Below are positions 1 to 64,000 of a stretch of DNA of 64,000 nt, in pieces. The stretch is from contig JBMNIF010000002.1 in NCBI GenBank assembly GCA_050950765.1, forward strand, positions 768,001 to 832,000, in the 5' to 3' direction. Positions within the stretch are counted from its first letter, which is position 1. Each line of letters opens with the position of its first letter. Source of the DNA: Bdellovibrionota bacterium. Lineage in GTDB: Bacteria > Bdellovibrionota_C > UBA2361 > JAAYZI01. The notes below the pieces were generated by a model. It searched no databases. It had not been told where the DNA came from and saw only the letters and a program-made list of their open reading frames with translations. The position numbers and the translations under genes are program-made.

Positions 1-96
1 CGTCGAGTCGGGGTTTTATTGGCACGTGCAGAAAGTGTTGAAGCTGCCAAAGAAAAAGTTTTTAAGATGAGTCAAAAATTAAAAGTTATTTTGTAG
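1..96 (+). CDS. purT: 3' end of formate-dependent phosphoribosylglycinamide formyltransferase (partial)
   Basis: Frame 1 reads RRVGVLLARAESVEAAKEKVFKMSQKLKVIL* (TAG at 94-96), resembling the PurT C-terminus (RRxGVxLA.aesv..A). Confidence 0.7.
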   Translation, partial: RRVGVLLARAESVEAAKEKVFKMSQKLKVIL

Positions 97-259
97 TTTT
101 TGTACAAAAGAGATCTATAAATAATCTTATGAAACTATTCCTACGTTTATATCTTAGATAGAGTACGACGTAGGACTTACTTATCTTAAAAGTCTTTTTT
201 CCTTTTATCGTGCTGAAGTATTACGATACGAAAAAAGCTTTAATAGTTTTTAACGCTCT

Positions 260-484
260 TTAACCTTTTATCGTTTCGTTGGAAGCGTCGCTTTTAGGTG
301 GATTCTGATTGTGTCCGATATGTTCACCTTCTATCTCAGAATCATGATCTGATTCGACAAAGAAGACGACCGGTAGACAACCACACTCAAAGCAAACGTT
401 TTGTGGACAATTCTCCTGATAGCTGGAGATTAACCATGAAAAATCCGGATCTGTTAATTCATAAGGGAAAACTGCTCTGCCCAT
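260..484 (-). CDS. small hypothetical protein (74 aa, Cys cluster, acidic tail)
   Basis: Strong RBS AGGAGGT upstream of ATG at 484 (MGRAVFPYELTDPDFSWLISSYQENCPQNVCFECGCLP...). The ORF track extends it to 625. Confidence 0.6.
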   Translation of the reverse strand: MGRAVFPYELTDPDFSWLISSYQENCPQNVCFECGCLPVVFFVESDHDSEIEGEHIGHNQNPPKSDASNETIKG

Positions 485-737
485 AGACACCACCTCCTGA
501 AAGTTCCGTTGTTTTGTTACAAAACTTGAACCCCATCCATTCCTACCTCTTAAATACGTTTTTCGGCGAAAATATTTTAAAACTTGAGTATGGATTTTAA
601 ATAAGATACCTAAAAAAAGGTGCAAAAAATGGTAATAAAATCAAGCTACTACTAGAAGCAGAAGGGTTGCTGCGATTCACTCAAGTAAAAACCTCACTTT
701 ATGCTTAATTTTCGCTTAAATTGAATGAATTATGTAA

Positions 738-750
738 AATCAACACCTTA
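738..750 (+). promoter_or_regulatory. IHF consensus site
   Basis: AATCAA-CACC-TTA matches WATCAA-N4-TTR, in a divergent intergenic region. Confidence 0.35.
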
Positions 751-838
751 TTAACAGAAGTGGAGGATATTGAAGGCAATTCTTCTTTTTAGAGGGGTGG
801 TTGCGGAGTTGATCTATCCTAAATTATTATCTCTTCTT

Positions 839-1777
839 ATGAAGAAAAATAATTGCTTATTTATTATCTTAGCTAACGTGCTTTTAACTGTTTTTACGTG
901 TAGTGCTGATGATTCTGCTTTAAACGGTATCGTCGCCACAGTTAATGGCGAGCCTTTTACATTAAGAGATCTTAATAAAAGGCTCTCTCCTCCGAGAAAG
1001 TTAACGATGCAGCAGGCTGCCACAGACCCTGAAGCTAAAATCGCCTTAGATCAACTTATCCTTGAAAAGTTAATAGAAGAAGAGGCCAAGTTGCGACGGG
1101 TTGTTGTGAGTGCGGAAGAGGTCGAGAGGTATTTAAATGAATTAGCTGTGCGTAACGAGCTTTCCAGAGAGGAGTTCGAAAAAGTTTTTAAGAAGCAGAG
1201 TGGAAAAACGATTGAAACCTTTAAAAAAGAGGTGGCAGCGCAGATCTTGAAATCAAAGTTGGCGGGAGAGTTAATTAGAGATAGCTCTGCTGTAACGGAT
1301 AGAGAGATTGATGAATATATTAAAGATCATCCGGAGCTGGTGCACAATGGCGGGAAGATAAAGTTAAGTCAGATTATGCTAAGTGGAAAAGATGAAGCTA
1401 CTAGAAAAAAAGCAGAGGAGTTGAGAGCTACCTTAGCGGAGTCGGGCGATTTCGCAGAAGCTGCACGAAAGTTTTCAAGCTCTCCCGAAGCGGCGTCGGG
1501 TGGTTCACTTGGTGTCGTTGCTGAAAAAGATCTAGCTCCTGCTGTTTTTGATGCCGTGTTCTCTTTACGCATAGGAGAGGTTAGTGAAGTGGTAAGTTCA
1601 GCAGAGGGGCATCATATCTTTAAAGTTGAAGATCGCGTTTCAGATAATGAAGATGATCAGAAGAGGTTACGAACGGAGGTAGATCAGATCTTAAAACAGA
1701 AAAAACTTGAAGCAAGGTTACAAGATTACTTTAATGTAGATCTATTTACTAATCATTTTGTGGATAAAAAGATCTAG
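839..1777 (+). CDS. surA: SurA/PrsA-family peptidyl-prolyl isomerase chaperone
   Basis: Signal peptide, IVATVNGEPFT SurA N-domain, parvulin motif FAEAARKFS...GGSLG...GEVSEVV...GHHIFKV. Start placed at ATG 839 (ORF track gives 770). Confidence 0.8.
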   Translation: MKKNNCLFIILANVLLTVFTCSADDSALNGIVATVNGEPFTLRDLNKRLSPPRKLTMQQAATDPEAKIALDQLILEKLIEEEAKLRRVVVSAEEVERYLNELAVRNELSREEFEKVFKKQSGKTIETFKKEVAAQILKSKLAGELIRDSSAVTDREIDEYIKDHPELVHNGGKIKLSQIMLSGKDEATRKKAEELRATLAESGDFAEAARKFSSSPEAASGGSLGVVAEKDLAPAVFDAVFSLRIGEVSEVVSSAEGHHIFKVEDRVSDNEDDQKRLRTEVDQILKQKKLEARLQDYFNVDLFTNHFVDKKI

Positions 1778-3144
1778 TGCAGATTAATCGGAATATTTTT
1801 AGAGCTTATGATATTCGTGGTAATGTCGAACGGGACTTGTCGCCACAATTTGCGCACCTTCTGGGGCGTACCTTTGGAGAACTCGTTAAATCAGAAAAAC
1901 GTAATGAAATAGCGATCGCTTGGGATTGTCGTAAAACTTCTGCGCTTTACGCAGATAATGTACGGCTTGGTCTACTAGAGGCGGGTGTTAATTGTGTTAT
2001 CTTGGGGCTCTGCTCAACACCGCAACTATATTGGAGTATTGTAAAAAACGATTTTGGCGGTGGGGTGCAGGTAACGGGGAGTCACAATGCTATTACTATG
2101 AACGGCTTTAAACTGTGTCTCGGTGCTAAAGGTCTTAGTACGGATCAGATTATTAAATTACACGATTCAATGGTTGAACACGGTGAAATGGTGCCGGAGT
2201 TACAACTTGGTACTGAAAGAAAGTATGATTGTCATGCAGCTTATGTTGACGATCTCTTTAATCTAACTAAAGAACACTTTGGTGATAGGCACCTAAAGGT
2301 TGTTATTGATGGTGGTAACGGTGTGGCGGGGCCAGCAGGTGCAGCTGTTTTAAAAAAATTAGGAGTTGAAGTAATAGAGCTTTTTTGCGAACCGGATGGA
2401 TCATTTCCTAATCATCATCCTGATCCATCAGTAGAAGCAAACTTGCAAAATCTGATAGAGAAAGTTTGTCAGGAAAAAGCCGATCTCGGAATCGCTTGGG
2501 ATGGGGATGGAGATAGGATCGGTGTGGTAGATGAGCGTGGAGAGATCATCTTCGTTGATATTTTAATATTGCTGTATGCTTTGGAAATTCTAAAAGAGGA
2601 AGCAGGTATAACGGTTGTAGCTGATGTTAAGTGTTCCGATAAGCTTTTTAGTGAAGTTAATAAAGCTGGTGGAAAGGCGATCATGTGGCATTCAGGACAC
2701 TCCTTAATGAAGCAAAAAGTTTTTGAAACAGGGGCTGCTTTAGGTGGAGAGTTGTCGGGACATATCTTCTTTAAACACCGTTTCTATGGCTTTGATGATG
2801 GTGTTTATTGTGCTTGTAGATTACTTGAGATTTTAAGCAATACGGATAAAACGTTATCTGAATTGATAGCGCAGTATCCGAAAACAGTTGCAACACCTGA
2901 AATCAGGGTGCCGTGTCCTGATGAGATTAAGTTTGAAGTTATTACAAAGTTACAAGAGAGGCTTAAAGATCTGCCGATTTGCACCCTTGATGGGGTGCGG
3001 ATTACCTTTAATAATGGCTGGGGGCTTGTTCGTGCTTCTAATACGGAGCCAGCCCTAACTTTAAGGGTTGAAGCAGATACTGCAACACACCTCTCGCAAT
3101 ACCGAAGCTTTTTAGAAGGTCTTGTGGCTGAAGTTAGAGAATAG
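1777..3144 (+). CDS. phosphomannomutase/phosphoglucomutase (AlgC-like)
   Basis: IFRAYDIRG, TGSHN phosphoserine loop, DGDGDR metal loop, GELSGH, RASNTEP. Confidence 0.95.
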   Translation: MQINRNIFRAYDIRGNVERDLSPQFAHLLGRTFGELVKSEKRNEIAIAWDCRKTSALYADNVRLGLLEAGVNCVILGLCSTPQLYWSIVKNDFGGGVQVTGSHNAITMNGFKLCLGAKGLSTDQIIKLHDSMVEHGEMVPELQLGTERKYDCHAAYVDDLFNLTKEHFGDRHLKVVIDGGNGVAGPAGAAVLKKLGVEVIELFCEPDGSFPNHHPDPSVEANLQNLIEKVCQEKADLGIAWDGDGDRIGVVDERGEIIFVDILILLYALEILKEEAGITVVADVKCSDKLFSEVNKAGGKAIMWHSGHSLMKQKVFETGAALGGELSGHIFFKHRFYGFDDGVYCACRLLEILSNTDKTLSELIAQYPKTVATPEIRVPCPDEIKFEVITKLQERLKDLPICTLDGVRITFNNGWGLVRASNTEPALTLRVEADTATHLSQYRSFLEGLVAEVRE

Positions 3145-3151
3145 CCTATCT

Positions 3152-5665
3152 ATGAGTAAGGAAAGTTCAAAAGTTGAAGTTATCGAGGTCATTGCTGCTG
3201 CTGAACATAATTTAAAAAATGTTTCATGCACCATTCCGAAAGGAAAGGTCTCTGTTATTAGTGGTCCCTCTGGTGCTGGTAAAACTTCACTTGCTATTGA
3301 TACTATCTTTGCCGAGAGTGCTTATAGGTTAAATGCCTTAAATACGGTTTTAAATCCGTTAAAAGGAAACGCACTTTGTATCTCACGTCCAAAGGTTAAA
3401 AAGATAACGGGGCTCCCCCCTGTCTATTATCGAAAAGAGAAGACGTTATTAAAGAATCATACAGTTGCTAGTTTTATAGGCTTGGATCTCCTCTTTGCAG
3501 AGCTGTTTAAGAGGCATGGAGAGAGACCGTGCCCTTCTTGTAAAAAAGGAGAGATTATTGCGACAACACACACCTCTGCTGCGGAGGAATGTGTCGCACA
3601 AGCTTCAGGATTTGTGGCAATCTGTGGTGTTATTAAAAGTGATGGGCTTTCTGAAGAGGAAGCGTTGGAGCTTTTTAATAAGGTCTTATTAAATGCCTCT
3701 TCTCGAGTTGTTTTTCAAGGAAAGATAATTGATCTTGATGATGATGAACACCTAAAAGGTGAAATAATAAAACTTTATATAAAAGATAAACAACCTATTA
3801 CCGTAGTTGTTGATCGTTTAGATCCGTCGCAAGATAGTCGCAGATTAAAGCAAGCTTTAAATTTGGCAGAATCATTACAGAGTAACGGTGTTGTAACGTT
3901 AGAGCTTGATTCTAAGGGTGATGTTCGGTCTACTTCTGCAAAACATTTTGCAGAAAGTGGTATCTGTAATAGGTGTGGCTATACTTCGTTTGTTGTATCG
4001 GAAGGTATTTTTAGCTGCAAATTGCTAGGAGACGCTACCTTTAATGGTGGTTTTAAAGGGCTTGAAGGCTTTTCATATTTAAGTGCAACGCAACAGGAGG
4101 AGTTCCTCACCTATCGTTTAGGCGGATACCTTCTTGAAGATCTTCTGCAAAAAACTACTGCTGAATTACTAGATCTGTTACGCCCCTTGAGCGAAACGGA
4201 TTCTCTTGTAAATCTCTTAAATATCTTACAACGTCTCGGATTGGGGCATCTTTCGGCGCTTAGGACTTGTAAAACTCTTTCAAATGGTGAGTTGCAACGG
4301 GTGCAATTAGTAAACTCTTTTAACCGTATCGTTCGAGGAACGTTATTAGTGTTGGATGAACCAACCTCCGGTTTGCACGACCTTGATATTCCGCCCCTAC
4401 TTAAGATCTTTCAAGAATTCTCTGCAAACGGTGTGGGGCTTTTGCTTGTCGAAAATAATAGACAGGTTCTTGCTATTGCAGATCATCAGATAATTTTAGG
4501 AGAAGGTGCTGGTATTTATGGCGGAAACGTTATCTATGAGGGGAAGCCGCAAAAAAGAGAGGGGAAAGAGAAGTTAAAGGTAGGACGTGCTAAAAATATA
4601 GATAGAAGTTTTTTTCCTAATGAAGAGGAGTTGCAAAAAAGAGAGGGTAAAGAGGAGTTAAAGGTAGCGCATAGTAAAAATATAGATAGCAATTCTTTTC
4701 CTGCCATTCATCTAAAGGGTGTAACGGTACACAATCTCAAGTCCATTGATGTTGATTTTCCATTACGATCTTTAACTTGTGTTAGTGGTGTTTCGGGAGC
4801 AGGCAAAAGCTCTCTTGTCTTTGAAACACTTTTACCAACTTTAAAAAAAGTAACGAAGCTTCCTTCTAAGACCTCTTTTCCTTATACGGAAAGATCGGAG
4901 GTTAATTTTTCCGAATTGATTTGTGATGAAGGTGTTAGCCGTGTAGTAGCGGCACCTCTTGCTTCTGAGGTCTTAACTCCAAGATCTTTTGTTGCTGGTT
5001 ATGTCGGGATCTTTCCTTTTTTAAAAACGCTCTTTTCTCAACTTCCTCTTGCTCGAATGCGTGGTTTTAAAGAAAAGGATTTTTCTTTTGTGCATAATGC
5101 CTGTGCAGAATGTGGTGGAACGGGGTGGCTACCGTCTGGAGTTTGTCATCTTTGTAAAGGACAACACTTTAATGAGGCTTTATTAGAGGTGAAATTTAAG
5201 GGTCTCTCTATCTCTGAGATATTGGATAGGTCGGCAGCGGAGGTTGTAGATATTATCGGGGTTATCCCACGTTGTAGGGAGCGTTTGGAGCTTTTAAAGA
5301 AATTTCATCTTGATTACTTACCGTTAAAACAACCGTTAAATAGTGTTAGTTATGGAGAGTTGCAACGCTTAAAGTTTGTAAAGGAGTTTAGTCGTAGTAG
5401 TAAGCCCGCAATCTATCTTTTTGATGAACCTGCTTCAGGCTTGGATGATAAAGAGATCGTTAATTTGCTAACTGTTTTTCAGGAGTTTATTAAACACGGT
5501 AATACTATTATTGCGATTGAGCATAGAGATGTCTTTGTTAAAGGTGCAGATTGGATCGTTGATTTGGGGAGATCTGCTGGAGCCAAAGGAGGTGCGTTAG
5601 TGGCGCAAGGATCTTTTGAAGACGTTGTTAAAAATGAGCGTTCTGCCACAGCAGCTCTTCAATGA
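3152..5665 (+). CDS. UvrA-like excinuclease ABC ATPase (divergent)
   Basis: AAEHNLKNV...GPSGAGKT, LSNGELQR...LDEPTSGLH, HNLKSIDV...GVSGAGKS, CxxC zinc fingers, IEH...ADWIVDLG. More divergent than canonical UvrA. Confidence 0.8.
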   Translation: MSKESSKVEVIEVIAAAEHNLKNVSCTIPKGKVSVISGPSGAGKTSLAIDTIFAESAYRLNALNTVLNPLKGNALCISRPKVKKITGLPPVYYRKEKTLLKNHTVASFIGLDLLFAELFKRHGERPCPSCKKGEIIATTHTSAAEECVAQASGFVAICGVIKSDGLSEEEALELFNKVLLNASSRVVFQGKIIDLDDDEHLKGEIIKLYIKDKQPITVVVDRLDPSQDSRRLKQALNLAESLQSNGVVTLELDSKGDVRSTSAKHFAESGICNRCGYTSFVVSEGIFSCKLLGDATFNGGFKGLEGFSYLSATQQEEFLTYRLGGYLLEDLLQKTTAELLDLLRPLSETDSLVNLLNILQRLGLGHLSALRTCKTLSNGELQRVQLVNSFNRIVRGTLLVLDEPTSGLHDLDIPPLLKIFQEFSANGVGLLLVENNRQVLAIADHQIILGEGAGIYGGNVIYEGKPQKREGKEKLKVGRAKNIDRSFFPNEEELQKREGKEELKVAHSKNIDSNSFPAIHLKGVTVHNLKSIDVDFPLRSLTCVSGVSGAGKSSLVFETLLPTLKKVTKLPSKTSFPYTERSEVNFSELICDEGVSRVVAAPLASEVLTPRSFVAGYVGIFPFLKTLFSQLPLARMRGFKEKDFSFVHNACAECGGTGWLPSGVCHLCKGQHFNEALLEVKFKGLSISEILDRSAAEVVDIIGVIPRCRERLELLKKFHLDYLPLKQPLNSVSYGELQRLKFVKEFSRSSKPAIYLFDEPASGLDDKEIVNLLTVFQEFIKHGNTIIAIEHRDVFVKGADWIVDLGRSAGAKGGALVAQGSFEDVVKNERSATAALQ
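4549..4705 (+). repeat. 84-bp in-frame tandem duplication in the uvrA-like inter-domain linker
   Basis: QKREGKEKLKVGRAKNIDRSFFP / QKREGKEELKVAHSKNIDSNSFP, with copies starting at 4549 and 4633. Confidence 0.85.
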
Positions 5666-5700
5666 TCTCTAGCGCTCTTTAAATAAGGTTTATATAAAAA

Positions 5701-6675
5701 ATGAGAGATGGATCCGAAAAAATAGCTGTTCTTTTATGTAATCTCGGAACGCCAGAAGCGCCTACTGCTAAAGGGGTAAAAGCTTTTTTAAAGGCTTTTC
5801 TTTCAGATCCGCGAGTGATTGAGAAGCAAAATCTTCTTTGGAAGTTAATCTTATATCTTGTTATCCTACCGTTTTCTTCAAGAAAAAGTGTAGAACGGTA
5901 TAAAAGTATCTGGAGTGAAAACGGGTCTCCTTTAACTTGTAACACTTATGCTTTGGCAGAAACTTTACAAGCGCGACTTAATCAGAGAGAGGTTAAAGGA
6001 GAAGTTGCTATTGGGATGCGTTACGGGAACCCCGCCATTATTGCAGAGCTGGATAGACTCCTTGAAAAAGGTTTTTCTGAAATCGTTGTTTTCCCCCTTT
6101 TCCCGCAGTATGCTTCGGCAACAGTTGGTTCGATTAAAGAGGTAGTTCTGCACCATATAGCGCGGAAGTTAGTTGTTCCGGAAGTACGTTTTGTTAAACC
6201 GTACTATGATAATGAAAGTTATATTGAAGCTTTGTCGGAGAGTGTTTTGGAGCAGCTTGGAGAGAAAACGCCGCAAGCTCTCTTACTCTCTTATCACGCT
6301 TTGCCGATTGAGAGCACCTCTCGCGGAGAGCCTTATCATGAGATGTGTTGCAAAACGACAAAAGCTTTAAGTGAAAAATTAGGCAAAACCTCCTTTAAGA
6401 TTGTGCACTGTTATCAATCTCGTTTCGGAAGGGGTAAGTGGCTTGCCCCTGATATAAAAGATGTTGTTACAGCTCTGGCAGCAGAGGGTATAAAAGATAT
6501 CGCTGTGGCATGCCCTAGCTTTTTAACAGATTGTTTAGAAACTTTGCTTGAAATAGATCACAGTTTAAGGACGCACTTTATGGCATTAGGTGGTGAATCT
6601 TTTCACTATATAAGGTGTTTAAACTGTGAAAAAAGGTGGGTTGATAGTATTATAAAGATTTCAGGTCTTATTTAA
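5701..6675 (+). CDS. hemH: ferrochelatase
   Basis: LLCNLGTP...FLSDPRVIE, MRYGNP, PLFPQY, SYH, QSRFG..WL.P, DCLETL.EI motifs. Confidence 0.95.
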   Translation: MRDGSEKIAVLLCNLGTPEAPTAKGVKAFLKAFLSDPRVIEKQNLLWKLILYLVILPFSSRKSVERYKSIWSENGSPLTCNTYALAETLQARLNQREVKGEVAIGMRYGNPAIIAELDRLLEKGFSEIVVFPLFPQYASATVGSIKEVVLHHIARKLVVPEVRFVKPYYDNESYIEALSESVLEQLGEKTPQALLLSYHALPIESTSRGEPYHEMCCKTTKALSEKLGKTSFKIVHCYQSRFGRGKWLAPDIKDVVTALAAEGIKDIAVACPSFLTDCLETLLEIDHSLRTHFMALGGESFHYIRCLNCEKRWVDSIIKISGLI

Positions 6676-6804
6676 ACTCTTGCTATAAATCAAGGTGTTT
6701 GCTGATTGTGAAAAGATATAACAGAATGAAGGCGGCATAAGGCTAATTTTGAACAGGATAAATTTTAGCAAAATAAAAACAAAACAAAAAAAGGTGTAAC
6801 TCAG

Positions 6805-9800
6805 ATGAAAAAAGAAAGGATGATGAAGGTAAAGACAGTAGTATTCCTATTATCACTAATCTTACTACTGCTAATCGGTGTTCCCAACTTTTTTAACTTT
6901 ACCTCTAATGCAGCCGATGATCTTATTAGTTCTGATCTTAAAAGATCAGACGCTGCCCTCTTACCCGCAACACTACCGTTTGACCTCACTACTAAAAAGG
7001 GAGGAGAGGTTATAAAATGCACTAACTTTAGTGAGACTTTAGATGCTACTGTTTCAATAACTGTAATCGGTGCTAAAAATGAAGTTACAACTGAAGATAT
7101 CTCTATTAAAAGTGCTTCAGAAGAAGTTTTCGATATTAGACAGATTGCAGGATTTAAAAAGAAAATTAAAAGGTCAAAATACGGTATAATTGATTTTAAC
7201 TCACAAGATAAAGATGTAAGTTGTGAGATAATCAGTTATGACTATCAGTATCGTGATATTTTAAAAGATGTTTATAGTACCCGTTCAGTTGGAAGAGATG
7301 ACATCCTCTCTGGAGAGAGCTACATTATTGCAAGCCCTCATATCTATAAAAAACCCCTTGCTCTAAAAACCCTCGTTATTCACAACACCGCTTCAGAACC
7401 ATTAAATCTAAATATTACAGGATACTCTAATGTAGGAAAGAAGATTCTAGGAAAAGATAACGTTTCAATCCCTCCTTATGGCAGATACGCCCTAAGAGTA
7501 CGTAACTCTGCCCACGCCACATATCACCTTACACCTAACGTTACAGAAGGGGCTGCTACACCCCAATATGTAGCTTATTTAAGGGTAACCTCTAATGCCC
7601 GTGAGTCTGCTCCTTATCAGAAAGTACACTTTATAAAACCGAGTAAAACCTTTGAAGAGAGCGCCCTTTTCCCTGCAAAAGGGGTGCTAGTTGTTTCAAA
7701 TATAAGTTCAGCTCCTACACTATTTAACTATGAAGTTTATACGAAAGGTTTAAAGGTTTATGAAGGTACAGAGTGGGTTTTACCGTATGCACAGAGGTAC
7801 TTGGATTTAAAGAAGCAACTTAAGAAGTTAGATAAACCAACGATAAAACTTATCCCTGAAAATCAGTTTCGTCCTAAGGTATGTGATAGTGAAGGTAAAT
7901 GTGTAACCTCCATGCAGCGGGGACTCCTCGTGGTTAATCAGTATGACAGTGTGAAACGGAATCCGTACCAAGTTTTTGATAACCGTTATTATAACGGCAC
8001 CTCTCTATTTGCTACATTTGATAATACCTTAAAGGAGAAGACAACATTACAGATAGTTAATTCAAACCCTAAAGATGCAGAGGTATCTTTACTGATAAAT
8101 CAAGGTGGTGATTATAAAAAACATATTTACACACTTGGAGGGAACTCAACTTTAACCGTAGCATTAAGAAAGCTAGTTAAGAAAAACACCTTAGGTTATA
8201 TCCTTTTTTCTTCAGATAAGGCTATTACAGTATACGTTCGTTCTTTTTATAAGGGAGGTTCAAGTAGAGAATACTTTGCTACACCGTTAGAGAACTTAGA
8301 TAGTGATTTTGTTAGTGATAGTAGGTTTAGAGATAATACCTTACAGGAGAGTTTTAACTTTAGCTCTGCCGTTACCTATTCAAAATTACCTGTAACGTGT
8401 TTTAAGTATGCTGGTTTTAAAGACAGTGATGGTGATGGTTTATGTGACCACGAAGAGGTAGCGATCGGCTCTAATCCTAGAAAAACAGATACAGATAATG
8501 ACGGTATCTCTGATGGTGAGGAGCTTTATCACTATTTTTCATCACCCCTTTTAAAGGATAGTGATAACGACGGTTACTCTGATGCAGAGGAGATTGAAGC
8601 AGGAACGAGACCCTACGATGCGAATGTTTTTCCTGAAAGAGAGTTTGGAGATCTTACGATTCGTTTTGATAGTACAGGGCAGGTTATGAAAACTCGTCCA
8701 CCTATCTCTTATGCTTTAAACTCTGCACATACTTGGCCAGGAAATACATTTAAAAGTAGTGATTGGGAGTATCCAAGTATTACGGCGTTGATACCATTTT
8801 TTGCGCATTCTAAAGCTACAACTACTTCTCATGTTGAACTTTACAATAAAATAGCAAGAGGAGAACCTATTACTTACGGTGTTGTAGATATGAGGAAATC
8901 CGAGACCGCACGAAAAAAATTTTCTCGGGATGATCTTGCAGAGCTTGCGCAGATGTATATTGAAGCTTATTTGGGGATGATAAGAGACGTTATAAAAAAT
9001 GCCTCTTGTGAAGTTAAAGAGGATCTAGGAGGTATAAAGGAGACTCCGTCTCAGGATGAAGACGCTTTACTTCAAGGTGATAGGGTTCCTGAAGGTGCCC
9101 CAGATATCTTTATAAGGTTAATTGATCAGGAGTGTGATGGTGAACATTGGTATACTGCTACTTCTTATGTGGATCCCTTTACTAGAGAACTTACTCTTTG
9201 GCGGGTAGGCATTGAGCCTGCGTCGAAGACAGAATACACACTTGCACATGAGCTTGGGCATAAGTTTGGACTTATAGATCTATATCAAACAGGTATAAGG
9301 GATGTATTTCCTAGATCTATAATGAAAAGTGATAGTTACTGCATGACAGGCTTTGATGTGCTTAATATCTATATTAGAAGCATTATGCAGCTAACTAATT
9401 TTCAACTCTCTTATTCTGATATTATTCAAGATCATCTGCATAGTTGTACTACTGATGCAATACCTGACGGAGTAAAGATAGTTTATGAATATGATGGTAA
9501 AGTTCAAGAAACTCCTTGCTTTAAAAAAGAAGAGATAATTATCATTTCTCCTTTATCAGGGGAAATTTTTGAATATGAATGGTGTGTATATAATGAATTA
9601 CGCAGTGTAGAGAGAAGTAAGATAGGATCAGAGAGAATTAAAGAAGTAGAGCGGTTAAAAATTTTTCCTGCTACAATAGTAAGCCCGATGTGTGATCCTA
9701 AAGACATTGAGTGCAACAATAAGCACGTTAAGTGTCGCCAAGAGTTTTTTAATACCTATATAAAATGTGTTGTTTATAAGGGTGAGCAGCTGCAAGCTTG

Positions 9801-12123
9801 GCTAGACTTCTATCTAGCTTATATGGATCTTACTATCTGTAAGATCAAGGATTGTCCAAGTAGTTCTGATTATATGGATGTTGCAAGATGCGATATAAAG
9901 TATTGTGAGGAGGAGTTTGGCAAGAAATTAAATGCTCATCAAAATCTTGTTAAAAAAATGGGCACTGTGGATTGTAACGTTTGTGAAAAAGATACGTGTA
10001 AAGCTTCAGGTAAAGAGTATGAATATGTAAAGCCGTGGGGGAAGCCTTGTGTGTGCCGCAATAGCAGATGTGAAGAAGGTAAGTTTGTAATTAGAAGCCC
10101 TAATAAAGATGGTCGCTATATCTGTTGTGATCATAGTGATGATCAATACTGTAAAACAGGAAGGGGGATACTTTGTTGCCCTGCTAGTAAGAGTTGCATT
10201 GAAGATTTTATTGAACAAGAAAAGGTCTGTTGCGATAATCCGTTTACAGATCCCCTCGGGGAGAACACAATTTGTTGCGATGGTGCAAAAGATCAAAAAC
10301 GTAAGTTATGCAAATGTGGTAGTGAGTATCAAGTTCTTTCAAGTGATACAGAGGAGGGCTATCTCTGTTGTGAAGATAAAAATGCTGTGGAGTGTAGTGG
10401 GAAGTGTTGTAGTGGCACCTGCGCTAATGGTGTGTGTTGCGAAGAAGATGAAATAAGTTGTGGTGGTGTTTGCTGTGCAAAGGATAGGTGCGCGCATTCT
10501 CCCGTACAATCAAAGTGTTGTCCGTCAGGAACGAAACTTTGTGGAGACCTCTGTTGCGACTTCTGTGGTTCATCCTCAGGGCTTGACAATTTTGTTTGTG
10601 TAAGATGTCCAGAAGGACAAATTACCTGCGCAGAAAAGTGCTGTAAGCCTGAAGATTGCTATGGGGATCCTGACCCAAGTGCAGGGGTCGATGGTGTTGG
10701 AACCCCCTATTGCCATAATAATTGTGGAGAAGAGGAGTTTGAATGTCCTAATAGTGAAAGGTGTTGTTCGATATATAAAGAGTGCTGTGATAATAAAGAA
10801 GAAAAAGGGTGCTGCCCTAAGTGCGCTAGGGAAGATGTCTTTGTTGGAAGAAAAGATGATAAAAGAAAAACTCCTATCTGTTGTCCGAAAATAAAGCCGT
10901 ACTATAAAGGTGATAATATAAAAGGAAGTCCAGTGTGCTGCGATAAGGATGAGATTAATTGTGGCGGAGTTTGTTGTGCCCCTAACCTGTGTACAAGAGG
11001 AAAATGGGGTTATGCCTGTTGTCCCGCCACTACCTTTACAGGAGAAGAGCAGATAGCTTGTGGAAAAGAGTGTTGTGAAAAGAAGTATTGTGAAAATGGA
11101 ATTTGTAAAATGCCGACAACGACTTCTACGGTAACAGCAACGCCGCCTGATACACCTAATGCAACGGAGTCTCCGACAAAGGCACCAAAACCTAATCAAA
11201 CATCTACACCAGATGAAACAACGACACCAACTTCTAGTGAAACGGTAATGCCAACGCCTAGTGAGACACCGCCACCTGCTGCAACAAAAACTCCGTTAAG
11301 AACGGTAACTCCTACGGTAGTACCATCTAAGACGGTAGCGCCTAGTAATGCTCCTACTCCGACTATTACGAAGAGTGCTACTCCAACAATGACTCCAACA
11401 AAAACGGCTACTCCAACGAAAACGCCGACGCCTTCAAGGACACCGACGAAAACACCTACAAAGACACCAACGCCGACTCCGACGATAACGCCGACAGTAA
11501 CATCAACTCTTTCACCGACACCTACTTGTCCTACGGGGATAGACTTTAATGAGATTAGTCAAAGTTGTTGTTCAAAAGATCTTCCGTACTATATTAGTAA
11601 AGAGGAGCCGAATATCGGGATGTGTTGTAAATTAGCAACAGATACCCTTTGCGGAAGTTATGAAGTACAGTGTTGTGCTAGTGGACAGTGTACTTCGGGA
11701 GACTTAGGGGATCAGACCTGCTGTGCTGCTACTACCTCTAGTGGCAAAAAGCAGATCGCTTGCGGAAGTGTCTGCTGCGAAGAAACATATTGTAAAAGCG
11801 GAGTTTGTAAAACACCAACTCCTACACCTACAAAAACTCCAACAAAAACACCTACGCCAAGTGTAACTAAAACACCAACGAATACTCCAACAAAAACGCC
11901 AACGCCAAGTGTAACAAAGACACCGACAAAAACTCCTACACCAACTCCAACCCCTAAACTAACACCTATACCAACAGTGACGAAGTCTCCAATAAAGACA
12001 CCAACCCCTACACCATCAGCAACCTTTAATCCGTTCTTTACAGAAAGTGTCACACCAACACCACTGCCGACACCGTTCTACACGGAAACAACAGGCACAC
12101 CGATGCAATCCCCAAATTTTTAA
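6805..12123 (+). CDS. large secreted multidomain protein: Lys-rich beta-sandwich-like N region, DxDxDG Ca-binding repeats, HExxHxxGxxD zinc metalloprotease, Cys-rich repeats, Pro/Thr stalks
   Basis: Signal peptide; [43 protein letters not shown] followed by SIM (Met-turn-like); many CC/CGGVCC repeats; TPTKTP repeats. Confidence 0.8.
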
Positions 12124-12256
12124 CCTCCGTTCAAACCTTTGACCTCCGTCTAGACCTAGCCGATCTTGAATCGCGCCCGTTCCAATTTTTTGACCTACGT
12201 CTAGATCTAAGTGATTCGCCCTGCAAGTTGCAGCCCGTTCAAGTGCCCTTAGAGGG
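12115..12256 (-). repeat. dispersed mosaic repeat family (GAACGGGCTG...ACGGAGGTTAAAAATT), degenerate copies
   Basis: Reverse complement contains CCCTCTAAGGGCACTTGAACGGGCTGCAAC...TAGATCT...ACGGAGGTTAAAAATTT, matching the units at 26.0-26.4 kb. Confidence 0.75.
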
Positions 12257-12279
12257 ATCGTGCTTGAAGGGTGGTAGCA

Positions 12280-12987
12280 CTACTTATTAAACCAGTTGTC
12301 AGCTCTTTCAGTCATTTCGTTTAATGTTGCTTCCAACTGTAAAAGTGCTTGATCAAACTCCGCACCTACTAAGTCTTTAGGAAAGCGTAGCGGTTCGCCT
12401 AAAATATAAACGGCGGGGGAGAACGGTTTTGGAATAATCATGCCGTCCCAACTTGAAAGTTTCCAAACCTGTTTTGCACTGTAAGTGACGGGGAGGATCG
12501 TGGCGCCTGTCATAACGGCGAGAGATAATACACCTTGCTTTGCTTTGTATCTCGGCCCCCTTGGACCATCAGGTGTAAAGCAGACGTGGTGCCCCTCTTC
12601 TATCTTTGCAGCTAAAGATCTAAGAGCATTTACTCCACCATAAGAAGAAGATCCGAAAACAGTAGAGATCTTTAAAGCACGCATAATCTCACTAATAATT
12701 CTCCCGTCAGTATGGTGCGAGATCAGAACAAACATCTCTCTTTTGCAGTTCGAGCTTTTATGCTCAAGGTAGACCCAAGGGATCATCAACTGTCTGCCAT
12801 GCCAAAAAACACCGATAATAGGTTCTTTATCACCCCATAAAGCTTTATCACCATCAAAACCGACCTTCTCCCAACGAAGGGTGGCGTGGATAAACCTTAA
12901 TAACACCGCTCCCACCTTTGCAGCGATAAAGACTTTTAGATGCTGCTTAAATGATAGCTTTCTATGAGATCTTTTTTGCTCAGCCAT
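12280..12987 (-). CDS. DUF374 / lysophospholipid acyltransferase family protein
   Basis: FWHGRQLM, LISHHTDGRII, GSSSYGG, TPDGPRGPR, SWDGMIIPKPF; lies directly downstream of msbA. Confidence 0.9.
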   Translation of the reverse strand: MAEQKRSHRKLSFKQHLKVFIAAKVGAVLLRFIHATLRWEKVGFDGDKALWGDKEPIIGVFWHGRQLMIPWVYLEHKSSNCKREMFVLISHHTDGRIISEIMRALKISTVFGSSSYGGVNALRSLAAKIEEGHHVCFTPDGPRGPRYKAKQGVLSLAVMTGATILPVTYSAKQVWKLSSWDGMIIPKPFSPAVYILGEPLRFPKDLVGAEFDQALLQLEATLNEMTERADNWFNK

Positions 12988-13000
12988 GATCCTTTAAACT

Positions 13001-14812
13001 TTATCCCGCTTTAAACTGTAAGGCGTGTAGTTTTGAGAAACAGCCACCACGTTTTAATAGTTCATCGTGTGTGCCAACTTCAACAATGGTGCCGTTTTCC
13101 ATAACGATAATTTTGTCAGCTGTTTGAATTGTTGAAAGACGGTGTGCAATAACAACTGTGGTGCGTTGACGAATTAAACTTTCCAGCGCTGCCTGCACTT
13201 CTCTTTCAGACCTGTTATCAAGAGAAGCTGTGGCTTCATCTAAGATTAAAATCGGAGCGTCTTTAAGGATAGCACGTGCAATAGCGATACGTTGTCTCTC
13301 TCCGCCAGATAAACTAAAACCACTTTCTCCAACTACCGTGTTAAACTTCTGTGGTAGCTGCATAATAAAATCATAAGCGTAAGCTGTTTTTGCGGCTTGA
13401 ATAACTTCAGCTTCTGTACACCCTTCTTTACCGTAAGCGATGTTGTTGTAGATGGTATCATTAAAAAGGAAGGTGTGTTGAGTGACCATAGCGATTCTGC
13501 GACGCACTTCTGCGATCGCAACATCTTTAATATTGACGCCACCAATAAAGATGGAACCACTTTGCGGATCTATAAAACGGGGAATAAGTGCAACTAAGGT
13601 GCTCTTTCCTGCTCCCGAAAAACCGACTAAGGCAACGCGACTATTTTCTTCAACGGCCATGTTGATATTCTTTAAAGCAGGTGCTTTATCGGCAGCGTAG
13701 CTGAAAGTTACATCTTTAATAACGATATCATTTCCGCTCCCTAGTGGGATCGTATCTCCCTTATCCTGTACGGAAGGTGGAGTGTTTAACAGTTCATAAA
13801 TTCTATCAGTGCCGGAGATGCCTTGTTGTAGCTGATTATTTATTTTGCTGAGTCGTTTAAACGGTGCATATAAAAGGAAGATAGAAGTTAAAAATGATAA
13901 AAACATCCCTGAACTTCTGCCACCATCCATTACAGCAAAACCACCGAACAGAAGCACTCCAGCGATAGCAAAGATCGCCATGACTTCATTTAGAGGTCCT
14001 ATGGCGGCACGAATACGTTCAGACTTAATAAATGTACGGGTTAGATTCTCATTTTCTTTAGCGAATCGTTCCTCTTCAAATTTTTCACGATTAAAAATTT
14101 TAACGATCTGGTGTCCGAGCACAGTTTCTTGAATCAATCCGCTAATACTGCCGATGGCATCTTGCCCGCGCTTACTTAATTTACGGATCCTACGACTAAA
14201 GCGGTAAACAGGGATAAAGCCAACTACAAAAGCCACAAAAGCTACTGATGCCAAGATAGGATCAAGACAGATCGCATAAGCTAGTAATGCAATAATGCTA
14301 ATAATATCTTTAACAATTGAAGCTAAAGAGCTAGTTAAGATATCTCGTACTAAGATAACATCACTGGTGAATCTCGCTAAAATATCTCCGACAGATTTTG
14401 TTAAAAAGAAATCAGAACCCATCTTTAATAGGTGTGAGTTCATCTTATTTCTAATATCGCGAGTGACGTTATGCCCAACTTTTGCCATTAGAAATTGCTG
14501 TCCGAAGTCCAGCGCTGCACGGATAAAGGCGAAGATGATTAGCGCTGCAAACATAACCCACAGCAGGTCTCTACTTTTGTCATTAAAGACCTTATCTAAA
14601 ACGTTTCGTATTAAAAACGGAATACCCGCTTCAGATGCACCAAAAAGCGCCATGCAAATTAAGGCTGCAATAAACTGCCAACGATACGGTTTTAGGTAAA
14701 TGTAGATCCTCCGCCAAGTTTGAGGTAATGCCGATATCTTGAGGCGTTGCTTCTTCTCTTTTTTCCCCTGTTTGGAAAAAGGCTCTTGAATAGTGTCGGT
14801 ATTGTTGCTCAT
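13001..14812 (-). CDS. msbA: lipid A export ABC transporter permease/ATPase MsbA-like
   Basis: Six-TM domain plus GFSGAGKST, LSGGERQR, ILDEATASLD, IAHRLST. Start is uncertain (14812-14860). Confidence 0.85.
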   Translation of the reverse strand: MSNNTDTIQEPFSKQGKKEKKQRLKISALPQTWRRIYIYLKPYRWQFIAALICMALFGASEAGIPFLIRNVLDKVFNDKSRDLLWVMFAALIIFAFIRAALDFGQQFLMAKVGHNVTRDIRNKMNSHLLKMGSDFFLTKSVGDILARFTSDVILVRDILTSSLASIVKDIISIIALLAYAICLDPILASVAFVAFVVGFIPVYRFSRRIRKLSKRGQDAIGSISGLIQETVLGHQIVKIFNREKFEEERFAKENENLTRTFIKSERIRAAIGPLNEVMAIFAIAGVLLFGGFAVMDGGRSSGMFLSFLTSIFLLYAPFKRLSKINNQLQQGISGTDRIYELLNTPPSVQDKGDTIPLGSGNDIVIKDVTFSYAADKAPALKNINMAVEENSRVALVGFSGAGKSTLVALIPRFIDPQSGSIFIGGVNIKDVAIAEVRRRIAMVTQHTFLFNDTIYNNIAYGKEGCTEAEVIQAAKTAYAYDFIMQLPQKFNTVVGESGFSLSGGERQRIAIARAILKDAPILILDEATASLDNRSEREVQAALESLIRQRTTVVIAHRLSTIQTADKIIVMENGTIVEVGTHDELLKRGGCFSKLHALQFKAG

Positions 14813-15084
14813 AAAATTATCCATCCTCTGCAAGGGTAACGGAAGTTTTGAAGTACACACTATAAAGGGAATGATAGTTAAGATCCAGCCCGCTTAACAC
14901 TTTAAATTTATTATTAAAGCACCTTACTGAATTAAAGTCGTTATTTTGATGTTGTGCCGTTAAAAGTAGGGAGACCATGCGATTTTTACAATTTGGCGGA
15001 CTACTTTTTTATTATAAGTGATCCCTGTTCTATATTCTTGTAAAAAAATTACAATGCTTAAAAAAATTAAACCCTATCTAGTTT

Positions 15085-15555
15085 TTATGGTCGTGCTAAC
15101 CGTTCTGTTAAATTCTCACGATAAACCTTAGCCCCTGAAGATATTATAGCGTCAAAAATTAAATCTAGAGTTTCTTCTAGCGTTTCTTTAGTTATTTTGT
15201 CGATGTTTTGATGAATTATTGATGAATCAAAACCGTCATCAAAATTTCCAAGATTCATTAGATCTCTGACACATATAGAATCTTCGGTTAATGCTGAAAG
15301 CTCTGGATATGTAATATTGCGCAAACCTTTTACTACTATACATACTAAAACTTGCTCTGCTGTCATGTCATTACCTGCCTCAGGTACGTCGTTATCTTGT
15401 GCTAAGTCTGCATCGATACTTGCACATATCTTATCAAATGTCGGTGAGGCGCGAAGATCGGCAAAACACTTTTTAAGTTCCCCAATTCGGTCTCTTTTTT
15501 CTGTCTGTGATGTGCGAAAAGTAGGTGTTCGTGTCCTAATTGTCTTAGTCTCCAT
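15085..15555 (-). CDS. stand-alone transposase N-terminal (DUF772/InsH-like, ISNCY/IS5-type) domain protein lacking the DDE core
   Basis: MTAEQVLVCIVVKGLRNITYPEL...EDS...SIIHQNIDKITKETLE resembles the transposase motif MTAEQVLR...LKQ...SYeEL...DS...STLQeNI..I..ETwE. It stops before the catalytic Asp. Confidence 0.6.
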   Translation of the reverse strand: METKTIRTRTPTFRTSQTEKRDRIGELKKCFADLRASPTFDKICASIDADLAQDNDVPEAGNDMTAEQVLVCIVVKGLRNITYPELSALTEDSICVRDLMNLGNFDDGFDSSIIHQNIDKITKETLEETLDLIFDAIISSGAKVYRENLTERLARP

Positions 15556-15733
15556 TAACTTTCGTCCTTATGATTGCTGTAAAATTGATAAAAAATAGAT
15601 CTTATGGAGGAATTAAAATACATTACTACAATGGATGAAAACAGTCGATCCTTTCCCCCCTTATTTTAGCTTAATGTGATAAAATAAGCCTTTATTAAGA
15701 TTCAATAGAAACTATTTAGTAGTTGCCCTTATC

Positions 15734-18700
15734 TCATTTTAAGATAACTTCTTTTTTCTCACTCCAAGGGGTTCTGTGTATGATCTTCTTACCGTTAAGT
15801 AGTAGTACCCTATAACGTACAGAGTAACGTTTGTGCGTAATCTTTAAAGAGAGCACATTTTTCTCATTTGGAAGAGCTCTTCGGATCTTCTTTTGTTTTA
15901 CCACCTTCCCGCGCTGTTTATATCTTCTTGCAATAATCTCCATCTGATAACGGATCTTCATCTTATTATGTGCATTCTGTTTCCCTATTCTTTTAGCAGC
16001 TATCTGTTTTGAAGCGGCTGCATTGAAGTGTTCACCGTAAATAAATAACTTTCTCTTTCTTGCCTGTACGTACGGTTTTAACGGAGGGTTGCTGAAACCG
16101 ATAATAAGCACCTGATCGCTCTTGATGTTAGAATCGAAACAATCAGGGATACCGTTGTTATTGATATCAGTGTCAGGTGTTTCACAACCGCACACCCCCC
16201 TCTCGCTCTTAATACTATCGTATGGACACTCATCAAAACAATCCGCTACCCCATCGCCATCAGTATCGATATCAGGAACACCACAGCCACAGATCCCTTC
16301 TTCCGTTTTTAGAGGATCGTCAGGACACCGATCTTCTTGCGGCGGTGTGGGGTGCAGGGTGGGAGAGATAGTAGGTGTTGGCGTTAAAGTTAGTGATGGA
16401 GTCGGTGTATAAACAGGTATCACTGTCGGAGTTGATGTAGGTGTGCTAGTGGCGCTCTCTGTCTGAAGAGGTGTCGGAGTACTTGTAGCAGTTGTAGTAG
16501 GTGTTGCAGTAGGTTCCTCCGTAGCTTTCGGTGTAGCAGTTGGAATCGGTGTAGGAGTACTTGTAGCAGTTGGCGTTGGAGTAGGAGTTGCAGCAGGTTC
16601 TTCCGTTACTATCGGCGTAGCAGTTGGTGTAGCACTTGGTGCCCCTTCAGGTGTAGCAGTTGGAATCGGTGTAGGAGTACTTGTAGCAGTTGGAGTAGGT
16701 GTTGCAGTTGGTTCCTCCGTTACTATCGGCGTAGCAGTAGGTGTTGCAGTTGGTTCTTCTGTTACTATCGGTGTAGCCGTTGGTGTAGCACTTGGTGCCC
16801 CTTCAGGCGTAGCCGTTGGAATCGGTGTAGGAGTACTTGTAGCAGTTGGAGTAGGAGTTGCAGTTGGTTCTTCTGTTACTATCGGTGTAGCCGTTGGTGT
16901 AGCACTTGGTGCCCCTTCAGGTGTAGCCGTTGGAATCGGTGTAGGAGCACTTGTAGCAGTTGGAGTAGGAGTTGCAGTTGGTTCTTCTGTTACTATCGGT
17001 GTAGCCGTTGGTGTAGCACTTGGTGCCCCTTCAGGTGTAGCCGTTGGAATCGGTGTAGGAGTACTTGTAATAGTTGGAGTTGGAGTTGCAGCAGGTTCTT
17101 CTGTTACTATCGGTGTAGCCGTTGCAGTAGCACTTGGTGCCCCTTCAGGTGTAGCAGTTGGAATTGGGGTAGGGGTACTTGTAGTAGTTGGAGTTATAGT
17201 AGGCGTAGGTGTTGGTGTTGCAGTAGGAGTAGCACTTGGTGCCCCTTCAGGTGTCGCAGTTGGAATTGGGGTAGGGGTGTTCGAATCTTCAGGGTACGGC
17301 GTTGAGCAACCACTTGCAAAGCCGAAAGCCCTAAGAAGTGGTTTAAAGAACGGCATCAGTTGATCCTCTTCCGGATCATCTACACAATAATCCTTACAAT
17401 TTAAGATGCCATCTCCATCAAAATCTCCGAATTCGCCAGACTCATCAGGCGTACACCTACCGTAATATGATCTACAAGAAGCATACTTATCGCAGGTACA
17501 CGTTACAGCAGCACAACCAGGGAGAGGGTTTCCGGAAGAATCAACTTCACACTCTTTAGCGCAATCACCTACTGGGCCACTTTTTTCAAATTCACCGATT
17601 TTGCAGATATCAAAATCTCGTCTAAAAGCGCCGCTAAAGTCTCTATAATTACATCCGCAGATCCCTGCTTCTGTTCTAAGTACATCATTCGGGCAACCAT
17701 CGATACAGTCAGGCACCCCGTCACTATCAGTATCCACTAGAGACTCTACCACTCCACAACCACAGACCCCCGCTTCAGTTTTGTTAGGATCTGACGGACA
17801 GTTATCGATACAGTCAGGCGTACCATCTCCATCGCTATCTGTTTCAGGAACACCGCAACCACAAACTCCAGGGAATAATTTGTTTTCATCAAAAGGACAC
17901 AGGTCACAATCGGGATCAAGCTCATCTGCTAAGCCATCACAATCATTATCGAGACCATCTGTACACAAAAGTTCTGTATTTTCAGGAACGGCGTTACCTT
18001 CATTCGGAACAGCATCGCACACCACACTACTATTTGTCAGAGCACCGTCACAGTTATAAGTGCCCGCACTTCTACAAACGCCGTTACCCGCAAAGCAGAC
18101 TTCACCTAATTGTGAAAAGTTAGGATCTTCACAACACGCTGCGGCAGGCGTTGTAATATTACACGTCACAGGATCTGTCGGAAGTGGGCCTGAACATTGA
18201 TACGTTCCTGTTGCAACACAATTTCCGCTACCCGTCGTGCATGCTTGTCCTATCTGAGCATAATTAGGATCTTCAAAACAGCCAGGACACGGTAAGTCTG
18301 AGCCGTCACAATCTTCATCGATGCCGTTACCGCAAATTTCAGTTGTAGGTTCAACGTTTGGAGCAGAACACGTTAAAACCCCTCCATCGCAAAGAGACAT
18401 CGTGCCTGTTCTATAACACGCACCGAGTAGCCCATTATTACAAGCATCTCCGTAGCCTGCAGCATCAGTATCAGTTATACCATCACAGTCATCATCGATA
18501 TTATTACAAGCGACTTCTGTTGTAGGTTCAACGTTTGGAGCAGAGCACGTTAAAACTCCTCCTTCACAAACCGACATCGTGCCTGTTTGATAACACGCAC
18601 CGAGTAACCCGTTATTGCAAGCATCTCCGTAACCTGCAGCATCAGTATCAGTTATACCGTCACAGTCATCATCGATATTATTACAAGCGATTTCAGTTGT

Positions 18701-21700
18701 AGGCTCAACGTTTGGAGCAGAGCACGTTAAAACCCCTCCCTCACAAACTGACATCGTGCCTGTTTGATAACACGCACCGAGTAGTCCATTATTACAAGCA
18801 TCTCCGTAACCTGCAGCATCAGTATCAGTTATACCGTCACAGTCATCATCGATATCGTTACAAGCGATCTCAGTTGTAGGAGAATTTGTCTGATTACAAA
18901 CTACACTTCCAGCGTTACAAGATGTTGTTCCTGCTGCACACCAACCGTGTAGCCCTGTGTCACAAGATACAGAAACGTAATCTTCATCAGTTAATCCATC
19001 ACAATCATCATCGATACCGTTACAGAGGCTATCATCTGCTAGCGGCAGCTCTCCTGTATCACTACACACAACCGCACCGTTATCACAGATCCAGTTTCCT
19101 GAATAAGCACACCTTCCAACACCGCCGGAACAAACACTTCCTAGTAGTCCATAATTTGGATCGCCGTAACACTCTGGAGTTGGGGTAGGTGTAGGTGTTC
19201 CCGTTGGTTCATTCGTCGGTGTTGGTGTCGGTTCATTTGTTGGGGTTGGTGTCGCGGTTGGAGTATTTGTAGGAGCACCTCCTTGATAAACTATACTATA
19301 ATCACCTGCGGCTCCGTAACAACAACTACCATTTATTCCGCTACACCCCAACTGATTTACATTAGCATAATCCCAGTGTGCACAGCAGGCAGCTTGACAC
19401 GGTGCGGTTCCAGTGCCATCGAAGATTTCAATAGGTGTTGGGTTGTTTATATTACCAGTAGAGCCATCTCCTAGCGCTCCATATTCCGAATCTCCCCAAC
19501 AAAAAAGTTCACCTAGATCTGATACTGCACATGTATGCCACCCACCACTAGCCACTTGAAATGTACTGTCGCCAAGTGTGCCGTCTACTGCGACAGGAAT
19601 TTGTGAACCTACTGTAAAACCACTTCCTAATTCTCCATTACCACCAGTTCCCCAACAAAAAAGTTTTTCCGTTATCGTTTTTGCACAGGTATGAGGATTA
19701 TCCCCTAGTGTAGTAGATACTTGACTTACATCTTCTAAATATGTGCCTACACCAGCCTGCTCACCTTTTAAAACCCTTGTAGGAGTATATTGTCCTGTTT
19801 TAAAACCGATACCCAATTGTCCAGGGCCATTATCTCCCCAACAGTAGAGCTCTTCTGTGGTTGTTACTGCACATGTATACATCGCTCCAGCTGATACTTG
19901 CCTTACATTTTCTAAATAATTAGTTGAACTTATTTGGGCACCTTTTAAAACTTTGACAGGGGTGTCTTGTGAAGAAGCGGAACCGATTCCCAACTGTCCC
20001 GAAAAATTACCTCCCCAACAGTAGAGCTCTCCTTGAGTTGTGACGGCGCAGGTATGATATTCTCCAGCAGAAACTTGGCTTACATCTTCTAAATACGTAC
20101 CTGCACCTCCCTGTTCTCCTTTTAAAACCCTAGCAGGAGTGGTTGCCGACCAAGTTGAAGGATTTATTCCCAACCGCCCATAGTCATTATCTCCCCAACA
20201 GTAGAGTTCTCCTTGTGTTGTTACGGCACAGGTGTGATTAGCTCCAGTAGAAACTTGGCTTACATCTTTTAAAAAAGTTCCGCCCTGTTCTCCCCCCTTT
20301 ACCAAGTCCGGTCTTAAACTATTACTTGTACCCCCATTGCCTAATTGCCCACTATCTCCCCTTCCCCAACAGTAGAGCTCTCCATCTCCTGTTACGGCGC
20401 AGGTATGATCATGACCTGCAGAAACTTGGCTTGCTCCATTTAAAAAAGTTCCGCCCTGTTCTCCCCCCTTTACCAAGTCCGGTCTTAAACTATTACTTGT
20501 ACCCCCATTGCCTAATTGCCCTCTATCTCCCTTTCCCCAACAATATACATTTTTATCTATATCTGCTGTTATGGCGCAGGTATGTCTATCACCAGCACTT
20601 ACCGATAGCATTGATTTTTGTATAGGAGTTGGCGTTGGTGTTGGCTCATCTGTCGGAGTCCCAGTTGGAGAATCCGTTGGATTATTTGTCGGTGTCCCTG
20701 TTGGAGAGTCAGTTGGATTATTAGTCGGAGTCCCTGTCGGTTGGTTTGTTGGATTATTTGTAGGTGTTCCCGTTGGTTCATTCGTCGGTGTTGGTGTCGG
20801 TTCATTTGTTGGGGTTGGTGTCGCGGTTGGAGTACTTGTAGGAGCACCTCCTTGATAAACTATACTATAATCACCTGCGGCTCCGTAACAACAACTACCA
20901 TTTATTCCGCTACACCCCAACTGATTTACATTAGCATAATCCCAGTGTGCACAGCAGGCAGCTTGACACGGTGCGGTTCCAGTGCCATCGAAGATTTCAA
21001 TAGGTGTTGGGTTGTTTATATTACCAGTAGAGCCATCTCCTAGCGCTCCATATTCCGAATCTCCCCAACAAAAAAGTTCACCTAGATCTGATACTGCACA
21101 TGTATGCCACCCACCACTAGCCACTTGAAATGTACTGTCGCCAAGTGTGCCGTCTACTGCGACAGGAATTTGTGAACCTACTGTAAAACCACTTCCTAAT
21201 TCTCCATTACCACCAGTTCCCCAACAAAAAAGTTTTTCCGTTATCGTTTTTGCACAGGTATGAGGATTATGCCCTAGTGTAGTAGATACTTGACTTAGAT
21301 TTTCTAAATATGTACCTACACCAGCCTGCTCACCTTTTAAAACCCTTGTAGGAGTATATTGTCCTGTTTTAAAACCGATACCCAATTGTCCAGAGCCATT
21401 ATTTCCCCAACAGTAGAGCTCTTCTGTGGTTGTTACTGCACATGTATACATCGCTCCAGCTGATACTTGCCTTACATTTTCTAAATATGTACCTCCGCCG
21501 CCCTGTTCTCCTTTTAAAACTCTTACAATAGTAGTTTGCAGTGCCGCAGAATTGATTCCCAACTGTCCCGAAAAATTACCTCCCCAACAGTAGAGCTCTC
21601 CTTGAGTTGTGACGGCGCAGGTATGATCATATCCAGCAGAAACTTGGCTTACATCTTCTAAATACGTACCTGCACCTCCCTGTTCTCCTTTTAAAACCCT

Positions 21701-24700
21701 AGCAGGAGTGGTTGCCGACCAAGTTGAAGGATTTATTCCCAACCGCCCATAGTCATTATCTCCCCAACAGTAGAGTTCTCCTTGTGTTGTTACGGCACAG
21801 GTATGACCATATCCAGCAGAAACTTGGCTTACATCTTTTAAATATGTACCTACACCTCCTTGCTCTCCTTTTAAAACTCTAACAGGGGTAGTGTGATATC
21901 CAGTTGGACCATTATTCCCTAATTGTGAGGTGCTATTATTTCCCCAACAGTAGAGCTCTCCATCTCCTGTTACGGCGCAGGTATGATCATGACCTGCAGA
22001 AACTTGGCTTGCTCCATTTAAAAAAGTTCCGCCCTGTTCTCCCCCCTTTACCAAGTCCGGTCTTAAACTATTACTTGTACCCCCATTGCCTAATTGCCCA
22101 CTATCTCCCCTTCCCCAACAATATACATTTTTATCTATATCTGCTGTTATGGCGCAGGTATGTCTATCACCAGCACTTACCGATAGCATTGATTTTTGTA
22201 TAGGAGTTGGCGTTGGTGTTGGCTCATCTGTCGGAGTCCCAGTTGGAGAATCCGTTGGATTATTTGTCGGTGTCCCTGTTGGAGAGTCAGTTGGATTATT
22301 AGTCGGAGTCCCTGTCGGTTGGTTTGTTGGATTATTTGTAGGTGTTCCCGTTGGTTCATTCGTCGGTGTTGGTGTCGGTTCATTTGTTGGGGTTGGTGTC
22401 GCGGTTGGAGTACTTGTAGGAGCACCTCCTTGATAAACTATACTATAATCACCTGCGGCTCCGTAACAACAACTACCATTTATTCCGCTACACCCCAACT
22501 GATTTACATTAGCATAATCCCAGTGTGAACAGCAGGCAGCTTGACACGGTGCGGTTCCAGTGCCATCGAAGATTTCAATAGGTGTTGGGTTGTTTATATT
22601 ACCAGTAGAGCCATCTCCTAGCGCTCCATATTCCGAATCTCCCCAACAAAAAAGTTCACCTAGATCTGATACTGCACATGTATGCCACCCACCACTAGCC
22701 ACTTGAAATGTACTGTCGCCAAGTGTGCCGTCTACTGCGACAGGAATTTGTGAACCTACTGTAAAACCACTTCCTAATTCTCCATTACCACCAGTTCCCC
22801 AACAAAAAAGTTTTTCCGTTATCGTTTTTGCACAGGTATGAGGATTATGCCCTAGTGTAGTAGATACTTGACTTAGATTTTCTAAATATGTACCTACACC
22901 AGCCTGCTCACCTTTTAAAACCCTTGTAGGAGTATATTGTCCTGTTTTAAAACCGATACCCAATTGTCCAGAGCCATTATTTCCCCAACAGTAGAGCTCT
23001 TCTGTGGTTGTTACTGCACATGTATACATCGCTCCAGCTGATACTTGCCTTACATTTTCTAAATATGTACCTCCGCCGCCCTGTTCTCCTTTTAAAACTC
23101 TTACAATAGTAGTTTGCAGTGCCGCAGAATTGATTCCCAACTGTCCCGAAAAATTACCTCCCCAACAGTAGAGCTCTCCTTGAGTTGTGACGGCGCAGGT
23201 ATGATCATATCCAGCAGAAACTTGGCTTACATCTTCTAAATACGTACCTGCACCTCCCTGTTCTCCTTTTAAAACCCTAGCAGGAGTGGTTGCCGACCAA
23301 GTTGAAGGATTTATTCCCAACCGCCCATAGTCATTATCTCCCCAACAGTAGAGTTCTCCTTGTGTTGTTACGGCACAGGTATGACCATATCCAGCAGAAA
23401 CTTGGCTTACATCTTTTAAATATGTACCTACACCTCCTTGCTCTCCTTTTAAAACTCTAACAGGGGTAGTGTGATATCCAGTTGGACCATTATTCCCTAA
23501 TTGTGAGGTGCTATTATTTCCCCAACAGTAGAGCTCTCCATCTCCTGTTACGGCGCAGGTATGATCATGACCTGCAGAAACTTGGCTTGCTCCATTTAAA
23601 AAAGTTCCGCCCTGTTCTCCCCCCTTTACCAAGTCCGGTCTTAAACTATTACTTGTACCCCCATTGCCTAATTGCCCACTATCTCCCCTTCCCCAACAAT
23701 ATACATTTTTATCTATATCTGCTGTTATGGCGCAGGTATGTCTATCACCAGCACTTACCGATAGCATTGATTTTTGTATAGGAGTTGGCGTTGGTGTTGG
23801 CTCATCTGTCGGAGTCCCAGTTGGAGAATCCGTTGGATTATTTGTCGGTGTCCCTGTTGGAGAATCTGATGGAGTAGGTGATCCACCTCTTAACGGTACC
23901 ATCGGAAAGTTGGAGACTCGAGGAGGGGTTGGTGTAACATGCGGTGTTTGCTTTAAAGGAGGTGTAGGTGTAGCGGTTGGTGTTACTGTATCACAACCTT
24001 CATCAGTATAGCCGTCACAATCATCATCGATACCGTTACCGCAAATTTCTGCTGATGGGGTGACCCTCTCTGCTGTGCAGATCAATCTACCGTTAGAACA
24101 TACACTTAAGGTTCCCTCTCTATAACAAGCTCCCATCAAATTATTAGTGCAAAAAGTTCCGTACTCTGCTGCATCGCTATCAGTTATTCCGTTACCGTCA
24201 TCATCAATGTTATTACAAGCGATCTCTTCAGTTTTTTTATCGAAGGTTGTTTGCTTCGGTGTTGTATTGGTATCAGTAGAGTTTTGTCCTAATTGACCAA
24301 AGTTGTTATCTCCCCAACAATAAAGGTCATCGTGTGAGTTTATGCCGCAGATCGATTGATAACCGAGACCGGAGTTTGAACAGGAGATAGCGTTAACAGT
24401 ATATGCACCTAACAAACCTGAATTAGAAATGGTACTCGGATCTGTTACAAGTTTTGGAACTTTAGTATCTTCCCCAGTAACACCGAGACCACCGCCACTA
24501 TTTTTCCCCCAACAATAAACTTTGCCGAGTGCATTCATGGCGCAGCTATAACCAGAACCTGCAGAAACAGAGGTGACAGAACTTTCATCTAATAGCCCTG
24601 TCGGAGAAGATACACTTTTATCATAGATAGGGGACGGGGTGTATTGATACCCCACACTACCATTTCCAAGCGCTCCCCAACTACCATCGCCCCAACAGAA

Positions 24701-25813
24701 AAGTTTACCGTTTCTATTTATGGCACAGATATGCGTTGTGCCTGCTGAAAGTGCAGAAGCAGGATTCCCTTCAAGGGTACCACTAAGATCCGGATCTGCA
24801 TTGTAAATAGGGGTGGGGTTTTTAACTTTCTCGCTCTCATTATTATTAATCCCCAACTGCCCGAAATCGTTTTTACCCCAACAGAAAAGTTTCCCCTCTT
24901 CATCTATGGCACAGGTAAAACCGTATCCCGCAGAAACTTTAAGAACGCCTTTTCCATTTAATAATCCGTTAGAGGCTTCTTCACTTACGTCATAAATAGG
25001 GCTGGGGAGGAAGCGAGCACCTTTTTTATCTATTCCGAGTTGTCTAAAAGAGTTATCTCCCCAACAATAAAGTTTATACTCTTCGTTGATGGCGCAGATA
25101 TGGGTTGTGCCGGAGCTCTCTCCTTCTGAATAATCGTCGGTTGAAGCACCTACTGAAACAGCGATAACTTTTTTTGAATCAAGAAGACCACTATAAGAAA
25201 ATGTAGCTGGGTCTTCAATTAATTGTGGAACGTTGTAGCCAAAGCCTGAGATACCGATCCCTAATTGGCCGACACTATTCTCTCCCCAGCAGTAAAGTTT
25301 TCCGGAGGTGTTGATGGCGCAGGTATTATTGGCATTAGCAGAAACAGCAACAACACCTTCCTCTCCCAGTAGACCTGAAAAAGAGCTTGTAGCAGAGTCA
25401 TAAGTTAAAGTTGGAGATGTTGCGTTGTTAATGTTGTTAATTCCGAGTTGACCGGAAGAGTTAAGCCCCCAGCAATAGAGATGCCCTTCAGCAATAGCAC
25501 AGGCGTGAAAGTAGCCCATAGAGATGGAGCTTACTTTGGTCGCAAGATAAGATGCGTTATCTCCAGAGAGATCATGTTTTAGAGATAGCGATCTTTTTAA
25601 GATAGAAGAGAGAGAGAAGTTCTCAATATAAAAACTTTGTGATGTTGGTGGTGTTGGTAGCCTCTTTAGTAGATTGAAATTATAGCCATAGATTATAGAA
25701 GGGGCAGGGAAGAAGAGCTCTTCAGAGTAAGCTAATGGGAGAAGTGGCTTACAAAAAAGAGTGATAATTATCAGTAAGGTTATATATATGTTTTTTATAC
25801 TTAATTTCTGCAT
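15734..25813 (-). CDS. giant secreted RCC1-repeat protein (four beta-propellers, Cys-rich CNxIDDDCDG repeats, TSP3-like Ca-binding repeats, Pro/Thr stalks, basic C-terminal domain)
   Basis: Repeated VSAGxxHTCA...LYCWGxNxxGQLG blades; signal peptide from MQKL (25813); [13 protein letters not shown] motifs; GVCGCG..D.D.DG.PDC.D. Confidence 0.9.
16380..17280 (-). repeat. Pro/Thr-rich coding tandem repeats (~120-bp unit, [27 protein letters not shown]...)
   Basis: Near-identical units are visible in both DNA and protein. Confidence 0.9.
18335..18880 (-). repeat. three 180-bp coding repeats ([32 protein letters not shown]...[10 protein letters not shown])
   Basis: Period 180 (e.g. CAGTCATCATCGATAT recurring at ~18486, 18663-18666 and 18840). 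Confidence 0.85.
19190..23863 (-). repeat. three tandem propeller+stalk cassettes (~1578 bp); copies 1 and 2 nearly identical, copy 3 variant
   Basis: Identical shadow ORFs recur at 20508/22086/23664 (period 1578). Copy 3 is about 9 nt shorter and has swapped loops. Confidence 0.95.
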
Positions 25814-25839
25814 ATCTATCCCGCGATCCATGGGCTAAA

Positions 25840-25867
25840 GGATCGGCATGGCTTGAAGAAAACTTTA
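25840..25867 (-). promoter_or_regulatory. sigma28 (FliA/SigD)-type promoter
   Basis: Minus strand reads TAAA-GTTTTCTTCAAGCCAT(16)-GCCGATCC, upstream of the giant RCC1 gene. Confidence 0.75.
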
Positions 25868-26028
25868 GTAAAAACGGTGTCGCTACCCACCTAAAAATCT
25901 TAGTAAAAACAAAGATATAGAATACAGGGCACTGTCCTGTAATATGTTTTACGTGTTTAGTGCAAAAAAACTTTAGGAAAAATTAGGAAAAATTAGGAGT
26001 TTTAGTAGTTTTACCTATTAATGATGAT

Positions 26029-26414
26029 GGAGCGGGCTGAAACTGAAAAGTGAATCGGTTAGGTTTTTACGGAGGTAAAAAATTCAACTTACTAGGAACG
26101 CTTGAACGGGCTGAAACTGAAAAGTGAATCGGTTAGGTTTTTACGGAGGTTAAAAAATTGAACGGGCTGAAACTGCAGAACGAGTTAGCTAGATCTTAAC
26201 GGAGGTTAAAACACCCTCTAAGGACGGCTGAACGGGCTGAAACTGAAAAGTGAATCGGTTAGGTTTTTTACGGAGGTTAAAAAATTGAACGGGCTGCAAC
26301 TGCAGAACGAATTAGCTAGATCTTAACGGAGGTAAAAAATTCAACTTACTAGGAACGCTTGAACGGGCTGCAACTGCAGAACGAATCAGCTAGGTTTTTA
26401 CGGAGGTTAAAAAT
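26029..26414 (+). repeat. cluster of six mosaic repeat units (GAACGGGCTG-core-ACGGAGGTTAAAAA)
   Basis: CGGGCTG at 26033, 26107, 26163, 26233, 26290 and 26364; two core variants plus one hybrid; linker TTCAACTTACTAGGAACGCTT occurs twice. Confidence 0.9.
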
Positions 26415-29108
26415 TTAAGCAAAGCTACAATCTGTTTTTATTGCTTTAAGGGTTTTTATTCCGAAGGAGGTAAACACCTTCTGAATTTCGTGAGGTCTGA
26501 TAGATGCGCCGTTTGTCACAATAGTTTTCATAAAGATTCCGTCCTGATCTACTGTCGGTGAAACCTGCTTTAGTAACTCCATGACGGCGTGTGAAAGGTT
26601 TAAGGTGCCACAGTAAATATCTTTTATAAGGGGTCTAACATCACGTTCTTTTGGACGTTGAGTCCGCTCCGTGCACTGAACGGAGAGCTCTTTTGCTGCT
26701 AAGATGGCGCTAATGGCATCACTTGGATCGACTGCTTCAAGTAGTGGGATGAAATAGGAGAACTCCTGTATGATACTTTGAATGCTACGTTCTTTCTTTT
26801 TGAGCTTTGTTGTAGAGTTGAAGATGATTCCTGGTTCCGAAGCGTCTTGTAATTTTTTTAAGATATCAGCGCACTCACTCCAAGCTTGTGGCACCATAAT
26901 ATCGGCATATTCACACAAGCTAGAAACTCCAAGTGGAAGTGCTGGACCTAATGCAATAACGGGACGCTTGGTAAAACCTGCAGAATAAACGACCTCTACC
27001 CCTGAACGGCGAAAGATGCGTGCTATAACTTTTTGTAGATCGAGGTGTGAAATAAAACTGATAGCGCCGATCTTTGAATAGCAAATTCTATAAAAAGCCC
27101 CTTCTACTTGACCACGCAAAGGAGGTGCAGTAGGCAGAGCGGTGTTTTTATTAAATTCAGTGTAGGCAGTGGGGGTGGTGGCACCTAGCGATTCTAGGAA
27201 GGTGCGTCGCATCGCTTTTAACTTTTTAAGATCACATTTTAATCCGCAATTGTGACAAACTAAGGGACGTGTATCAGCATCGAGATCTTGAACGGTGTTG
27301 AAGTGAACTTTTTCGCCTAAGGGCTTACCGCAAGGGGGAGTTTGTAACGCTTCATGAGCATGCCGCCACTCTTTAATAAGAAAATCTTTTGTAACACCGA
27401 TATCGATATGATCCCACGGCAAGCGACTCTCTAGGGGTAGCTCTTTAGTGTACAGATCTGTTTGAAGGTGTAGCTCTGCTATACTTTCTTGCCAAAGATT
27501 GAAATCAAAACAATTGCGCCAGCCGTCAAAGCGCGCACCTTTTTCCCACGCCACTTCAAGCAAGCGTCCCAGTCTGCGGTCTCCTCTAGCAAATAACCCC
27601 TCCAGAACTGAGATCTTTGAAAAGTGGTGCCGAAATTTAAGTTTGGCTTGACGCGATCCTGCAAAGAGGAGTTCCTGTTTTCTATCGATCTCTGAAAGTG
27701 GGATCATAGCTGCCCACTGAAAAGGGGTGTGTGGTTTTGGAACAAAAGATGAAACGGAAAGTGTAATATCGAAAGTTTTAGCACCTGTTTCCCTAGCTGT
27801 TTTTTTAATTAGTGAACCGAGATCGATGATACCTTGAACATCTTGATCTGTCTCCGTTGGAAGTCCGATCATGAAGTAGAGCTTCATCTTAGTCCAACCA
27901 CGCGAAAAGATATTTTGGGTGGTTTTAATCAGATCTTCCGTTGTAACATTTTTATTTATAACTCGACGTAAACGCTCGCTACCTGCTTCCGGTGCAAAAG
28001 TTAAGGAGGTGTTTTTTACGCCTGCGAGTTTATCCAAGATGCGTGGATCTAAACCGTAGGCGCGCAATGAACTGATACCGAGTTCAGCTCTACGACTCGC
28101 CACGATATCTAGTAGCTGAATGATTAGCGGAGTAACTGCTGAATAATCTGCCGTTGAAAGACAGGTTAGGGAGGTCTCCTCAAAACCGCCTGCGGCTAAG
28201 CCTTCAATGATGGTTTTAATGATCTGTTTCGGTGGACGCTCTCTAATCGGACGATAGATCATACCAGCTTGGCAGAAGCGACACCCTTCGGTACAGCCGC
28301 GAGATAGCTCAACTGAAAAACGATCAAAAACAGTTGTAGTATGAGGGATAGGAGCTTTCGTTGGGAATTTATACGGAGTGATGTCGGAGATAATGTTACG
28401 TTTTATGCGTGACGGTATCTGCGGATAGTTCGGTAATGTTTTTGGTGTTACATATTGTAGTCCACTAACGTTACAGACGTTAAGATCGTATAGTGACGGA
28501 ATATAAACTCCGTCTAGACCGATAAACGTTTTAAGAATTTCAGATCTGGAAGCTCCCTTTCGTTTTAACTCTCCTGTTTTGCGGATGATATCTGCAAAAA
28601 GTTCCTCGCCATCTCCGATTGTAAAAATATCTACAAAGTCTGCTAACGGTTCCGGCTGTGTTGCGCAGGGACCGCCACAACTGATAATCGGTTCATCATC
28701 GCGTCTTTCTGAAGAACGTCTTGTGATGCCTGCTAAATCCAACATGGTCAAGATGTTGGTGTATGTCATCTCGTATTGTAGAGAAAAACCGATCAGATCA
28801 AATTGATTAAGTGGAGTGAAAGATTCTAATGAGACAAGGGGTAAGTTACGTTTTCTTAACTCCTGCTCGGCGTCTATCCATGGAGCAAAACAACGCTCCA
28901 AGAGTAGGTCAGGATGTTTATTAACATCTTCATATAAGATCTTTAGTCCGAGATGACTCATCCCGATTTCGTAAAGATCTGGAAAGCAGATGACGGCACT
29001 GGCACTACACAGAGCTTTATCTTTATTGACGCTATAAAGCTCACCCCCGATGTAACGAGCAGGGCGCTCTAAAGCATCTAAAAAATCACAATACGGATTA
29101 GCGACCAT
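26415..29108 (-). CDS. TIGR03960-type B12-binding radical SAM protein fused to a TIGR03936/DUF2344 domain
   Basis: PARYIGGE, FPDLYEIGMSHLG, RGCTEGCRFCQAG (CxxxCxxC), FAPEAGSERLR; C-terminal FISHLDL...YSAGF..RP...GPALPLG. Confidence 0.9.
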   Translation of the reverse strand: MVANPYCDFLDALERPARYIGGELYSVNKDKALCSASAVICFPDLYEIGMSHLGLKILYEDVNKHPDLLLERCFAPWIDAEQELRKRNLPLVSLESFTPLNQFDLIGFSLQYEMTYTNILTMLDLAGITRRSSERRDDEPIISCGGPCATQPEPLADFVDIFTIGDGEELFADIIRKTGELKRKGASRSEILKTFIGLDGVYIPSLYDLNVCNVSGLQYVTPKTLPNYPQIPSRIKRNIISDITPYKFPTKAPIPHTTTVFDRFSVELSRGCTEGCRFCQAGMIYRPIRERPPKQIIKTIIEGLAAGGFEETSLTCLSTADYSAVTPLIIQLLDIVASRRAELGISSLRAYGLDPRILDKLAGVKNTSLTFAPEAGSERLRRVINKNVTTEDLIKTTQNIFSRGWTKMKLYFMIGLPTETDQDVQGIIDLGSLIKKTARETGAKTFDITLSVSSFVPKPHTPFQWAAMIPLSEIDRKQELLFAGSRQAKLKFRHHFSKISVLEGLFARGDRRLGRLLEVAWEKGARFDGWRNCFDFNLWQESIAELHLQTDLYTKELPLESRLPWDHIDIGVTKDFLIKEWRHAHEALQTPPCGKPLGEKVHFNTVQDLDADTRPLVCHNCGLKCDLKKLKAMRRTFLESLGATTPTAYTEFNKNTALPTAPPLRGQVEGAFYRICYSKIGAISFISHLDLQKVIARIFRRSGVEVVYSAGFTKRPVIALGPALPLGVSSLCEYADIMVPQAWSECADILKKLQDASEPGIIFNSTTKLKKKERSIQSIIQEFSYFIPLLEAVDPSDAISAILAAKELSVQCTERTQRPKERDVRPLIKDIYCGTLNLSHAVMELLKQVSPTVDQDGIFMKTIVTNGASIRPHEIQKVFTSFGIKTLKAIKTDCSFA

Positions 29109-29265
29109 AAATAGAAGGATAGCCACTAATCAAAAAAAAGTAAAAACCGTGTATTTCCTATAAAATTCAGTGGAAGTTATAAGGGTGTTTTTTATCTTCG
29201 ATCTGATTAAAGAGGGTGAATTTCTGTATCTTTATGGTATTAAAAAATAGAGTGGTATTTAGGCT

Positions 29266-32200
29266 TTATTCGCACACTTCAATAACATCACTGAATCTTG
29301 TTAAAACCTGTTTCACGCTTCTTAGTTTTTTCCTTAAAGCTCGCACTTCTTTTTGACCTTTAACATTAAGTGAAACACCGTGCTTTTTTCCTAAGTTTAT
29401 TCCAGCTGTGGTGAGTCTTCTTAACCGTTCACTATTTTTGCGAAACTCCCGTTTTAAATTTCTTAAATACTTTTCGGAACACTTGTTTGGATTGCAAACA
29501 GTTGTTTCAAGTATAGGCAATTGAAAACTTTCATCATAAGCATCTTGGAAGGTTAGATACGCTTTAAGTCTCTGATTACCGATCTGGCGTTTAAAGGTAG
29601 TTTTATGTTTTCCACGTCTTAATAGGATCCCTAAGACCCTTCGAGAGCTACTATAAAGGTCTGCTAAAGAATTACCCAATATGATCCTTTCTGCCGTCAT
29701 ATCTCGCAAATTGGTGCAATTATTTAAAGCGCTATCTCTCGTTTTTTCACCTTTAAAGGTAAAGAAATTTTCGCTTATCTCTGCTGTGAGTGTTACCTTT
29801 GGTTTCTCCATATTGTAGGTGTATTTCTGCATACGGAAGATGTAGTTCCAGTTTTTTATACTATTCTTGAAAATGACGGTGCCAGTTGAATCGGTGTTGC
29901 GACACCCCAATTCACCGCCGCAAACAAGAGCGTTAGGAATACCGACTCTATCTTCCGTTATCTTAACATTGAAGGTGACCTTTCTACCTCTATCGGGTTG
30001 AGCAACTTCATTGATAACAGCGAAGTTATTACTCACTCCACTTGCGCCACTAGTTACGTGTTGCGCCGTAATTGTCACAACACCACTGTTTCTTAATCTT
30101 ATGATGTGTTCAGAAAGGATGCCGTTTAAAAACGGTTGTGTTGTGCCTGTTCCTCGTCTTGCCGTAGCACCTGAAACGGAAACTTCAACACTTTCTTGGA
30201 AGTGATCAACTAAATTGTTGTATCTATCAAAAGCGGTGATCTTAATAGCAAAATCTTTTTTGATCAGTTGAGTTGGGATAAATCCTCCGACAATATTTTC
30301 AATTCTAAAATATCCAACCGTTGCAGCTTGAACTCTGAATTGATTTGATACTCCGCTTTGAGTGCCGTTACTGTATCTTGCGGTGAGGATATGTTGTCCC
30401 GCTAAAGTTAAAGTTACGGCATGAGAACTTAAGACTCCGTTTGTAAAGGGTGCGCTCACTTTTCCACTTACAACTTCAGAGATATCGGAGGTTATATTAA
30501 CAGTGCCGTTAAATCTATTCGCTAAATTATTATAAACATCATAGGCGGTGATCTTGACATTAAAAGGCGTTCCCGCAGTTTGAAGTCCGATCTCGCCGCC
30601 TGCTGCGTGCACTAGGGTGAAGTGGTCAAGGGTCGTGTGCACTACATCAAAATTATTTGAGGGGCCTACTTCTTCTCCTACACTATTTTTTGCTAAAAGT
30701 GAAAATGTTCCTGCTTTAGTTAATTTAATTGTGTGAAGAAGCTCTCCGTTCGTGAGAGGTGGTGTTGTGCCGCCACCTTCTTGAATGGCACCTTCAGATA
30801 TACTTATCTCAGTAGTTCCGTTAAAAGATCTAACCGTATTATTAAAGATATCGAGAGCGCGGATCTTTATTCTAAACGGCACCCCTGCCGTCTGCTCTAA
30901 GATATTGCCTGTAACCTCACCTTCAATTCTAAAATGATGAAGCGCTGTGTGTATTATAGTAATGTCATTGCTTCGACCGTTCCTACCTGTAACCTCATCT
31001 GTTGCAATAATAACGGAGATACCTGCTAATGAAAGACTGACATTGTGCTCTGCTAAAAATCCGTTAACGAAGTTTGCCGTTGCACCAGCACCAGAAAGTA
31101 GGTTCCCTGTTGATGAGATAGTAGTCGTGCCGTTAAAAGATTTAACGATATTTTCGAATTCATCGAGAGCTGTGATCTGGATAGGAAAAACTTCACCAGC
31201 ATAGTGATCTGAAATATTACCACCGTGTTTCTTTTCAATTAAAAATCTATAAAGTGGCGCATGTGTGACGTTAAATTGATTAGTTGTGCCGCTAGATCCA
31301 GAAAGTGCTTCGGTAGCACTTATAATATATCCATCTAAAGCAGTTTCTATATTTAGCTTATGGTTTGTTAAAACTCCTGCTGTAAAGTTTGGTGTTATGC
31401 CTCCGCCACCTGCAAGAGAGCCTATATTTGACGACAGATTCACTGTACCTGTAAAACTTGTTGCGGTGTTATTGTAGCTATCACGAGCTGTGATAGTTAT
31501 ACCGAAGTCCACTCCCGCAATCTGAGCAGCCACATCTCCACCTCCGTGAGCTTCAACGAGAAGGTTGTTGATGTTGCCGTGAGTGACGTTAAAGGTGTTA
31601 CTGTTTGAAGTTTTTTCTGCAGATTCTGCGGATTCTTTACCCGTTGCGGAGATATGAGTATCTCCAACACTACTGAAAGCAATGTCGTGTCTTGCTAAGA
31701 AGCCGTTTACAAAGGCGTTACTAACTCCCTCACCTTCGCGCAGAGTTTTGTTTGAGCCTATATTAACTGTTCCGTTAAAAGTTGTGACCCGATTGTCGTA
31801 CTTATCTAGCGCTGTGACCTGAATTGAAAAAACGTTATCGGTACTTTTCTCCGTAATATTACCACCTGTGCCAGCAGTTTCAATCAGAAATTTTTCAAGG
31901 TTTGTATGAGAGACTTCAAAAGCGTTACTCTCTGATTCGGTTGTTCCGCTTCTAACGGTGATCGTACAATCTTCAGCGGCGCTTGTTAATGTTATTTTAG
32001 TGCTAGCTAGAGTGCCTGCTGCCAAAGCAACTTCATTTTCCGTATCTTCGCTTAAGGCGCAGTTTGATGATATGGTTACCTTTTCACTAAAAGTTGTGAG
32101 TGTTTCATTCTCTTCATTTTCAGCTGTGATCTGAATATAAAAAGGCACTCCCGCCTCCTGTGCTCCTATGGCAGTGCCGGAGATAGCAGTTCGTATTGAA

Positions 32201-34827
32201 AAATGATCCAGAGGAGCATCTATCATGATAGGTTTGGCAGTACTTGTTACACCGTGAGAGTAAACGGTAATAAGAGCGGGACCGATAGGGATAGCTGGCG
32301 GAACCGTTAAAGTATAGTAAGTAGTATCACTCCATGGACTTGATGGATTTGGTGTTAAGAAAGTTCGATAATCTTTATGTAGTAAACTACGGACCTGTGC
32401 TAGAGGATAGTTGGTAGCAGAGGTATTGTTACCAGAGCCACTTGCTTCTGAACTTCCGATAAAATTTTCTCCGCTAAGATTTACCCTTAATCCGTTAAGA
32501 AGCGTAGAGGTAGTAATGATTGGTCGTTGAGAGTTGCTGGAAAGGTAATTTGCTTGGAAAAATTCAACACTGTTATTAGCTGCTATGGTAGTGAGGTTCC
32601 AGCCGCCTAATAAAACGATGCTATTATGTGGAGAAAAGTGTGCGGTGTGTGCACTCTTCGTAGCTGAAAGGCTTGGTCCTGCTGAAAAATCTTCTGCAAG
32701 TGGATCAAAGATTTCGGTGCTTTTAAGAGCAGCGCTATCGCTACTCTGTCCACCTATAACCACTACACGTCCATCAGGAAGGAGTGTAGCAGTGTGTCCA
32801 TCTCGTGCGTTTGTTAAAGTTTCTGTGACTGTTGTCCAAGAAGTTCCGTTATAAATTTCAGCAGAGTTAAGCCTGCCCGAGCTGTTTTTTCCACCGATCA
32901 ATAAAAGGGTATCGTTTAAAAGTGTAGTTGCTGAGTGATTGGTTCTAGCAACTTGTATGGCAGAAGATGTCCAAAGATCATCAGTTGGATTGTAATCTTC
33001 GGCATTCGATAGATATGTATCTGTTGTAGTATTGTAGCCACCTGCTACCAGCACATGACCGTTAGAAAGTAGCGTTGTAGTGTGACCGTAACGAGCGGTA
33101 TTTAAAGAACCACTTTCTTGCCAACTATCTGTGATGTAGTCATACAGTTGTGTGACATCAGATTCTATGGCAGCAGGAGTTATGGCGCTTTGTCCACCGA
33201 CAATTAAGACTTTGTTGGAATCTAGAAGGATAGCGGAGTGTTTGGTTCTTGCGGTACCGTTAACTGTTGATTCTAAGCCGCTACAACTCTCCCAAGTGTT
33301 GTTGTTGGGATTGTATATTTCAGCAGAGCTTAAAAGAGTACCGTTTAAATCGCTTTCACCACCAACAGCCAAGACCCTACCATCAGGCAAAAGGGTTAAG
33401 GTGTGATTTTGGCGTGGGCTTAACATATCTGCCACGGCTGTGGATTTTGTTAAGGCTGTATCATAAATTTCAGAAGAGGTAAGGACTGTGCCGGAAGCGT
33501 TCCTACCACCACTTAATAAGATCTTGCCGTTAGCAAGAAGTACAGAAGCGTGATTTAGTCGAGGTGCCTTTAGACGTTGCTCTGATGATGCGATATTCGT
33601 TTCATCACTTAAGTAACGTAGCCGCTCTGCAACAGCTAGGGGTGTACCGTTATCACCTCCAACCGTTAAAAGGGTACCATCAGGCAGAACGGTCAAAGTC
33701 AGATTGCTGCGCGCTTGGCTTAGAGTTGTATCCGCTAGCAACGTCCATCTGTTTTGAGACGGTGTATAAATTTCTGCGTTATCGAGGTAAGGAGCCGTTG
33801 CATTTTCTCCACCGAGTACGATTATCCTACCATTTGGTAAGAGTGTAGCAGCGTGATATTTACGGTCGTTGTTTACCTCTCCTGCTTCGCTCCAACTTCC
33901 TAAGCCGCTTGAGGGGGTGTAGATCTCACTCCATTGATAATTTCCGACAACAACGACTTTACCGTTAGGAAGTGTTGTGGCGGTGTGTCCTGATCTCGGA
34001 AGTTGAAGAGATGCTCCCGCAGACCAGCAATCGCTGATCGGATCGTAAATCTCTGTTGAATCAAGATCGTTCCCTTCTGAATCTTCTCCGCCGCAGACCA
34101 AGACCCTACCATCAGTAAGTAGTGTAGCAGTATGCTTCTCCCTACTGGTGGAGAGCTCTGCCGATTGCCCATCTTCCGGTAGTGGACAGGTCGTTCCTGA
34201 AAAACGTTTCTGATTCGGGTTGTAGATCTCAGTAGCTTGGCTATCCAGTCCGCCACAGATAAGAACAGTACCGTTTTTTAAGAGTGTCATGGTGTGGCTC
34301 GCTCTCGGGATCGCCATACTGTTATTTGTTGCAAGCCAAGAGCCTGTTCTAGGATTGTAGATCTCAGCACTACTTAAAGCTGAACCTGAATAGCCGAGAC
34401 CACCACTAATAAGAACATCACCCGTTTTTAGTAGTAATGCGGCGTGATTCTTTCTGGCAGTACTTATGGGAGCACCTGCTGTCCAACTATTTGTAGAGGG
34501 CGAGTATAATAGAGTTGTGTTAAGCACAGTTCCGAAATTATCAACTCCACCTACTACTAAAACTTCCCCTGAAGGGAGGAGGGTGGCACTATGAGCACTC
34601 CGTTCGCCGATAGCTCCAGTAGAAAACCATTTTGAGAGGTTGATCGTTTCAGCACTACATATCTGATTATTTGCAAAGATCGTAAGGAGTGTAAAAAGGA
34701 GACTTAAAAAGAGGTTATAAAGGTGAGGTCTAAATTTAAAGTCGATCTTTATTGTTGCGAAACTAAGATATCTCTCTGCTATTTTGCAGCGATCGACTGA
34801 TTTTGAATATCTTCTTAATAGAAACAT
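29266..34827 (-). CDS. secreted Kelch-repeat (double propeller) protein with tandem Ig-like repeats and a basic helical C-terminal domain
   Basis: About 14 R..HTATLL.DGRVLVxGG....AEIY.P....W repeats; about 7 AG..F.I.ITA.D...N....FNGT..I repeats; Lys/Arg-rich C-terminus with paired Cys. Confidence 0.85.
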   Translation of the reverse strand: MFLLRRYSKSVDRCKIAERYLSFATIKIDFKFRPHLYNLFLSLLFTLLTIFANNQICSAETINLSKWFSTGAIGERSAHSATLLPSGEVLVVGGVDNFGTVLNTTLLYSPSTNSWTAGAPISTARKNHAALLLKTGDVLISGGLGYSGSALSSAEIYNPRTGSWLATNNSMAIPRASHTMTLLKNGTVLICGGLDSQATEIYNPNQKRFSGTTCPLPEDGQSAELSTSREKHTATLLTDGRVLVCGGEDSEGNDLDSTEIYDPISDCWSAGASLQLPRSGHTATTLPNGKVVVVGNYQWSEIYTPSSGLGSWSEAGEVNNDRKYHAATLLPNGRIIVLGGENATAPYLDNAEIYTPSQNRWTLLADTTLSQARSNLTLTVLPDGTLLTVGGDNGTPLAVAERLRYLSDETNIASSEQRLKAPRLNHASVLLANGKILLSGGRNASGTVLTSSEIYDTALTKSTAVADMLSPRQNHTLTLLPDGRVLAVGGESDLNGTLLSSAEIYNPNNNTWESCSGLESTVNGTARTKHSAILLDSNKVLIVGGQSAITPAAIESDVTQLYDYITDSWQESGSLNTARYGHTTTLLSNGHVLVAGGYNTTTDTYLSNAEDYNPTDDLWTSSAIQVARTNHSATTLLNDTLLLIGGKNSSGRLNSAEIYNGTSWTTVTETLTNARDGHTATLLPDGRVVVIGGQSSDSAALKSTEIFDPLAEDFSAGPSLSATKSAHTAHFSPHNSIVLLGGWNLTTIAANNSVEFFQANYLSSNSQRPIITTSTLLNGLRVNLSGENFIGSSEASGSGNNTSATNYPLAQVRSLLHKDYRTFLTPNPSSPWSDTTYYTLTVPPAIPIGPALITVYSHGVTSTAKPIMIDAPLDHFSIRTAISGTAIGAQEAGVPFYIQITAENEENETLTTFSEKVTISSNCALSEDTENEVALAAGTLASTKITLTSAAEDCTITVRSGTTESESNAFEVSHTNLEKFLIETAGTGGNITEKSTDNVFSIQVTALDKYDNRVTTFNGTVNIGSNKTLREGEGVSNAFVNGFLARHDIAFSSVGDTHISATGKESAESAEKTSNSNTFNVTHGNINNLLVEAHGGGDVAAQIAGVDFGITITARDSYNNTATSFTGTVNLSSNIGSLAGGGGITPNFTAGVLTNHKLNIETALDGYIISATEALSGSSGTTNQFNVTHAPLYRFLIEKKHGGNISDHYAGEVFPIQITALDEFENIVKSFNGTTTISSTGNLLSGAGATANFVNGFLAEHNVSLSLAGISVIIATDEVTGRNGRSNDITIIHTALHHFRIEGEVTGNILEQTAGVPFRIKIRALDIFNNTVRSFNGTTEISISEGAIQEGGGTTPPLTNGELLHTIKLTKAGTFSLLAKNSVGEEVGPSNNFDVVHTTLDHFTLVHAAGGEIGLQTAGTPFNVKITAYDVYNNLANRFNGTVNITSDISEVVSGKVSAPFTNGVLSSHAVTLTLAGQHILTARYSNGTQSGVSNQFRVQAATVGYFRIENIVGGFIPTQLIKKDFAIKITAFDRYNNLVDHFQESVEVSVSGATARRGTGTTQPFLNGILSEHIIRLRNSGVVTITAQHVTSGASGVSNNFAVINEVAQPDRGRKVTFNVKITEDRVGIPNALVCGGELGCRNTDSTGTVIFKNSIKNWNYIFRMQKYTYNMEKPKVTLTAEISENFFTFKGEKTRDSALNNCTNLRDMTAERIILGNSLADLYSSSRRVLGILLRRGKHKTTFKRQIGNQRLKAYLTFQDAYDESFQLPILETTVCNPNKCSEKYLRNLKREFRKNSERLRRLTTAGINLGKKHGVSLNVKGQKEVRALRKKLRSVKQVLTRFSDVIEVCE

Positions 34828-35020
34828 TACACTACCTTAAAAATGGCAACTTACTGATTTTTTAGAGTCCTTTCCCCTTTTTTTAGGGGGAATACAGGAC
34901 ATACTGTTTAAGATGCGGCTTTTGACTTTTAGGATTCGAAAGCAGCGCAGATAAGGTAGGATGATAGATTTTGCATAGAGGATCTGAGACCTTAGTCTTA
35001 ATGTAAAAAGACACTAGCGT

Positions 35021-35033
35021 AATCAAGGTCTTA
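35021..35033 (+). promoter_or_regulatory. IHF consensus site
   Basis: AATCAA-GGTC-TTA in the divergent Kelch/pilD intergenic region. Confidence 0.35.
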
Positions 35034-35094
35034 GCAATAACCTTACTATGCAAATTTTTGCATACCTTCTTTATTTTTTTGAATCAAAGGGATC

Positions 35095-36036
35095 ATGATC
35101 GATTTAGTGGATATATTTATTATTTTGTTCGGCTTGATTATCGGTAGTTTTTTAACTGTCTGTATCTATCGTATCCCGTACGGTAGAGAAAAGGGTCCAG
35201 GGAGTTTTTTAGATACTAGTGAAGAAGTAGAAGAGGGAAGTGAAGATCTCACACCACCTGATTCTGAAGAGATAAATCTCACTACTCCCAAACGCTCGTT
35301 CTGCCCGAACTGTAAAAATCAACTTAAGTGGTATCACAACATCCCCCTTTTTAGTTGGATCTTTTTACGTGGTAAGTGTGCTTATTGTCATGCGCGTATC
35401 CCTTTCAGGTATCCGTTAGTTGAGATCTTGTCGGCGCTATTCTGTTATCTCTCCTTTCAGATGATGCCGGACTTACAAACTGCACTTCTGATCTATACGT
35501 TGTGTTGTGCCTTAATTGTGATTAGTTTTATCGATATCGATTACTATATTATTCCGAATGTAATTAGCATTCCAGGGATCTGGCTTGCGATAATAATTGT
35601 CTCTGCTAACTATTTTTTCGTAAGAGCACATTTTATTAAGACTCCCTTTTTTGCTGCTCCTGTGGCGGCCACTTTGCAAGAAGGGTTTTATGGATTCTTA
35701 GCAGGAGGTGGTTTGCTTTACGTTTTAGCAAAGACGTTTGTAATTTTACGAAAAAAAGAGGGGTTGGGTTTCGGTGATGTGAAGTTGATGTCACTGGTAG
35801 GGATTCTGCTCGGACCAGAAGGTGCTATCTATGCTATTATGGTTGGATCTATCTTCGGTTCTGTCTTCGGTATTGTGCAACTACTTTTTCAAGGAAAAAA
35901 ATTAGGATATCCGTTACCTTTCGGACCATACTTAGCACTCGGTACGGTTTTATACCTTTTTACAGATCCGGAAATTCCGATTAATATCTTACACTCTATT
36001 ACGGGAAGTATAGCAACCGCTATTTGGGGAAGTTAG
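35095..36036 (+). CDS. pilD: type IV prepilin peptidase
   Basis: GSFL.VCIYRIP, RSFCPNC...WYHNIP..SW..LRGKC..C, FIDID, GLGFGDVKL, PFGPYL. Confidence 0.93.
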   Translation: MIDLVDIFIILFGLIIGSFLTVCIYRIPYGREKGPGSFLDTSEEVEEGSEDLTPPDSEEINLTTPKRSFCPNCKNQLKWYHNIPLFSWIFLRGKCAYCHARIPFRYPLVEILSALFCYLSFQMMPDLQTALLIYTLCCALIVISFIDIDYYIIPNVISIPGIWLAIIIVSANYFFVRAHFIKTPFFAAPVAATLQEGFYGFLAGGGLLYVLAKTFVILRKKEGLGFGDVKLMSLVGILLGPEGAIYAIMVGSIFGSVFGIVQLLFQGKKLGYPLPFGPYLALGTVLYLFTDPEIPINILHSITGSIATAIWGS

Positions 36037-36041
36037 TGAAG

Positions 36042-37439
36042 ATGGCGGAAGAACCTTTATATAGTGAAAATGGTTGCTCTGTTTTGTTGGTAGGTAGTGA
36101 TCGAGAGCTACTAGAAAATACAGCAGCTGCTTTAGATGCTTGCGGGTATCGTGCCAAGTGTTACTTTGATGGTCTTGAAGCGTTAACAGTATTAGAAAAC
36201 GAAAGGTACGACTTTATAGTTTGTGATGAAGAGTTGCCACGCATAGATGTAGAAGCTTTTATCAGATCGTGTAAGAAGAGCTCTCCTGAAACTTTTTTAA
36301 TTGTTTTAACTGCCAACGGTGATGAAGAGTGGATCTTGTCTGGTATCTTGGGAGGGGTATATGAGTACCTTTCTAAACCACCTTCATTTGATGAATTGTT
36401 ACTATTACTGCGTAAGATAGAATCACGTGAATTCGCTACGGGAGTGACAGTAGGTGATGTTCGTGATTTCGGTGTTTCAGGGATCGTAGCAAAAAGCCCT
36501 GCTATGTTGCAGATCTTTGAAACGGTGCGTAGGCTAGCAAACTTCAACACTACTGTTTTAATTCGTGGCGAATCAGGAACGGGAAAGGAGCTTTTAGCAC
36601 GTGCCATACACGATAACTCTGCACGTAGGAGTAAACCTTTTGTAGCGATAAATTGCGGAGCCATTCCTGAGAACTTGATAGAGTCTGAACTGTTTGGGCA
36701 TATACGTGGAGCTTTTACAGATGCAACTCGTGATAAGGTAGGACTCTTTGAAGAGGCAAATGGAGGTACTGTCTTTCTTGATGAAATAGGAGAGATGCCG
36801 TTACAGTTGCAGGTAAAAATTTTAAGGGTTTTGCAAGAACATCAGATTCAAGCTGTGGGTGATACGCGGGTGCGTTCGATTGATGTGCGCGTTATTGCAG
36901 CAACGTTACGTAATCTAGAAGATGATGTGGCAGTAGGGCGTTTTAGGGAAGACCTCTTTTATCGTTTGAATGTTGTCTCACTTGAGATCCCGCCCTTACG
37001 AAAGCGTGTGGAGGATATCGAAGTTTTAGCTAGACACTTTATAAAAAAACATAATCGTAGGCTTGGTCTCAATATTCGTAGGATTAAACAAGATGCTTTA
37101 GAAGCTTTAAAAAGTTATTACTGGCGGGGCAATGTTCGAGAGTTGGAGAACTGTATTGAGCACGCTATGGTACTTAGTGAAAGTGGAGAGATAGATCTGG
37201 AGTCGTTACCAGATACCGTTAAAAATACCGAATCAAAAGGCAATTCATTCTTTAAGTTTTTAGCTTCCGGTAATTTGAGTATAAAACAGTGTAGTCGCGA
37301 ACTGGAAAAACAACTAATCATCAGTGCTCTCAAAAAAACAAAGGGAAATCGCACGCACGCTGCTAAAGTTCTGGAGATTAGTCATAGAGCTTTACTCTAT
37401 AAATTAAAAGAATACGGGCTTGAAAAAATCGGAAAATAA
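36042..37439 (+). CDS. sigma54-dependent response regulator (NtrC/AtoC/PilR family)
   Basis: Receiver domain, GESGTGKE, ESELFGH, GAFTDA, FLDEIGEM, WRGNVRELEN, Fis-type HTH. Confidence 0.92.
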   Translation: MAEEPLYSENGCSVLLVGSDRELLENTAAALDACGYRAKCYFDGLEALTVLENERYDFIVCDEELPRIDVEAFIRSCKKSSPETFLIVLTANGDEEWILSGILGGVYEYLSKPPSFDELLLLLRKIESREFATGVTVGDVRDFGVSGIVAKSPAMLQIFETVRRLANFNTTVLIRGESGTGKELLARAIHDNSARRSKPFVAINCGAIPENLIESELFGHIRGAFTDATRDKVGLFEEANGGTVFLDEIGEMPLQLQVKILRVLQEHQIQAVGDTRVRSIDVRVIAATLRNLEDDVAVGRFREDLFYRLNVVSLEIPPLRKRVEDIEVLARHFIKKHNRRLGLNIRRIKQDALEALKSYYWRGNVRELENCIEHAMVLSESGEIDLESLPDTVKNTESKGNSFFKFLASGNLSIKQCSRELEKQLIISALKKTKGNRTHAAKVLEISHRALLYKLKEYGLEKIGK

Positions 37440-37557
37440 CCCTTTTTACACTACTTGATTCCAAAATGGGGTCGGGTTAAAGTATCAGATTGAATCATAA
37501 AACTTACTCTAATTATTTGATATTTCTTGATAGTTTTTACCTTTTGTATGGTTGGTT

Positions 37558-40071
37558 ATGGAATCAGATCTCACTGTTTCAGTTGATATCGAACGTGAAA
37601 TGAAGCAGTCCTATATGGACTATGCCATGAGTGTGATTATCGGCAGAGCACTGCCAGATGTCAGAGATGGCATGAAGCCCGTACAGAGACGTGTCCTATT
37701 TGCAATGATGGGCGAAGGTCTTCTTTCAACGAAAAAAACATCAAAGTGCGCTGGTGTTGTGGGAGAGGTCTTGAAGAGGCTGCATCCGCACGGAGACTCC
37801 TCTGTTTATGATGCTCTTGTTCGCTTAGCACAGCCGTGGGCGATGCGTTATCCGTTAGTTGATGGGCAGGGTAATTTTGGTTCCATAGATGGAGATCCTG
37901 CAGCAGCTTACCGTTATACTGAATGTAGGATGACAGCACCTGCTGAGATGCTCTTAGAAGATTTAGATAAAGATGCTGTCGACTTCATGCCGAACTTTGA
38001 TGATACCTCACTTGAGCCAGTAGTGTTACCTGCGGCGTGGCCCAATCTTTTAGTTAATGGTACTGATGGTATCGCTGTCGGTATGGCGACTCATATTCCA
38101 CCGCATAACCTCAGTGAAGTTATTGAGGGTGCTATCGCACTAATAAAAGATCATAACATCACGGTTGACGACCTGATGCAGTACATCCCTGGACCAGACT
38201 TTCCAACAGGCGGCATCATCTACGGTCGTTCTGCTATCCGTAGGGCTTATGCGGAGGGGCGTGGCATCTTGAAAGTTTCTGCTAAGGCGCACGTTGAAAC
38301 ATTAAAAACAAAGACGCGTGAAGTTGAAGCGATAGTTGTTACTGAGATCCCTTTTCAGGTCAATAAAGCTAGATTGATTGAAAAGATAGCTTCCTTAGTG
38401 AATGACAAGACGATTGATGGGATCTCTCGTTTACGTGATGAGTCTGATAGGAAGGGTTTGCGTATTGTCATTGAGTTGAAGCGAGATGCTACTGCTAGCG
38501 TAGTGCTTAATCAGCTCTATAAATTAACACCGATGCAGACCAGCTTCGGAGTGATTAATTTAGCGATCGTGGCAGGTCGTCCGATGGTGCTCTCTCTAAA
38601 AGAGATCCTTGATAATTTTATCGGACACCGTAGAGATGTTGTTACAAGACGCACGCAGTTTTTACTTAAAAAAGCACAAGCTCGGATGCACATCTTAGAA
38701 GGGTTGTGTATCGTCTTATTACATATCGATGAAGCTATTCAGATTATTAAACAGTCAGAAACGGTTCAACTCGCTAGACAAGGTTTAATGTCTCGTTTTG
38801 ATCTTTCAGAAATACAAGCACAGGCGATCTTAGATCTCCGTTTACAGAAATTAACCGGACTTGAAAGGTTGGCGATTGAAAAAGAGCGTGATGATTTAGC
38901 TGTTGAAATCCAGCGCTTAAAGGATATCCTTTCTGATGCTTTAAAAGTTGATGGTGTCATTATTGATGAATTGCGTGCTTTGCAGGAGCGTTTCGGTGAT
39001 GCTAGACGTACAGAGATTCAAGAAGCTGAGACGGAAGATTATGAAGATGAAGATCTAATTGAAGTTGAAGATATGTGCGTTGTTGTTTCGCATAAAGGGT
39101 ACGCCAAGCGCACTCCTGTCACGGAGTTCCGTTCTCAAAGACGTGGTGGAAAAGGTGTAGCAGGAACTGCTGCAACGGATGATGATTTTACAGAGATGCT
39201 TTTTGTTGCTTCTACGCATGATGTGCTCTTAATCTTTACGACGGAAGGACGCTTATTGTGGTTGAAGGTATATCAAATTCCTGAAGCAGGACGCACCGCC
39301 AGAGGTCGAGCTCTGATCAATCTGTTAAACTTAAGAGAAAACGAAAAGGTTGCCGCCATTTTGCCGATCTCTGACTTTAATTCAGAAAGTCATGTTTTTA
39401 TGGCTACTAAGCAGGGATACGTTAAGAAGGTTAAACTCTCCGAGTTTAGCAGACCACGCAAGGGTGGCTTAATCGCTTGTGTACTAAATGATGGCGATCG
39501 CTTAATCGGTGTTGAGTTAACGGCAGCAGGTGATGATATTGTGTTAGCAACGAAGAACGGTATGTCGATTCGTTTCGAAGAGAGTGATGTTAGGGCGATG
39601 GGACGTGTTGCACGTGGAGTGCGTGGTATCCGTTTGGATGATGCGGATGAAGCGGTCGGCATGACGGTGGTGAGATCTGCTGAACATCTTGCTGCTATTG
39701 GAGAAGATCCTGCGGCTGAAAAAAGTTTATTAACTGTTTGTGAAAACGGATACGGTAAGAGAACTCTTTTCTCTGATTATAGGTGTCAGAAGCGTGCTGG
39801 AAAAGGTTTGATAGATATTCAAACAGGAGAGAGGAACGGACAGGTTGTCGGTGTTTGTGCTGTTGATGATAATAGTGGACTGATGCTTATCACCTCTGCT
39901 AGTAAGGTCATCCGTATTAGTGCTGAAGGGATCTCGGTGGTTGGACGCAATACGAAGGGAGTCAGACTTATTAACTTGGAAGAAGGCGAAAAAGTTTTGG
40001 CGATCGCTTTTATTGCAGATGATTCTTCTGATGAAAATGGTGATGAGGATGCAGAAGGGGAAGACGGGTAG
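37558..40071 (+). CDS. gyrA: DNA gyrase subunit A
   Basis: [34 protein letters not shown] catalytic Tyr, GyrA-box QRRGGKG, acidic tail. Confidence 0.97.
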
Positions 40072-40073
40072 TC

Positions 40074-40235
40074 TTTTCCATCTCCGAGAGGAGGAGGGGC
40101 AACGGCTGATTTATGGCGTTACCTTATTCAGTATCGGGAGGGAGGAAAAAAGTTTTTTCCATTTTCGAGAGAAGGAGGGCGACGGCTGATTTGAGGCGTT
40201 ACCTTATTCAGTATTGGGAAGGGGAGGAAAAAAAC
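40074..40235 (+). repeat. two-copy 80-bp intergenic tandem repeat
   Basis: ACGGCTGATTT..GGCGTTACCTTATTCAGTAT.GGGA recurs with period 80 (GGCGTTACC at 40115 and 40195). Confidence 0.85.
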
Positions 40236-40277
40236 TTACTGTCTGTTTCCGAGACTTATTAGTGAAAGTGAAATCTT

Positions 40278-41261
40278 ATGCAGATAGGTGTATTAGGACT
40301 AGGAAATTGGGGAACGGCGCTAGCGCAACATCTGGCGGCAAAAGGTTATGATGTTATGGGCTGGAGTATTGAGCAGGAGGTTGTAAACTCGATCAATACA
40401 CAGCATCGCAATCAGAAGTACCTTAGTCATATTCGACTTTCAGAAAGGATAATAGCGACAACAGACCTTAACCGTGTGGCGGAAGCAGAGATTCATGTAT
40501 TAGTTCTACCCTCTGCTGCATTAGGTGAAGTCTTGCCGAAGATCGGAGATAAAGCAGGTCGACTTGTTATCAGTGCTATTAAGGGGCTAGATTCAAAAAC
40601 TTGCCGCACACCGTTACAGTGTGTAGTTGAACACCTCCCGCAGTCGCGGTGTGTTGTTATCTCTGGGCCAACTTTTGCTAAAGATATTGCTGCGCAGAAA
40701 CCGGCAGGGCTAGTAGCTGCTTCTGCTGATGAGGCTGCAGCTAAAGAGGCTACACTCTTATTTGCCAGTGATTGGATGAAGGTTTATGTCTGTTTAGATC
40801 CTTTAGGTGTTGAGCTAGGTGGAATTGTAAAAAATGTTATCGCCATCGCTGCTGGTGTTTCAGATGGTATGAATCTGGGAGATTCTGCACGAGCAGGTTT
40901 GATCACACGTGGTTTAGCAGAGATGATGCGTCTTGCTATCGCTATGAAAGCAGATCCACAAACTTTAGCTGGCTTATCTGGTCTTGGAGATCTAGTGCTG
41001 ACAGCAACGTGTGATAATAGCCGCAATAGAACGGTCGGATTGAGGCTAGGTAGAGGAGAAAAACTCCCTGATATTATAAGCTCTTTAGGTTCAGTTGCAG
41101 AGGGGGTACATACGGCACCACTTATTTTGAAACTCGCTGAAAAATACGGAGTGGAGATGCCGATCTCAGATCAAGTTAATCGTTTATTAAATGGCGAAAT
41201 TGATCCGCCGACGATGTTAAAGAATTTAATTACAAGACCGTTAAAGAAAGAGTTCTACTAA
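40278..41261 (+). CDS. gpsA: NAD(P)H-dependent glycerol-3-phosphate dehydrogenase
   Basis: GLGNWGTALA, SGPTFA, GVELGGIVKNVIAIAAG, GLGDLVLT..SRNR. Confidence 0.96.
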   Translation: MQIGVLGLGNWGTALAQHLAAKGYDVMGWSIEQEVVNSINTQHRNQKYLSHIRLSERIIATTDLNRVAEAEIHVLVLPSAALGEVLPKIGDKAGRLVISAIKGLDSKTCRTPLQCVVEHLPQSRCVVISGPTFAKDIAAQKPAGLVAASADEAAAKEATLLFASDWMKVYVCLDPLGVELGGIVKNVIAIAAGVSDGMNLGDSARAGLITRGLAEMMRLAIAMKADPQTLAGLSGLGDLVLTATCDNSRNRTVGLRLGRGEKLPDIISSLGSVAEGVHTAPLILKLAEKYGVEMPISDQVNRLLNGEIDPPTMLKNLITRPLKKEFY

Positions 41262-41271
41262 AGTTTTTAAA

Positions 41272-42636
41272 TTAAGTATCTGCTAAAGTTCTGCGCAGAG
41301 TCGCTCTATCAATTTTAAGTGCTTTAGCGGCTTGAACCTGATTGCCGTTACATTTTAAAAGCGCCTCTTCAATCAATTTAATTTTAAATTTACGAATCCT
41401 ACTGTGAAAACTTTGATCTGAATCTGCCGTGATAGCTAGATCTGTTTTTATGCAGATATCATCAAGGGTGATAGCGGAACGTGCCTCATACTGCGCGCGA
41501 TAGGCAGCGCCTTCAATAACGGCTTCTAATTCGCGAACATTTCCCGGCCAATTATAGGCGCTTAAACAATCGATGGCTTTGTCGGCGATACTAAAGACAT
41601 TTAAATGTTCTGTGTCGCGCATCTTTTGTAAAATAGTATCAACTAAGAGGGGGATATCGCTTTTCCGTTTTCTTAGTGGTGGTATCTCAATAATAAAATG
41701 TGCAATGCGGTGATAGAAGTCGCTACGCACCTTACCGTTAGTGATACATTTTTGAATATCTTGATTGGTAGCTGTGATAAGACGCAGGTCTATTTCATGA
41801 GTTTTATCACTGCCGATAGGGCGAAACTTTTTATCTTGTAGCACTCCCAGTAGTGCAATCTGTGTTTCAAGAGGAACTTCATCGACTTCATCAAGAAAAA
41901 ATGTTCCCTTTGAAGCTTCAACGAGAAGTCCCAGACGGTCTCTCCCAGCACCAGTAAAAGAGCCTGCTATATGTCCGAAGAGATCGCTGTGCACCATGTC
42001 GGCGCTACCAAAGTGTGGTTGAAAGCGAACGAAATTATACTCTTTGCGTTTACTTAGTTTGTGAATTGCTGCTGCACAAACCCCTTTCCCTGTTCCCGTT
42101 TCTCCGATTAGGAGGACAGGTTGTGAGGTGTGTGCGGCGTATTGCACGGCATCGATGACTTTTTGCATCTCTTTAGAAGTGCCTGTGATTAAATTGTGCG
42201 CTTCTTTATCGGATTGATTCTTTAACATGGTTTGGTAGAGCCGTTTTAGTTGTGCTTGAGTAATGGCATCTTTGATGAGAGCTTTTAAATGAGGAATTTC
42301 GGCAGGTTTTTCAAGAAAATTTGAAGCTCCTAATTGCAAAGCTTTTATACCGTGCTCAAATCCGCCGTGTCCTGTTAGGATAATAATACGGCAGGAGGAG
42401 TCCTCATTTAATAACTGTTTTAATAGAGAGAATCCGGACTCAACGCCGCGATCTTGATCAAGACAGAGATCGAGGATGATTGCTTCAGGGGTGTATTTTT
42501 TTGCGCTTTCAAGTGCAGCGGGAATTTGTGTTACGCCGTGAATCTTTGCTTCCACTCCTGCACTTTTTAAAGCACGGCTTAAGGTAAGTACCACATCTTG
42601 ATCGTCATCAATGATAAGAACGTTAGCGCTATTCAT
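41272..42636 (-). CDS. sigma54-dependent response regulator (NtrC family)
   Basis: IIDDD receiver, ILDL, GETGTGK, GSFTGA, FLDEV, WPGNVRELE, HTH. Confidence 0.9.
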   Translation of the reverse strand: MNSANVLIIDDDQDVVLTLSRALKSAGVEAKIHGVTQIPAALESAKKYTPEAIILDLCLDQDRGVESGFSLLKQLLNEDSSCRIIILTGHGGFEHGIKALQLGASNFLEKPAEIPHLKALIKDAITQAQLKRLYQTMLKNQSDKEAHNLITGTSKEMQKVIDAVQYAAHTSQPVLLIGETGTGKGVCAAAIHKLSKRKEYNFVRFQPHFGSADMVHSDLFGHIAGSFTGAGRDRLGLLVEASKGTFFLDEVDEVPLETQIALLGVLQDKKFRPIGSDKTHEIDLRLITATNQDIQKCITNGKVRSDFYHRIAHFIIEIPPLRKRKSDIPLLVDTILQKMRDTEHLNVFSIADKAIDCLSAYNWPGNVRELEAVIEGAAYRAQYEARSAITLDDICIKTDLAITADSDQSFHSRIRKFKIKLIEEALLKCNGNQVQAAKALKIDRATLRRTLADT

Positions 42637-43216
42637 TTAACGGCACCTCAATAGTGATGCAGACAGTATCGGTGTGTTCGATCGTGATCTGTGCTGCGTG
42701 ATATTTTAGAGCTGTATCGAGTAGGGGCGGAGCAAAGGAGTCTAAGCCTAAAGTGTCGCAGTAGTATTCTGTAAATGATGAGAAGCGGTTGATTAAAAGG
42801 TTTTGAGTTGCAGGTGTCTGATAAGTCAGCCTTAATGAATTATTATTTAGAGAGAGTTCAGGCTTAATATTCGGATGTAGTACCTGAAGGAGTGCTAGAA
42901 GTGATCTAAAGATCTTAACGCTAGCTTTGATGTAAAGTTCGCTACTCTTCGCTAGACACGGTAACTCCAGAGCAGATAGAAACTCTTTAAGGGGGAGGGT
43001 TGAATAATCATCATCGTTTGGGAGTTGAATCAGTCGTAAAATTTGAGAGATGTCTTGGCACCGTTTTGGACTAAGTAGCTTTTCTTCGGGGGGAAAGCAG
43101 CTAAGCTCATTTGAGATAACGGAAAGGGGTGTGCGAATCTTATGCGCAAGTCCGCGGCTAAACGCCCTTAAGCGGTGGTAAGCAAACTTATCTTGTGCGG
43201 TAGGTCTTTTAATCAT
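42629..43216 (-). CDS. degenerate histidine-kinase-like protein (HisKA H-box only), possible phosphotransferase
   Basis: GLAHKIRTPLSVI H-box; no sensor and no recognisable N/G1/G2 boxes; overlaps the regulator start codon. Confidence 0.6.
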   Translation of the reverse strand: MIKRPTAQDKFAYHRLRAFSRGLAHKIRTPLSVISNELSCFPPEEKLLSPKRCQDISQILRLIQLPNDDDYSTLPLKEFLSALELPCLAKSSELYIKASVKIFRSLLALLQVLHPNIKPELSLNNNSLRLTYQTPATQNLLINRFSSFTEYYCDTLGLDSFAPPLLDTALKYHAAQITIEHTDTVCITIEVPLNE

Positions 43217-43292
43217 CCCTATTAAAATAACGTTGTTTTGTTTTTTAAGGAAGTAATAAGTTTAGGAGCGATCTTTATCTAGCAGTGACATT

Positions 43293-43835
43293 AGAGCGGG
43301 CTGCAACTGCAAAGCAGATCGCTAGTTTTTTACGAGATTAAAAATCTGGTGCCACCCACCAGTGACGAAAGACGCTAAAATTACAATAGTTAATAATATC
43401 AAGATATTAGCAAAAGTTATGGGTTTGACAGATCTGGTGCCACCCTTCAGTTTTGGGCAGATCAGCCAAATCTTGGTTGGAGTGAATTTGGTGCCACCCT
43501 TCAGTTTTGGGCAGATCAGCCAAATCTTGGTAGCTGTCATTGGTGCCACCCTTCAGGGACGACAGAACGGGCTGATACTAAAAAACGAAGTAGCTAGTTT
43601 TCTACGAAGGTTAAAAATTTGGTGCCACCCTTCAGGGACGACAGGACGCTAAAATTGCAATAGCTAATAATATCAAGATGTTAACAAAAAGCTAGGATTT
43701 GGTGAATTTGGTGCCACCCTTCAGTTTTGGGCAGATCAGCCAAATCTTGGTAGCTGTCATTGGTGCCACCCTTCAGGGACGACAGAACGGGCTGATACTA
43801 AAAAACGAAGTAGCTAGTTTTCTACGAAGGTTAAA
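43293..43835 (+). repeat. mosaic repeat cluster (left part): GAACGGGCTG units, TGGTGCCACCC palindromes, IHF sites
   Basis: TGGTGCCACC at 43347, 43435, 43489, 43541, 43620, 43709 and 43761; 220-bp higher-order duplication; TATCAA-N4-TTA at 43397 and 43671. Confidence 0.9.
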
Positions 43836-45412
43836 CCCTAACTCTTCATATTTCAGGAATATATTTCAATAAAAAATTAAATATCCTTTAAAAAAGGTAT
43901 TGTGCTTTAAAAATATTGGTGTATTATATATTACGTATTGCGTAATACGTTAGGAGATATATATCATGACATATCCAGATTGGGTTTTGAAAGAAAAAAA
44001 GAAAGGCACTGAGGTAGTTCACAGGAACGGCAAATATTATTTGTATAAAATAAGTTCTGTGTGGAATAAGGAAAAGGGACGTGCTCAGAAGGTTACCTTA
44101 GAATACCTTGGCAGGATAACTGAAGATAAGGGTCTTATTCCCCCTAAACGTAGGGGTTCTTACAAAGATGGAGAAGTTTCTGCAAAGGAGTATGGAGCTA
44201 GCAAAACACTTTGTGAGTTAGGAAAAGACATATTAAATCGCTTAGAAGATAGGTTTCCGAATGATTATCAAAAGATTTTTTCTATTGCTGCTTTAAGAGT
44301 AATTGAGCGTTGTCCGTTTAAGGGGATTGATTTTTTGTATGAGAAATCTTTTTTATCTGAACGCTTCGGAAAGCTTGCTCTATCTTCCTCTAGCATATCA
44401 AGGTTTTTAAGGGAGCTAGGTAGCCAGAGACCAAAGTTAGTTGGTTTTATGAAAGAGTATGTTTGCGATGTTGATTATCTTTTTTTTGATTTAACAAATA
44501 TAATAAGTAAATCGGAAAATGTTGAAATAAATAGAGTTGGCTATAACAGTCATCATGATTTTGATCCTCAAATTGGCTTAATGTATGCTTTTTCAGCGGA
44601 TGACAGTTCTCCCACTTATTACAGAGTTATTCCTGGAAATATAAGAGATGTGAGGGCATTTAAGGGGAGTATAGAAGAGGCTGGTATAAAGGATGCTGTA
44701 ATAGTTGCAGATAAAGGGTTTGGCTCACAAGAGAATTTTAAGTTATTAAAAGAAGCTAATTTAAAATATATTGTTCCATTAAGGCGCAATAATTCAAACA
44801 TAAACAGAGAGATTTTAAGATGTGGAGACAAGTCTAAGTTTGAAAATTTTTTCTTTCATAATGCTCGTCCTATATGGCCTTACTCATATAAAATAAACGA
44901 AGATCGTCTTATTGTTTGTCTTGATGAATCGCTTAAGGCTAGAGAAGAGGCTGATTATCTGCGTAGAGTTCAAGAGAATATAGAAGGCTACACAAAAGAA
45001 GGTTTTATCGATAAACAATACCAATTCGGAACGATTACTTTTCAAACAAATCTCGATTTACCATGCGACAAGGTATTTTGTTTATATAAGGCAAGAAATG
45101 AAATAGAGATGACATTCGATTTTTTAAAAAACCTATTAGAGCAAGATCGTGTATACTTGCAAGATAAATATGCGATTGAAGCTTGGGCGTTCATAAACCA
45201 TATTTCACTTATGCTTGTTTATTTGATATATCATAAACTTAAAGAAAGTGAACTTATTTCTAAATATTCCATTCAAGAATTTATTACACATCTTAAATAT
45301 ATAAGTTATTTAAAAATCGGAGACTCGTGGGTAGTAAGTGAGATTTCAGGTAAAACACAAAAAATTTTAGAAAAATTAAAAATTCATATTACGCAAACGT
45401 GAAGAGTTAGGG
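43836..45412 (+). mobile_element. IS1634-like insertion sequence, 1577 bp
   Basis: Terminal IR CCCTAACTCTTCA (43836-43848) / TGAAGAGTTAGGG (45400-45412), extending imperfectly inward; 6-bp TSD GTTAAA at 43830-43835 and 45413-45418. Confidence 0.92.
43966..45402 (+). CDS. DDE transposase (IS1634/IS4-like)
   Basis: YYLYKISSVWNKEKGRAQKV..EYLG N-terminus, FFDLT, ADKGF, Y.AR.EIE..F..LKN; stop codon lies inside the right IR. Confidence 0.92.
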   Translation: MTYPDWVLKEKKKGTEVVHRNGKYYLYKISSVWNKEKGRAQKVTLEYLGRITEDKGLIPPKRRGSYKDGEVSAKEYGASKTLCELGKDILNRLEDRFPNDYQKIFSIAALRVIERCPFKGIDFLYEKSFLSERFGKLALSSSSISRFLRELGSQRPKLVGFMKEYVCDVDYLFFDLTNIISKSENVEINRVGYNSHHDFDPQIGLMYAFSADDSSPTYYRVIPGNIRDVRAFKGSIEEAGIKDAVIVADKGFGSQENFKLLKEANLKYIVPLRRNNSNINREILRCGDKSKFENFFFHNARPIWPYSYKINEDRLIVCLDESLKAREEADYLRRVQENIEGYTKEGFIDKQYQFGTITFQTNLDLPCDKVFCLYKARNEIEMTFDFLKNLLEQDRVYLQDKYAIEAWAFINHISLMLVYLIYHKLKESELISKYSIQEFITHLKYISYLKIGDSWVVSEISGKTQKILEKLKIHITQT

Positions 45413-45655
45413 GTTAAAAATTTGGTGCCACCCTTCAGGGACGACAGAACGGGCTGATACTAAAAAACGAAGTAGCTAGTTTTCTACGAAGGTTAAAAAT
45501 TTGGTGCCACCCTTCAGGGACGACAGAACGGGCTGATACTGAAAAACGAAGTAGCTAGTTTTCTACGAAGGTTAAAAATTTGGTGCCACCCTTCAGGGAC
45601 GACAGGACGCTAAAATTGCAATAGCTAATAATATCAAGATGTTAACAAAAAGCTC
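45413..45655 (+). repeat. mosaic repeat cluster (right part), 79-bp units
   Basis: TGGTGCCACC at 45423, 45502 and 45581; IHF consensus TATCAAGATGTTA at 45632. Confidence 0.9.
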
Positions 45656-45661
45656 TACGTG

Positions 45662-46423
45662 TTATTGCGGCATAGTAGAAGCGAAGACATCGACATTCTT
45701 AGCTCTAAAATATTTTACCATATCTGTTACATATTTAATTGATGTAGAGATCTGGCTTCCGTCAGAGTAACGTTTAATAAACCAACCTTTTTTATCGGCG
45801 GCAGCTTTTTTAGCGATGCTCCTTATTTCAAGGTCACATTTTTTTGGCAAGAAAGGTGGAAGGATATCCCTGTTAAACTTATTTCTTTGAGAAATTTGAT
45901 TTAATTTAACTTGATGGTCAAGTTTCTTTTGCATATCTAAAGCAAGCCAACCGCTCCAAAACTCATTCATGGTGTTACAAACTGCGTTTTCCTGATTTTG
46001 TCCTGTAATAGCGTTGATAGTATCAGCCTCGCGCAAAGCTTCTAAAAACTGAGGGCAGATCCCTTTTTTAATAGAGCACAACAGGTAGCAAGCCCCGATA
46101 TATTGAGCAACGTCAGGAGCTATCGTTGGTATGGTGACAGAGTTTGAAGCCATTAATTTAGGTAGTGCTTGTTGAAGAGTTGTCATGTACTTAATGGCAT
46201 CATCTTGAGTTTTTTGGTACGGGTTCTGTTTTACCTCATCTTGCTCTAAGGCGATAATCCCTTGTTGCGTTGTGTTTTTAACATCTTCTCCGAAGTTTTC
46301 TGCATCACCATCAAGATCTAAAATGCCGATCTGTTCGGCACGAGGGTTTTTCGGTTGCTGTGCAAAAAGTAAACTTGGGATTAATAGTGCAGTTATAACA
46401 ATAGTGAAAATGGTAGCTTTCAT
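45662..46423 (-). CDS. hypothetical exported protein
   Basis: RBS GGAG before ATG 46423; signal peptide MKATIFTIVITALLIPSLLFA; several Cys. Confidence 0.7.
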   Translation of the reverse strand: MKATIFTIVITALLIPSLLFAQQPKNPRAEQIGILDLDGDAENFGEDVKNTTQQGIIALEQDEVKQNPYQKTQDDAIKYMTTLQQALPKLMASNSVTIPTIAPDVAQYIGACYLLCSIKKGICPQFLEALREADTINAITGQNQENAVCNTMNEFWSGWLALDMQKKLDHQVKLNQISQRNKFNRDILPPFLPKKCDLEIRSIAKKAAADKKGWFIKRYSDGSQISTSIKYVTDMVKYFRAKNVDVFASTMPQ

Positions 46424-46617
46424 ACACAATCTCCAAATAAACCCAGATAAATAAACATAAATTAAATAGGGGCAAACGTATTTTAATGCTTTTAAAAAAT
46501 AGATAGATATTAAGAGCACTATAACAACTTTCCCTTTTGTGACAACACCTACTCGTTATGCGACTCTTTCTTGGAGTTAGATGAAGTTGCCCATCATGTC
46601 GAAGCAAAAAACTAGGT

Positions 46618-48153
46618 CTAGTTCAATTTTTCTTCCGTTAATTTAATTAAACTTTCAAACAGCTTTTGATCGTTAATAATGCGTGGCACTTTATTTTGTC
46701 CGCCGAGTTTGCCGCGACTCTTCATCCACTCTGAAAATGTACCCACTGCTGCTACTGTAACAGTAGGATCTTTTAAGCCGAAACCTTCAGCTCTATGCGC
46801 TGCGTAATCTTCATTCCGTTCGCAAAGCCGTTGATCCAGTTTCTTACAAAAGACGGTAAGATCTTCTGCCGTTGGCACTTTGCCGCCAAACTCGACTATA
46901 TAACGATGTCCCCCGAGTTCGCCACTGTGTGCGGGAAAAACAGCACCGACAGAATAATCAGTAACTGTATTTCCAATAGCATCAGCTGCAAAGGATACAG
47001 CATCTTCTATCTCTTCTCCGATTAGGTGTTCTCCAAACGCTGAAAGAGAGTAAGATGTGCGTCCAGTGATTAAGAGGCGTGGTGGAAGTTTATCTATAAA
47101 CTTTACGGTATCCCCGATCAGATAGCTCCAAAGCCCCGCGCAGGTCGTAAGTACGATGGCATAATTGACACCTGTTTCAATGGTGCCGATCCAATGTCGA
47201 GTTGGGTTTGTAGAGTTTATTTCCTCAAGTGGGATGAACTCATAAAAAATATCGTTATCAAGATTTAATCTCAGCCCTTCACCGTATCCGCGGTCTGCTG
47301 TGGCAATAAAACCTTCGCTCGCCGTATATACTTCACGCAGCTCGGTGTTGCTGCCTGCAATCAGATCTTTAAACTGTTTTTCGTAGGGTTTAAAATTAAC
47401 TCCGCCGTGCACGATCATTTCAAGGTTAGGATAAACTGTATTTAAACGACCTGTGGTGTTGGATGTAATCTCAAACAGTTTATTAATGAGGATTAATAGC
47501 CAAGAAGGTACACCACTTAGTAAACGGATATCATATTTTAGTGAAAGACGTGCCAGTAGATCGATCTTCTCTTCCCAATCTTTTATAAGGGCAAGTTTTG
47601 GTGAGGGGAAATAAAATGGTGCCACCCAAGAAGGACGAGTTTTAGCCACGATACCACTCAAGTCTCCGCTGAAAACCCTAGGGGCTTCTTGTACTAAATC
47701 AGTACTACCACCAAGTACAAAACTCTTTCCGGCAAATAACTTTGATTTTGGATTGTTGATAACGTGATAGATTAAGAGGTCTAAACCTGCTTTAACATTT
47801 GATGCCATCATCTCTTTTGTGAATGGTAGATATTTTGTTGTGCCACTGGTTGTGCCGGAGGTAACGGTAAAATACGGCATCCGTTTAGGCCAAGTTAGAT
47901 TATCCAGAAGGGGGTAGGTAGGTTGCCAATATTCTTTCCAAAAATCTTCATAGGTTCGTATCCTAACCTGCTTTTGAAAATCTTCTACCGAGTGAATTTT
48001 AGAGAATTGATGTTGTTGACCGAAGTGTGTGTTTTTTGCTGTGTGAATAAGTTTTAATAGTTGTTGCTTTTGAGTTGCAACGGGATCCATTGTTGAGAGC
48101 TTGTTATAGCGATATTTCGCAAAGAGGCTAAGGAGTGGTGTAAAGTTAATCAT
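46618..48153 (-). CDS. GH3 auxin-responsive promoter family acyl-adenylate/amide ligase
   Basis: TSGTTSGTTKYLP, GVPSW, YTASEGF, YEFIP, GLWSYLIGD, GGQNKVPR. Confidence 0.9.
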   Translation of the reverse strand: MINFTPLLSLFAKYRYNKLSTMDPVATQKQQLLKLIHTAKNTHFGQQHQFSKIHSVEDFQKQVRIRTYEDFWKEYWQPTYPLLDNLTWPKRMPYFTVTSGTTSGTTKYLPFTKEMMASNVKAGLDLLIYHVINNPKSKLFAGKSFVLGGSTDLVQEAPRVFSGDLSGIVAKTRPSWVAPFYFPSPKLALIKDWEEKIDLLARLSLKYDIRLLSGVPSWLLILINKLFEITSNTTGRLNTVYPNLEMIVHGGVNFKPYEKQFKDLIAGSNTELREVYTASEGFIATADRGYGEGLRLNLDNDIFYEFIPLEEINSTNPTRHWIGTIETGVNYAIVLTTCAGLWSYLIGDTVKFIDKLPPRLLITGRTSYSLSAFGEHLIGEEIEDAVSFAADAIGNTVTDYSVGAVFPAHSGELGGHRYIVEFGGKVPTAEDLTVFCKKLDQRLCERNEDYAAHRAEGFGLKDPTVTVAAVGTFSEWMKSRGKLGGQNKVPRIINDQKLFESLIKLTEEKLN

Positions 48154-48518
48154 AAAAAATCTCCATTGAGAGACGTTTAAAGGCGCAACCTAAAAAATAC
48201 TCAGAGAAAGATAATACAGTATAATCTAAGCATCTTTATTGTAAAAAAGCACATTACTTTGTCTTTTTTCTTTTTAACTGTAAATAAAGTTATTAACGAT
48301 CTAAAAACGATCTAAAGAGGTGCCGTCTTAAAGCGTCCTTTAAAGGTAATATCTATGCAACTTTATAACAAGATTCAAGCCCACTCTCCAAATACCTTGA
48401 GGAATAGACGTAAGCATAAAAAACGGTTTTATCCTAACGATGTTTCTTAATTGTCATGAATTGTTACTCAATGGTATATCAGTAAGGTGTTTTTTTCTGA
48501 TATTTTACCGGAATTGGC

Positions 48519-50651
48519 ATGATGAAATTTATTCAGATAATAATAATGCTCTCTGTACCGTTTCTGTATATAGTTATAGGGAGTCGTTTTTTTAAGTTTT
48601 TCTGTAAGCTTTGTGGTGTCGCCTCAACTAAGCCTGCTACCTTTGCTGTGATGTTTTGCGGTTTGTTGCTGCACATAACATCGATATTTATCCTTAAAAT
48701 TTTTGGTCTGCCGTGGTGTGTAGCGTTCTTTTTACCACTTATACCTCCTCTCTGCATTTTTAAAAGAGAGTGGGAGGGGTTGCGTCCGCAATTTAGTTTA
48801 AACTTTACTGTGTGGTTTTTTGTAATTCTGGCGTTAGGAGTTTCTCTCTTTCAAGTTGTAAACGGTAGTATTGAAACAGCTTGGGTAAATAACTATGGAG
48901 ATCTAACCTTTCATCTGGGGATGATCTCTGCCTTTGTTAAGGGAGATAATTTTCCACCGCAGTTTCATCTCTATGCTGGAGAGACGTTATCGTATCCGTT
49001 CTTTATCAATTTATGGAGCGCTGCTTTATGGTGGTTCTCTCCGGATTTTGAAACTTTACAACATATCTTTGTTTTTCAATGGGTGCTCCTGTGGTGTGTG
49101 GTATTTTTTGCATTAAAAGGAGATCGTTATCGCATTCTACCGTGGGCGATCCTCTTTGGTGGAGGAACGTTTGCCACAGTCGCAACCTATTCGTGGAAAT
49201 TACTCGATAAAGGGAGCCCTTGGACCGTATTTTTAACAACGATCTGGGTGACACAACGCACTGCCCTCTTAGGGTTAGCAGCAAGTTTGGTAGTTTTGTA
49301 CCTTGTATATGAGGGCTATCAGAAACTTAGCTCGAACAATCTAAAAGCGTTCTACCCCTATCTCCTGTTTGTAGGGTTAGTGCTCGGACTTAGTCCACTT
49401 ACTCATGTACATTTCTGTCTTGCTACGGGGCTCTTTGTAGGGATTGTGTTGCTAGGGTGGATCACACTTGATCTTCTTCCTAAATTGTTTAAAGGGTTAC
49501 AGACAACTTTTTACAGAAGCGAAGTCTCTTTGTGGAGAGTGCCCATAGCGATCTCAATCCCCGTTATCTTTCTTGTTGCTTTGGGAGTAATCGCATTTTT
49601 AGCGAAAGACATTGAAAAATTCGGAACTTTCTTTGCGTTTTCTCGAGACATCGATATCGTACCTAATTCAAAAGCCGCCATTCTTTTTTCCTTTCAAGAG
49701 GTCGCTTCCCTCTGTTTCTTGTTTGCTGTGATAGGGTGTGTGTTTGTACTTTGGGCAGAAGGTCTTAGTTGGATAAAGGTATTTTATAAAGTTTTTAGAG
49801 AGGTTTTGCGTCAAAATCCTATAATTAAAATTAAAATTGGGGGGCTACTTCTTTTTGCGTGCACCTCTTTTATAGGCTTAGCTTTTTTGCCGTGGTTATT
49901 AGGGAAGTCAGAGGTATTAAAGATAATTTACGGCTGGAACGTTTCTTTACAACCTAATACGCCTGTGGCTCTTCAATTACAACAAGCGGCTCTGATGTGG
50001 CTTAGGAATTGCGGTTATATTTTTATGGTGTTTGCTGCTTTTTGGTTAGTAGCGCGGAAGCATTTAGAGTGTCTTGCATTAGTGCTCTTATTTTTATTAG
50101 GCAATTTTGTCTCTTTAGCCACTTGGGATTGGGATCAGTTAAAGATCTTTATCGCACTTTATACGATCTTTATCTTTCTCTGGAGTAGGGTAGAGGATAA
50201 TAAGGCAGCTTACAGATTGCACTACCTTCTTATTATCTTGTGTTTACCTGCCATAATTGAAGCAGGGAGACTTTTTTATGTCGGAGATATCTCATCTCCT
50301 TTTTCTAAAAAGGCGTTGGCAGAGGCGCAAGCCATTGAAGATTTAACGCCGCCGACTGCGATTATCGCTGCTGCTCCCGATCACAATAGCTCCGTTCTTA
50401 TTTCAGGTAGGAAGATGTTTATGGGTTATACGGGTACTTTGTGGTCACACCAGATAGATTATGAAGCTAGAGAGCGGGTTTTAAGAGACCTTACGGCTTT
50501 ATGTACGTGTCGTGAAAAAAAACAGATTTCGGATACAGAAAATTGTCCTGATTATCTTTTTTGGAATGATGCTGCCTCTCGTTATTGGCATGGACAGGTG
50601 CCTTGTGGTGATGCGGAGTTTTTAGGAGATGGAGTGTATAAATTAAAATAA
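48519..50651 (+). CDS. polytopic membrane protein, possible GT-C-fold glycosyltransferase
   Basis: Many TM helices; loop NNYGDLTFHLG...F..GDNFPP...LSYPF; C-terminal GRKMFMGYTGTLWSH. Confidence 0.6.
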   Translation: MMKFIQIIIMLSVPFLYIVIGSRFFKFFCKLCGVASTKPATFAVMFCGLLLHITSIFILKIFGLPWCVAFFLPLIPPLCIFKREWEGLRPQFSLNFTVWFFVILALGVSLFQVVNGSIETAWVNNYGDLTFHLGMISAFVKGDNFPPQFHLYAGETLSYPFFINLWSAALWWFSPDFETLQHIFVFQWVLLWCVVFFALKGDRYRILPWAILFGGGTFATVATYSWKLLDKGSPWTVFLTTIWVTQRTALLGLAASLVVLYLVYEGYQKLSSNNLKAFYPYLLFVGLVLGLSPLTHVHFCLATGLFVGIVLLGWITLDLLPKLFKGLQTTFYRSEVSLWRVPIAISIPVIFLVALGVIAFLAKDIEKFGTFFAFSRDIDIVPNSKAAILFSFQEVASLCFLFAVIGCVFVLWAEGLSWIKVFYKVFREVLRQNPIIKIKIGGLLLFACTSFIGLAFLPWLLGKSEVLKIIYGWNVSLQPNTPVALQLQQAALMWLRNCGYIFMVFAAFWLVARKHLECLALVLLFLLGNFVSLATWDWDQLKIFIALYTIFIFLWSRVEDNKAAYRLHYLLIILCLPAIIEAGRLFYVGDISSPFSKKALAEAQAIEDLTPPTAIIAAAPDHNSSVLISGRKMFMGYTGTLWSHQIDYEARERVLRDLTALCTCREKKQISDTENCPDYLFWNDAASRYWHGQVPCGDAEFLGDGVYKLK

Positions 50652-50713
50652 ATTAGGCTAGGTTATTTATTTTAATATAAAGATGTGTTGAATGGTTTAA
50701 CTTAGTTAATTGG

Positions 50714-51046
50714 AAAGTAGGTGAGGGTAAAAAGAGCGTTTAGAGTTCTGTTAGGTTAGTAAAGTAGGTGAGGTAAAAAGCGTTTAGAGTTCCGTTAAGT
50801 TAGTAAAGTAGGAGAGGAAAAAAGCGTTTAGAGTTCTGTTAGGTTAGTAAAGTAGGAGAGGAAAAAAGCGTTTAGAGTTCTGTTAGGTTAGTAAAGTAGG
50901 AGAGGAAAAAAGCGTTTAGAGTTCTGTTAGGTTAGTAAAGGAAGAGAGGTAAAAAGGGTGTTTAGATTTCCGTTAGGTTACTAAAGTGAGTGAGGTAAAA
51001 AGCGTTTAGAGTTCCGTTAATTCACTAAAATAAGAGAGGTAAAAAG
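50714..51046 (+). repeat. 44-bp tandem repeat, ~7.5 copies (VNTR)
   Basis: GCGTTTAGAGTT(C/T) core at 50736, 50780, 50824, 50868, 50912, 50958 (degenerate) and 51002. Confidence 0.95.
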
Positions 51047-51051
51047 TGCGG

Positions 51052-52143
51052 ATGAATACTTCAAAAGTTTTTGTACATATCGTTCTTTATAACAGTATGG
51101 CGCAGCACGGTGCGGTAGCGTTAAAAAAAAATATAACGGCGCTATTAGAGCAGGAAGGTTTTACTAACGGGGAAAACCTTAAGATTGTGGTGCGTGACAA
51201 TGGCTCTAAAGATGGTGCAGCAGAGTTTCTGAAGGAAGAGTTTAAAGATAAGGTTGTTATTGAGTCTTTGAAGGAGAATTTAGGTTTTGCGGGAGGGCAG
51301 AATCTAGGAGTAAGAGATTTTCTTGAATCTGATTTTGATCATATTTTGATCTTAAACCCTGATATAAAACTTGAGAAGAGTGCTCTTAAGTATTTAAGTG
51401 TTGCTTTAGAGGAAGACCCCACTATCGGCATGGTTTGTCCGAAGCTTTTTCGTGGTGATGCAGAGCTTAATCCTGTTTATCCATTAAGGCTTGATGCGGC
51501 AGGGATGATTTTAACAGAGACGTTACGCCACTTTGATAGAGGCTCTGAGAGGGAGGATTGTGAAAAGTATAGTAAAAGTGAAGATGTCTTTGGTGGTAGT
51601 GGCGCTTGTTTATTATTAAAAAGGAGTTGTGTAGAGGATCTTTTGGTGGAGGCAGGAGATATAACGGCACCCGACAAAATTTTCCCGCAACTTGCGGCAG
51701 GGAGAGCGGAGAGAGCTCCTCTTTTTGATGAAGCTTTTTTTGCTTATCGAGAAGATGCAGATCTAGCGTGGCGTGCGCAACTTTTTGGCTGGCGGTGTCT
51801 TTATGTTGCAATAGCTAAAGCAACTCATCGGCGTGTCGTGTTACCGGAAAGGCGGCAAGTTCTTCCTGCGGAATTAAATAAGCACAGTGTGCGGAATAGG
51901 TTCCTGTTGCAACTTAATAATTATTCTCTTAGGCAGAGTATTAGTGCATTTTTTTGTGGTGTGTTGTGGCGCAATCTTTTAGTTTTGGTCGGAGTTATTT
52001 TGAAAGAGCGCACCTCTCTTCCTGCTTTGAAAGAGGTTTGGATCTTAAAGGAGCGTGCGTTAGCAAGGCGTAAGGTTATATTGGAAAAAGCTAAACAACG
52101 TAACGGAATTAAACTTATGCGGCAGTGGTTTTATAAGCGTTAG
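51052..52143 (+). CDS. glycosyltransferase family 2
   Basis: VRDNGSKDG, NLGFAGGQNLG, LNPD, GSGACLL, FDEAFFAYREDADLAWR. Confidence 0.92.
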   Translation: MNTSKVFVHIVLYNSMAQHGAVALKKNITALLEQEGFTNGENLKIVVRDNGSKDGAAEFLKEEFKDKVVIESLKENLGFAGGQNLGVRDFLESDFDHILILNPDIKLEKSALKYLSVALEEDPTIGMVCPKLFRGDAELNPVYPLRLDAAGMILTETLRHFDRGSEREDCEKYSKSEDVFGGSGACLLLKRSCVEDLLVEAGDITAPDKIFPQLAAGRAERAPLFDEAFFAYREDADLAWRAQLFGWRCLYVAIAKATHRRVVLPERRQVLPAELNKHSVRNRFLLQLNNYSLRQSISAFFCGVLWRNLLVLVGVILKERTSLPALKEVWILKERALARRKVILEKAKQRNGIKLMRQWFYKR

Positions 52144-53108
52144 TTCGGATTTTGTGCAGTCGTTTTGAATTTTGAAAATAGGTTTTTTATCCAACATTTT
52201 TCGGGAGTTTTTTCATAGCAAGGCTCTATGTGTTGAAACATCCCGAGTAGTGAAATTTCAGAATCTGAATTAGAAATAAAGATCTTGGGGAGCTCTCTAC
52301 CGATAAAGAGAGGCGCTGTGTGGTTGATAATCTCCTCACGTAAAGTGGTGCGTGCTTTAGAATCTAAATTATCTGTCTCCACCCCGATAAGAACTCTCTC
52401 TGCAGAGAGGATGTCATCTTTTGAGTGTGCGGCAGTGTTTTGCGTGGTGGGGTGAGGGGTAGTTTCTGCTGTCGTTTCTTCGTCTTCTTTTTGTAAGGGG
52501 AGAGGTAGTTCAGATGGCTTTGTTTGAGCGACGTCTTCTACACCTAAGAAAAGCCGTTTTATGGAGGCGTTCTGTTTTGCTAATTTTTCTAAACACTCCT
52601 TTAAGCTCTGTTCTGAGTTTTTTGGAAGTGGAGTGATGGTTAACGGCATCTGTGCGATGGAGGCTTCTAATTCTTCGATGATAGCGGGGATGCCGGACGC
52701 TCCTCCACGCAAGATATCGATCTCCCATGGGGAGAGCTCTTTCTCTACATTTTGTCCAGAATTGACTGCAATCCACCAATCTTTCGGCATTCGTCCTAAG
52801 AGGACGGCACCACGCACTTTATCAAAAGAAAGGGGCATGCCGCACCACTCTTCAATATATTCAGAGTTTGAAAAAACAGGCACGACGACCCGTTCTTTAT
52901 CTTGCACACCTAAGATATTTAAAAACGGATTGGGGTAGGTAGGAGAATCTGAAAGTGGTTGCTCTTGAAAACGGTGCGGCACATATACAAAGGTATTTAT
53001 CAAAATAGAATAAAAGTTAGCAGCAGCTTCCATTGAACCTAAGGAGGCAGCATCCATAGCACCTTCCAGTTGAGTAGTTTCATTTTGTGCAGCTGTCTTC
53101 TGATCCAT
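52140..53108 (-). CDS. SseB-family protein
   Basis: FYSILINTFVYVP...VVPVFS...EW...IAVN.G...KEL.P.EI, resembling the SseB N-domain, followed by a second domain. Confidence 0.6.
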   Translation of the reverse strand: MDQKTAAQNETTQLEGAMDAASLGSMEAAANFYSILINTFVYVPHRFQEQPLSDSPTYPNPFLNILGVQDKERVVVPVFSNSEYIEEWCGMPLSFDKVRGAVLLGRMPKDWWIAVNSGQNVEKELSPWEIDILRGGASGIPAIIEELEASIAQMPLTITPLPKNSEQSLKECLEKLAKQNASIKRLFLGVEDVAQTKPSELPLPLQKEDEETTAETTPHPTTQNTAAHSKDDILSAERVLIGVETDNLDSKARTTLREEIINHTAPLFIGRELPKIFISNSDSEISLLGMFQHIEPCYEKTPEKCWIKNLFSKFKTTAQNPN

Positions 53109-53130
53109 TTTTGTTTCTGTCGTTTAAATA

Positions 53131-53164
53131 AATAACGCATCAACATTGATGCAGATGCGTTATT
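53131..53164 (-). terminator. intergenic hairpin downstream of skp
   Basis: AATAACGCATC / GATGCGTTATT 11-bp inverted repeat. Confidence 0.5.
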
Positions 53165-53185
53165 ATTAGAGGAGTCTGCGTAAGG

Positions 53186-53698
53186 CTACTCCTTTAACTC
53201 TTTAGCAATAATATTTGTAATATCAACTGCTTCATCACCATAAAGAAGGGGGCTAGTGCCCGTTGTGCCCTTATCTAAAACTAAGGAAATTTTATGAGAC
53301 TTAGCGTATTTTTCAACAACAGTGAGCACTTTACGTGTTAGCTCTTTGTTTACGGTCATAAATTTTTTATTAAAATCCTCCTGTACCTGTGCTGCCGTCT
53401 GCTCGTAATCTCTGATGGCTTTGCGTAAAGCATCAGCCTCTGCGGAATCAGGACCTTTTTTGGATGCTTTAAATTTCTTCTCAAGATCTTTTAACTTTTC
53501 TCGTTTTGAATCGATTGTTTTCTTTGAAGCTTCTCTAATCTTATCCAATTCGGCTTTCTTCTGTTTCGATTCCGGTAGGTTATTTATAAGTTTGTTGACA
53601 TCGATCGTTACAACACGGAAATCATCACATCGTGCGATATGTGGTGTGGTAACTGATACACTAAAAAGGAGTGTGAGAACTAAAATCTTTTTTAACAT
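53186..53698 (-). CDS. skp: OmpH/Skp periplasmic chaperone
   Basis: Signal peptide, VVTIDVNKLI...PESK, coiled coil, VEKYAK...LVLDK....LY.....DIT. Confidence 0.85.
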   Translation of the reverse strand: MLKKILVLTLLFSVSVTTPHIARCDDFRVVTIDVNKLINNLPESKQKKAELDKIREASKKTIDSKREKLKDLEKKFKASKKGPDSAEADALRKAIRDYEQTAAQVQEDFNKKFMTVNKELTRKVLTVVEKYAKSHKISLVLDKGTTGTSPLLYGDEAVDITNIIAKELKE

Positions 53699-53906
53699 AT
53701 AAAATCCTATGAATAACTTTTTTGTAGCGACTCCGCTAATGAGGTGCTTGAGATATCGGCAAAGTGCTTTACTTCAAGATAGTTATGTCATTTATATCTG
53801 AAAAACTCAATATAATACGGCTTTTCAGCGCGGGTCTTTTTTGTCTCTGAAAAATTTAAAGGGGTGTTGTTAAGATGGCAAGGTAGATTTTCGGCAAAAG
53901 GTGATA

Positions 53907-55475
53907 TTAAAAGTCTTTTAACTCATTTGGAATGCTACCTTTAACGATCGGTAGGTATTGGTTGAGCATTTCAACTGCCGTTCTAAAAACACGACGTGCT
54001 TCAAAAGGGACACTCTCATTATTTCCACAATCTGCATAGAGGAAAACATTAGTTTCGTAATTGGCATCAATTGGAGCCAAAGCAAAAGTTTTACTTCCGA
54101 AGGGAGAGGAGACATTTGCTTCAGTACCGAAAGAGAGGATCTTGGAAAGGCGTTGTGATAGTGGCGATAAGATATCATCTAACCGCAAATGTTGCCCGTT
54201 CGTTATGTTTGGTCCACGTGCAGCGACAACGATAGCGTACTTTTTATCTTTAGAAACAACGATTAGTGCTGATTTTTCAAAAAGGTCGATCTGAATAAGT
54301 TTTTCTAAGAGAGATGTAATTAACTCTTCACCGTTATCTATCCCTTGAAAAAGGGTGGTAATCTCACGGATTATCTTTTCACCACTCTTTGTTCGTAGAA
54401 AAATTTTAGGAGGCTCTGTTATCTGAAAACCATCACTACGAGCTTCTTTATCTTTTGAGATATTGTTCAGCCCGAAACTCTCTCCGATATCAAGGTCTTC
54501 AAAAGGATCCTTTTCAGGAGCTTCCTGCGCCACTTCTTCCGTAAGTAAGTCTGATTCAAAAAAGTGGGGGACATTAGGTGTTTTTGAACTTTCTTTTGCG
54601 AGAAGTAGATATTCTGTAACACGATCATAAATTTTTTCGTATTGCGACTCCCTAAATTTAAGTAATCTCAAGGTACTCTTCGAGGGAAGTGTCGTTTTTT
54701 TAGAGAGTTTTTCCCAAGCATCATTGTCAAAGGACTCAACCATTTCAACAGCAGCAAGGCAGATTAGCCTTATAACGAAACGATTTTCTTGTAATGGTTG
54801 CTCTCTGTCTAAAATAGAGGTGATCCTAGCGGGGACACCGTTCGTCTGTAAATAAGTATTGCGTACCGCCTCTACGTCAAAAGAGAAGCGCTTTACCAAT
54901 TGGTAATTGATTTTAGAAAAATTACCGTTAGCTTCATTGAAGATATTAATATATTCAGAATTGAAGATATCTAAAGCTAACATATTGCCAATAGGAGTAA
55001 GTACAGCTGCTGTTTGACACTCATCACTGTAATTTTGTGCTAAGACTTCAGCGATAATTCTGGCAACGATAGCGGCACGTCGTCCGTTATTTCTGAATTT
55101 TTCAAAAGTTTTGCGCACATCATCATCTTCATAAGGTGGACGATCAATTAATTCATTTAAGATCTCTTGAGTATAAATTGACCCCAAGCATGTGATGGCA
55201 GATTGTAAGGATGAAACGGTTGTAGCTCCGCTGGTAGATACCATGTTCGCTTTTTTTAAGATCTCAATAACCAAAACAGGGTCTTGGATAGCGCAAACAG
55301 CAAAATCTGAAACGCGGAAGTTCTTAGCACTGATCAACTTTCTAGCGGTACGCCAGACAACAGGATCTGGTGGAAAGGCCACCTTTAAGTACGCTTTGCC
55401 GATAGCGGAACGCACCCCTGTTATAGATGTTAAAGCTATGTTTTGTTGATTTTTAATATCGTCGTCTCTTGCCAT
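53907..55475 (-). CDS. HDOD-domain protein with C-terminal GAF-like region
   Basis: QDPVLVIEILKKAN...SSLQSAI..LG, AAIVARIIA, TAAVL..IG.L. Confidence 0.65.
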   Translation of the reverse strand: MARDDDIKNQQNIALTSITGVRSAIGKAYLKVAFPPDPVVWRTARKLISAKNFRVSDFAVCAIQDPVLVIEILKKANMVSTSGATTVSSLQSAITCLGSIYTQEILNELIDRPPYEDDDVRKTFEKFRNNGRRAAIVARIIAEVLAQNYSDECQTAAVLTPIGNMLALDIFNSEYINIFNEANGNFSKINYQLVKRFSFDVEAVRNTYLQTNGVPARITSILDREQPLQENRFVIRLICLAAVEMVESFDNDAWEKLSKKTTLPSKSTLRLLKFRESQYEKIYDRVTEYLLLAKESSKTPNVPHFFESDLLTEEVAQEAPEKDPFEDLDIGESFGLNNISKDKEARSDGFQITEPPKIFLRTKSGEKIIREITTLFQGIDNGEELITSLLEKLIQIDLFEKSALIVVSKDKKYAIVVAARGPNITNGQHLRLDDILSPLSQRLSKILSFGTEANVSSPFGSKTFALAPIDANYETNVFLYADCGNNESVPFEARRVFRTAVEMLNQYLPIVKGSIPNELKDF

Positions 55476-55727
55476 AGTTGAGAAATCTTAATCTTTACGT
55501 AATGAACCACCACTTTAAACGAGATCCTCGACGGGCAGATACGTTTAAAGTAAGCGCTATCGTTTATCGTTTGATGTTTTAAATTATAAGAACGGTGCGG
55601 TTTTTGGCGGTGCTTGTGATAGTCACAGAAGGATGCGTTCTTAGGCAGCGCTGAAGTTTTGTTTTAAATTTTACGTTAGCGATAAAATCTTAAATTAAAT
55701 TAGTAAGTTATTTTATCTTTTAAAGCT

Positions 55728-57452
55728 CTAATCGCGTAGCGGAGCGTAAATTGAGGGGCGTTTTGCATATTCAGCAGGTGTAATTTTAGAAGCGGTTTCA
55801 CGTAGCTGTTTCTGAATCTTGGCGCAGTCCTGATCTTGAATTTTGTGTGGAATGGCAGAGCACTCTTTAAAGAGTGTTAAACCGAGACAATTTTTAAGGC
55901 AGGCAACAACGTAGTGATTGGTTGGGAACTTTTTTCGTCCACCTTTAAAAATAGTGTTGTCAAAGGTGGCGCATACTTGCAGCTCAATTTTTGAACGTAC
56001 CTCTTTTAAGCGGCAGGCGGGGAAGATAATAAAATCGGTATCTGCGAGAAGTGTTTTACTGATATCGTTAGAGTCATCAATAAAGGCGGTGTAAGGTAGT
56101 AAGTCCAGTAGGAAAAATCTATTATAATCCGTTAGAGGTGTTTTCTTTAAAATCGACACTCCGTTTGGGGTAAGGAATGTAACTTTACCTACCCTTGTTT
56201 GAGGATCGTTTTTTTCTAAATGCGTTTTTATCTCAGCGCTAAGGATCTGAGCAACGTATCTCTCTTTTTTCGTAAGCACCTTATCTGCATTAGCAATAAT
56301 TTTTTTGGAAACTTGGAACGTTACTACGGCGAGGTAAGTTAAGAGGATCGCTTTCCACAGATAATTTAAAACCTTTTTCGGGGTTCTGTTTTTAAAGACA
56401 AAGGTGGCGATCTCACTTAAGAAAGCTGCTGCTGCTAAGCAGATGGCAGGATAAGACGGAATGATGTACCAGATCAATTTTGAACTTAGAAGTGAAAAAA
56501 GGATCACAGGGCATATCCCCCATGCAAATAAAAAGATCCAAGCCCCCTCTCTTTTGATTACTTTAAAGATCCAGTACACACTTAGGGGCCATATTAAAGA
56601 GAGTGGTAGTAGGCTACCTTTTAAAAATAATTCATTAAAATAGACTGCTTTTTTTGAAGCGTTGTGCAAGCCACTTCCTAATAAGCGTTGATAGATTTCA
56701 ACAACAAAGGTGTTATAAAAATCAGAGTAATAGTGTGTTAGCACATAGCAGATCCAGATACTGAACGGCACTATGCTAAAAACTGCTATAACGATGAACT
56801 CTTTATACCAGTTGCGGATAAGTTTTTTTAATGGAGTGCTTATAAGAAGGAAGAAGCACCAAGACATAATGGCATAAAGTCCCGCAACGTATTTTGTTAA
56901 TAAGGCTGCGGAAGTGATAACTCCGATTAAGATAGGAAGTTCTGCGGCAAACTTTGGAGAGACTTTTTTCCTCTCATAAAGGATCAGGAAGAGGTATAAG
57001 GAGATAGTAGTGCTTAAGAAGATGGAGCTATCTTGCACAGCCATTCTGGCACAGTGCCTAAGGAGGAATGTTTCGCTCCCTATTAAGAATAGAGTAGATA
57101 AAAAGCCGATTAGGGGAGACTTAAAAAGTTTTAAAGCGATAAGAAAGATAAAAACAAGTGATAGAGTTGAAAAAAGAGCATCAGGGAAGCGTAGCCAGAA
57201 AAGAGACGGCTCAAAAGTTTTAACTAGCGCTAAAGTCCCCCACATCTTTAGAGGCGGTTTGCTTAAGTAAGTGTGAGAGCGGAAGGTGGGATGGAGGAGA
57301 TCTCCCGTTAGGAGCATCTCTTTTATTACTGAAACGTGGATACTCTCATCACCAAAAAATAATTTAGCTTCTCCCAAGTTGTAGAAAAAGAAGAAGGCAG
57401 ATAAGAGTAGGATAAGTGTTAAAAATAATATTTTTGTAGTAAGTTTTTGCAT
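55728..57452 (-). CDS. ArnT/PMT-like (GT83/GT39) membrane glycosyltransferase
   Basis: GDE.IH...KEML.TGD.LHP.....YLSKPPLK.W, LRFPDA, LTKY, SKLIWYIIP.YPA. Confidence 0.85.
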   Translation of the reverse strand: MQKLTTKILFLTLILLLSAFFFFYNLGEAKLFFGDESIHVSVIKEMLLTGDLLHPTFRSHTYLSKPPLKMWGTLALVKTFEPSLFWLRFPDALFSTLSLVFIFLIALKLFKSPLIGFLSTLFLIGSETFLLRHCARMAVQDSSIFLSTTISLYLFLILYERKKVSPKFAAELPILIGVITSAALLTKYVAGLYAIMSWCFFLLISTPLKKLIRNWYKEFIVIAVFSIVPFSIWICYVLTHYYSDFYNTFVVEIYQRLLGSGLHNASKKAVYFNELFLKGSLLPLSLIWPLSVYWIFKVIKREGAWIFLFAWGICPVILFSLLSSKLIWYIIPSYPAICLAAAAFLSEIATFVFKNRTPKKVLNYLWKAILLTYLAVVTFQVSKKIIANADKVLTKKERYVAQILSAEIKTHLEKNDPQTRVGKVTFLTPNGVSILKKTPLTDYNRFFLLDLLPYTAFIDDSNDISKTLLADTDFIIFPACRLKEVRSKIELQVCATFDNTIFKGGRKKFPTNHYVVACLKNCLGLTLFKECSAIPHKIQDQDCAKIQKQLRETASKITPAEYAKRPSIYAPLRD

Positions 57453-57568
57453 CGGTTTTTTTTCGCCAAAAAGATCTTAAGCATCATGATATTAGTAGGC
57501 TTTATTTGCAAGTAAATTGAAGCTATGCTGATGACGTTTTTCCTAATTCTTAGCGGAGAATATAAGAG

Positions 57569-58852
57569 ATGAAAGCCCTTAAAAATCTATTTATCGTAGT
57601 GTCACTTATTCTGTTTTTAGCTTCTTGTAAAATATCAAAAAGAGATGAGAGCGATCAGATCGCTGAAGATGTAAAAAACCTAAAAACGCTACCGTATGCG
57701 GCAGCAGTTAACGTTGAAGATTCTTTTGAAGATGGTGTTAACCTATATAAAAAAGATAAAGTTTTTGCGGGGTATAATCTTTTTTGTTTAAGAAATACAG
57801 CCTATGCCTGTCTGTATGATCTCTCTGGGAAGTGTCTTAAACGGTGGCAAGTTGAAGATAAAAATAGCTTGGATTGGCAATATGTAGACCTTGATGCGGA
57901 TGGGAATCTATTTTTTCTTGAAAAGCCGATGGATACTGCCTCACGCGATGGGCGGCAGCCACTCCTTAACGCTTTAGGGAAGTTGGATAGAGAGAGCTCT
58001 TTATTGTGGTACGTTAAGGGACGTTTTCATCACGATTTTATCTTTATACCTGAAGGTCGAGTAATAACTTTTAGTCGTAAAGAGAGGCTTGTGCAGTGGC
58101 GAGGGGAGGAGGTGCCGATCCTTGATGATAAGATCTTAATTCTAGATAGTGCGACGGGGAAAACTTTAAAAGAGTTCTCGGTTTATGATCTATTGGGGAA
58201 TGATTACATCACGGATAAGCAGATTAAAAGGATAAAACGTCGCTCTGACTTTAATAAGATAGTAGCTGCGCTTAAGGCAAAGTCACAAGATATTTTGATT
58301 ATTAATGATACGGCGGGGGATGTTTTTCATATCAATTCGATACTTAGGATAGATAGAAAGATAGATGGATTTGCAGAGGCTGGAGATTTTTTAATCTCCG
58401 TTAGGGAGCCCAACTTAGTAGCTGTGCTAAAGGGGGATTTTAGTGGATTACGGTGGGAGGTGAGAGACGAGTTTAAAAAACAACATCAACCTTCTCTGTT
58501 AGAGAATGATAATATCCTTGTTTTTGATAATAAATGGAAAGACGGTTTTTCAAGGGTAGTTGAGTTTGATGTGCATTCAAAAAAAGTTGTTTGGCAATAT
58601 GCAGCAGATAAGCCTAATGTATTTTTTAGTGGAACACGTGGCGGAGCGCAGAACCTTCCGAACGGAAATGTTTTTGTAGCAAATAGTAATCAGGGGCAAC
58701 TTTTTGAGGTTACAAGAGAGGGTGAGCTTGTTTGGCGTTATCTGAGCCCTACTTGGCAGAAAGGACGAAGGAAGATGCGTATCGCTATTTATAGAGCGAG
58801 ACGATTTTCTAAAGGAGAGGTAAAAAGCTTGTTCCCAGAGTTGGAGTTGTAG
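57569..58852 (+). CDS. arylsulfotransferase (ASST)-family lipoprotein
   Basis: Lipobox LFLASC; FHHD, D.FHINS, QHQP, LVFDN, GGAQNLPNGNVFV, FEVT.EG..VW.Y, YRA.R. Confidence 0.8.
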   Translation: MKALKNLFIVVSLILFLASCKISKRDESDQIAEDVKNLKTLPYAAAVNVEDSFEDGVNLYKKDKVFAGYNLFCLRNTAYACLYDLSGKCLKRWQVEDKNSLDWQYVDLDADGNLFFLEKPMDTASRDGRQPLLNALGKLDRESSLLWYVKGRFHHDFIFIPEGRVITFSRKERLVQWRGEEVPILDDKILILDSATGKTLKEFSVYDLLGNDYITDKQIKRIKRRSDFNKIVAALKAKSQDILIINDTAGDVFHINSILRIDRKIDGFAEAGDFLISVREPNLVAVLKGDFSGLRWEVRDEFKKQHQPSLLENDNILVFDNKWKDGFSRVVEFDVHSKKVVWQYAADKPNVFFSGTRGGAQNLPNGNVFVANSNQGQLFEVTREGELVWRYLSPTWQKGRRKMRIAIYRARRFSKGEVKSLFPELEL

Positions 58853-58975
58853 TGTTTGTTGTTGCTTGAAGTGGTTTTGTGCAGGTTAAAAATTTCCGGA
58901 AATGGAGTTATAATTGTTGTGTTTGTTGCTTGGAGTGCTTTTGTATAGGTTAAAAATTTTTGGGGTTATAGTGTC
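58843..58975 (+). repeat. degenerate ~60-bp tandem duplication overlapping the stop codon
   Basis: GGAGTT.TA....TTGTTGCTTG.AGTG.TTTTGT..AGGTTAAAAATTT occurs twice. Confidence 0.6.
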
Positions 58976-59125
58976 TTTTAGAGATTAATTCCTTATTAAG
59001 TGGGGGAGAGTAGATAACTTTAACCTTGTATTATAGATAGGTATTTCAAGTTGTTGCGTAAGAAAAGCGCTCGCTTTAGATCCTCCTTTCAATATTTAAA
59101 ATATTAAAAAATAAATTAAAAACCC

Positions 59126-59153
59126 TTAAGTTTTTTCATAAGGTAGCCGATCT
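59126..59153 (+). promoter_or_regulatory. sigma28 (FliA/SigD)-type promoter
   Basis: TTAA-GTTTTTTCATAAGGTA(16)-GCCGATCT. Confidence 0.7.
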
Positions 59154-59221
59154 CAGTCAGGGATTGATATCTCTCTATTGAAATTAAAGTGCTGAGATTA
59201 GTTTGTTTGTTAAGGGTTTAG

Positions 59222-61819
59222 ATGAATAAAGAATACTTAAAAGATATTAGGGTAGGTTTTGCTGATAGAGGGAGAGCTTTTTGTGTCTGTTTAAATGTTA
59301 TGCAGTTAAATGTTATGCAGATACTTTTTATCTCGGTGCTCCTCTCTTTTATTATCCTGTTTTTTACAAACATTGCTCTCTCTCAAACAGTTACAGCAGG
59401 GTCGCTACAATCAGTAAGTGCTGGGGCAAATCATACCTGCGGCATAACAACAGATAGTAATAAAAATGTATACTGTTGGGGAAGTAATGAGTTTGGACGG
59501 TTAGGAAATGGAAGTGCGGTTGATAGTTCAGTGCCGGTAAAAGTAAAGGGGGGAGGACAGGGGGGAGCTTTTTTAAATGGGGTAAGTCAAGTTGCAGCGG
59601 GGTATTATCATACTTGTGCTGTTACAACAGGTGGAGAGCTCTACTGTTGGAAGGGTAGTTGTATAGGGTGTGGAAGCACTCCTGTTAGAGTTTTAAAAGG
59701 GGAACAAGAAAGTTCTGGCACATATTTAGAAGATATAAGTCAAGTTTCTGCTGGAAGTCAGCATACCTGTGCTGTTACAACGGGTGGAGAGCTTTACTGT
59801 TGGGGAAGTAATCTTTATGGGCAATTAGGAATCGGTTCTAAAGGCTCTGGAGGAAGACCTACTAGAGTTTTAAAAGGGGAACAAGGAAGCTCTGGCTTAT
59901 ATTTAGAAGATATAAGTCAAGTTTCTGCTGGATATGGGCATACCTGTGCCATAACAACAGGTGGGGAGGTTTATTGTTGGGGTTGGAATAATTACGGACA
60001 ATTAGGGATTGATTCTACGGAAAATCAAAGCACTCCTGTTAGGGTTTTAAAGGGAGAGCAAGAAAGTACCTGCTTATATTTAGAAGATATAAATCAAGTT
60101 TCCGCTGGAGGTAATCACTCTTGTGCTGTAACAGGAGGTAGAGAGGTTTACTGTTGGGGATGGAATCGTGTTGGACAGTTGGGGATTAATTCTGCGCTTA
60201 ATCAAAGTATTCCTGTAAGGGTTTTAAAAGGGGAGCAGGCAAGCTCTGAAATATATTTAGAAGATATAAGTCAAGTTTCTGCTGGAAGTCAGCATACCTG
60301 TGCTGTTACAACGGGTGGAGAGCTTTACTGTTGGGGAATGAATTCTCAAGGTCAGTTGGGAATCAATTCTACGTTAGATCAAACTACTCCTGTTAGGGTT
60401 TTAAAGGGAGCGCAAACGGGGAATGATACATATTTAGAAAATATAAGTCAAGTTACTATCGGATTTCTTTCTCTCTGCGCAGTAACAACAGGTGGGGAGC
60501 TTTACTGTTGGGGGAGTAATTTTAAGGGACGATTAGGAGATGGGACAACCACGAATCGTTCAGTGCCCGCTAAAATTTTCGATGGCTCTGGATCTGCGCC
60601 GTGTCAAAATGCCTGTTGTGCGCACTGGGGTTATGAAAATGTAGGAGAGGTTTGCTCCGCTGAGAGGATGTTTGATTGTTACGGAGCAGCAGGAGATTAT
60701 AGTGTAGTTTGTGGGAAAGATATCCCCAGCTGTTACGGAGATGCTAGGTATAATCAGATAGGGCAGTTTTGTACAACAGGTAGCGGAAACTGCATAGCCG
60801 CAGGCGATTATACCTGTTCCGGATCATCTCCTGATTCTTCCGTAGTGTGTGGCATTACTAATGTTGCACCATCTTGTTGCGAAGATGCGCTCTTTAGCAG
60901 AATCGGTAGCGCCTGTTCTAAAATAAATGGTAACTGTACTGCTACGGGTACGTACGTTTGTAGCGGTACTGAAACAGGTAGTAGTGTCAGGTGTAATATT
61001 ACTAATAATGGCGCTGCTTGCTGTGCTGATCCAAATTATATGTTACTAGGTACAGAGTGTTATAGCGGAGAGGGTGTTTGTAGAAGCGCAGGCACTTATA
61101 TCTGTGGAGGTTCTCTTACAAATAGCAATATAGTATGTAATGCAGTTCCGAACCTAGCTAATGCAGTTCTTGAAAATACAGAAGCTCTCTGTACAGATGG
61201 GCTTGATAATGATTGCGACGGTTTGCCAGATGAACTAGATCCTGATTGTGACCTCTGCCCTCTTGATAATAACAAATTATTCCCAGGGGTTTGTGGCTGC
61301 GGCATAGCTGATATTGATAAAAATCGTAATGGCATCATAGATTGTCTTGATCCGAAGTTACCAGCGGCAAAGATAAATAGTATCGTTACTAAAGAGACAG
61401 AGCCTATTAAGCCGCGAGTAGATGTGGTGAGGAGAAAGGTTATCGTTTATATGCAACGTTTTAACCGCGCAGAGTTACAAAACTTAAATATTGCAAATAA
61501 GTATGCTCGTAAGAAGGGTAGAAGAAATAAAAAGAGAGGTGATAAGATTACCTTTAAGTATGAAGTCTCTATGAGGTTAATCTCCGCCAATAAGATAACC
61601 AGTAAGAAAAATACAAATCGTACTAGGAAAAAGGTGCGCTCCCCTATCTCGAAACATAATAAGGTAGTCCTTAAGAAACAACGGAGAGGAGTCTACGAAG
61701 TTAAATACAGAATTAAGATTTATAAAAATGGTAAGTTTTTAAAGAACACAGAGTGGAGTGGTACTAGAAGAGTTGCGGTTCCGAAAAGAATAGTCTTCCC
61801 AAGGAGACCTAACTTGTAA
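59222..61819 (+). CDS. secreted RCC1-repeat protein with Cys-rich modules and basic C-terminal domain
   Basis: Seven RCC1 blades, CQNACCAHW cap, [31 protein letters not shown]-rich C-terminus. Paralogue of the giant gene. Confidence 0.9.
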   Translation: MNKEYLKDIRVGFADRGRAFCVCLNVMQLNVMQILFISVLLSFIILFFTNIALSQTVTAGSLQSVSAGANHTCGITTDSNKNVYCWGSNEFGRLGNGSAVDSSVPVKVKGGGQGGAFLNGVSQVAAGYYHTCAVTTGGELYCWKGSCIGCGSTPVRVLKGEQESSGTYLEDISQVSAGSQHTCAVTTGGELYCWGSNLYGQLGIGSKGSGGRPTRVLKGEQGSSGLYLEDISQVSAGYGHTCAITTGGEVYCWGWNNYGQLGIDSTENQSTPVRVLKGEQESTCLYLEDINQVSAGGNHSCAVTGGREVYCWGWNRVGQLGINSALNQSIPVRVLKGEQASSEIYLEDISQVSAGSQHTCAVTTGGELYCWGMNSQGQLGINSTLDQTTPVRVLKGAQTGNDTYLENISQVTIGFLSLCAVTTGGELYCWGSNFKGRLGDGTTTNRSVPAKIFDGSGSAPCQNACCAHWGYENVGEVCSAERMFDCYGAAGDYSVVCGKDIPSCYGDARYNQIGQFCTTGSGNCIAAGDYTCSGSSPDSSVVCGITNVAPSCCEDALFSRIGSACSKINGNCTATGTYVCSGTETGSSVRCNITNNGAACCADPNYMLLGTECYSGEGVCRSAGTYICGGSLTNSNIVCNAVPNLANAVLENTEALCTDGLDNDCDGLPDELDPDCDLCPLDNNKLFPGVCGCGIADIDKNRNGIIDCLDPKLPAAKINSIVTKETEPIKPRVDVVRRKVIVYMQRFNRAELQNLNIANKYARKKGRRNKKRGDKITFKYEVSMRLISANKITSKKNTNRTRKKVRSPISKHNKVVLKKQRRGVYEVKYRIKIYKNGKFLKNTEWSGTRRVAVPKRIVFPRRPNL

Positions 61820-61821
61820 GA

Positions 61822-61853
61822 AGTTTTTTAAAAGCGGAAGCTTTTAAAAAACT
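61822..61853 (+). terminator. perfect hairpin, probable terminator
   Basis: AGTTTTTTAAAAGC-GGAA-GCTTTTAAAAAACT: 14-bp stem with GNRA loop, immediately after the stop codon. Confidence 0.7.
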
Positions 61854-61888
61854 GTCTATCTTGGGGGAAAGTTGGGAAGTTGGCGTTC

Positions 61889-61991
61889 GGAGATGAACGC
61901 CCCTAGTTTTAGGGGTGGGAGCGTCTGATGGTGTAAATATACAATATCACGGGGGAGATGAACGCCCCTAGTTTTAGGGGTGGGAGCGTCT
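61889..61991. repeat. repeat-spacer-repeat unit (two identical 38-bp hairpin repeats, 27-bp unique spacer); CRISPR-like mini-array or REP pair
   Basis: GGAGATGAACGCCCCTAGTTTTAGGGGTGGGAGCGTCT at 61889-61926 and 61954-61991; no cas gene in the window. Confidence 0.8.
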
Positions 61992-62095
61992 AGTTGCCAA
62001 TTTAATTTATACAGATTCAGCTATATTTAATAAGAAACACCTATAAAAAGGTGACACTAAAAACCAAAAAAAGTAACTACAAGGGTAAAAAAACC

Positions 62096-62123
62096 TTAAG
62101 TTTTCCTACGATACTGCCGATAA
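62096..62123 (+). promoter_or_regulatory. sigma28 (FliA/SigD)-type promoter
   Basis: TTAA-GTTTTCCTACGATACT(16)-GCCGATAA, with a perfect -10 element. Confidence 0.75.
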
Positions 62124-62184
62124 AACTAAGGATTGATATCGACTCACTAAAATGGGGTGTGGGATTACTCTCTTAAGGGTTCAG

Positions 62185-64000
62185 ATGAATAAAAAGAATT
62201 TGAAGGATATTAAGGTAGGTTTTGCTAAGGGGGAGGGAGTTTTTAGCAAGCACTTAAAAACCGTAAAGCTCTTTTTTATTCCGATGAGCCTCTCTTTTAT
62301 TACTCTATTTTTTACAAACGTTGCTCTTTCTCAAACAGTTACAACAGAATCGTTGCAATCAGTAAGTGCTGGGGCAGGTCATACCTGCGGCATAACAACA
62401 GATAGTAATAAAAATGTAGAGTGTTGGGGATTGAACTCTTCCGGACAATTGGGGATCAATTCTGCGGTTGATAAAACCACCCCTGCTAGAGTTTTTAAAG
62501 GAGAGCAGGATGGCTTCGGTTTATACTTAGAGGATGCAAGCCAAGTTTCTGCAGGTCATGATCATACCTGCGCCGTAACAGGAGATGGAGAGCTCTACTG
62601 TTGGGGAAATAATAGCACCTCACAATTAGGGAATAATGGTCCAACTGGATATCACACTACCCCTGTTAGAGTTTTAAAAGGAGAGCAAGGAGGTGTAGGT
62701 ACATATTTAAAAGATGTAAGCCAAGTTTCTGCTGGATATGGTCATACCTGTGCCGTAACAACACAAGGAGAACTCTACTGTTGGGGAGATAATGACTATG
62801 GGCGGTTGGGAATAAATCCTTCAACTTGGTCGGCAACCACTCCTGCTAGGGTTTTAAAAGGAGAACAGGGAGGTGCAGGTACGTATTTAAAAGATGTAAG
62901 CCAAGTTTCTACTGGAGCTAATCACACCTGTGCCGTAACAACACAAGGAGAACTCTACTGTTGGGGAGATAATGACTATGGGCGGTTGGGAATAAATCCT
63001 TCAACTTGGTCGGCAACCACTCCTGCTAGGGTTTTAAAAGGAGAACAGGGAGGTGCAGGTACGTATTTAGAAGATGTAAGCCAAGTTTCTGCTGGAGAAT
63101 ATCATACCTGCGCCGTCACAACTCAAGGAGAGCTCTACTGTTGGGGTTTAAATTTCACTGGACAATTGGGGATTAATTCTACCTTAGATCAAACTATCCC
63201 TGTTAGAACTTTAAAAGGTGAACAAGGTGGTGTAGGCACATATTTAGAAGATGTAAGTCAAGTTTCCACTGGGAAATATTATACTTGTGCTGTAACAACA
63301 GGTGGAGAGCTTTACTGTTGGGGATTAAATTCCTCCGGACAGTTGGGGAACTATTCTACCTTAGATCAAAGCACCCCTGTTAGAGTTTTAAAAGGAGCGC
63401 AGACAGGTATAGGGTCATATCTAGAAAATATAAGTCAAGTTACTACGGGGGATATTCACACCTGTGGTGTAATAACAGGTGGTGAGCTTTACTGTTGGGG
63501 CAATAATACTATTGGCGAATTAGGTGATGGCACAACCACTAATTATTTAACACCTGCTAAGATTTTTGATGGTTCCGGATCTGCACCGTGTCAAAATGCC
63601 TGTTGTGCGCACTGGAATTACGGAAATATAGGGGTAGCGTGTTCTGCCGAAAATGTATTTGGGTGTTACGGAGCAGCAGGAGGTTATAGCGTAGTTTGTG
63701 GAGAAGATGCACCGACAGGAACTCCTACTCCTTCTCCTACCCCCACACCTAGTTTAGATGCTTGTCCAGATGATCCGAATAAAACTGAACCTGGAATTTG
63801 CGGTTGTGGCGTACCTGATGTTGATAATAATCATAATGGCATTATTGATTGCCTAGACCCGAAGGTGCCGACGGAGGACGTCGTTACTCCAAAGACTAAG
63901 CCTGCTACTCCTGAAGTAAAGTTAAGAAAAAGAAATAATATCGTTGTTTTTATGCAACGGTTTAAACGTGCAGAGCTGCTGCAAAGATTTAGTAACGTCT
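62185..64000 (+). CDS. secreted RCC1-repeat protein, 3'-truncated by window end (absent from ORF track)
   Basis: Open frame from ATG 62185: MNKKNLKDIKVGFA..., signal peptide, seven blades, CQNACCAHW, PT linker, [24 protein letters not shown], then the start of the basic domain (PEVKLRKRNNIVVFMQRFKRAEL). Confidence 0.9.
   Translation, partial: MNKKNLKDIKVGFAKGEGVFSKHLKTVKLFFIPMSLSFITLFFTNVALSQTVTTESLQSVSAGAGHTCGITTDSNKNVECWGLNSSGQLGINSAVDKTTPARVFKGEQDGFGLYLEDASQVSAGHDHTCAVTGDGELYCWGNNSTSQLGNNGPTGYHTTPVRVLKGEQGGVGTYLKDVSQVSAGYGHTCAVTTQGELYCWGDNDYGRLGINPSTWSATTPARVLKGEQGGAGTYLKDVSQVSTGANHTCAVTTQGELYCWGDNDYGRLGINPSTWSATTPARVLKGEQGGAGTYLEDVSQVSAGEYHTCAVTTQGELYCWGLNFTGQLGINSTLDQTIPVRTLKGEQGGVGTYLEDVSQVSTGKYYTCAVTTGGELYCWGLNSSGQLGNYSTLDQSTPVRVLKGAQTGIGSYLENISQVTTGDIHTCGVITGGELYCWGNNTIGELGDGTTTNYLTPAKIFDGSGSAPCQNACCAHWNYGNIGVACSAENVFGCYGAAGGYSVVCGEDAPTGTPTPSPTPTPSLDACPDDPNKTEPGICGCGVPDVDNNHNGIIDCLDPKVPTEDVVTPKTKPATPEVKLRKRNNIVVFMQRFKRAELLQRFSNV

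Follow-up and report, generated by a model that had tools for sequence, protein, structure and literature searches.

The classic case of ectopic gene conversion between dispersed paralogues is tufA/tufB of Salmonella, which are inverted and lie far apart. The pilE/pilS genes of Neisseria give antigenic variation by segmental conversion, and pilE has a G4 element. Surface proteins whose binding face is varied are also known from diversity-generating retroelements and from shufflons driven by an invertase. For vlsE of Borrelia, passages of two reports describe segmental gene conversion with silent vls cassettes, which leads to antigenic variation (PMC11499132, PMC9159922). According to excerpts of a study on Podospora anserina, the HNWD NLR genes (het-d, het-e, het-r, and nwd) contain WD40 repeats with high internal conservation, which are 80–100% alike and vary in number (PMC12222747). 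The same excerpts describe the shuffling of repeats inside a paralogue and, on occasion, from one paralogue to another, as well as high allelic variability and poor short-read assembly. The amplification and differentiation of beta-propeller blades is the subject of Pereira and Lupas (2022; PMC9218822), a work that is cited for RCC1 in a passage of 10.1101/2023.11.21.568195.

Literature searches for RCC1 together with gene conversion, and for RCC1 together with Bdellovibrionota, yielded no description of a case like the one presented here, a secreted RCC1 gene whose central part is composed of exact copies of other RCC1 genes of the same genome.

The mosaic RCC1 gene and its exact tracts

The analysed window comprises 64,000 nt (768-832 kb of contig C2). 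The mosaic gene g2 (62152..64266, + strand), assigned by ORF calls and Pfam, ends beyond the window at C2:832266 and codes for a product of 704 aa, which is predicted to be a secreted seven-blade propeller. Seven stretches each of PF00415 (RCC1, E 5.1e-66) and PF13540 were detected in the product, as well as the RCC1-like domain PF25390 (E 5.2e-81). Seven [YFE]CW[GK] motifs each were counted in g2 and its tandem paralogues g1 and g3, in agreement with the seven repeats of 50-60 residues that characterize RCC1. The AF2 model of residues 55-490 (pLDDT 89, pTM 0.89) contains 28 strands in seven groups of four, as in a propeller of four-stranded blades, and the nearest solved sequence is UVR8 (4d9s, E 1.7e-64). 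The C-terminal 120 aa have no Pfam or NCBIfam family; an Atlas search with this part gave Ig/fn3-like leads only. Promoter and terminator scans of the interval between g1 and g2 gave counts no higher than chance.

The paralogue g1 (59222..61819, + strand; 865 aa, seven blades) is located upstream of g2, and g3 lies downstream, just past the window end. At their 3′ ends, g1 and g3 have 579 exact nt in common, covering the C-terminal domain and 43 nt beyond the stop codon. About 39 kb upstream of g2 and in inverted orientation, ORF calls and exact matches revealed a giant RCC1 gene (15734..25831, - strand; 3365 aa), consisting of a diverged N-terminal propeller, three tandem propeller cassettes of 1578 nt, Cys-rich and PT-like repeats, and a basic C-terminal domain. 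A stretch of 1335 exact nt is common to cassettes 1 and 2, and the Cys-rich parts of the giant gene share exact tracts with another gene, outside the blades. Most blades are 60-80% alike, and seven blades are found in all four examples examined, namely g1, g2, g3, and the sister allele P0002 described below. Among nine other RCC1-like regions of the genome, eight are located in ORFs of 871-1814 aa, most of them with signal-peptide-like starts; the ninth covers the first 197 nt of contig C3. The RCC1-like ORF at C2:316771-319542 is without a 5′ end and adjoins an IS copy.

Four exact tracts tile the centre of g2. Tract A (62536..62889, + strand; 354 nt) corresponds to cassettes 1 and 2 of the giant gene (second half of b8/b15 to first half of b10/b17), being identical in 354 of 354 letters to the reverse complement of 23237..23590 (- strand, cassette 1), with the same letters in cassette 2 at 21659-22012. 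Tract C (62886..63146, + strand; 261 nt) equals the reverse complement of 20013..20273 (- strand, cassette 3; second half of b23 plus b24) in 261 of 261 letters, whereas 9 of the 261 positions differ from cassettes 1 and 2. A scan of the window for maximal exact matches recovered tracts A and C as well as the second copy of tract A. The remaining two tracts are shared with g3: 94 nt at 63077..63170 (+ strand), overlapping the end of tract C, equal C2:833413-833506 (65413-65506 on the window scale), and 154 nt at 63172..63325 (+ strand) equal C2:833151-833304. The 154-nt piece is located upstream of the 94-nt piece in g3, so the order is permuted in g2. In total, the 790 nt from 62536 to 63325 are covered by exact foreign tracts with base 63171 as the sole exception.

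Tracts A and C overlap by 4 nt (62886-62889) and, in the cassette register, step back by a 180-nt blade (offset 3147, derived from the match 20063-20233 = 23210-23380). Due to this set-back, g2 contains a 144-nt direct repeat (62746-62889 = 62926-63069) and has seven CWG-delimited blades. In a global alignment of g2 with cassette 1, the identity outside the 354-nt run is 60.8%, and none of 5000 column shuffles produced a run of this length, for which reason tract A is not attributed to chance; synonymous sites inside the tracts are equal too. The flanks of g2 are 65-84% identical to any paralogue, with 76% (g1) and 84% (g3) for the 5′ part and 77-78% for the 3′ blade and cap. Thus, identical tracts are sharply bounded by diverged homologous sequence, as is typical of ectopic conversion. 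The junctions fall at motifs of the conserved blade framework ([35 protein letters not shown]). The left border of the mosaic directly adjoins a 6-nt indel, past which little homology is left, and this counts against conversion. A comparison of tracts and backbone in base composition and GC3 gave no discrimination of the direction of transfer.

The original prediction had described tracts A and C as exact reverse complements of the giant gene, the latter with alleles private to copy 3, and the flanks as resembling the neighbouring paralogue, all of which was reproduced letter by letter or by alignment. It had further proposed a mosaic with junctions in the blade framework and seven retained blades; mosaic, junctions, and blade number were confirmed, but the extent is larger than claimed, as the two g3 tracts reach 63325.

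Sister allele, sequencing runs, and relatives

From another assembly, the protein P0002 (692 aa) was identified, which equals g2 at every aligned residue except for patch 1 (aa 187-242) and patch 2 (aa 401-407). It is the sole full alternative allele found, known as protein alone except for patch 2, for which DNA is available. Its architecture is that of g2 at the left border of the mosaic, at [15 protein letters not shown], and at CWG|LNFT.

Patch 1 (62710..62877, + strand; alignment A1) extends over a single blade-sized unit, YL to YL. It has the giant-gene sequence in the reference g2 and a different blade in P0002, for which no identical donor is present in this genome (best 82% aa). Since the reference patch equals the giant gene, a single event from the giant gene into g2 would account for both observations. 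From this sister allele, the direction of transfer and its non-reciprocity are inferred by parsimony. Patch 2 (63324..63384, + strand; 61 nt) occurs in run X3 in two alleles together, which differ by 22 changes over 15 codons, 10 of these synonymous only (YSTLDQS versus NSTYQRP), followed by no difference over the next 616 nt. The depths in X3 are 47 for the patch 2 form and 50 for the reference form, and the X3 DNA translates exactly to P0002. A pair of alleles with two patches and no other amino acid change suggests that recombination rather than mutation drives variation at this locus.

Contigs from further runs cover several junctions. The left border of the mosaic is spanned by a contig (62389-62565) with no differences in X1 and X2, which belong to two studies, and the right border of tract C plus the joint at 63171 is spanned by an X3 contig (63117-63257). 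The reference-specific joint of tracts A and C (62886-62889) is covered in X1 only, a run that may be the source sample, at a depth of 16-21, with no bridging record among the 32 of 122 pieces listed. All X2, X3, and X8 contigs over 62890 carry the giant-gene letter; these runs are without cover at 62984-63057, which tells nothing on absence. Loose contig ends at 62536, 62886, and 63146 are flanks of the giant gene itself. Given the independent contigs over two junctions and the sister allele from another assembly, the mosaic is real biology.

Loose ends at 62430, a joint 63324>63160, and a 1771-nt X2 contig were considered as variants and rejected, as they correspond to g1, g3, and giant-gene sequence of the reference itself.

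Runs from at least 15 studies (bioreactors, digesters) contain the organism, and a single sample can hold more than one allele. As to its taxonomy, GyrA matched genome contigs of unrelated phyla at about 50% only, and named relatives came from a protein search. Metagenome contigs queried with the unique C-terminal 250 aa of g2 and the upstream flank gene gave no relative, from a set that possibly is without near-identical records. Among proteins of less than 387 aa, no fragment of a g2 allele exceeded 42% identity among the 120 matches listed. The locus is absent from 30 of 30 close-relative species representatives. In one relative rich in RCC1 matches, a short-read MAG, the blades of two loci are 60-78% alike without exact tracts.

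Probable ectopic gene conversion and alternative explanations

The centre of g2 was probably shaped by recurrent ectopic gene conversion of the RecA type among paralogous secreted RCC1 propellers, with the blade framework as homology. Under this explanation, the central 790 nt would have been overwritten recently and repeatedly by non-reciprocal homologous recombination, with the inverted giant gene and the tandem paralogue g3 as templates. Near-invariant nucleotide stretches that code for the framework ([34 protein letters not shown]) would supply the homology for blade exchange, which would explain why the tracts end at framework motifs. Whole or half blades plus their variable loops would be transferred as units, while selection would preserve seven blades and the open frame. 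Patchwise change of the locus would then outrun point mutation, and co-occurring strains would differ in the loop sets of the propeller. The general machinery of the cell may be enough for this: RecA, and with it general homologous recombination, is represented by one match (E 1.4e-133), and MutS and MutL by one match each. As a point against this explanation, MutS/MutL should hinder exchange between sequences of about 75% identity.

The best surviving alternative, although an unlikely one, is reciprocal crossing-over at the inverted tracts, flipping the 39-kb segment, with successive flips creating the mosaic and swapping halves of g2 and the giant gene. As perfect, inverted repeats in equal reading frame, the tracts of 354 and 261 nt are good RecA substrates, and inversion is the necessary outcome of any crossover within them. 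However, no joint of a g2 flank to a giant-gene flank was found among the listed joints of four runs, contigs being blind to rare forms, and the segment holds gyrA, gpsA, and further housekeeping genes. An internal patch would furthermore require two crossovers. The GC skew is unbroken at both 23.6 and 62.5 kb, but it follows the coding strand and is thus uninformative.

Slightly less credible than inversion is an import of the whole mosaic allele, built in another strain, via ordinary allelic recombination, in which case the tracts would record events elsewhere. The wide occurrence of the organism and its multiple alleles per sample fit such an import. Against it, the tracts are letter-identical to the giant gene and g3 of this very genome, including the private alleles of cassette 3, and templates in the same cell are therefore the simplest account.

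The original prediction had gone further and proposed a recombinational diversification system that needs neither a reverse transcriptase nor a dedicated invertase. Paralogue gene conversion, blade-sized strain patches, and allelic diversity are supported, but the term system is not. In its strict form, a dedicated programme in which g2 is an expression site often rewritten from donor blades in the style of pilE/pilS or vlsE, varying a binding or antigenic surface, this idea is improbable and ranks below import. The patch-only allele pair at near-equal depth in X3, the two patches of P0002 as its only differences, and the framework junctions would suit it. In addition, a set of 27 distinct blades (uncorrected distances, non-independent pairs) showed a pN/pS of 2.21 for the AB turn (about two codons, a hint only), of 0.66 for the CD loop, and of 0.08-0.55 for the strands. 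On the other hand, no silent array of truncated donor cassettes was found among the nine other RCC1-like regions of the genome, eight of which are in long ORFs, and no G4 motif (G3+N1-7 x4) is present on either strand of the window. The expected absence of dedicated enzymes was upheld: reverse transcriptase (PF00078), as required for a diversity-generating retroelement, and serine recombinase (PF00239) have no match in the genome, which is 94% complete. The three tyrosine recombinase matches (PF00589; C2:471 kb, C2:1063 kb, and C3:313 kb) are all more than 230 kb off the window or on another contig, and the 230 kb around the window contain no site-specific recombinase, as expected beside the invertible segment of a shufflon. 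Exact tracts are not confined to the blades or to g2 and its donors, as the 579 nt of g1 and g3 show, and this is what general homologous recombination predicts. The X3 allele pair may represent two strains, as contigs cannot separate strains from switching.

Least probable of all is an assembly or polishing artefact with giant-gene reads misplaced on g2 and homogenising it: contigs C1, C2, and C3 terminate within another RCC1 repeat cluster, so that the family is difficult to assemble, and the A/C joint has cover in X1 only, but dozens of identical IS copies of 1.5-1.8 kb, two rRNA operons, and the 1335-nt exact tandem cassette are resolved inside contigs, as long reads do, and several of the junctions recur in X1, X2, X3, and the separately assembled P0002.

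With ectopic gene conversion as the preferred explanation, the locus is a clean, datable case of a predicted secreted binding protein of an uncultured Bdellovibrionota-like bacterium being reshaped by this process. Blade exchange may affect binding, and if the loops bind prey or phage, blade conversion would be the lineage's way of varying its recognition surface. For the RCC1-family genes of such genomes, short-read assemblies are untrustworthy and whole-gene paralogue trees misleading.

Comparison with described systems

With tufA/tufB, g2 shares letter-perfect tracts in diverged flanks and inverted copies tens of kb apart, with no dedicated enzyme needed. In contrast, the g2 tracts are short, multiple, out of register, and derived from several donors, and they carry variable loops, leading to allele diversity and not to the homogenisation of two genes. 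As in vlsE and pilE/pilS, short segments are copied from homologous donors into a surface-protein gene and give mosaic alleles, but those systems have one expression site and silent truncated arrays, whereas the donors of g2 are long open genes. Diversity-generating retroelements and shufflons differ in their enzymes, as this genome has no reverse transcriptase or serine recombinase and its tyrosine recombinases are far off; furthermore, the changes in g2 are blocks copied from paralogues and not adenine-specific.

As in the blade amplification described in the cited passages of Pereira and Lupas, blades are the evolutionary units, with near-identical neighbours in g2 (exact over 144 of 180 nt) and, in the giant gene, a cassette duplicated exactly over 1335 nt. 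That model, as far as these passages go, acts within one gene, whereas the RCC1 blades are exchanged between genes.

Compared with the HNWD genes as portrayed in the excerpts above, beta-propeller units with a conserved framework, recombinational shuffling, and variable alleles that are hard to assemble from short reads are common to both. The few hypervariable surface positions of the HNWD repeats may have a counterpart in the AB turn. The exchange of repeat units between paralogues, a mark of the HIC/HNWD genes, is found among g2, the giant gene, and g3. The HNWD genes are fungal, encode intracellular immune receptors, and contain WD40 and not RCC1 repeats, and the blades of g2 are identical in patches only. 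An identity of 80-100% over all repeats and a polymorphic repeat number, as in HIC genes, were not observed, as the blades are mostly 60-80% alike and number seven each. It is conceivable, though doubtful, that the RCC1 paralogues form a recombination-fed repertoire, in which blades circulate between the giant gene, with its three near-identical propellers, as a reservoir and the small secreted genes of one propeller each, creating strain-specific loop sets on the binding face for the recognition of prey, phage, or substrate, with conversion outpacing point mutation. If true, this repertoire would match the fungal HIC-repeat NLR receptors in kind, but in a bacterium and outside the cell. In the best reading, g2 is a fresh example of a known process, namely ordinary gene conversion in a fast-changing surface protein family, with no novel dedicated machine.

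Structure of the mosaic propeller gene

The RCC1 propeller gene g2 (704 aa, ending at window coordinate 64266) is the middle one of three tandem paralogues, with g1 at 59222-61819 and g3 at 64695-67280 (window scale). It carries two tracts identical to a giant RCC1 gene on the minus strand (15734-25831, 3365 aa, three tandem 1578-nt cassettes). In a direct comparison, tract A (62536-62889) matched the reverse complement of 23237-23590 at 354 of 354 positions and tract C (62886-63146) that of 20013-20273 at 261 of 261. Both letter-for-letter identities of the original prediction were also recovered by a maximal-exact-match scan. Tract A is identical to the reverse complement of 21659-22012 as well, because the first two giant-gene cassettes share an exact tandem duplication of 1335 nt (20951-22285 and 22529-23863), each encoding a whole propeller and linker. 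When g2 and cassette 1 were aligned globally, 60.8% of the positions outside the run were identical, and a run of 354 was found in none of 5000 column shuffles. The two tracts overlap by 4 nt and, counted in the cassette register, the start of tract C is set back from the end of tract A by one blade (180 nt). This setback results in a 144-nt direct repeat (62746-62889 and 62926-63069) and in the seven blades counted in g2, the number predicted.

Furthermore, g2 and g3 have 94 (63077-63170) and 154 (63172-63325) exact nt in common, in permuted order. With these added to tracts A and C, 790 nt of g2 (62536-63325) are tiled by foreign exact tracts, the sole exception being base 63171, so that the proposed three-way mosaic was confirmed and extended to 63325. 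Beyond this region, the longest exact run of g2 against all RCC1 regions is at most 54 nt. The flanks are neighbour-like as predicted, with best paralogue identities of 76-84% in the 5′ part, 77-78% in the last blade and cap and 65% at the 3′ end. All five junctions, one being CWG/LN, are located at framework motifs, where nucleotide conservation in the blade alignment is highest, as expected for junctions in a conserved blade framework.

The g2 protein has a hydrophobic N-terminus that, judged from its sequence, is signal-like. It also has seven RCC1 repeats, a Cys-rich cap and a PT linker, and its C-terminal 120 aa are very basic. The search with the C-terminal part returned no family match, only Ig/fn3-like leads. 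The AF2 model of residues 55-490 (pLDDT 89, pTM 0.89) contains 28 strands as seven groups of four, and the closest solved sequence is UVR8. According to the model strands, a blade consists of SQVSAG (strand A), a turn of two residues preceding His, HTCAVT (B), ELYCWG (C), the long loop xNxxGQLGxxxxxxxxTP, PVRVLK (D) and the excursion GEQGGxGTYLxD. By established topology, one face of a four-stranded meander bears both the A-B and the C-D loop, and variability in the blade alignment is highest in the columns of these two loops. The pN/pS ratio is 2.21 in the A-B turn, compared with 0.66 in the C-D loop and 0.08-0.55 in the strands; with few sites and non-independent pairs, this is a hint only.

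Independent assemblies and natural alleles

The assembly comprises 2.64 Mb in five contigs (C1-C5, the window being C2:768001-832000) with no N. Numerous identical 1.5-1.8-kb IS copies are resolved within contigs, as are two rRNA operons and the tandem cassette of 1335 nt, in the manner of a long-read assembly. C1, C2 and C3 terminate within another RCC1 cluster, where the assembly is thus unresolved. This second cluster of long RCC1 genes (C2:1240984-1252138, C1:540278-543884, C3:1-8100 and C4:82-478) encodes proteins of 1036-1814 aa with the common signal peptide MKHIHAVLFSLSLF... and contains kb-scale exact repeats of 1436, 989 and 707 nt.

Public runs from at least 15 studies, on bioreactors, digesters, wastewater and landfill, contain the stretch. 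Contigs of four metagenome runs from four studies (X1, X2, X3 and X8) were placed on 61800-64000. The left border is bridged in X1 and X2 by a 177-nt contig (62389-62565, 0 differences) reaching 30 letters into the tract side, as is expected from a 31-word graph. In X3, a 141-nt contig (63117-63257) spans the joint at 63171 as well as the right-hand border of tract C. At 62536, 62886 and 63146, the loose contig ends consist of flanking sequence of the giant gene itself. The reference-specific joint of tracts A and C is covered in X1 only (depth 16-21), the bridging record not being among the 32 of 122 pieces listed; in X2, X3 and X8, every contig over 62890 has the giant-gene letter. Three apparent variants were rejected, as they proved to be sequence of the reference itself (g1, g3 and downstream).

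A protein search revealed one close relative of g2, P0002 (692 aa, 97% identical), on a 3450-nt contig of another source. In their alignment (A1), the proteins agree at every aligned residue outside two patches. Patch 1 (aa 187-242) is exactly one blade-sized unit flanked by two TYL/xDVSQVS sites; it is giant-gene sequence in the reference and a different blade in P0002, for which no identical donor was found in this genome (best 82% aa). Patch 2 (aa 401-407) reads YSTLDQS in the reference and NSTYQRP in P0002. An X3 contig of depth 47 has 22 differences from the reference in 63324-63384 and none in 63385-64000, and is accompanied by a reference-type contig of depth 50 over the same place. Applied to the reference, the 22 changes yield exactly the P0002 peptide; since 10 of the 15 changed codons differ by synonymous change only, the block was replaced and not mutated. 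P0002 has the loop NYSTLDQSTP in its third blade and the reference has it in its sixth, which requires at least two events between alleles otherwise identical in protein. In an X8 contig, 63127-63252 is joined to 28 other letters, for which a reading by hand gives ..GHTCAITTG; this hints at a further mosaic.

A single conversion from the giant gene to g2 after the strain split would account for both the giant-gene identity and the difference to P0002. This direction is favoured by parsimony, which is not proof, with one event vs. two for the opposite direction.

Further repeats in and near the locus

In X3, the depth is 232 over the tract that g2 has in common with cassettes 1 and 2 and about 50 over sequence unique to g2, a difference that may reflect cassette-number variation between strains. 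A tract of 579 exact nt is shared by g1 and g3 (61284-61862 and C2:834745-835323, window scale 66745-67323), covering the basic C-terminal domain plus 43 nt that follow the stop codon. As g2 lies between these direct repeats, they could cause its deletion or duplication. In the 3′ part of the giant gene (16496-17278 and 18336-18880), 114/156-nt repeats, read on the strand of the gene, encode a PT-like linker rich in Thr, Pro and Ala; the same part holds three Cys-rich units of 177 nt. The latter share exact inverted tracts of 41-67 nt with a gene at C2:568 kb; exact tracts thus occur outside the blades as well.

Large secreted repeat proteins abound in the region, with a Kelch-propeller protein of 1853 aa (29266-34827) and a TSP3-repeat protein of 1772 aa (6805-12123) nearby. 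An IS with a DDE_Tnp_1 transposase (43831-45412; identical copies at C2:1206546 and C5:16223) lies within a non-coding repeat array, units of which are found on both sides (43435-43835 and 45412-45654). Intergenic non-coding tandem arrays are located at 26033-26413, 40070-40233 and 50714-51046 (periods 127, 80 and 44 nt). Directly downstream of g3, three genes on the opposite strand (C2:835431-840591, window scale 67431-72591) were named by eye from their translations as a MoxR-type ATPase, a 652-aa repeat protein and a 732-aa membrane transglutaminase-like protein. A 923-aa RCC1 ORF at C2:316771-319542, which opens with blades, lacks a leader and adjoins an IS copy (319526-321093), is probably a 5′-truncated family member.

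Recombination machinery and comparison with known systems

In family searches of the genome, which is 94% complete, no reverse transcriptase and no serine recombinase were matched, and the three tyrosine recombinases (C2:471 kb, C2:1063 kb and C3:313 kb) are all far from the window (C2:768-832 kb). This agrees with the predicted absence of a reverse transcriptase and a dedicated invertase from the window. RecA, MutS and MutL gave one match each, and no G4 motif was found in the 64-kb window. The 39 kb separating the tracts contain gyrA, gpsA, a prepilin peptidase, two sigma-54 response regulators, the IS and other ordinary genes. Named GyrA relatives (64-67% identity) belong to MAGs labelled Bdellovibrionales, Bdellovibrionota, Oligoflexia and Deltaproteobacteria. 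Eight of the nine other RCC1-like regions of the genome lie within ORFs of 871-1814 aa, and the ninth is the first 197 nt of a contig; these regions are not silent cassettes.

Taken together, the mechanism is quite probably ordinary homologous recombination that has acted on a family of secreted propellers repeatedly and in recent time, with allelic consequences visible in nature. Of the diversification system originally proposed, gene conversion is retained; a dedicated system and inversion of the 39-kb segment are improbable, and a functional repertoire is hypothetical. In its working, the mosaic resembles ectopic gene conversion between dispersed paralogues, of which tufA/tufB is a case, whereas the features that define silent-cassette systems, DGRs and shufflons are missing from the locus. 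The closest repeat-protein case is that of the Podospora HNWD genes. PMC12222747 describes WD40 units with a conserved framework and hypervariable surface positions, repeats shuffled within and sometimes between paralogues, and an assembly that needs long reads. RCC1 propellers are considered to evolve by within-gene amplification and diversification (10.1101/2023.11.21.568195 and PMC9218822), and blade exchange between genes is an addition to this model.
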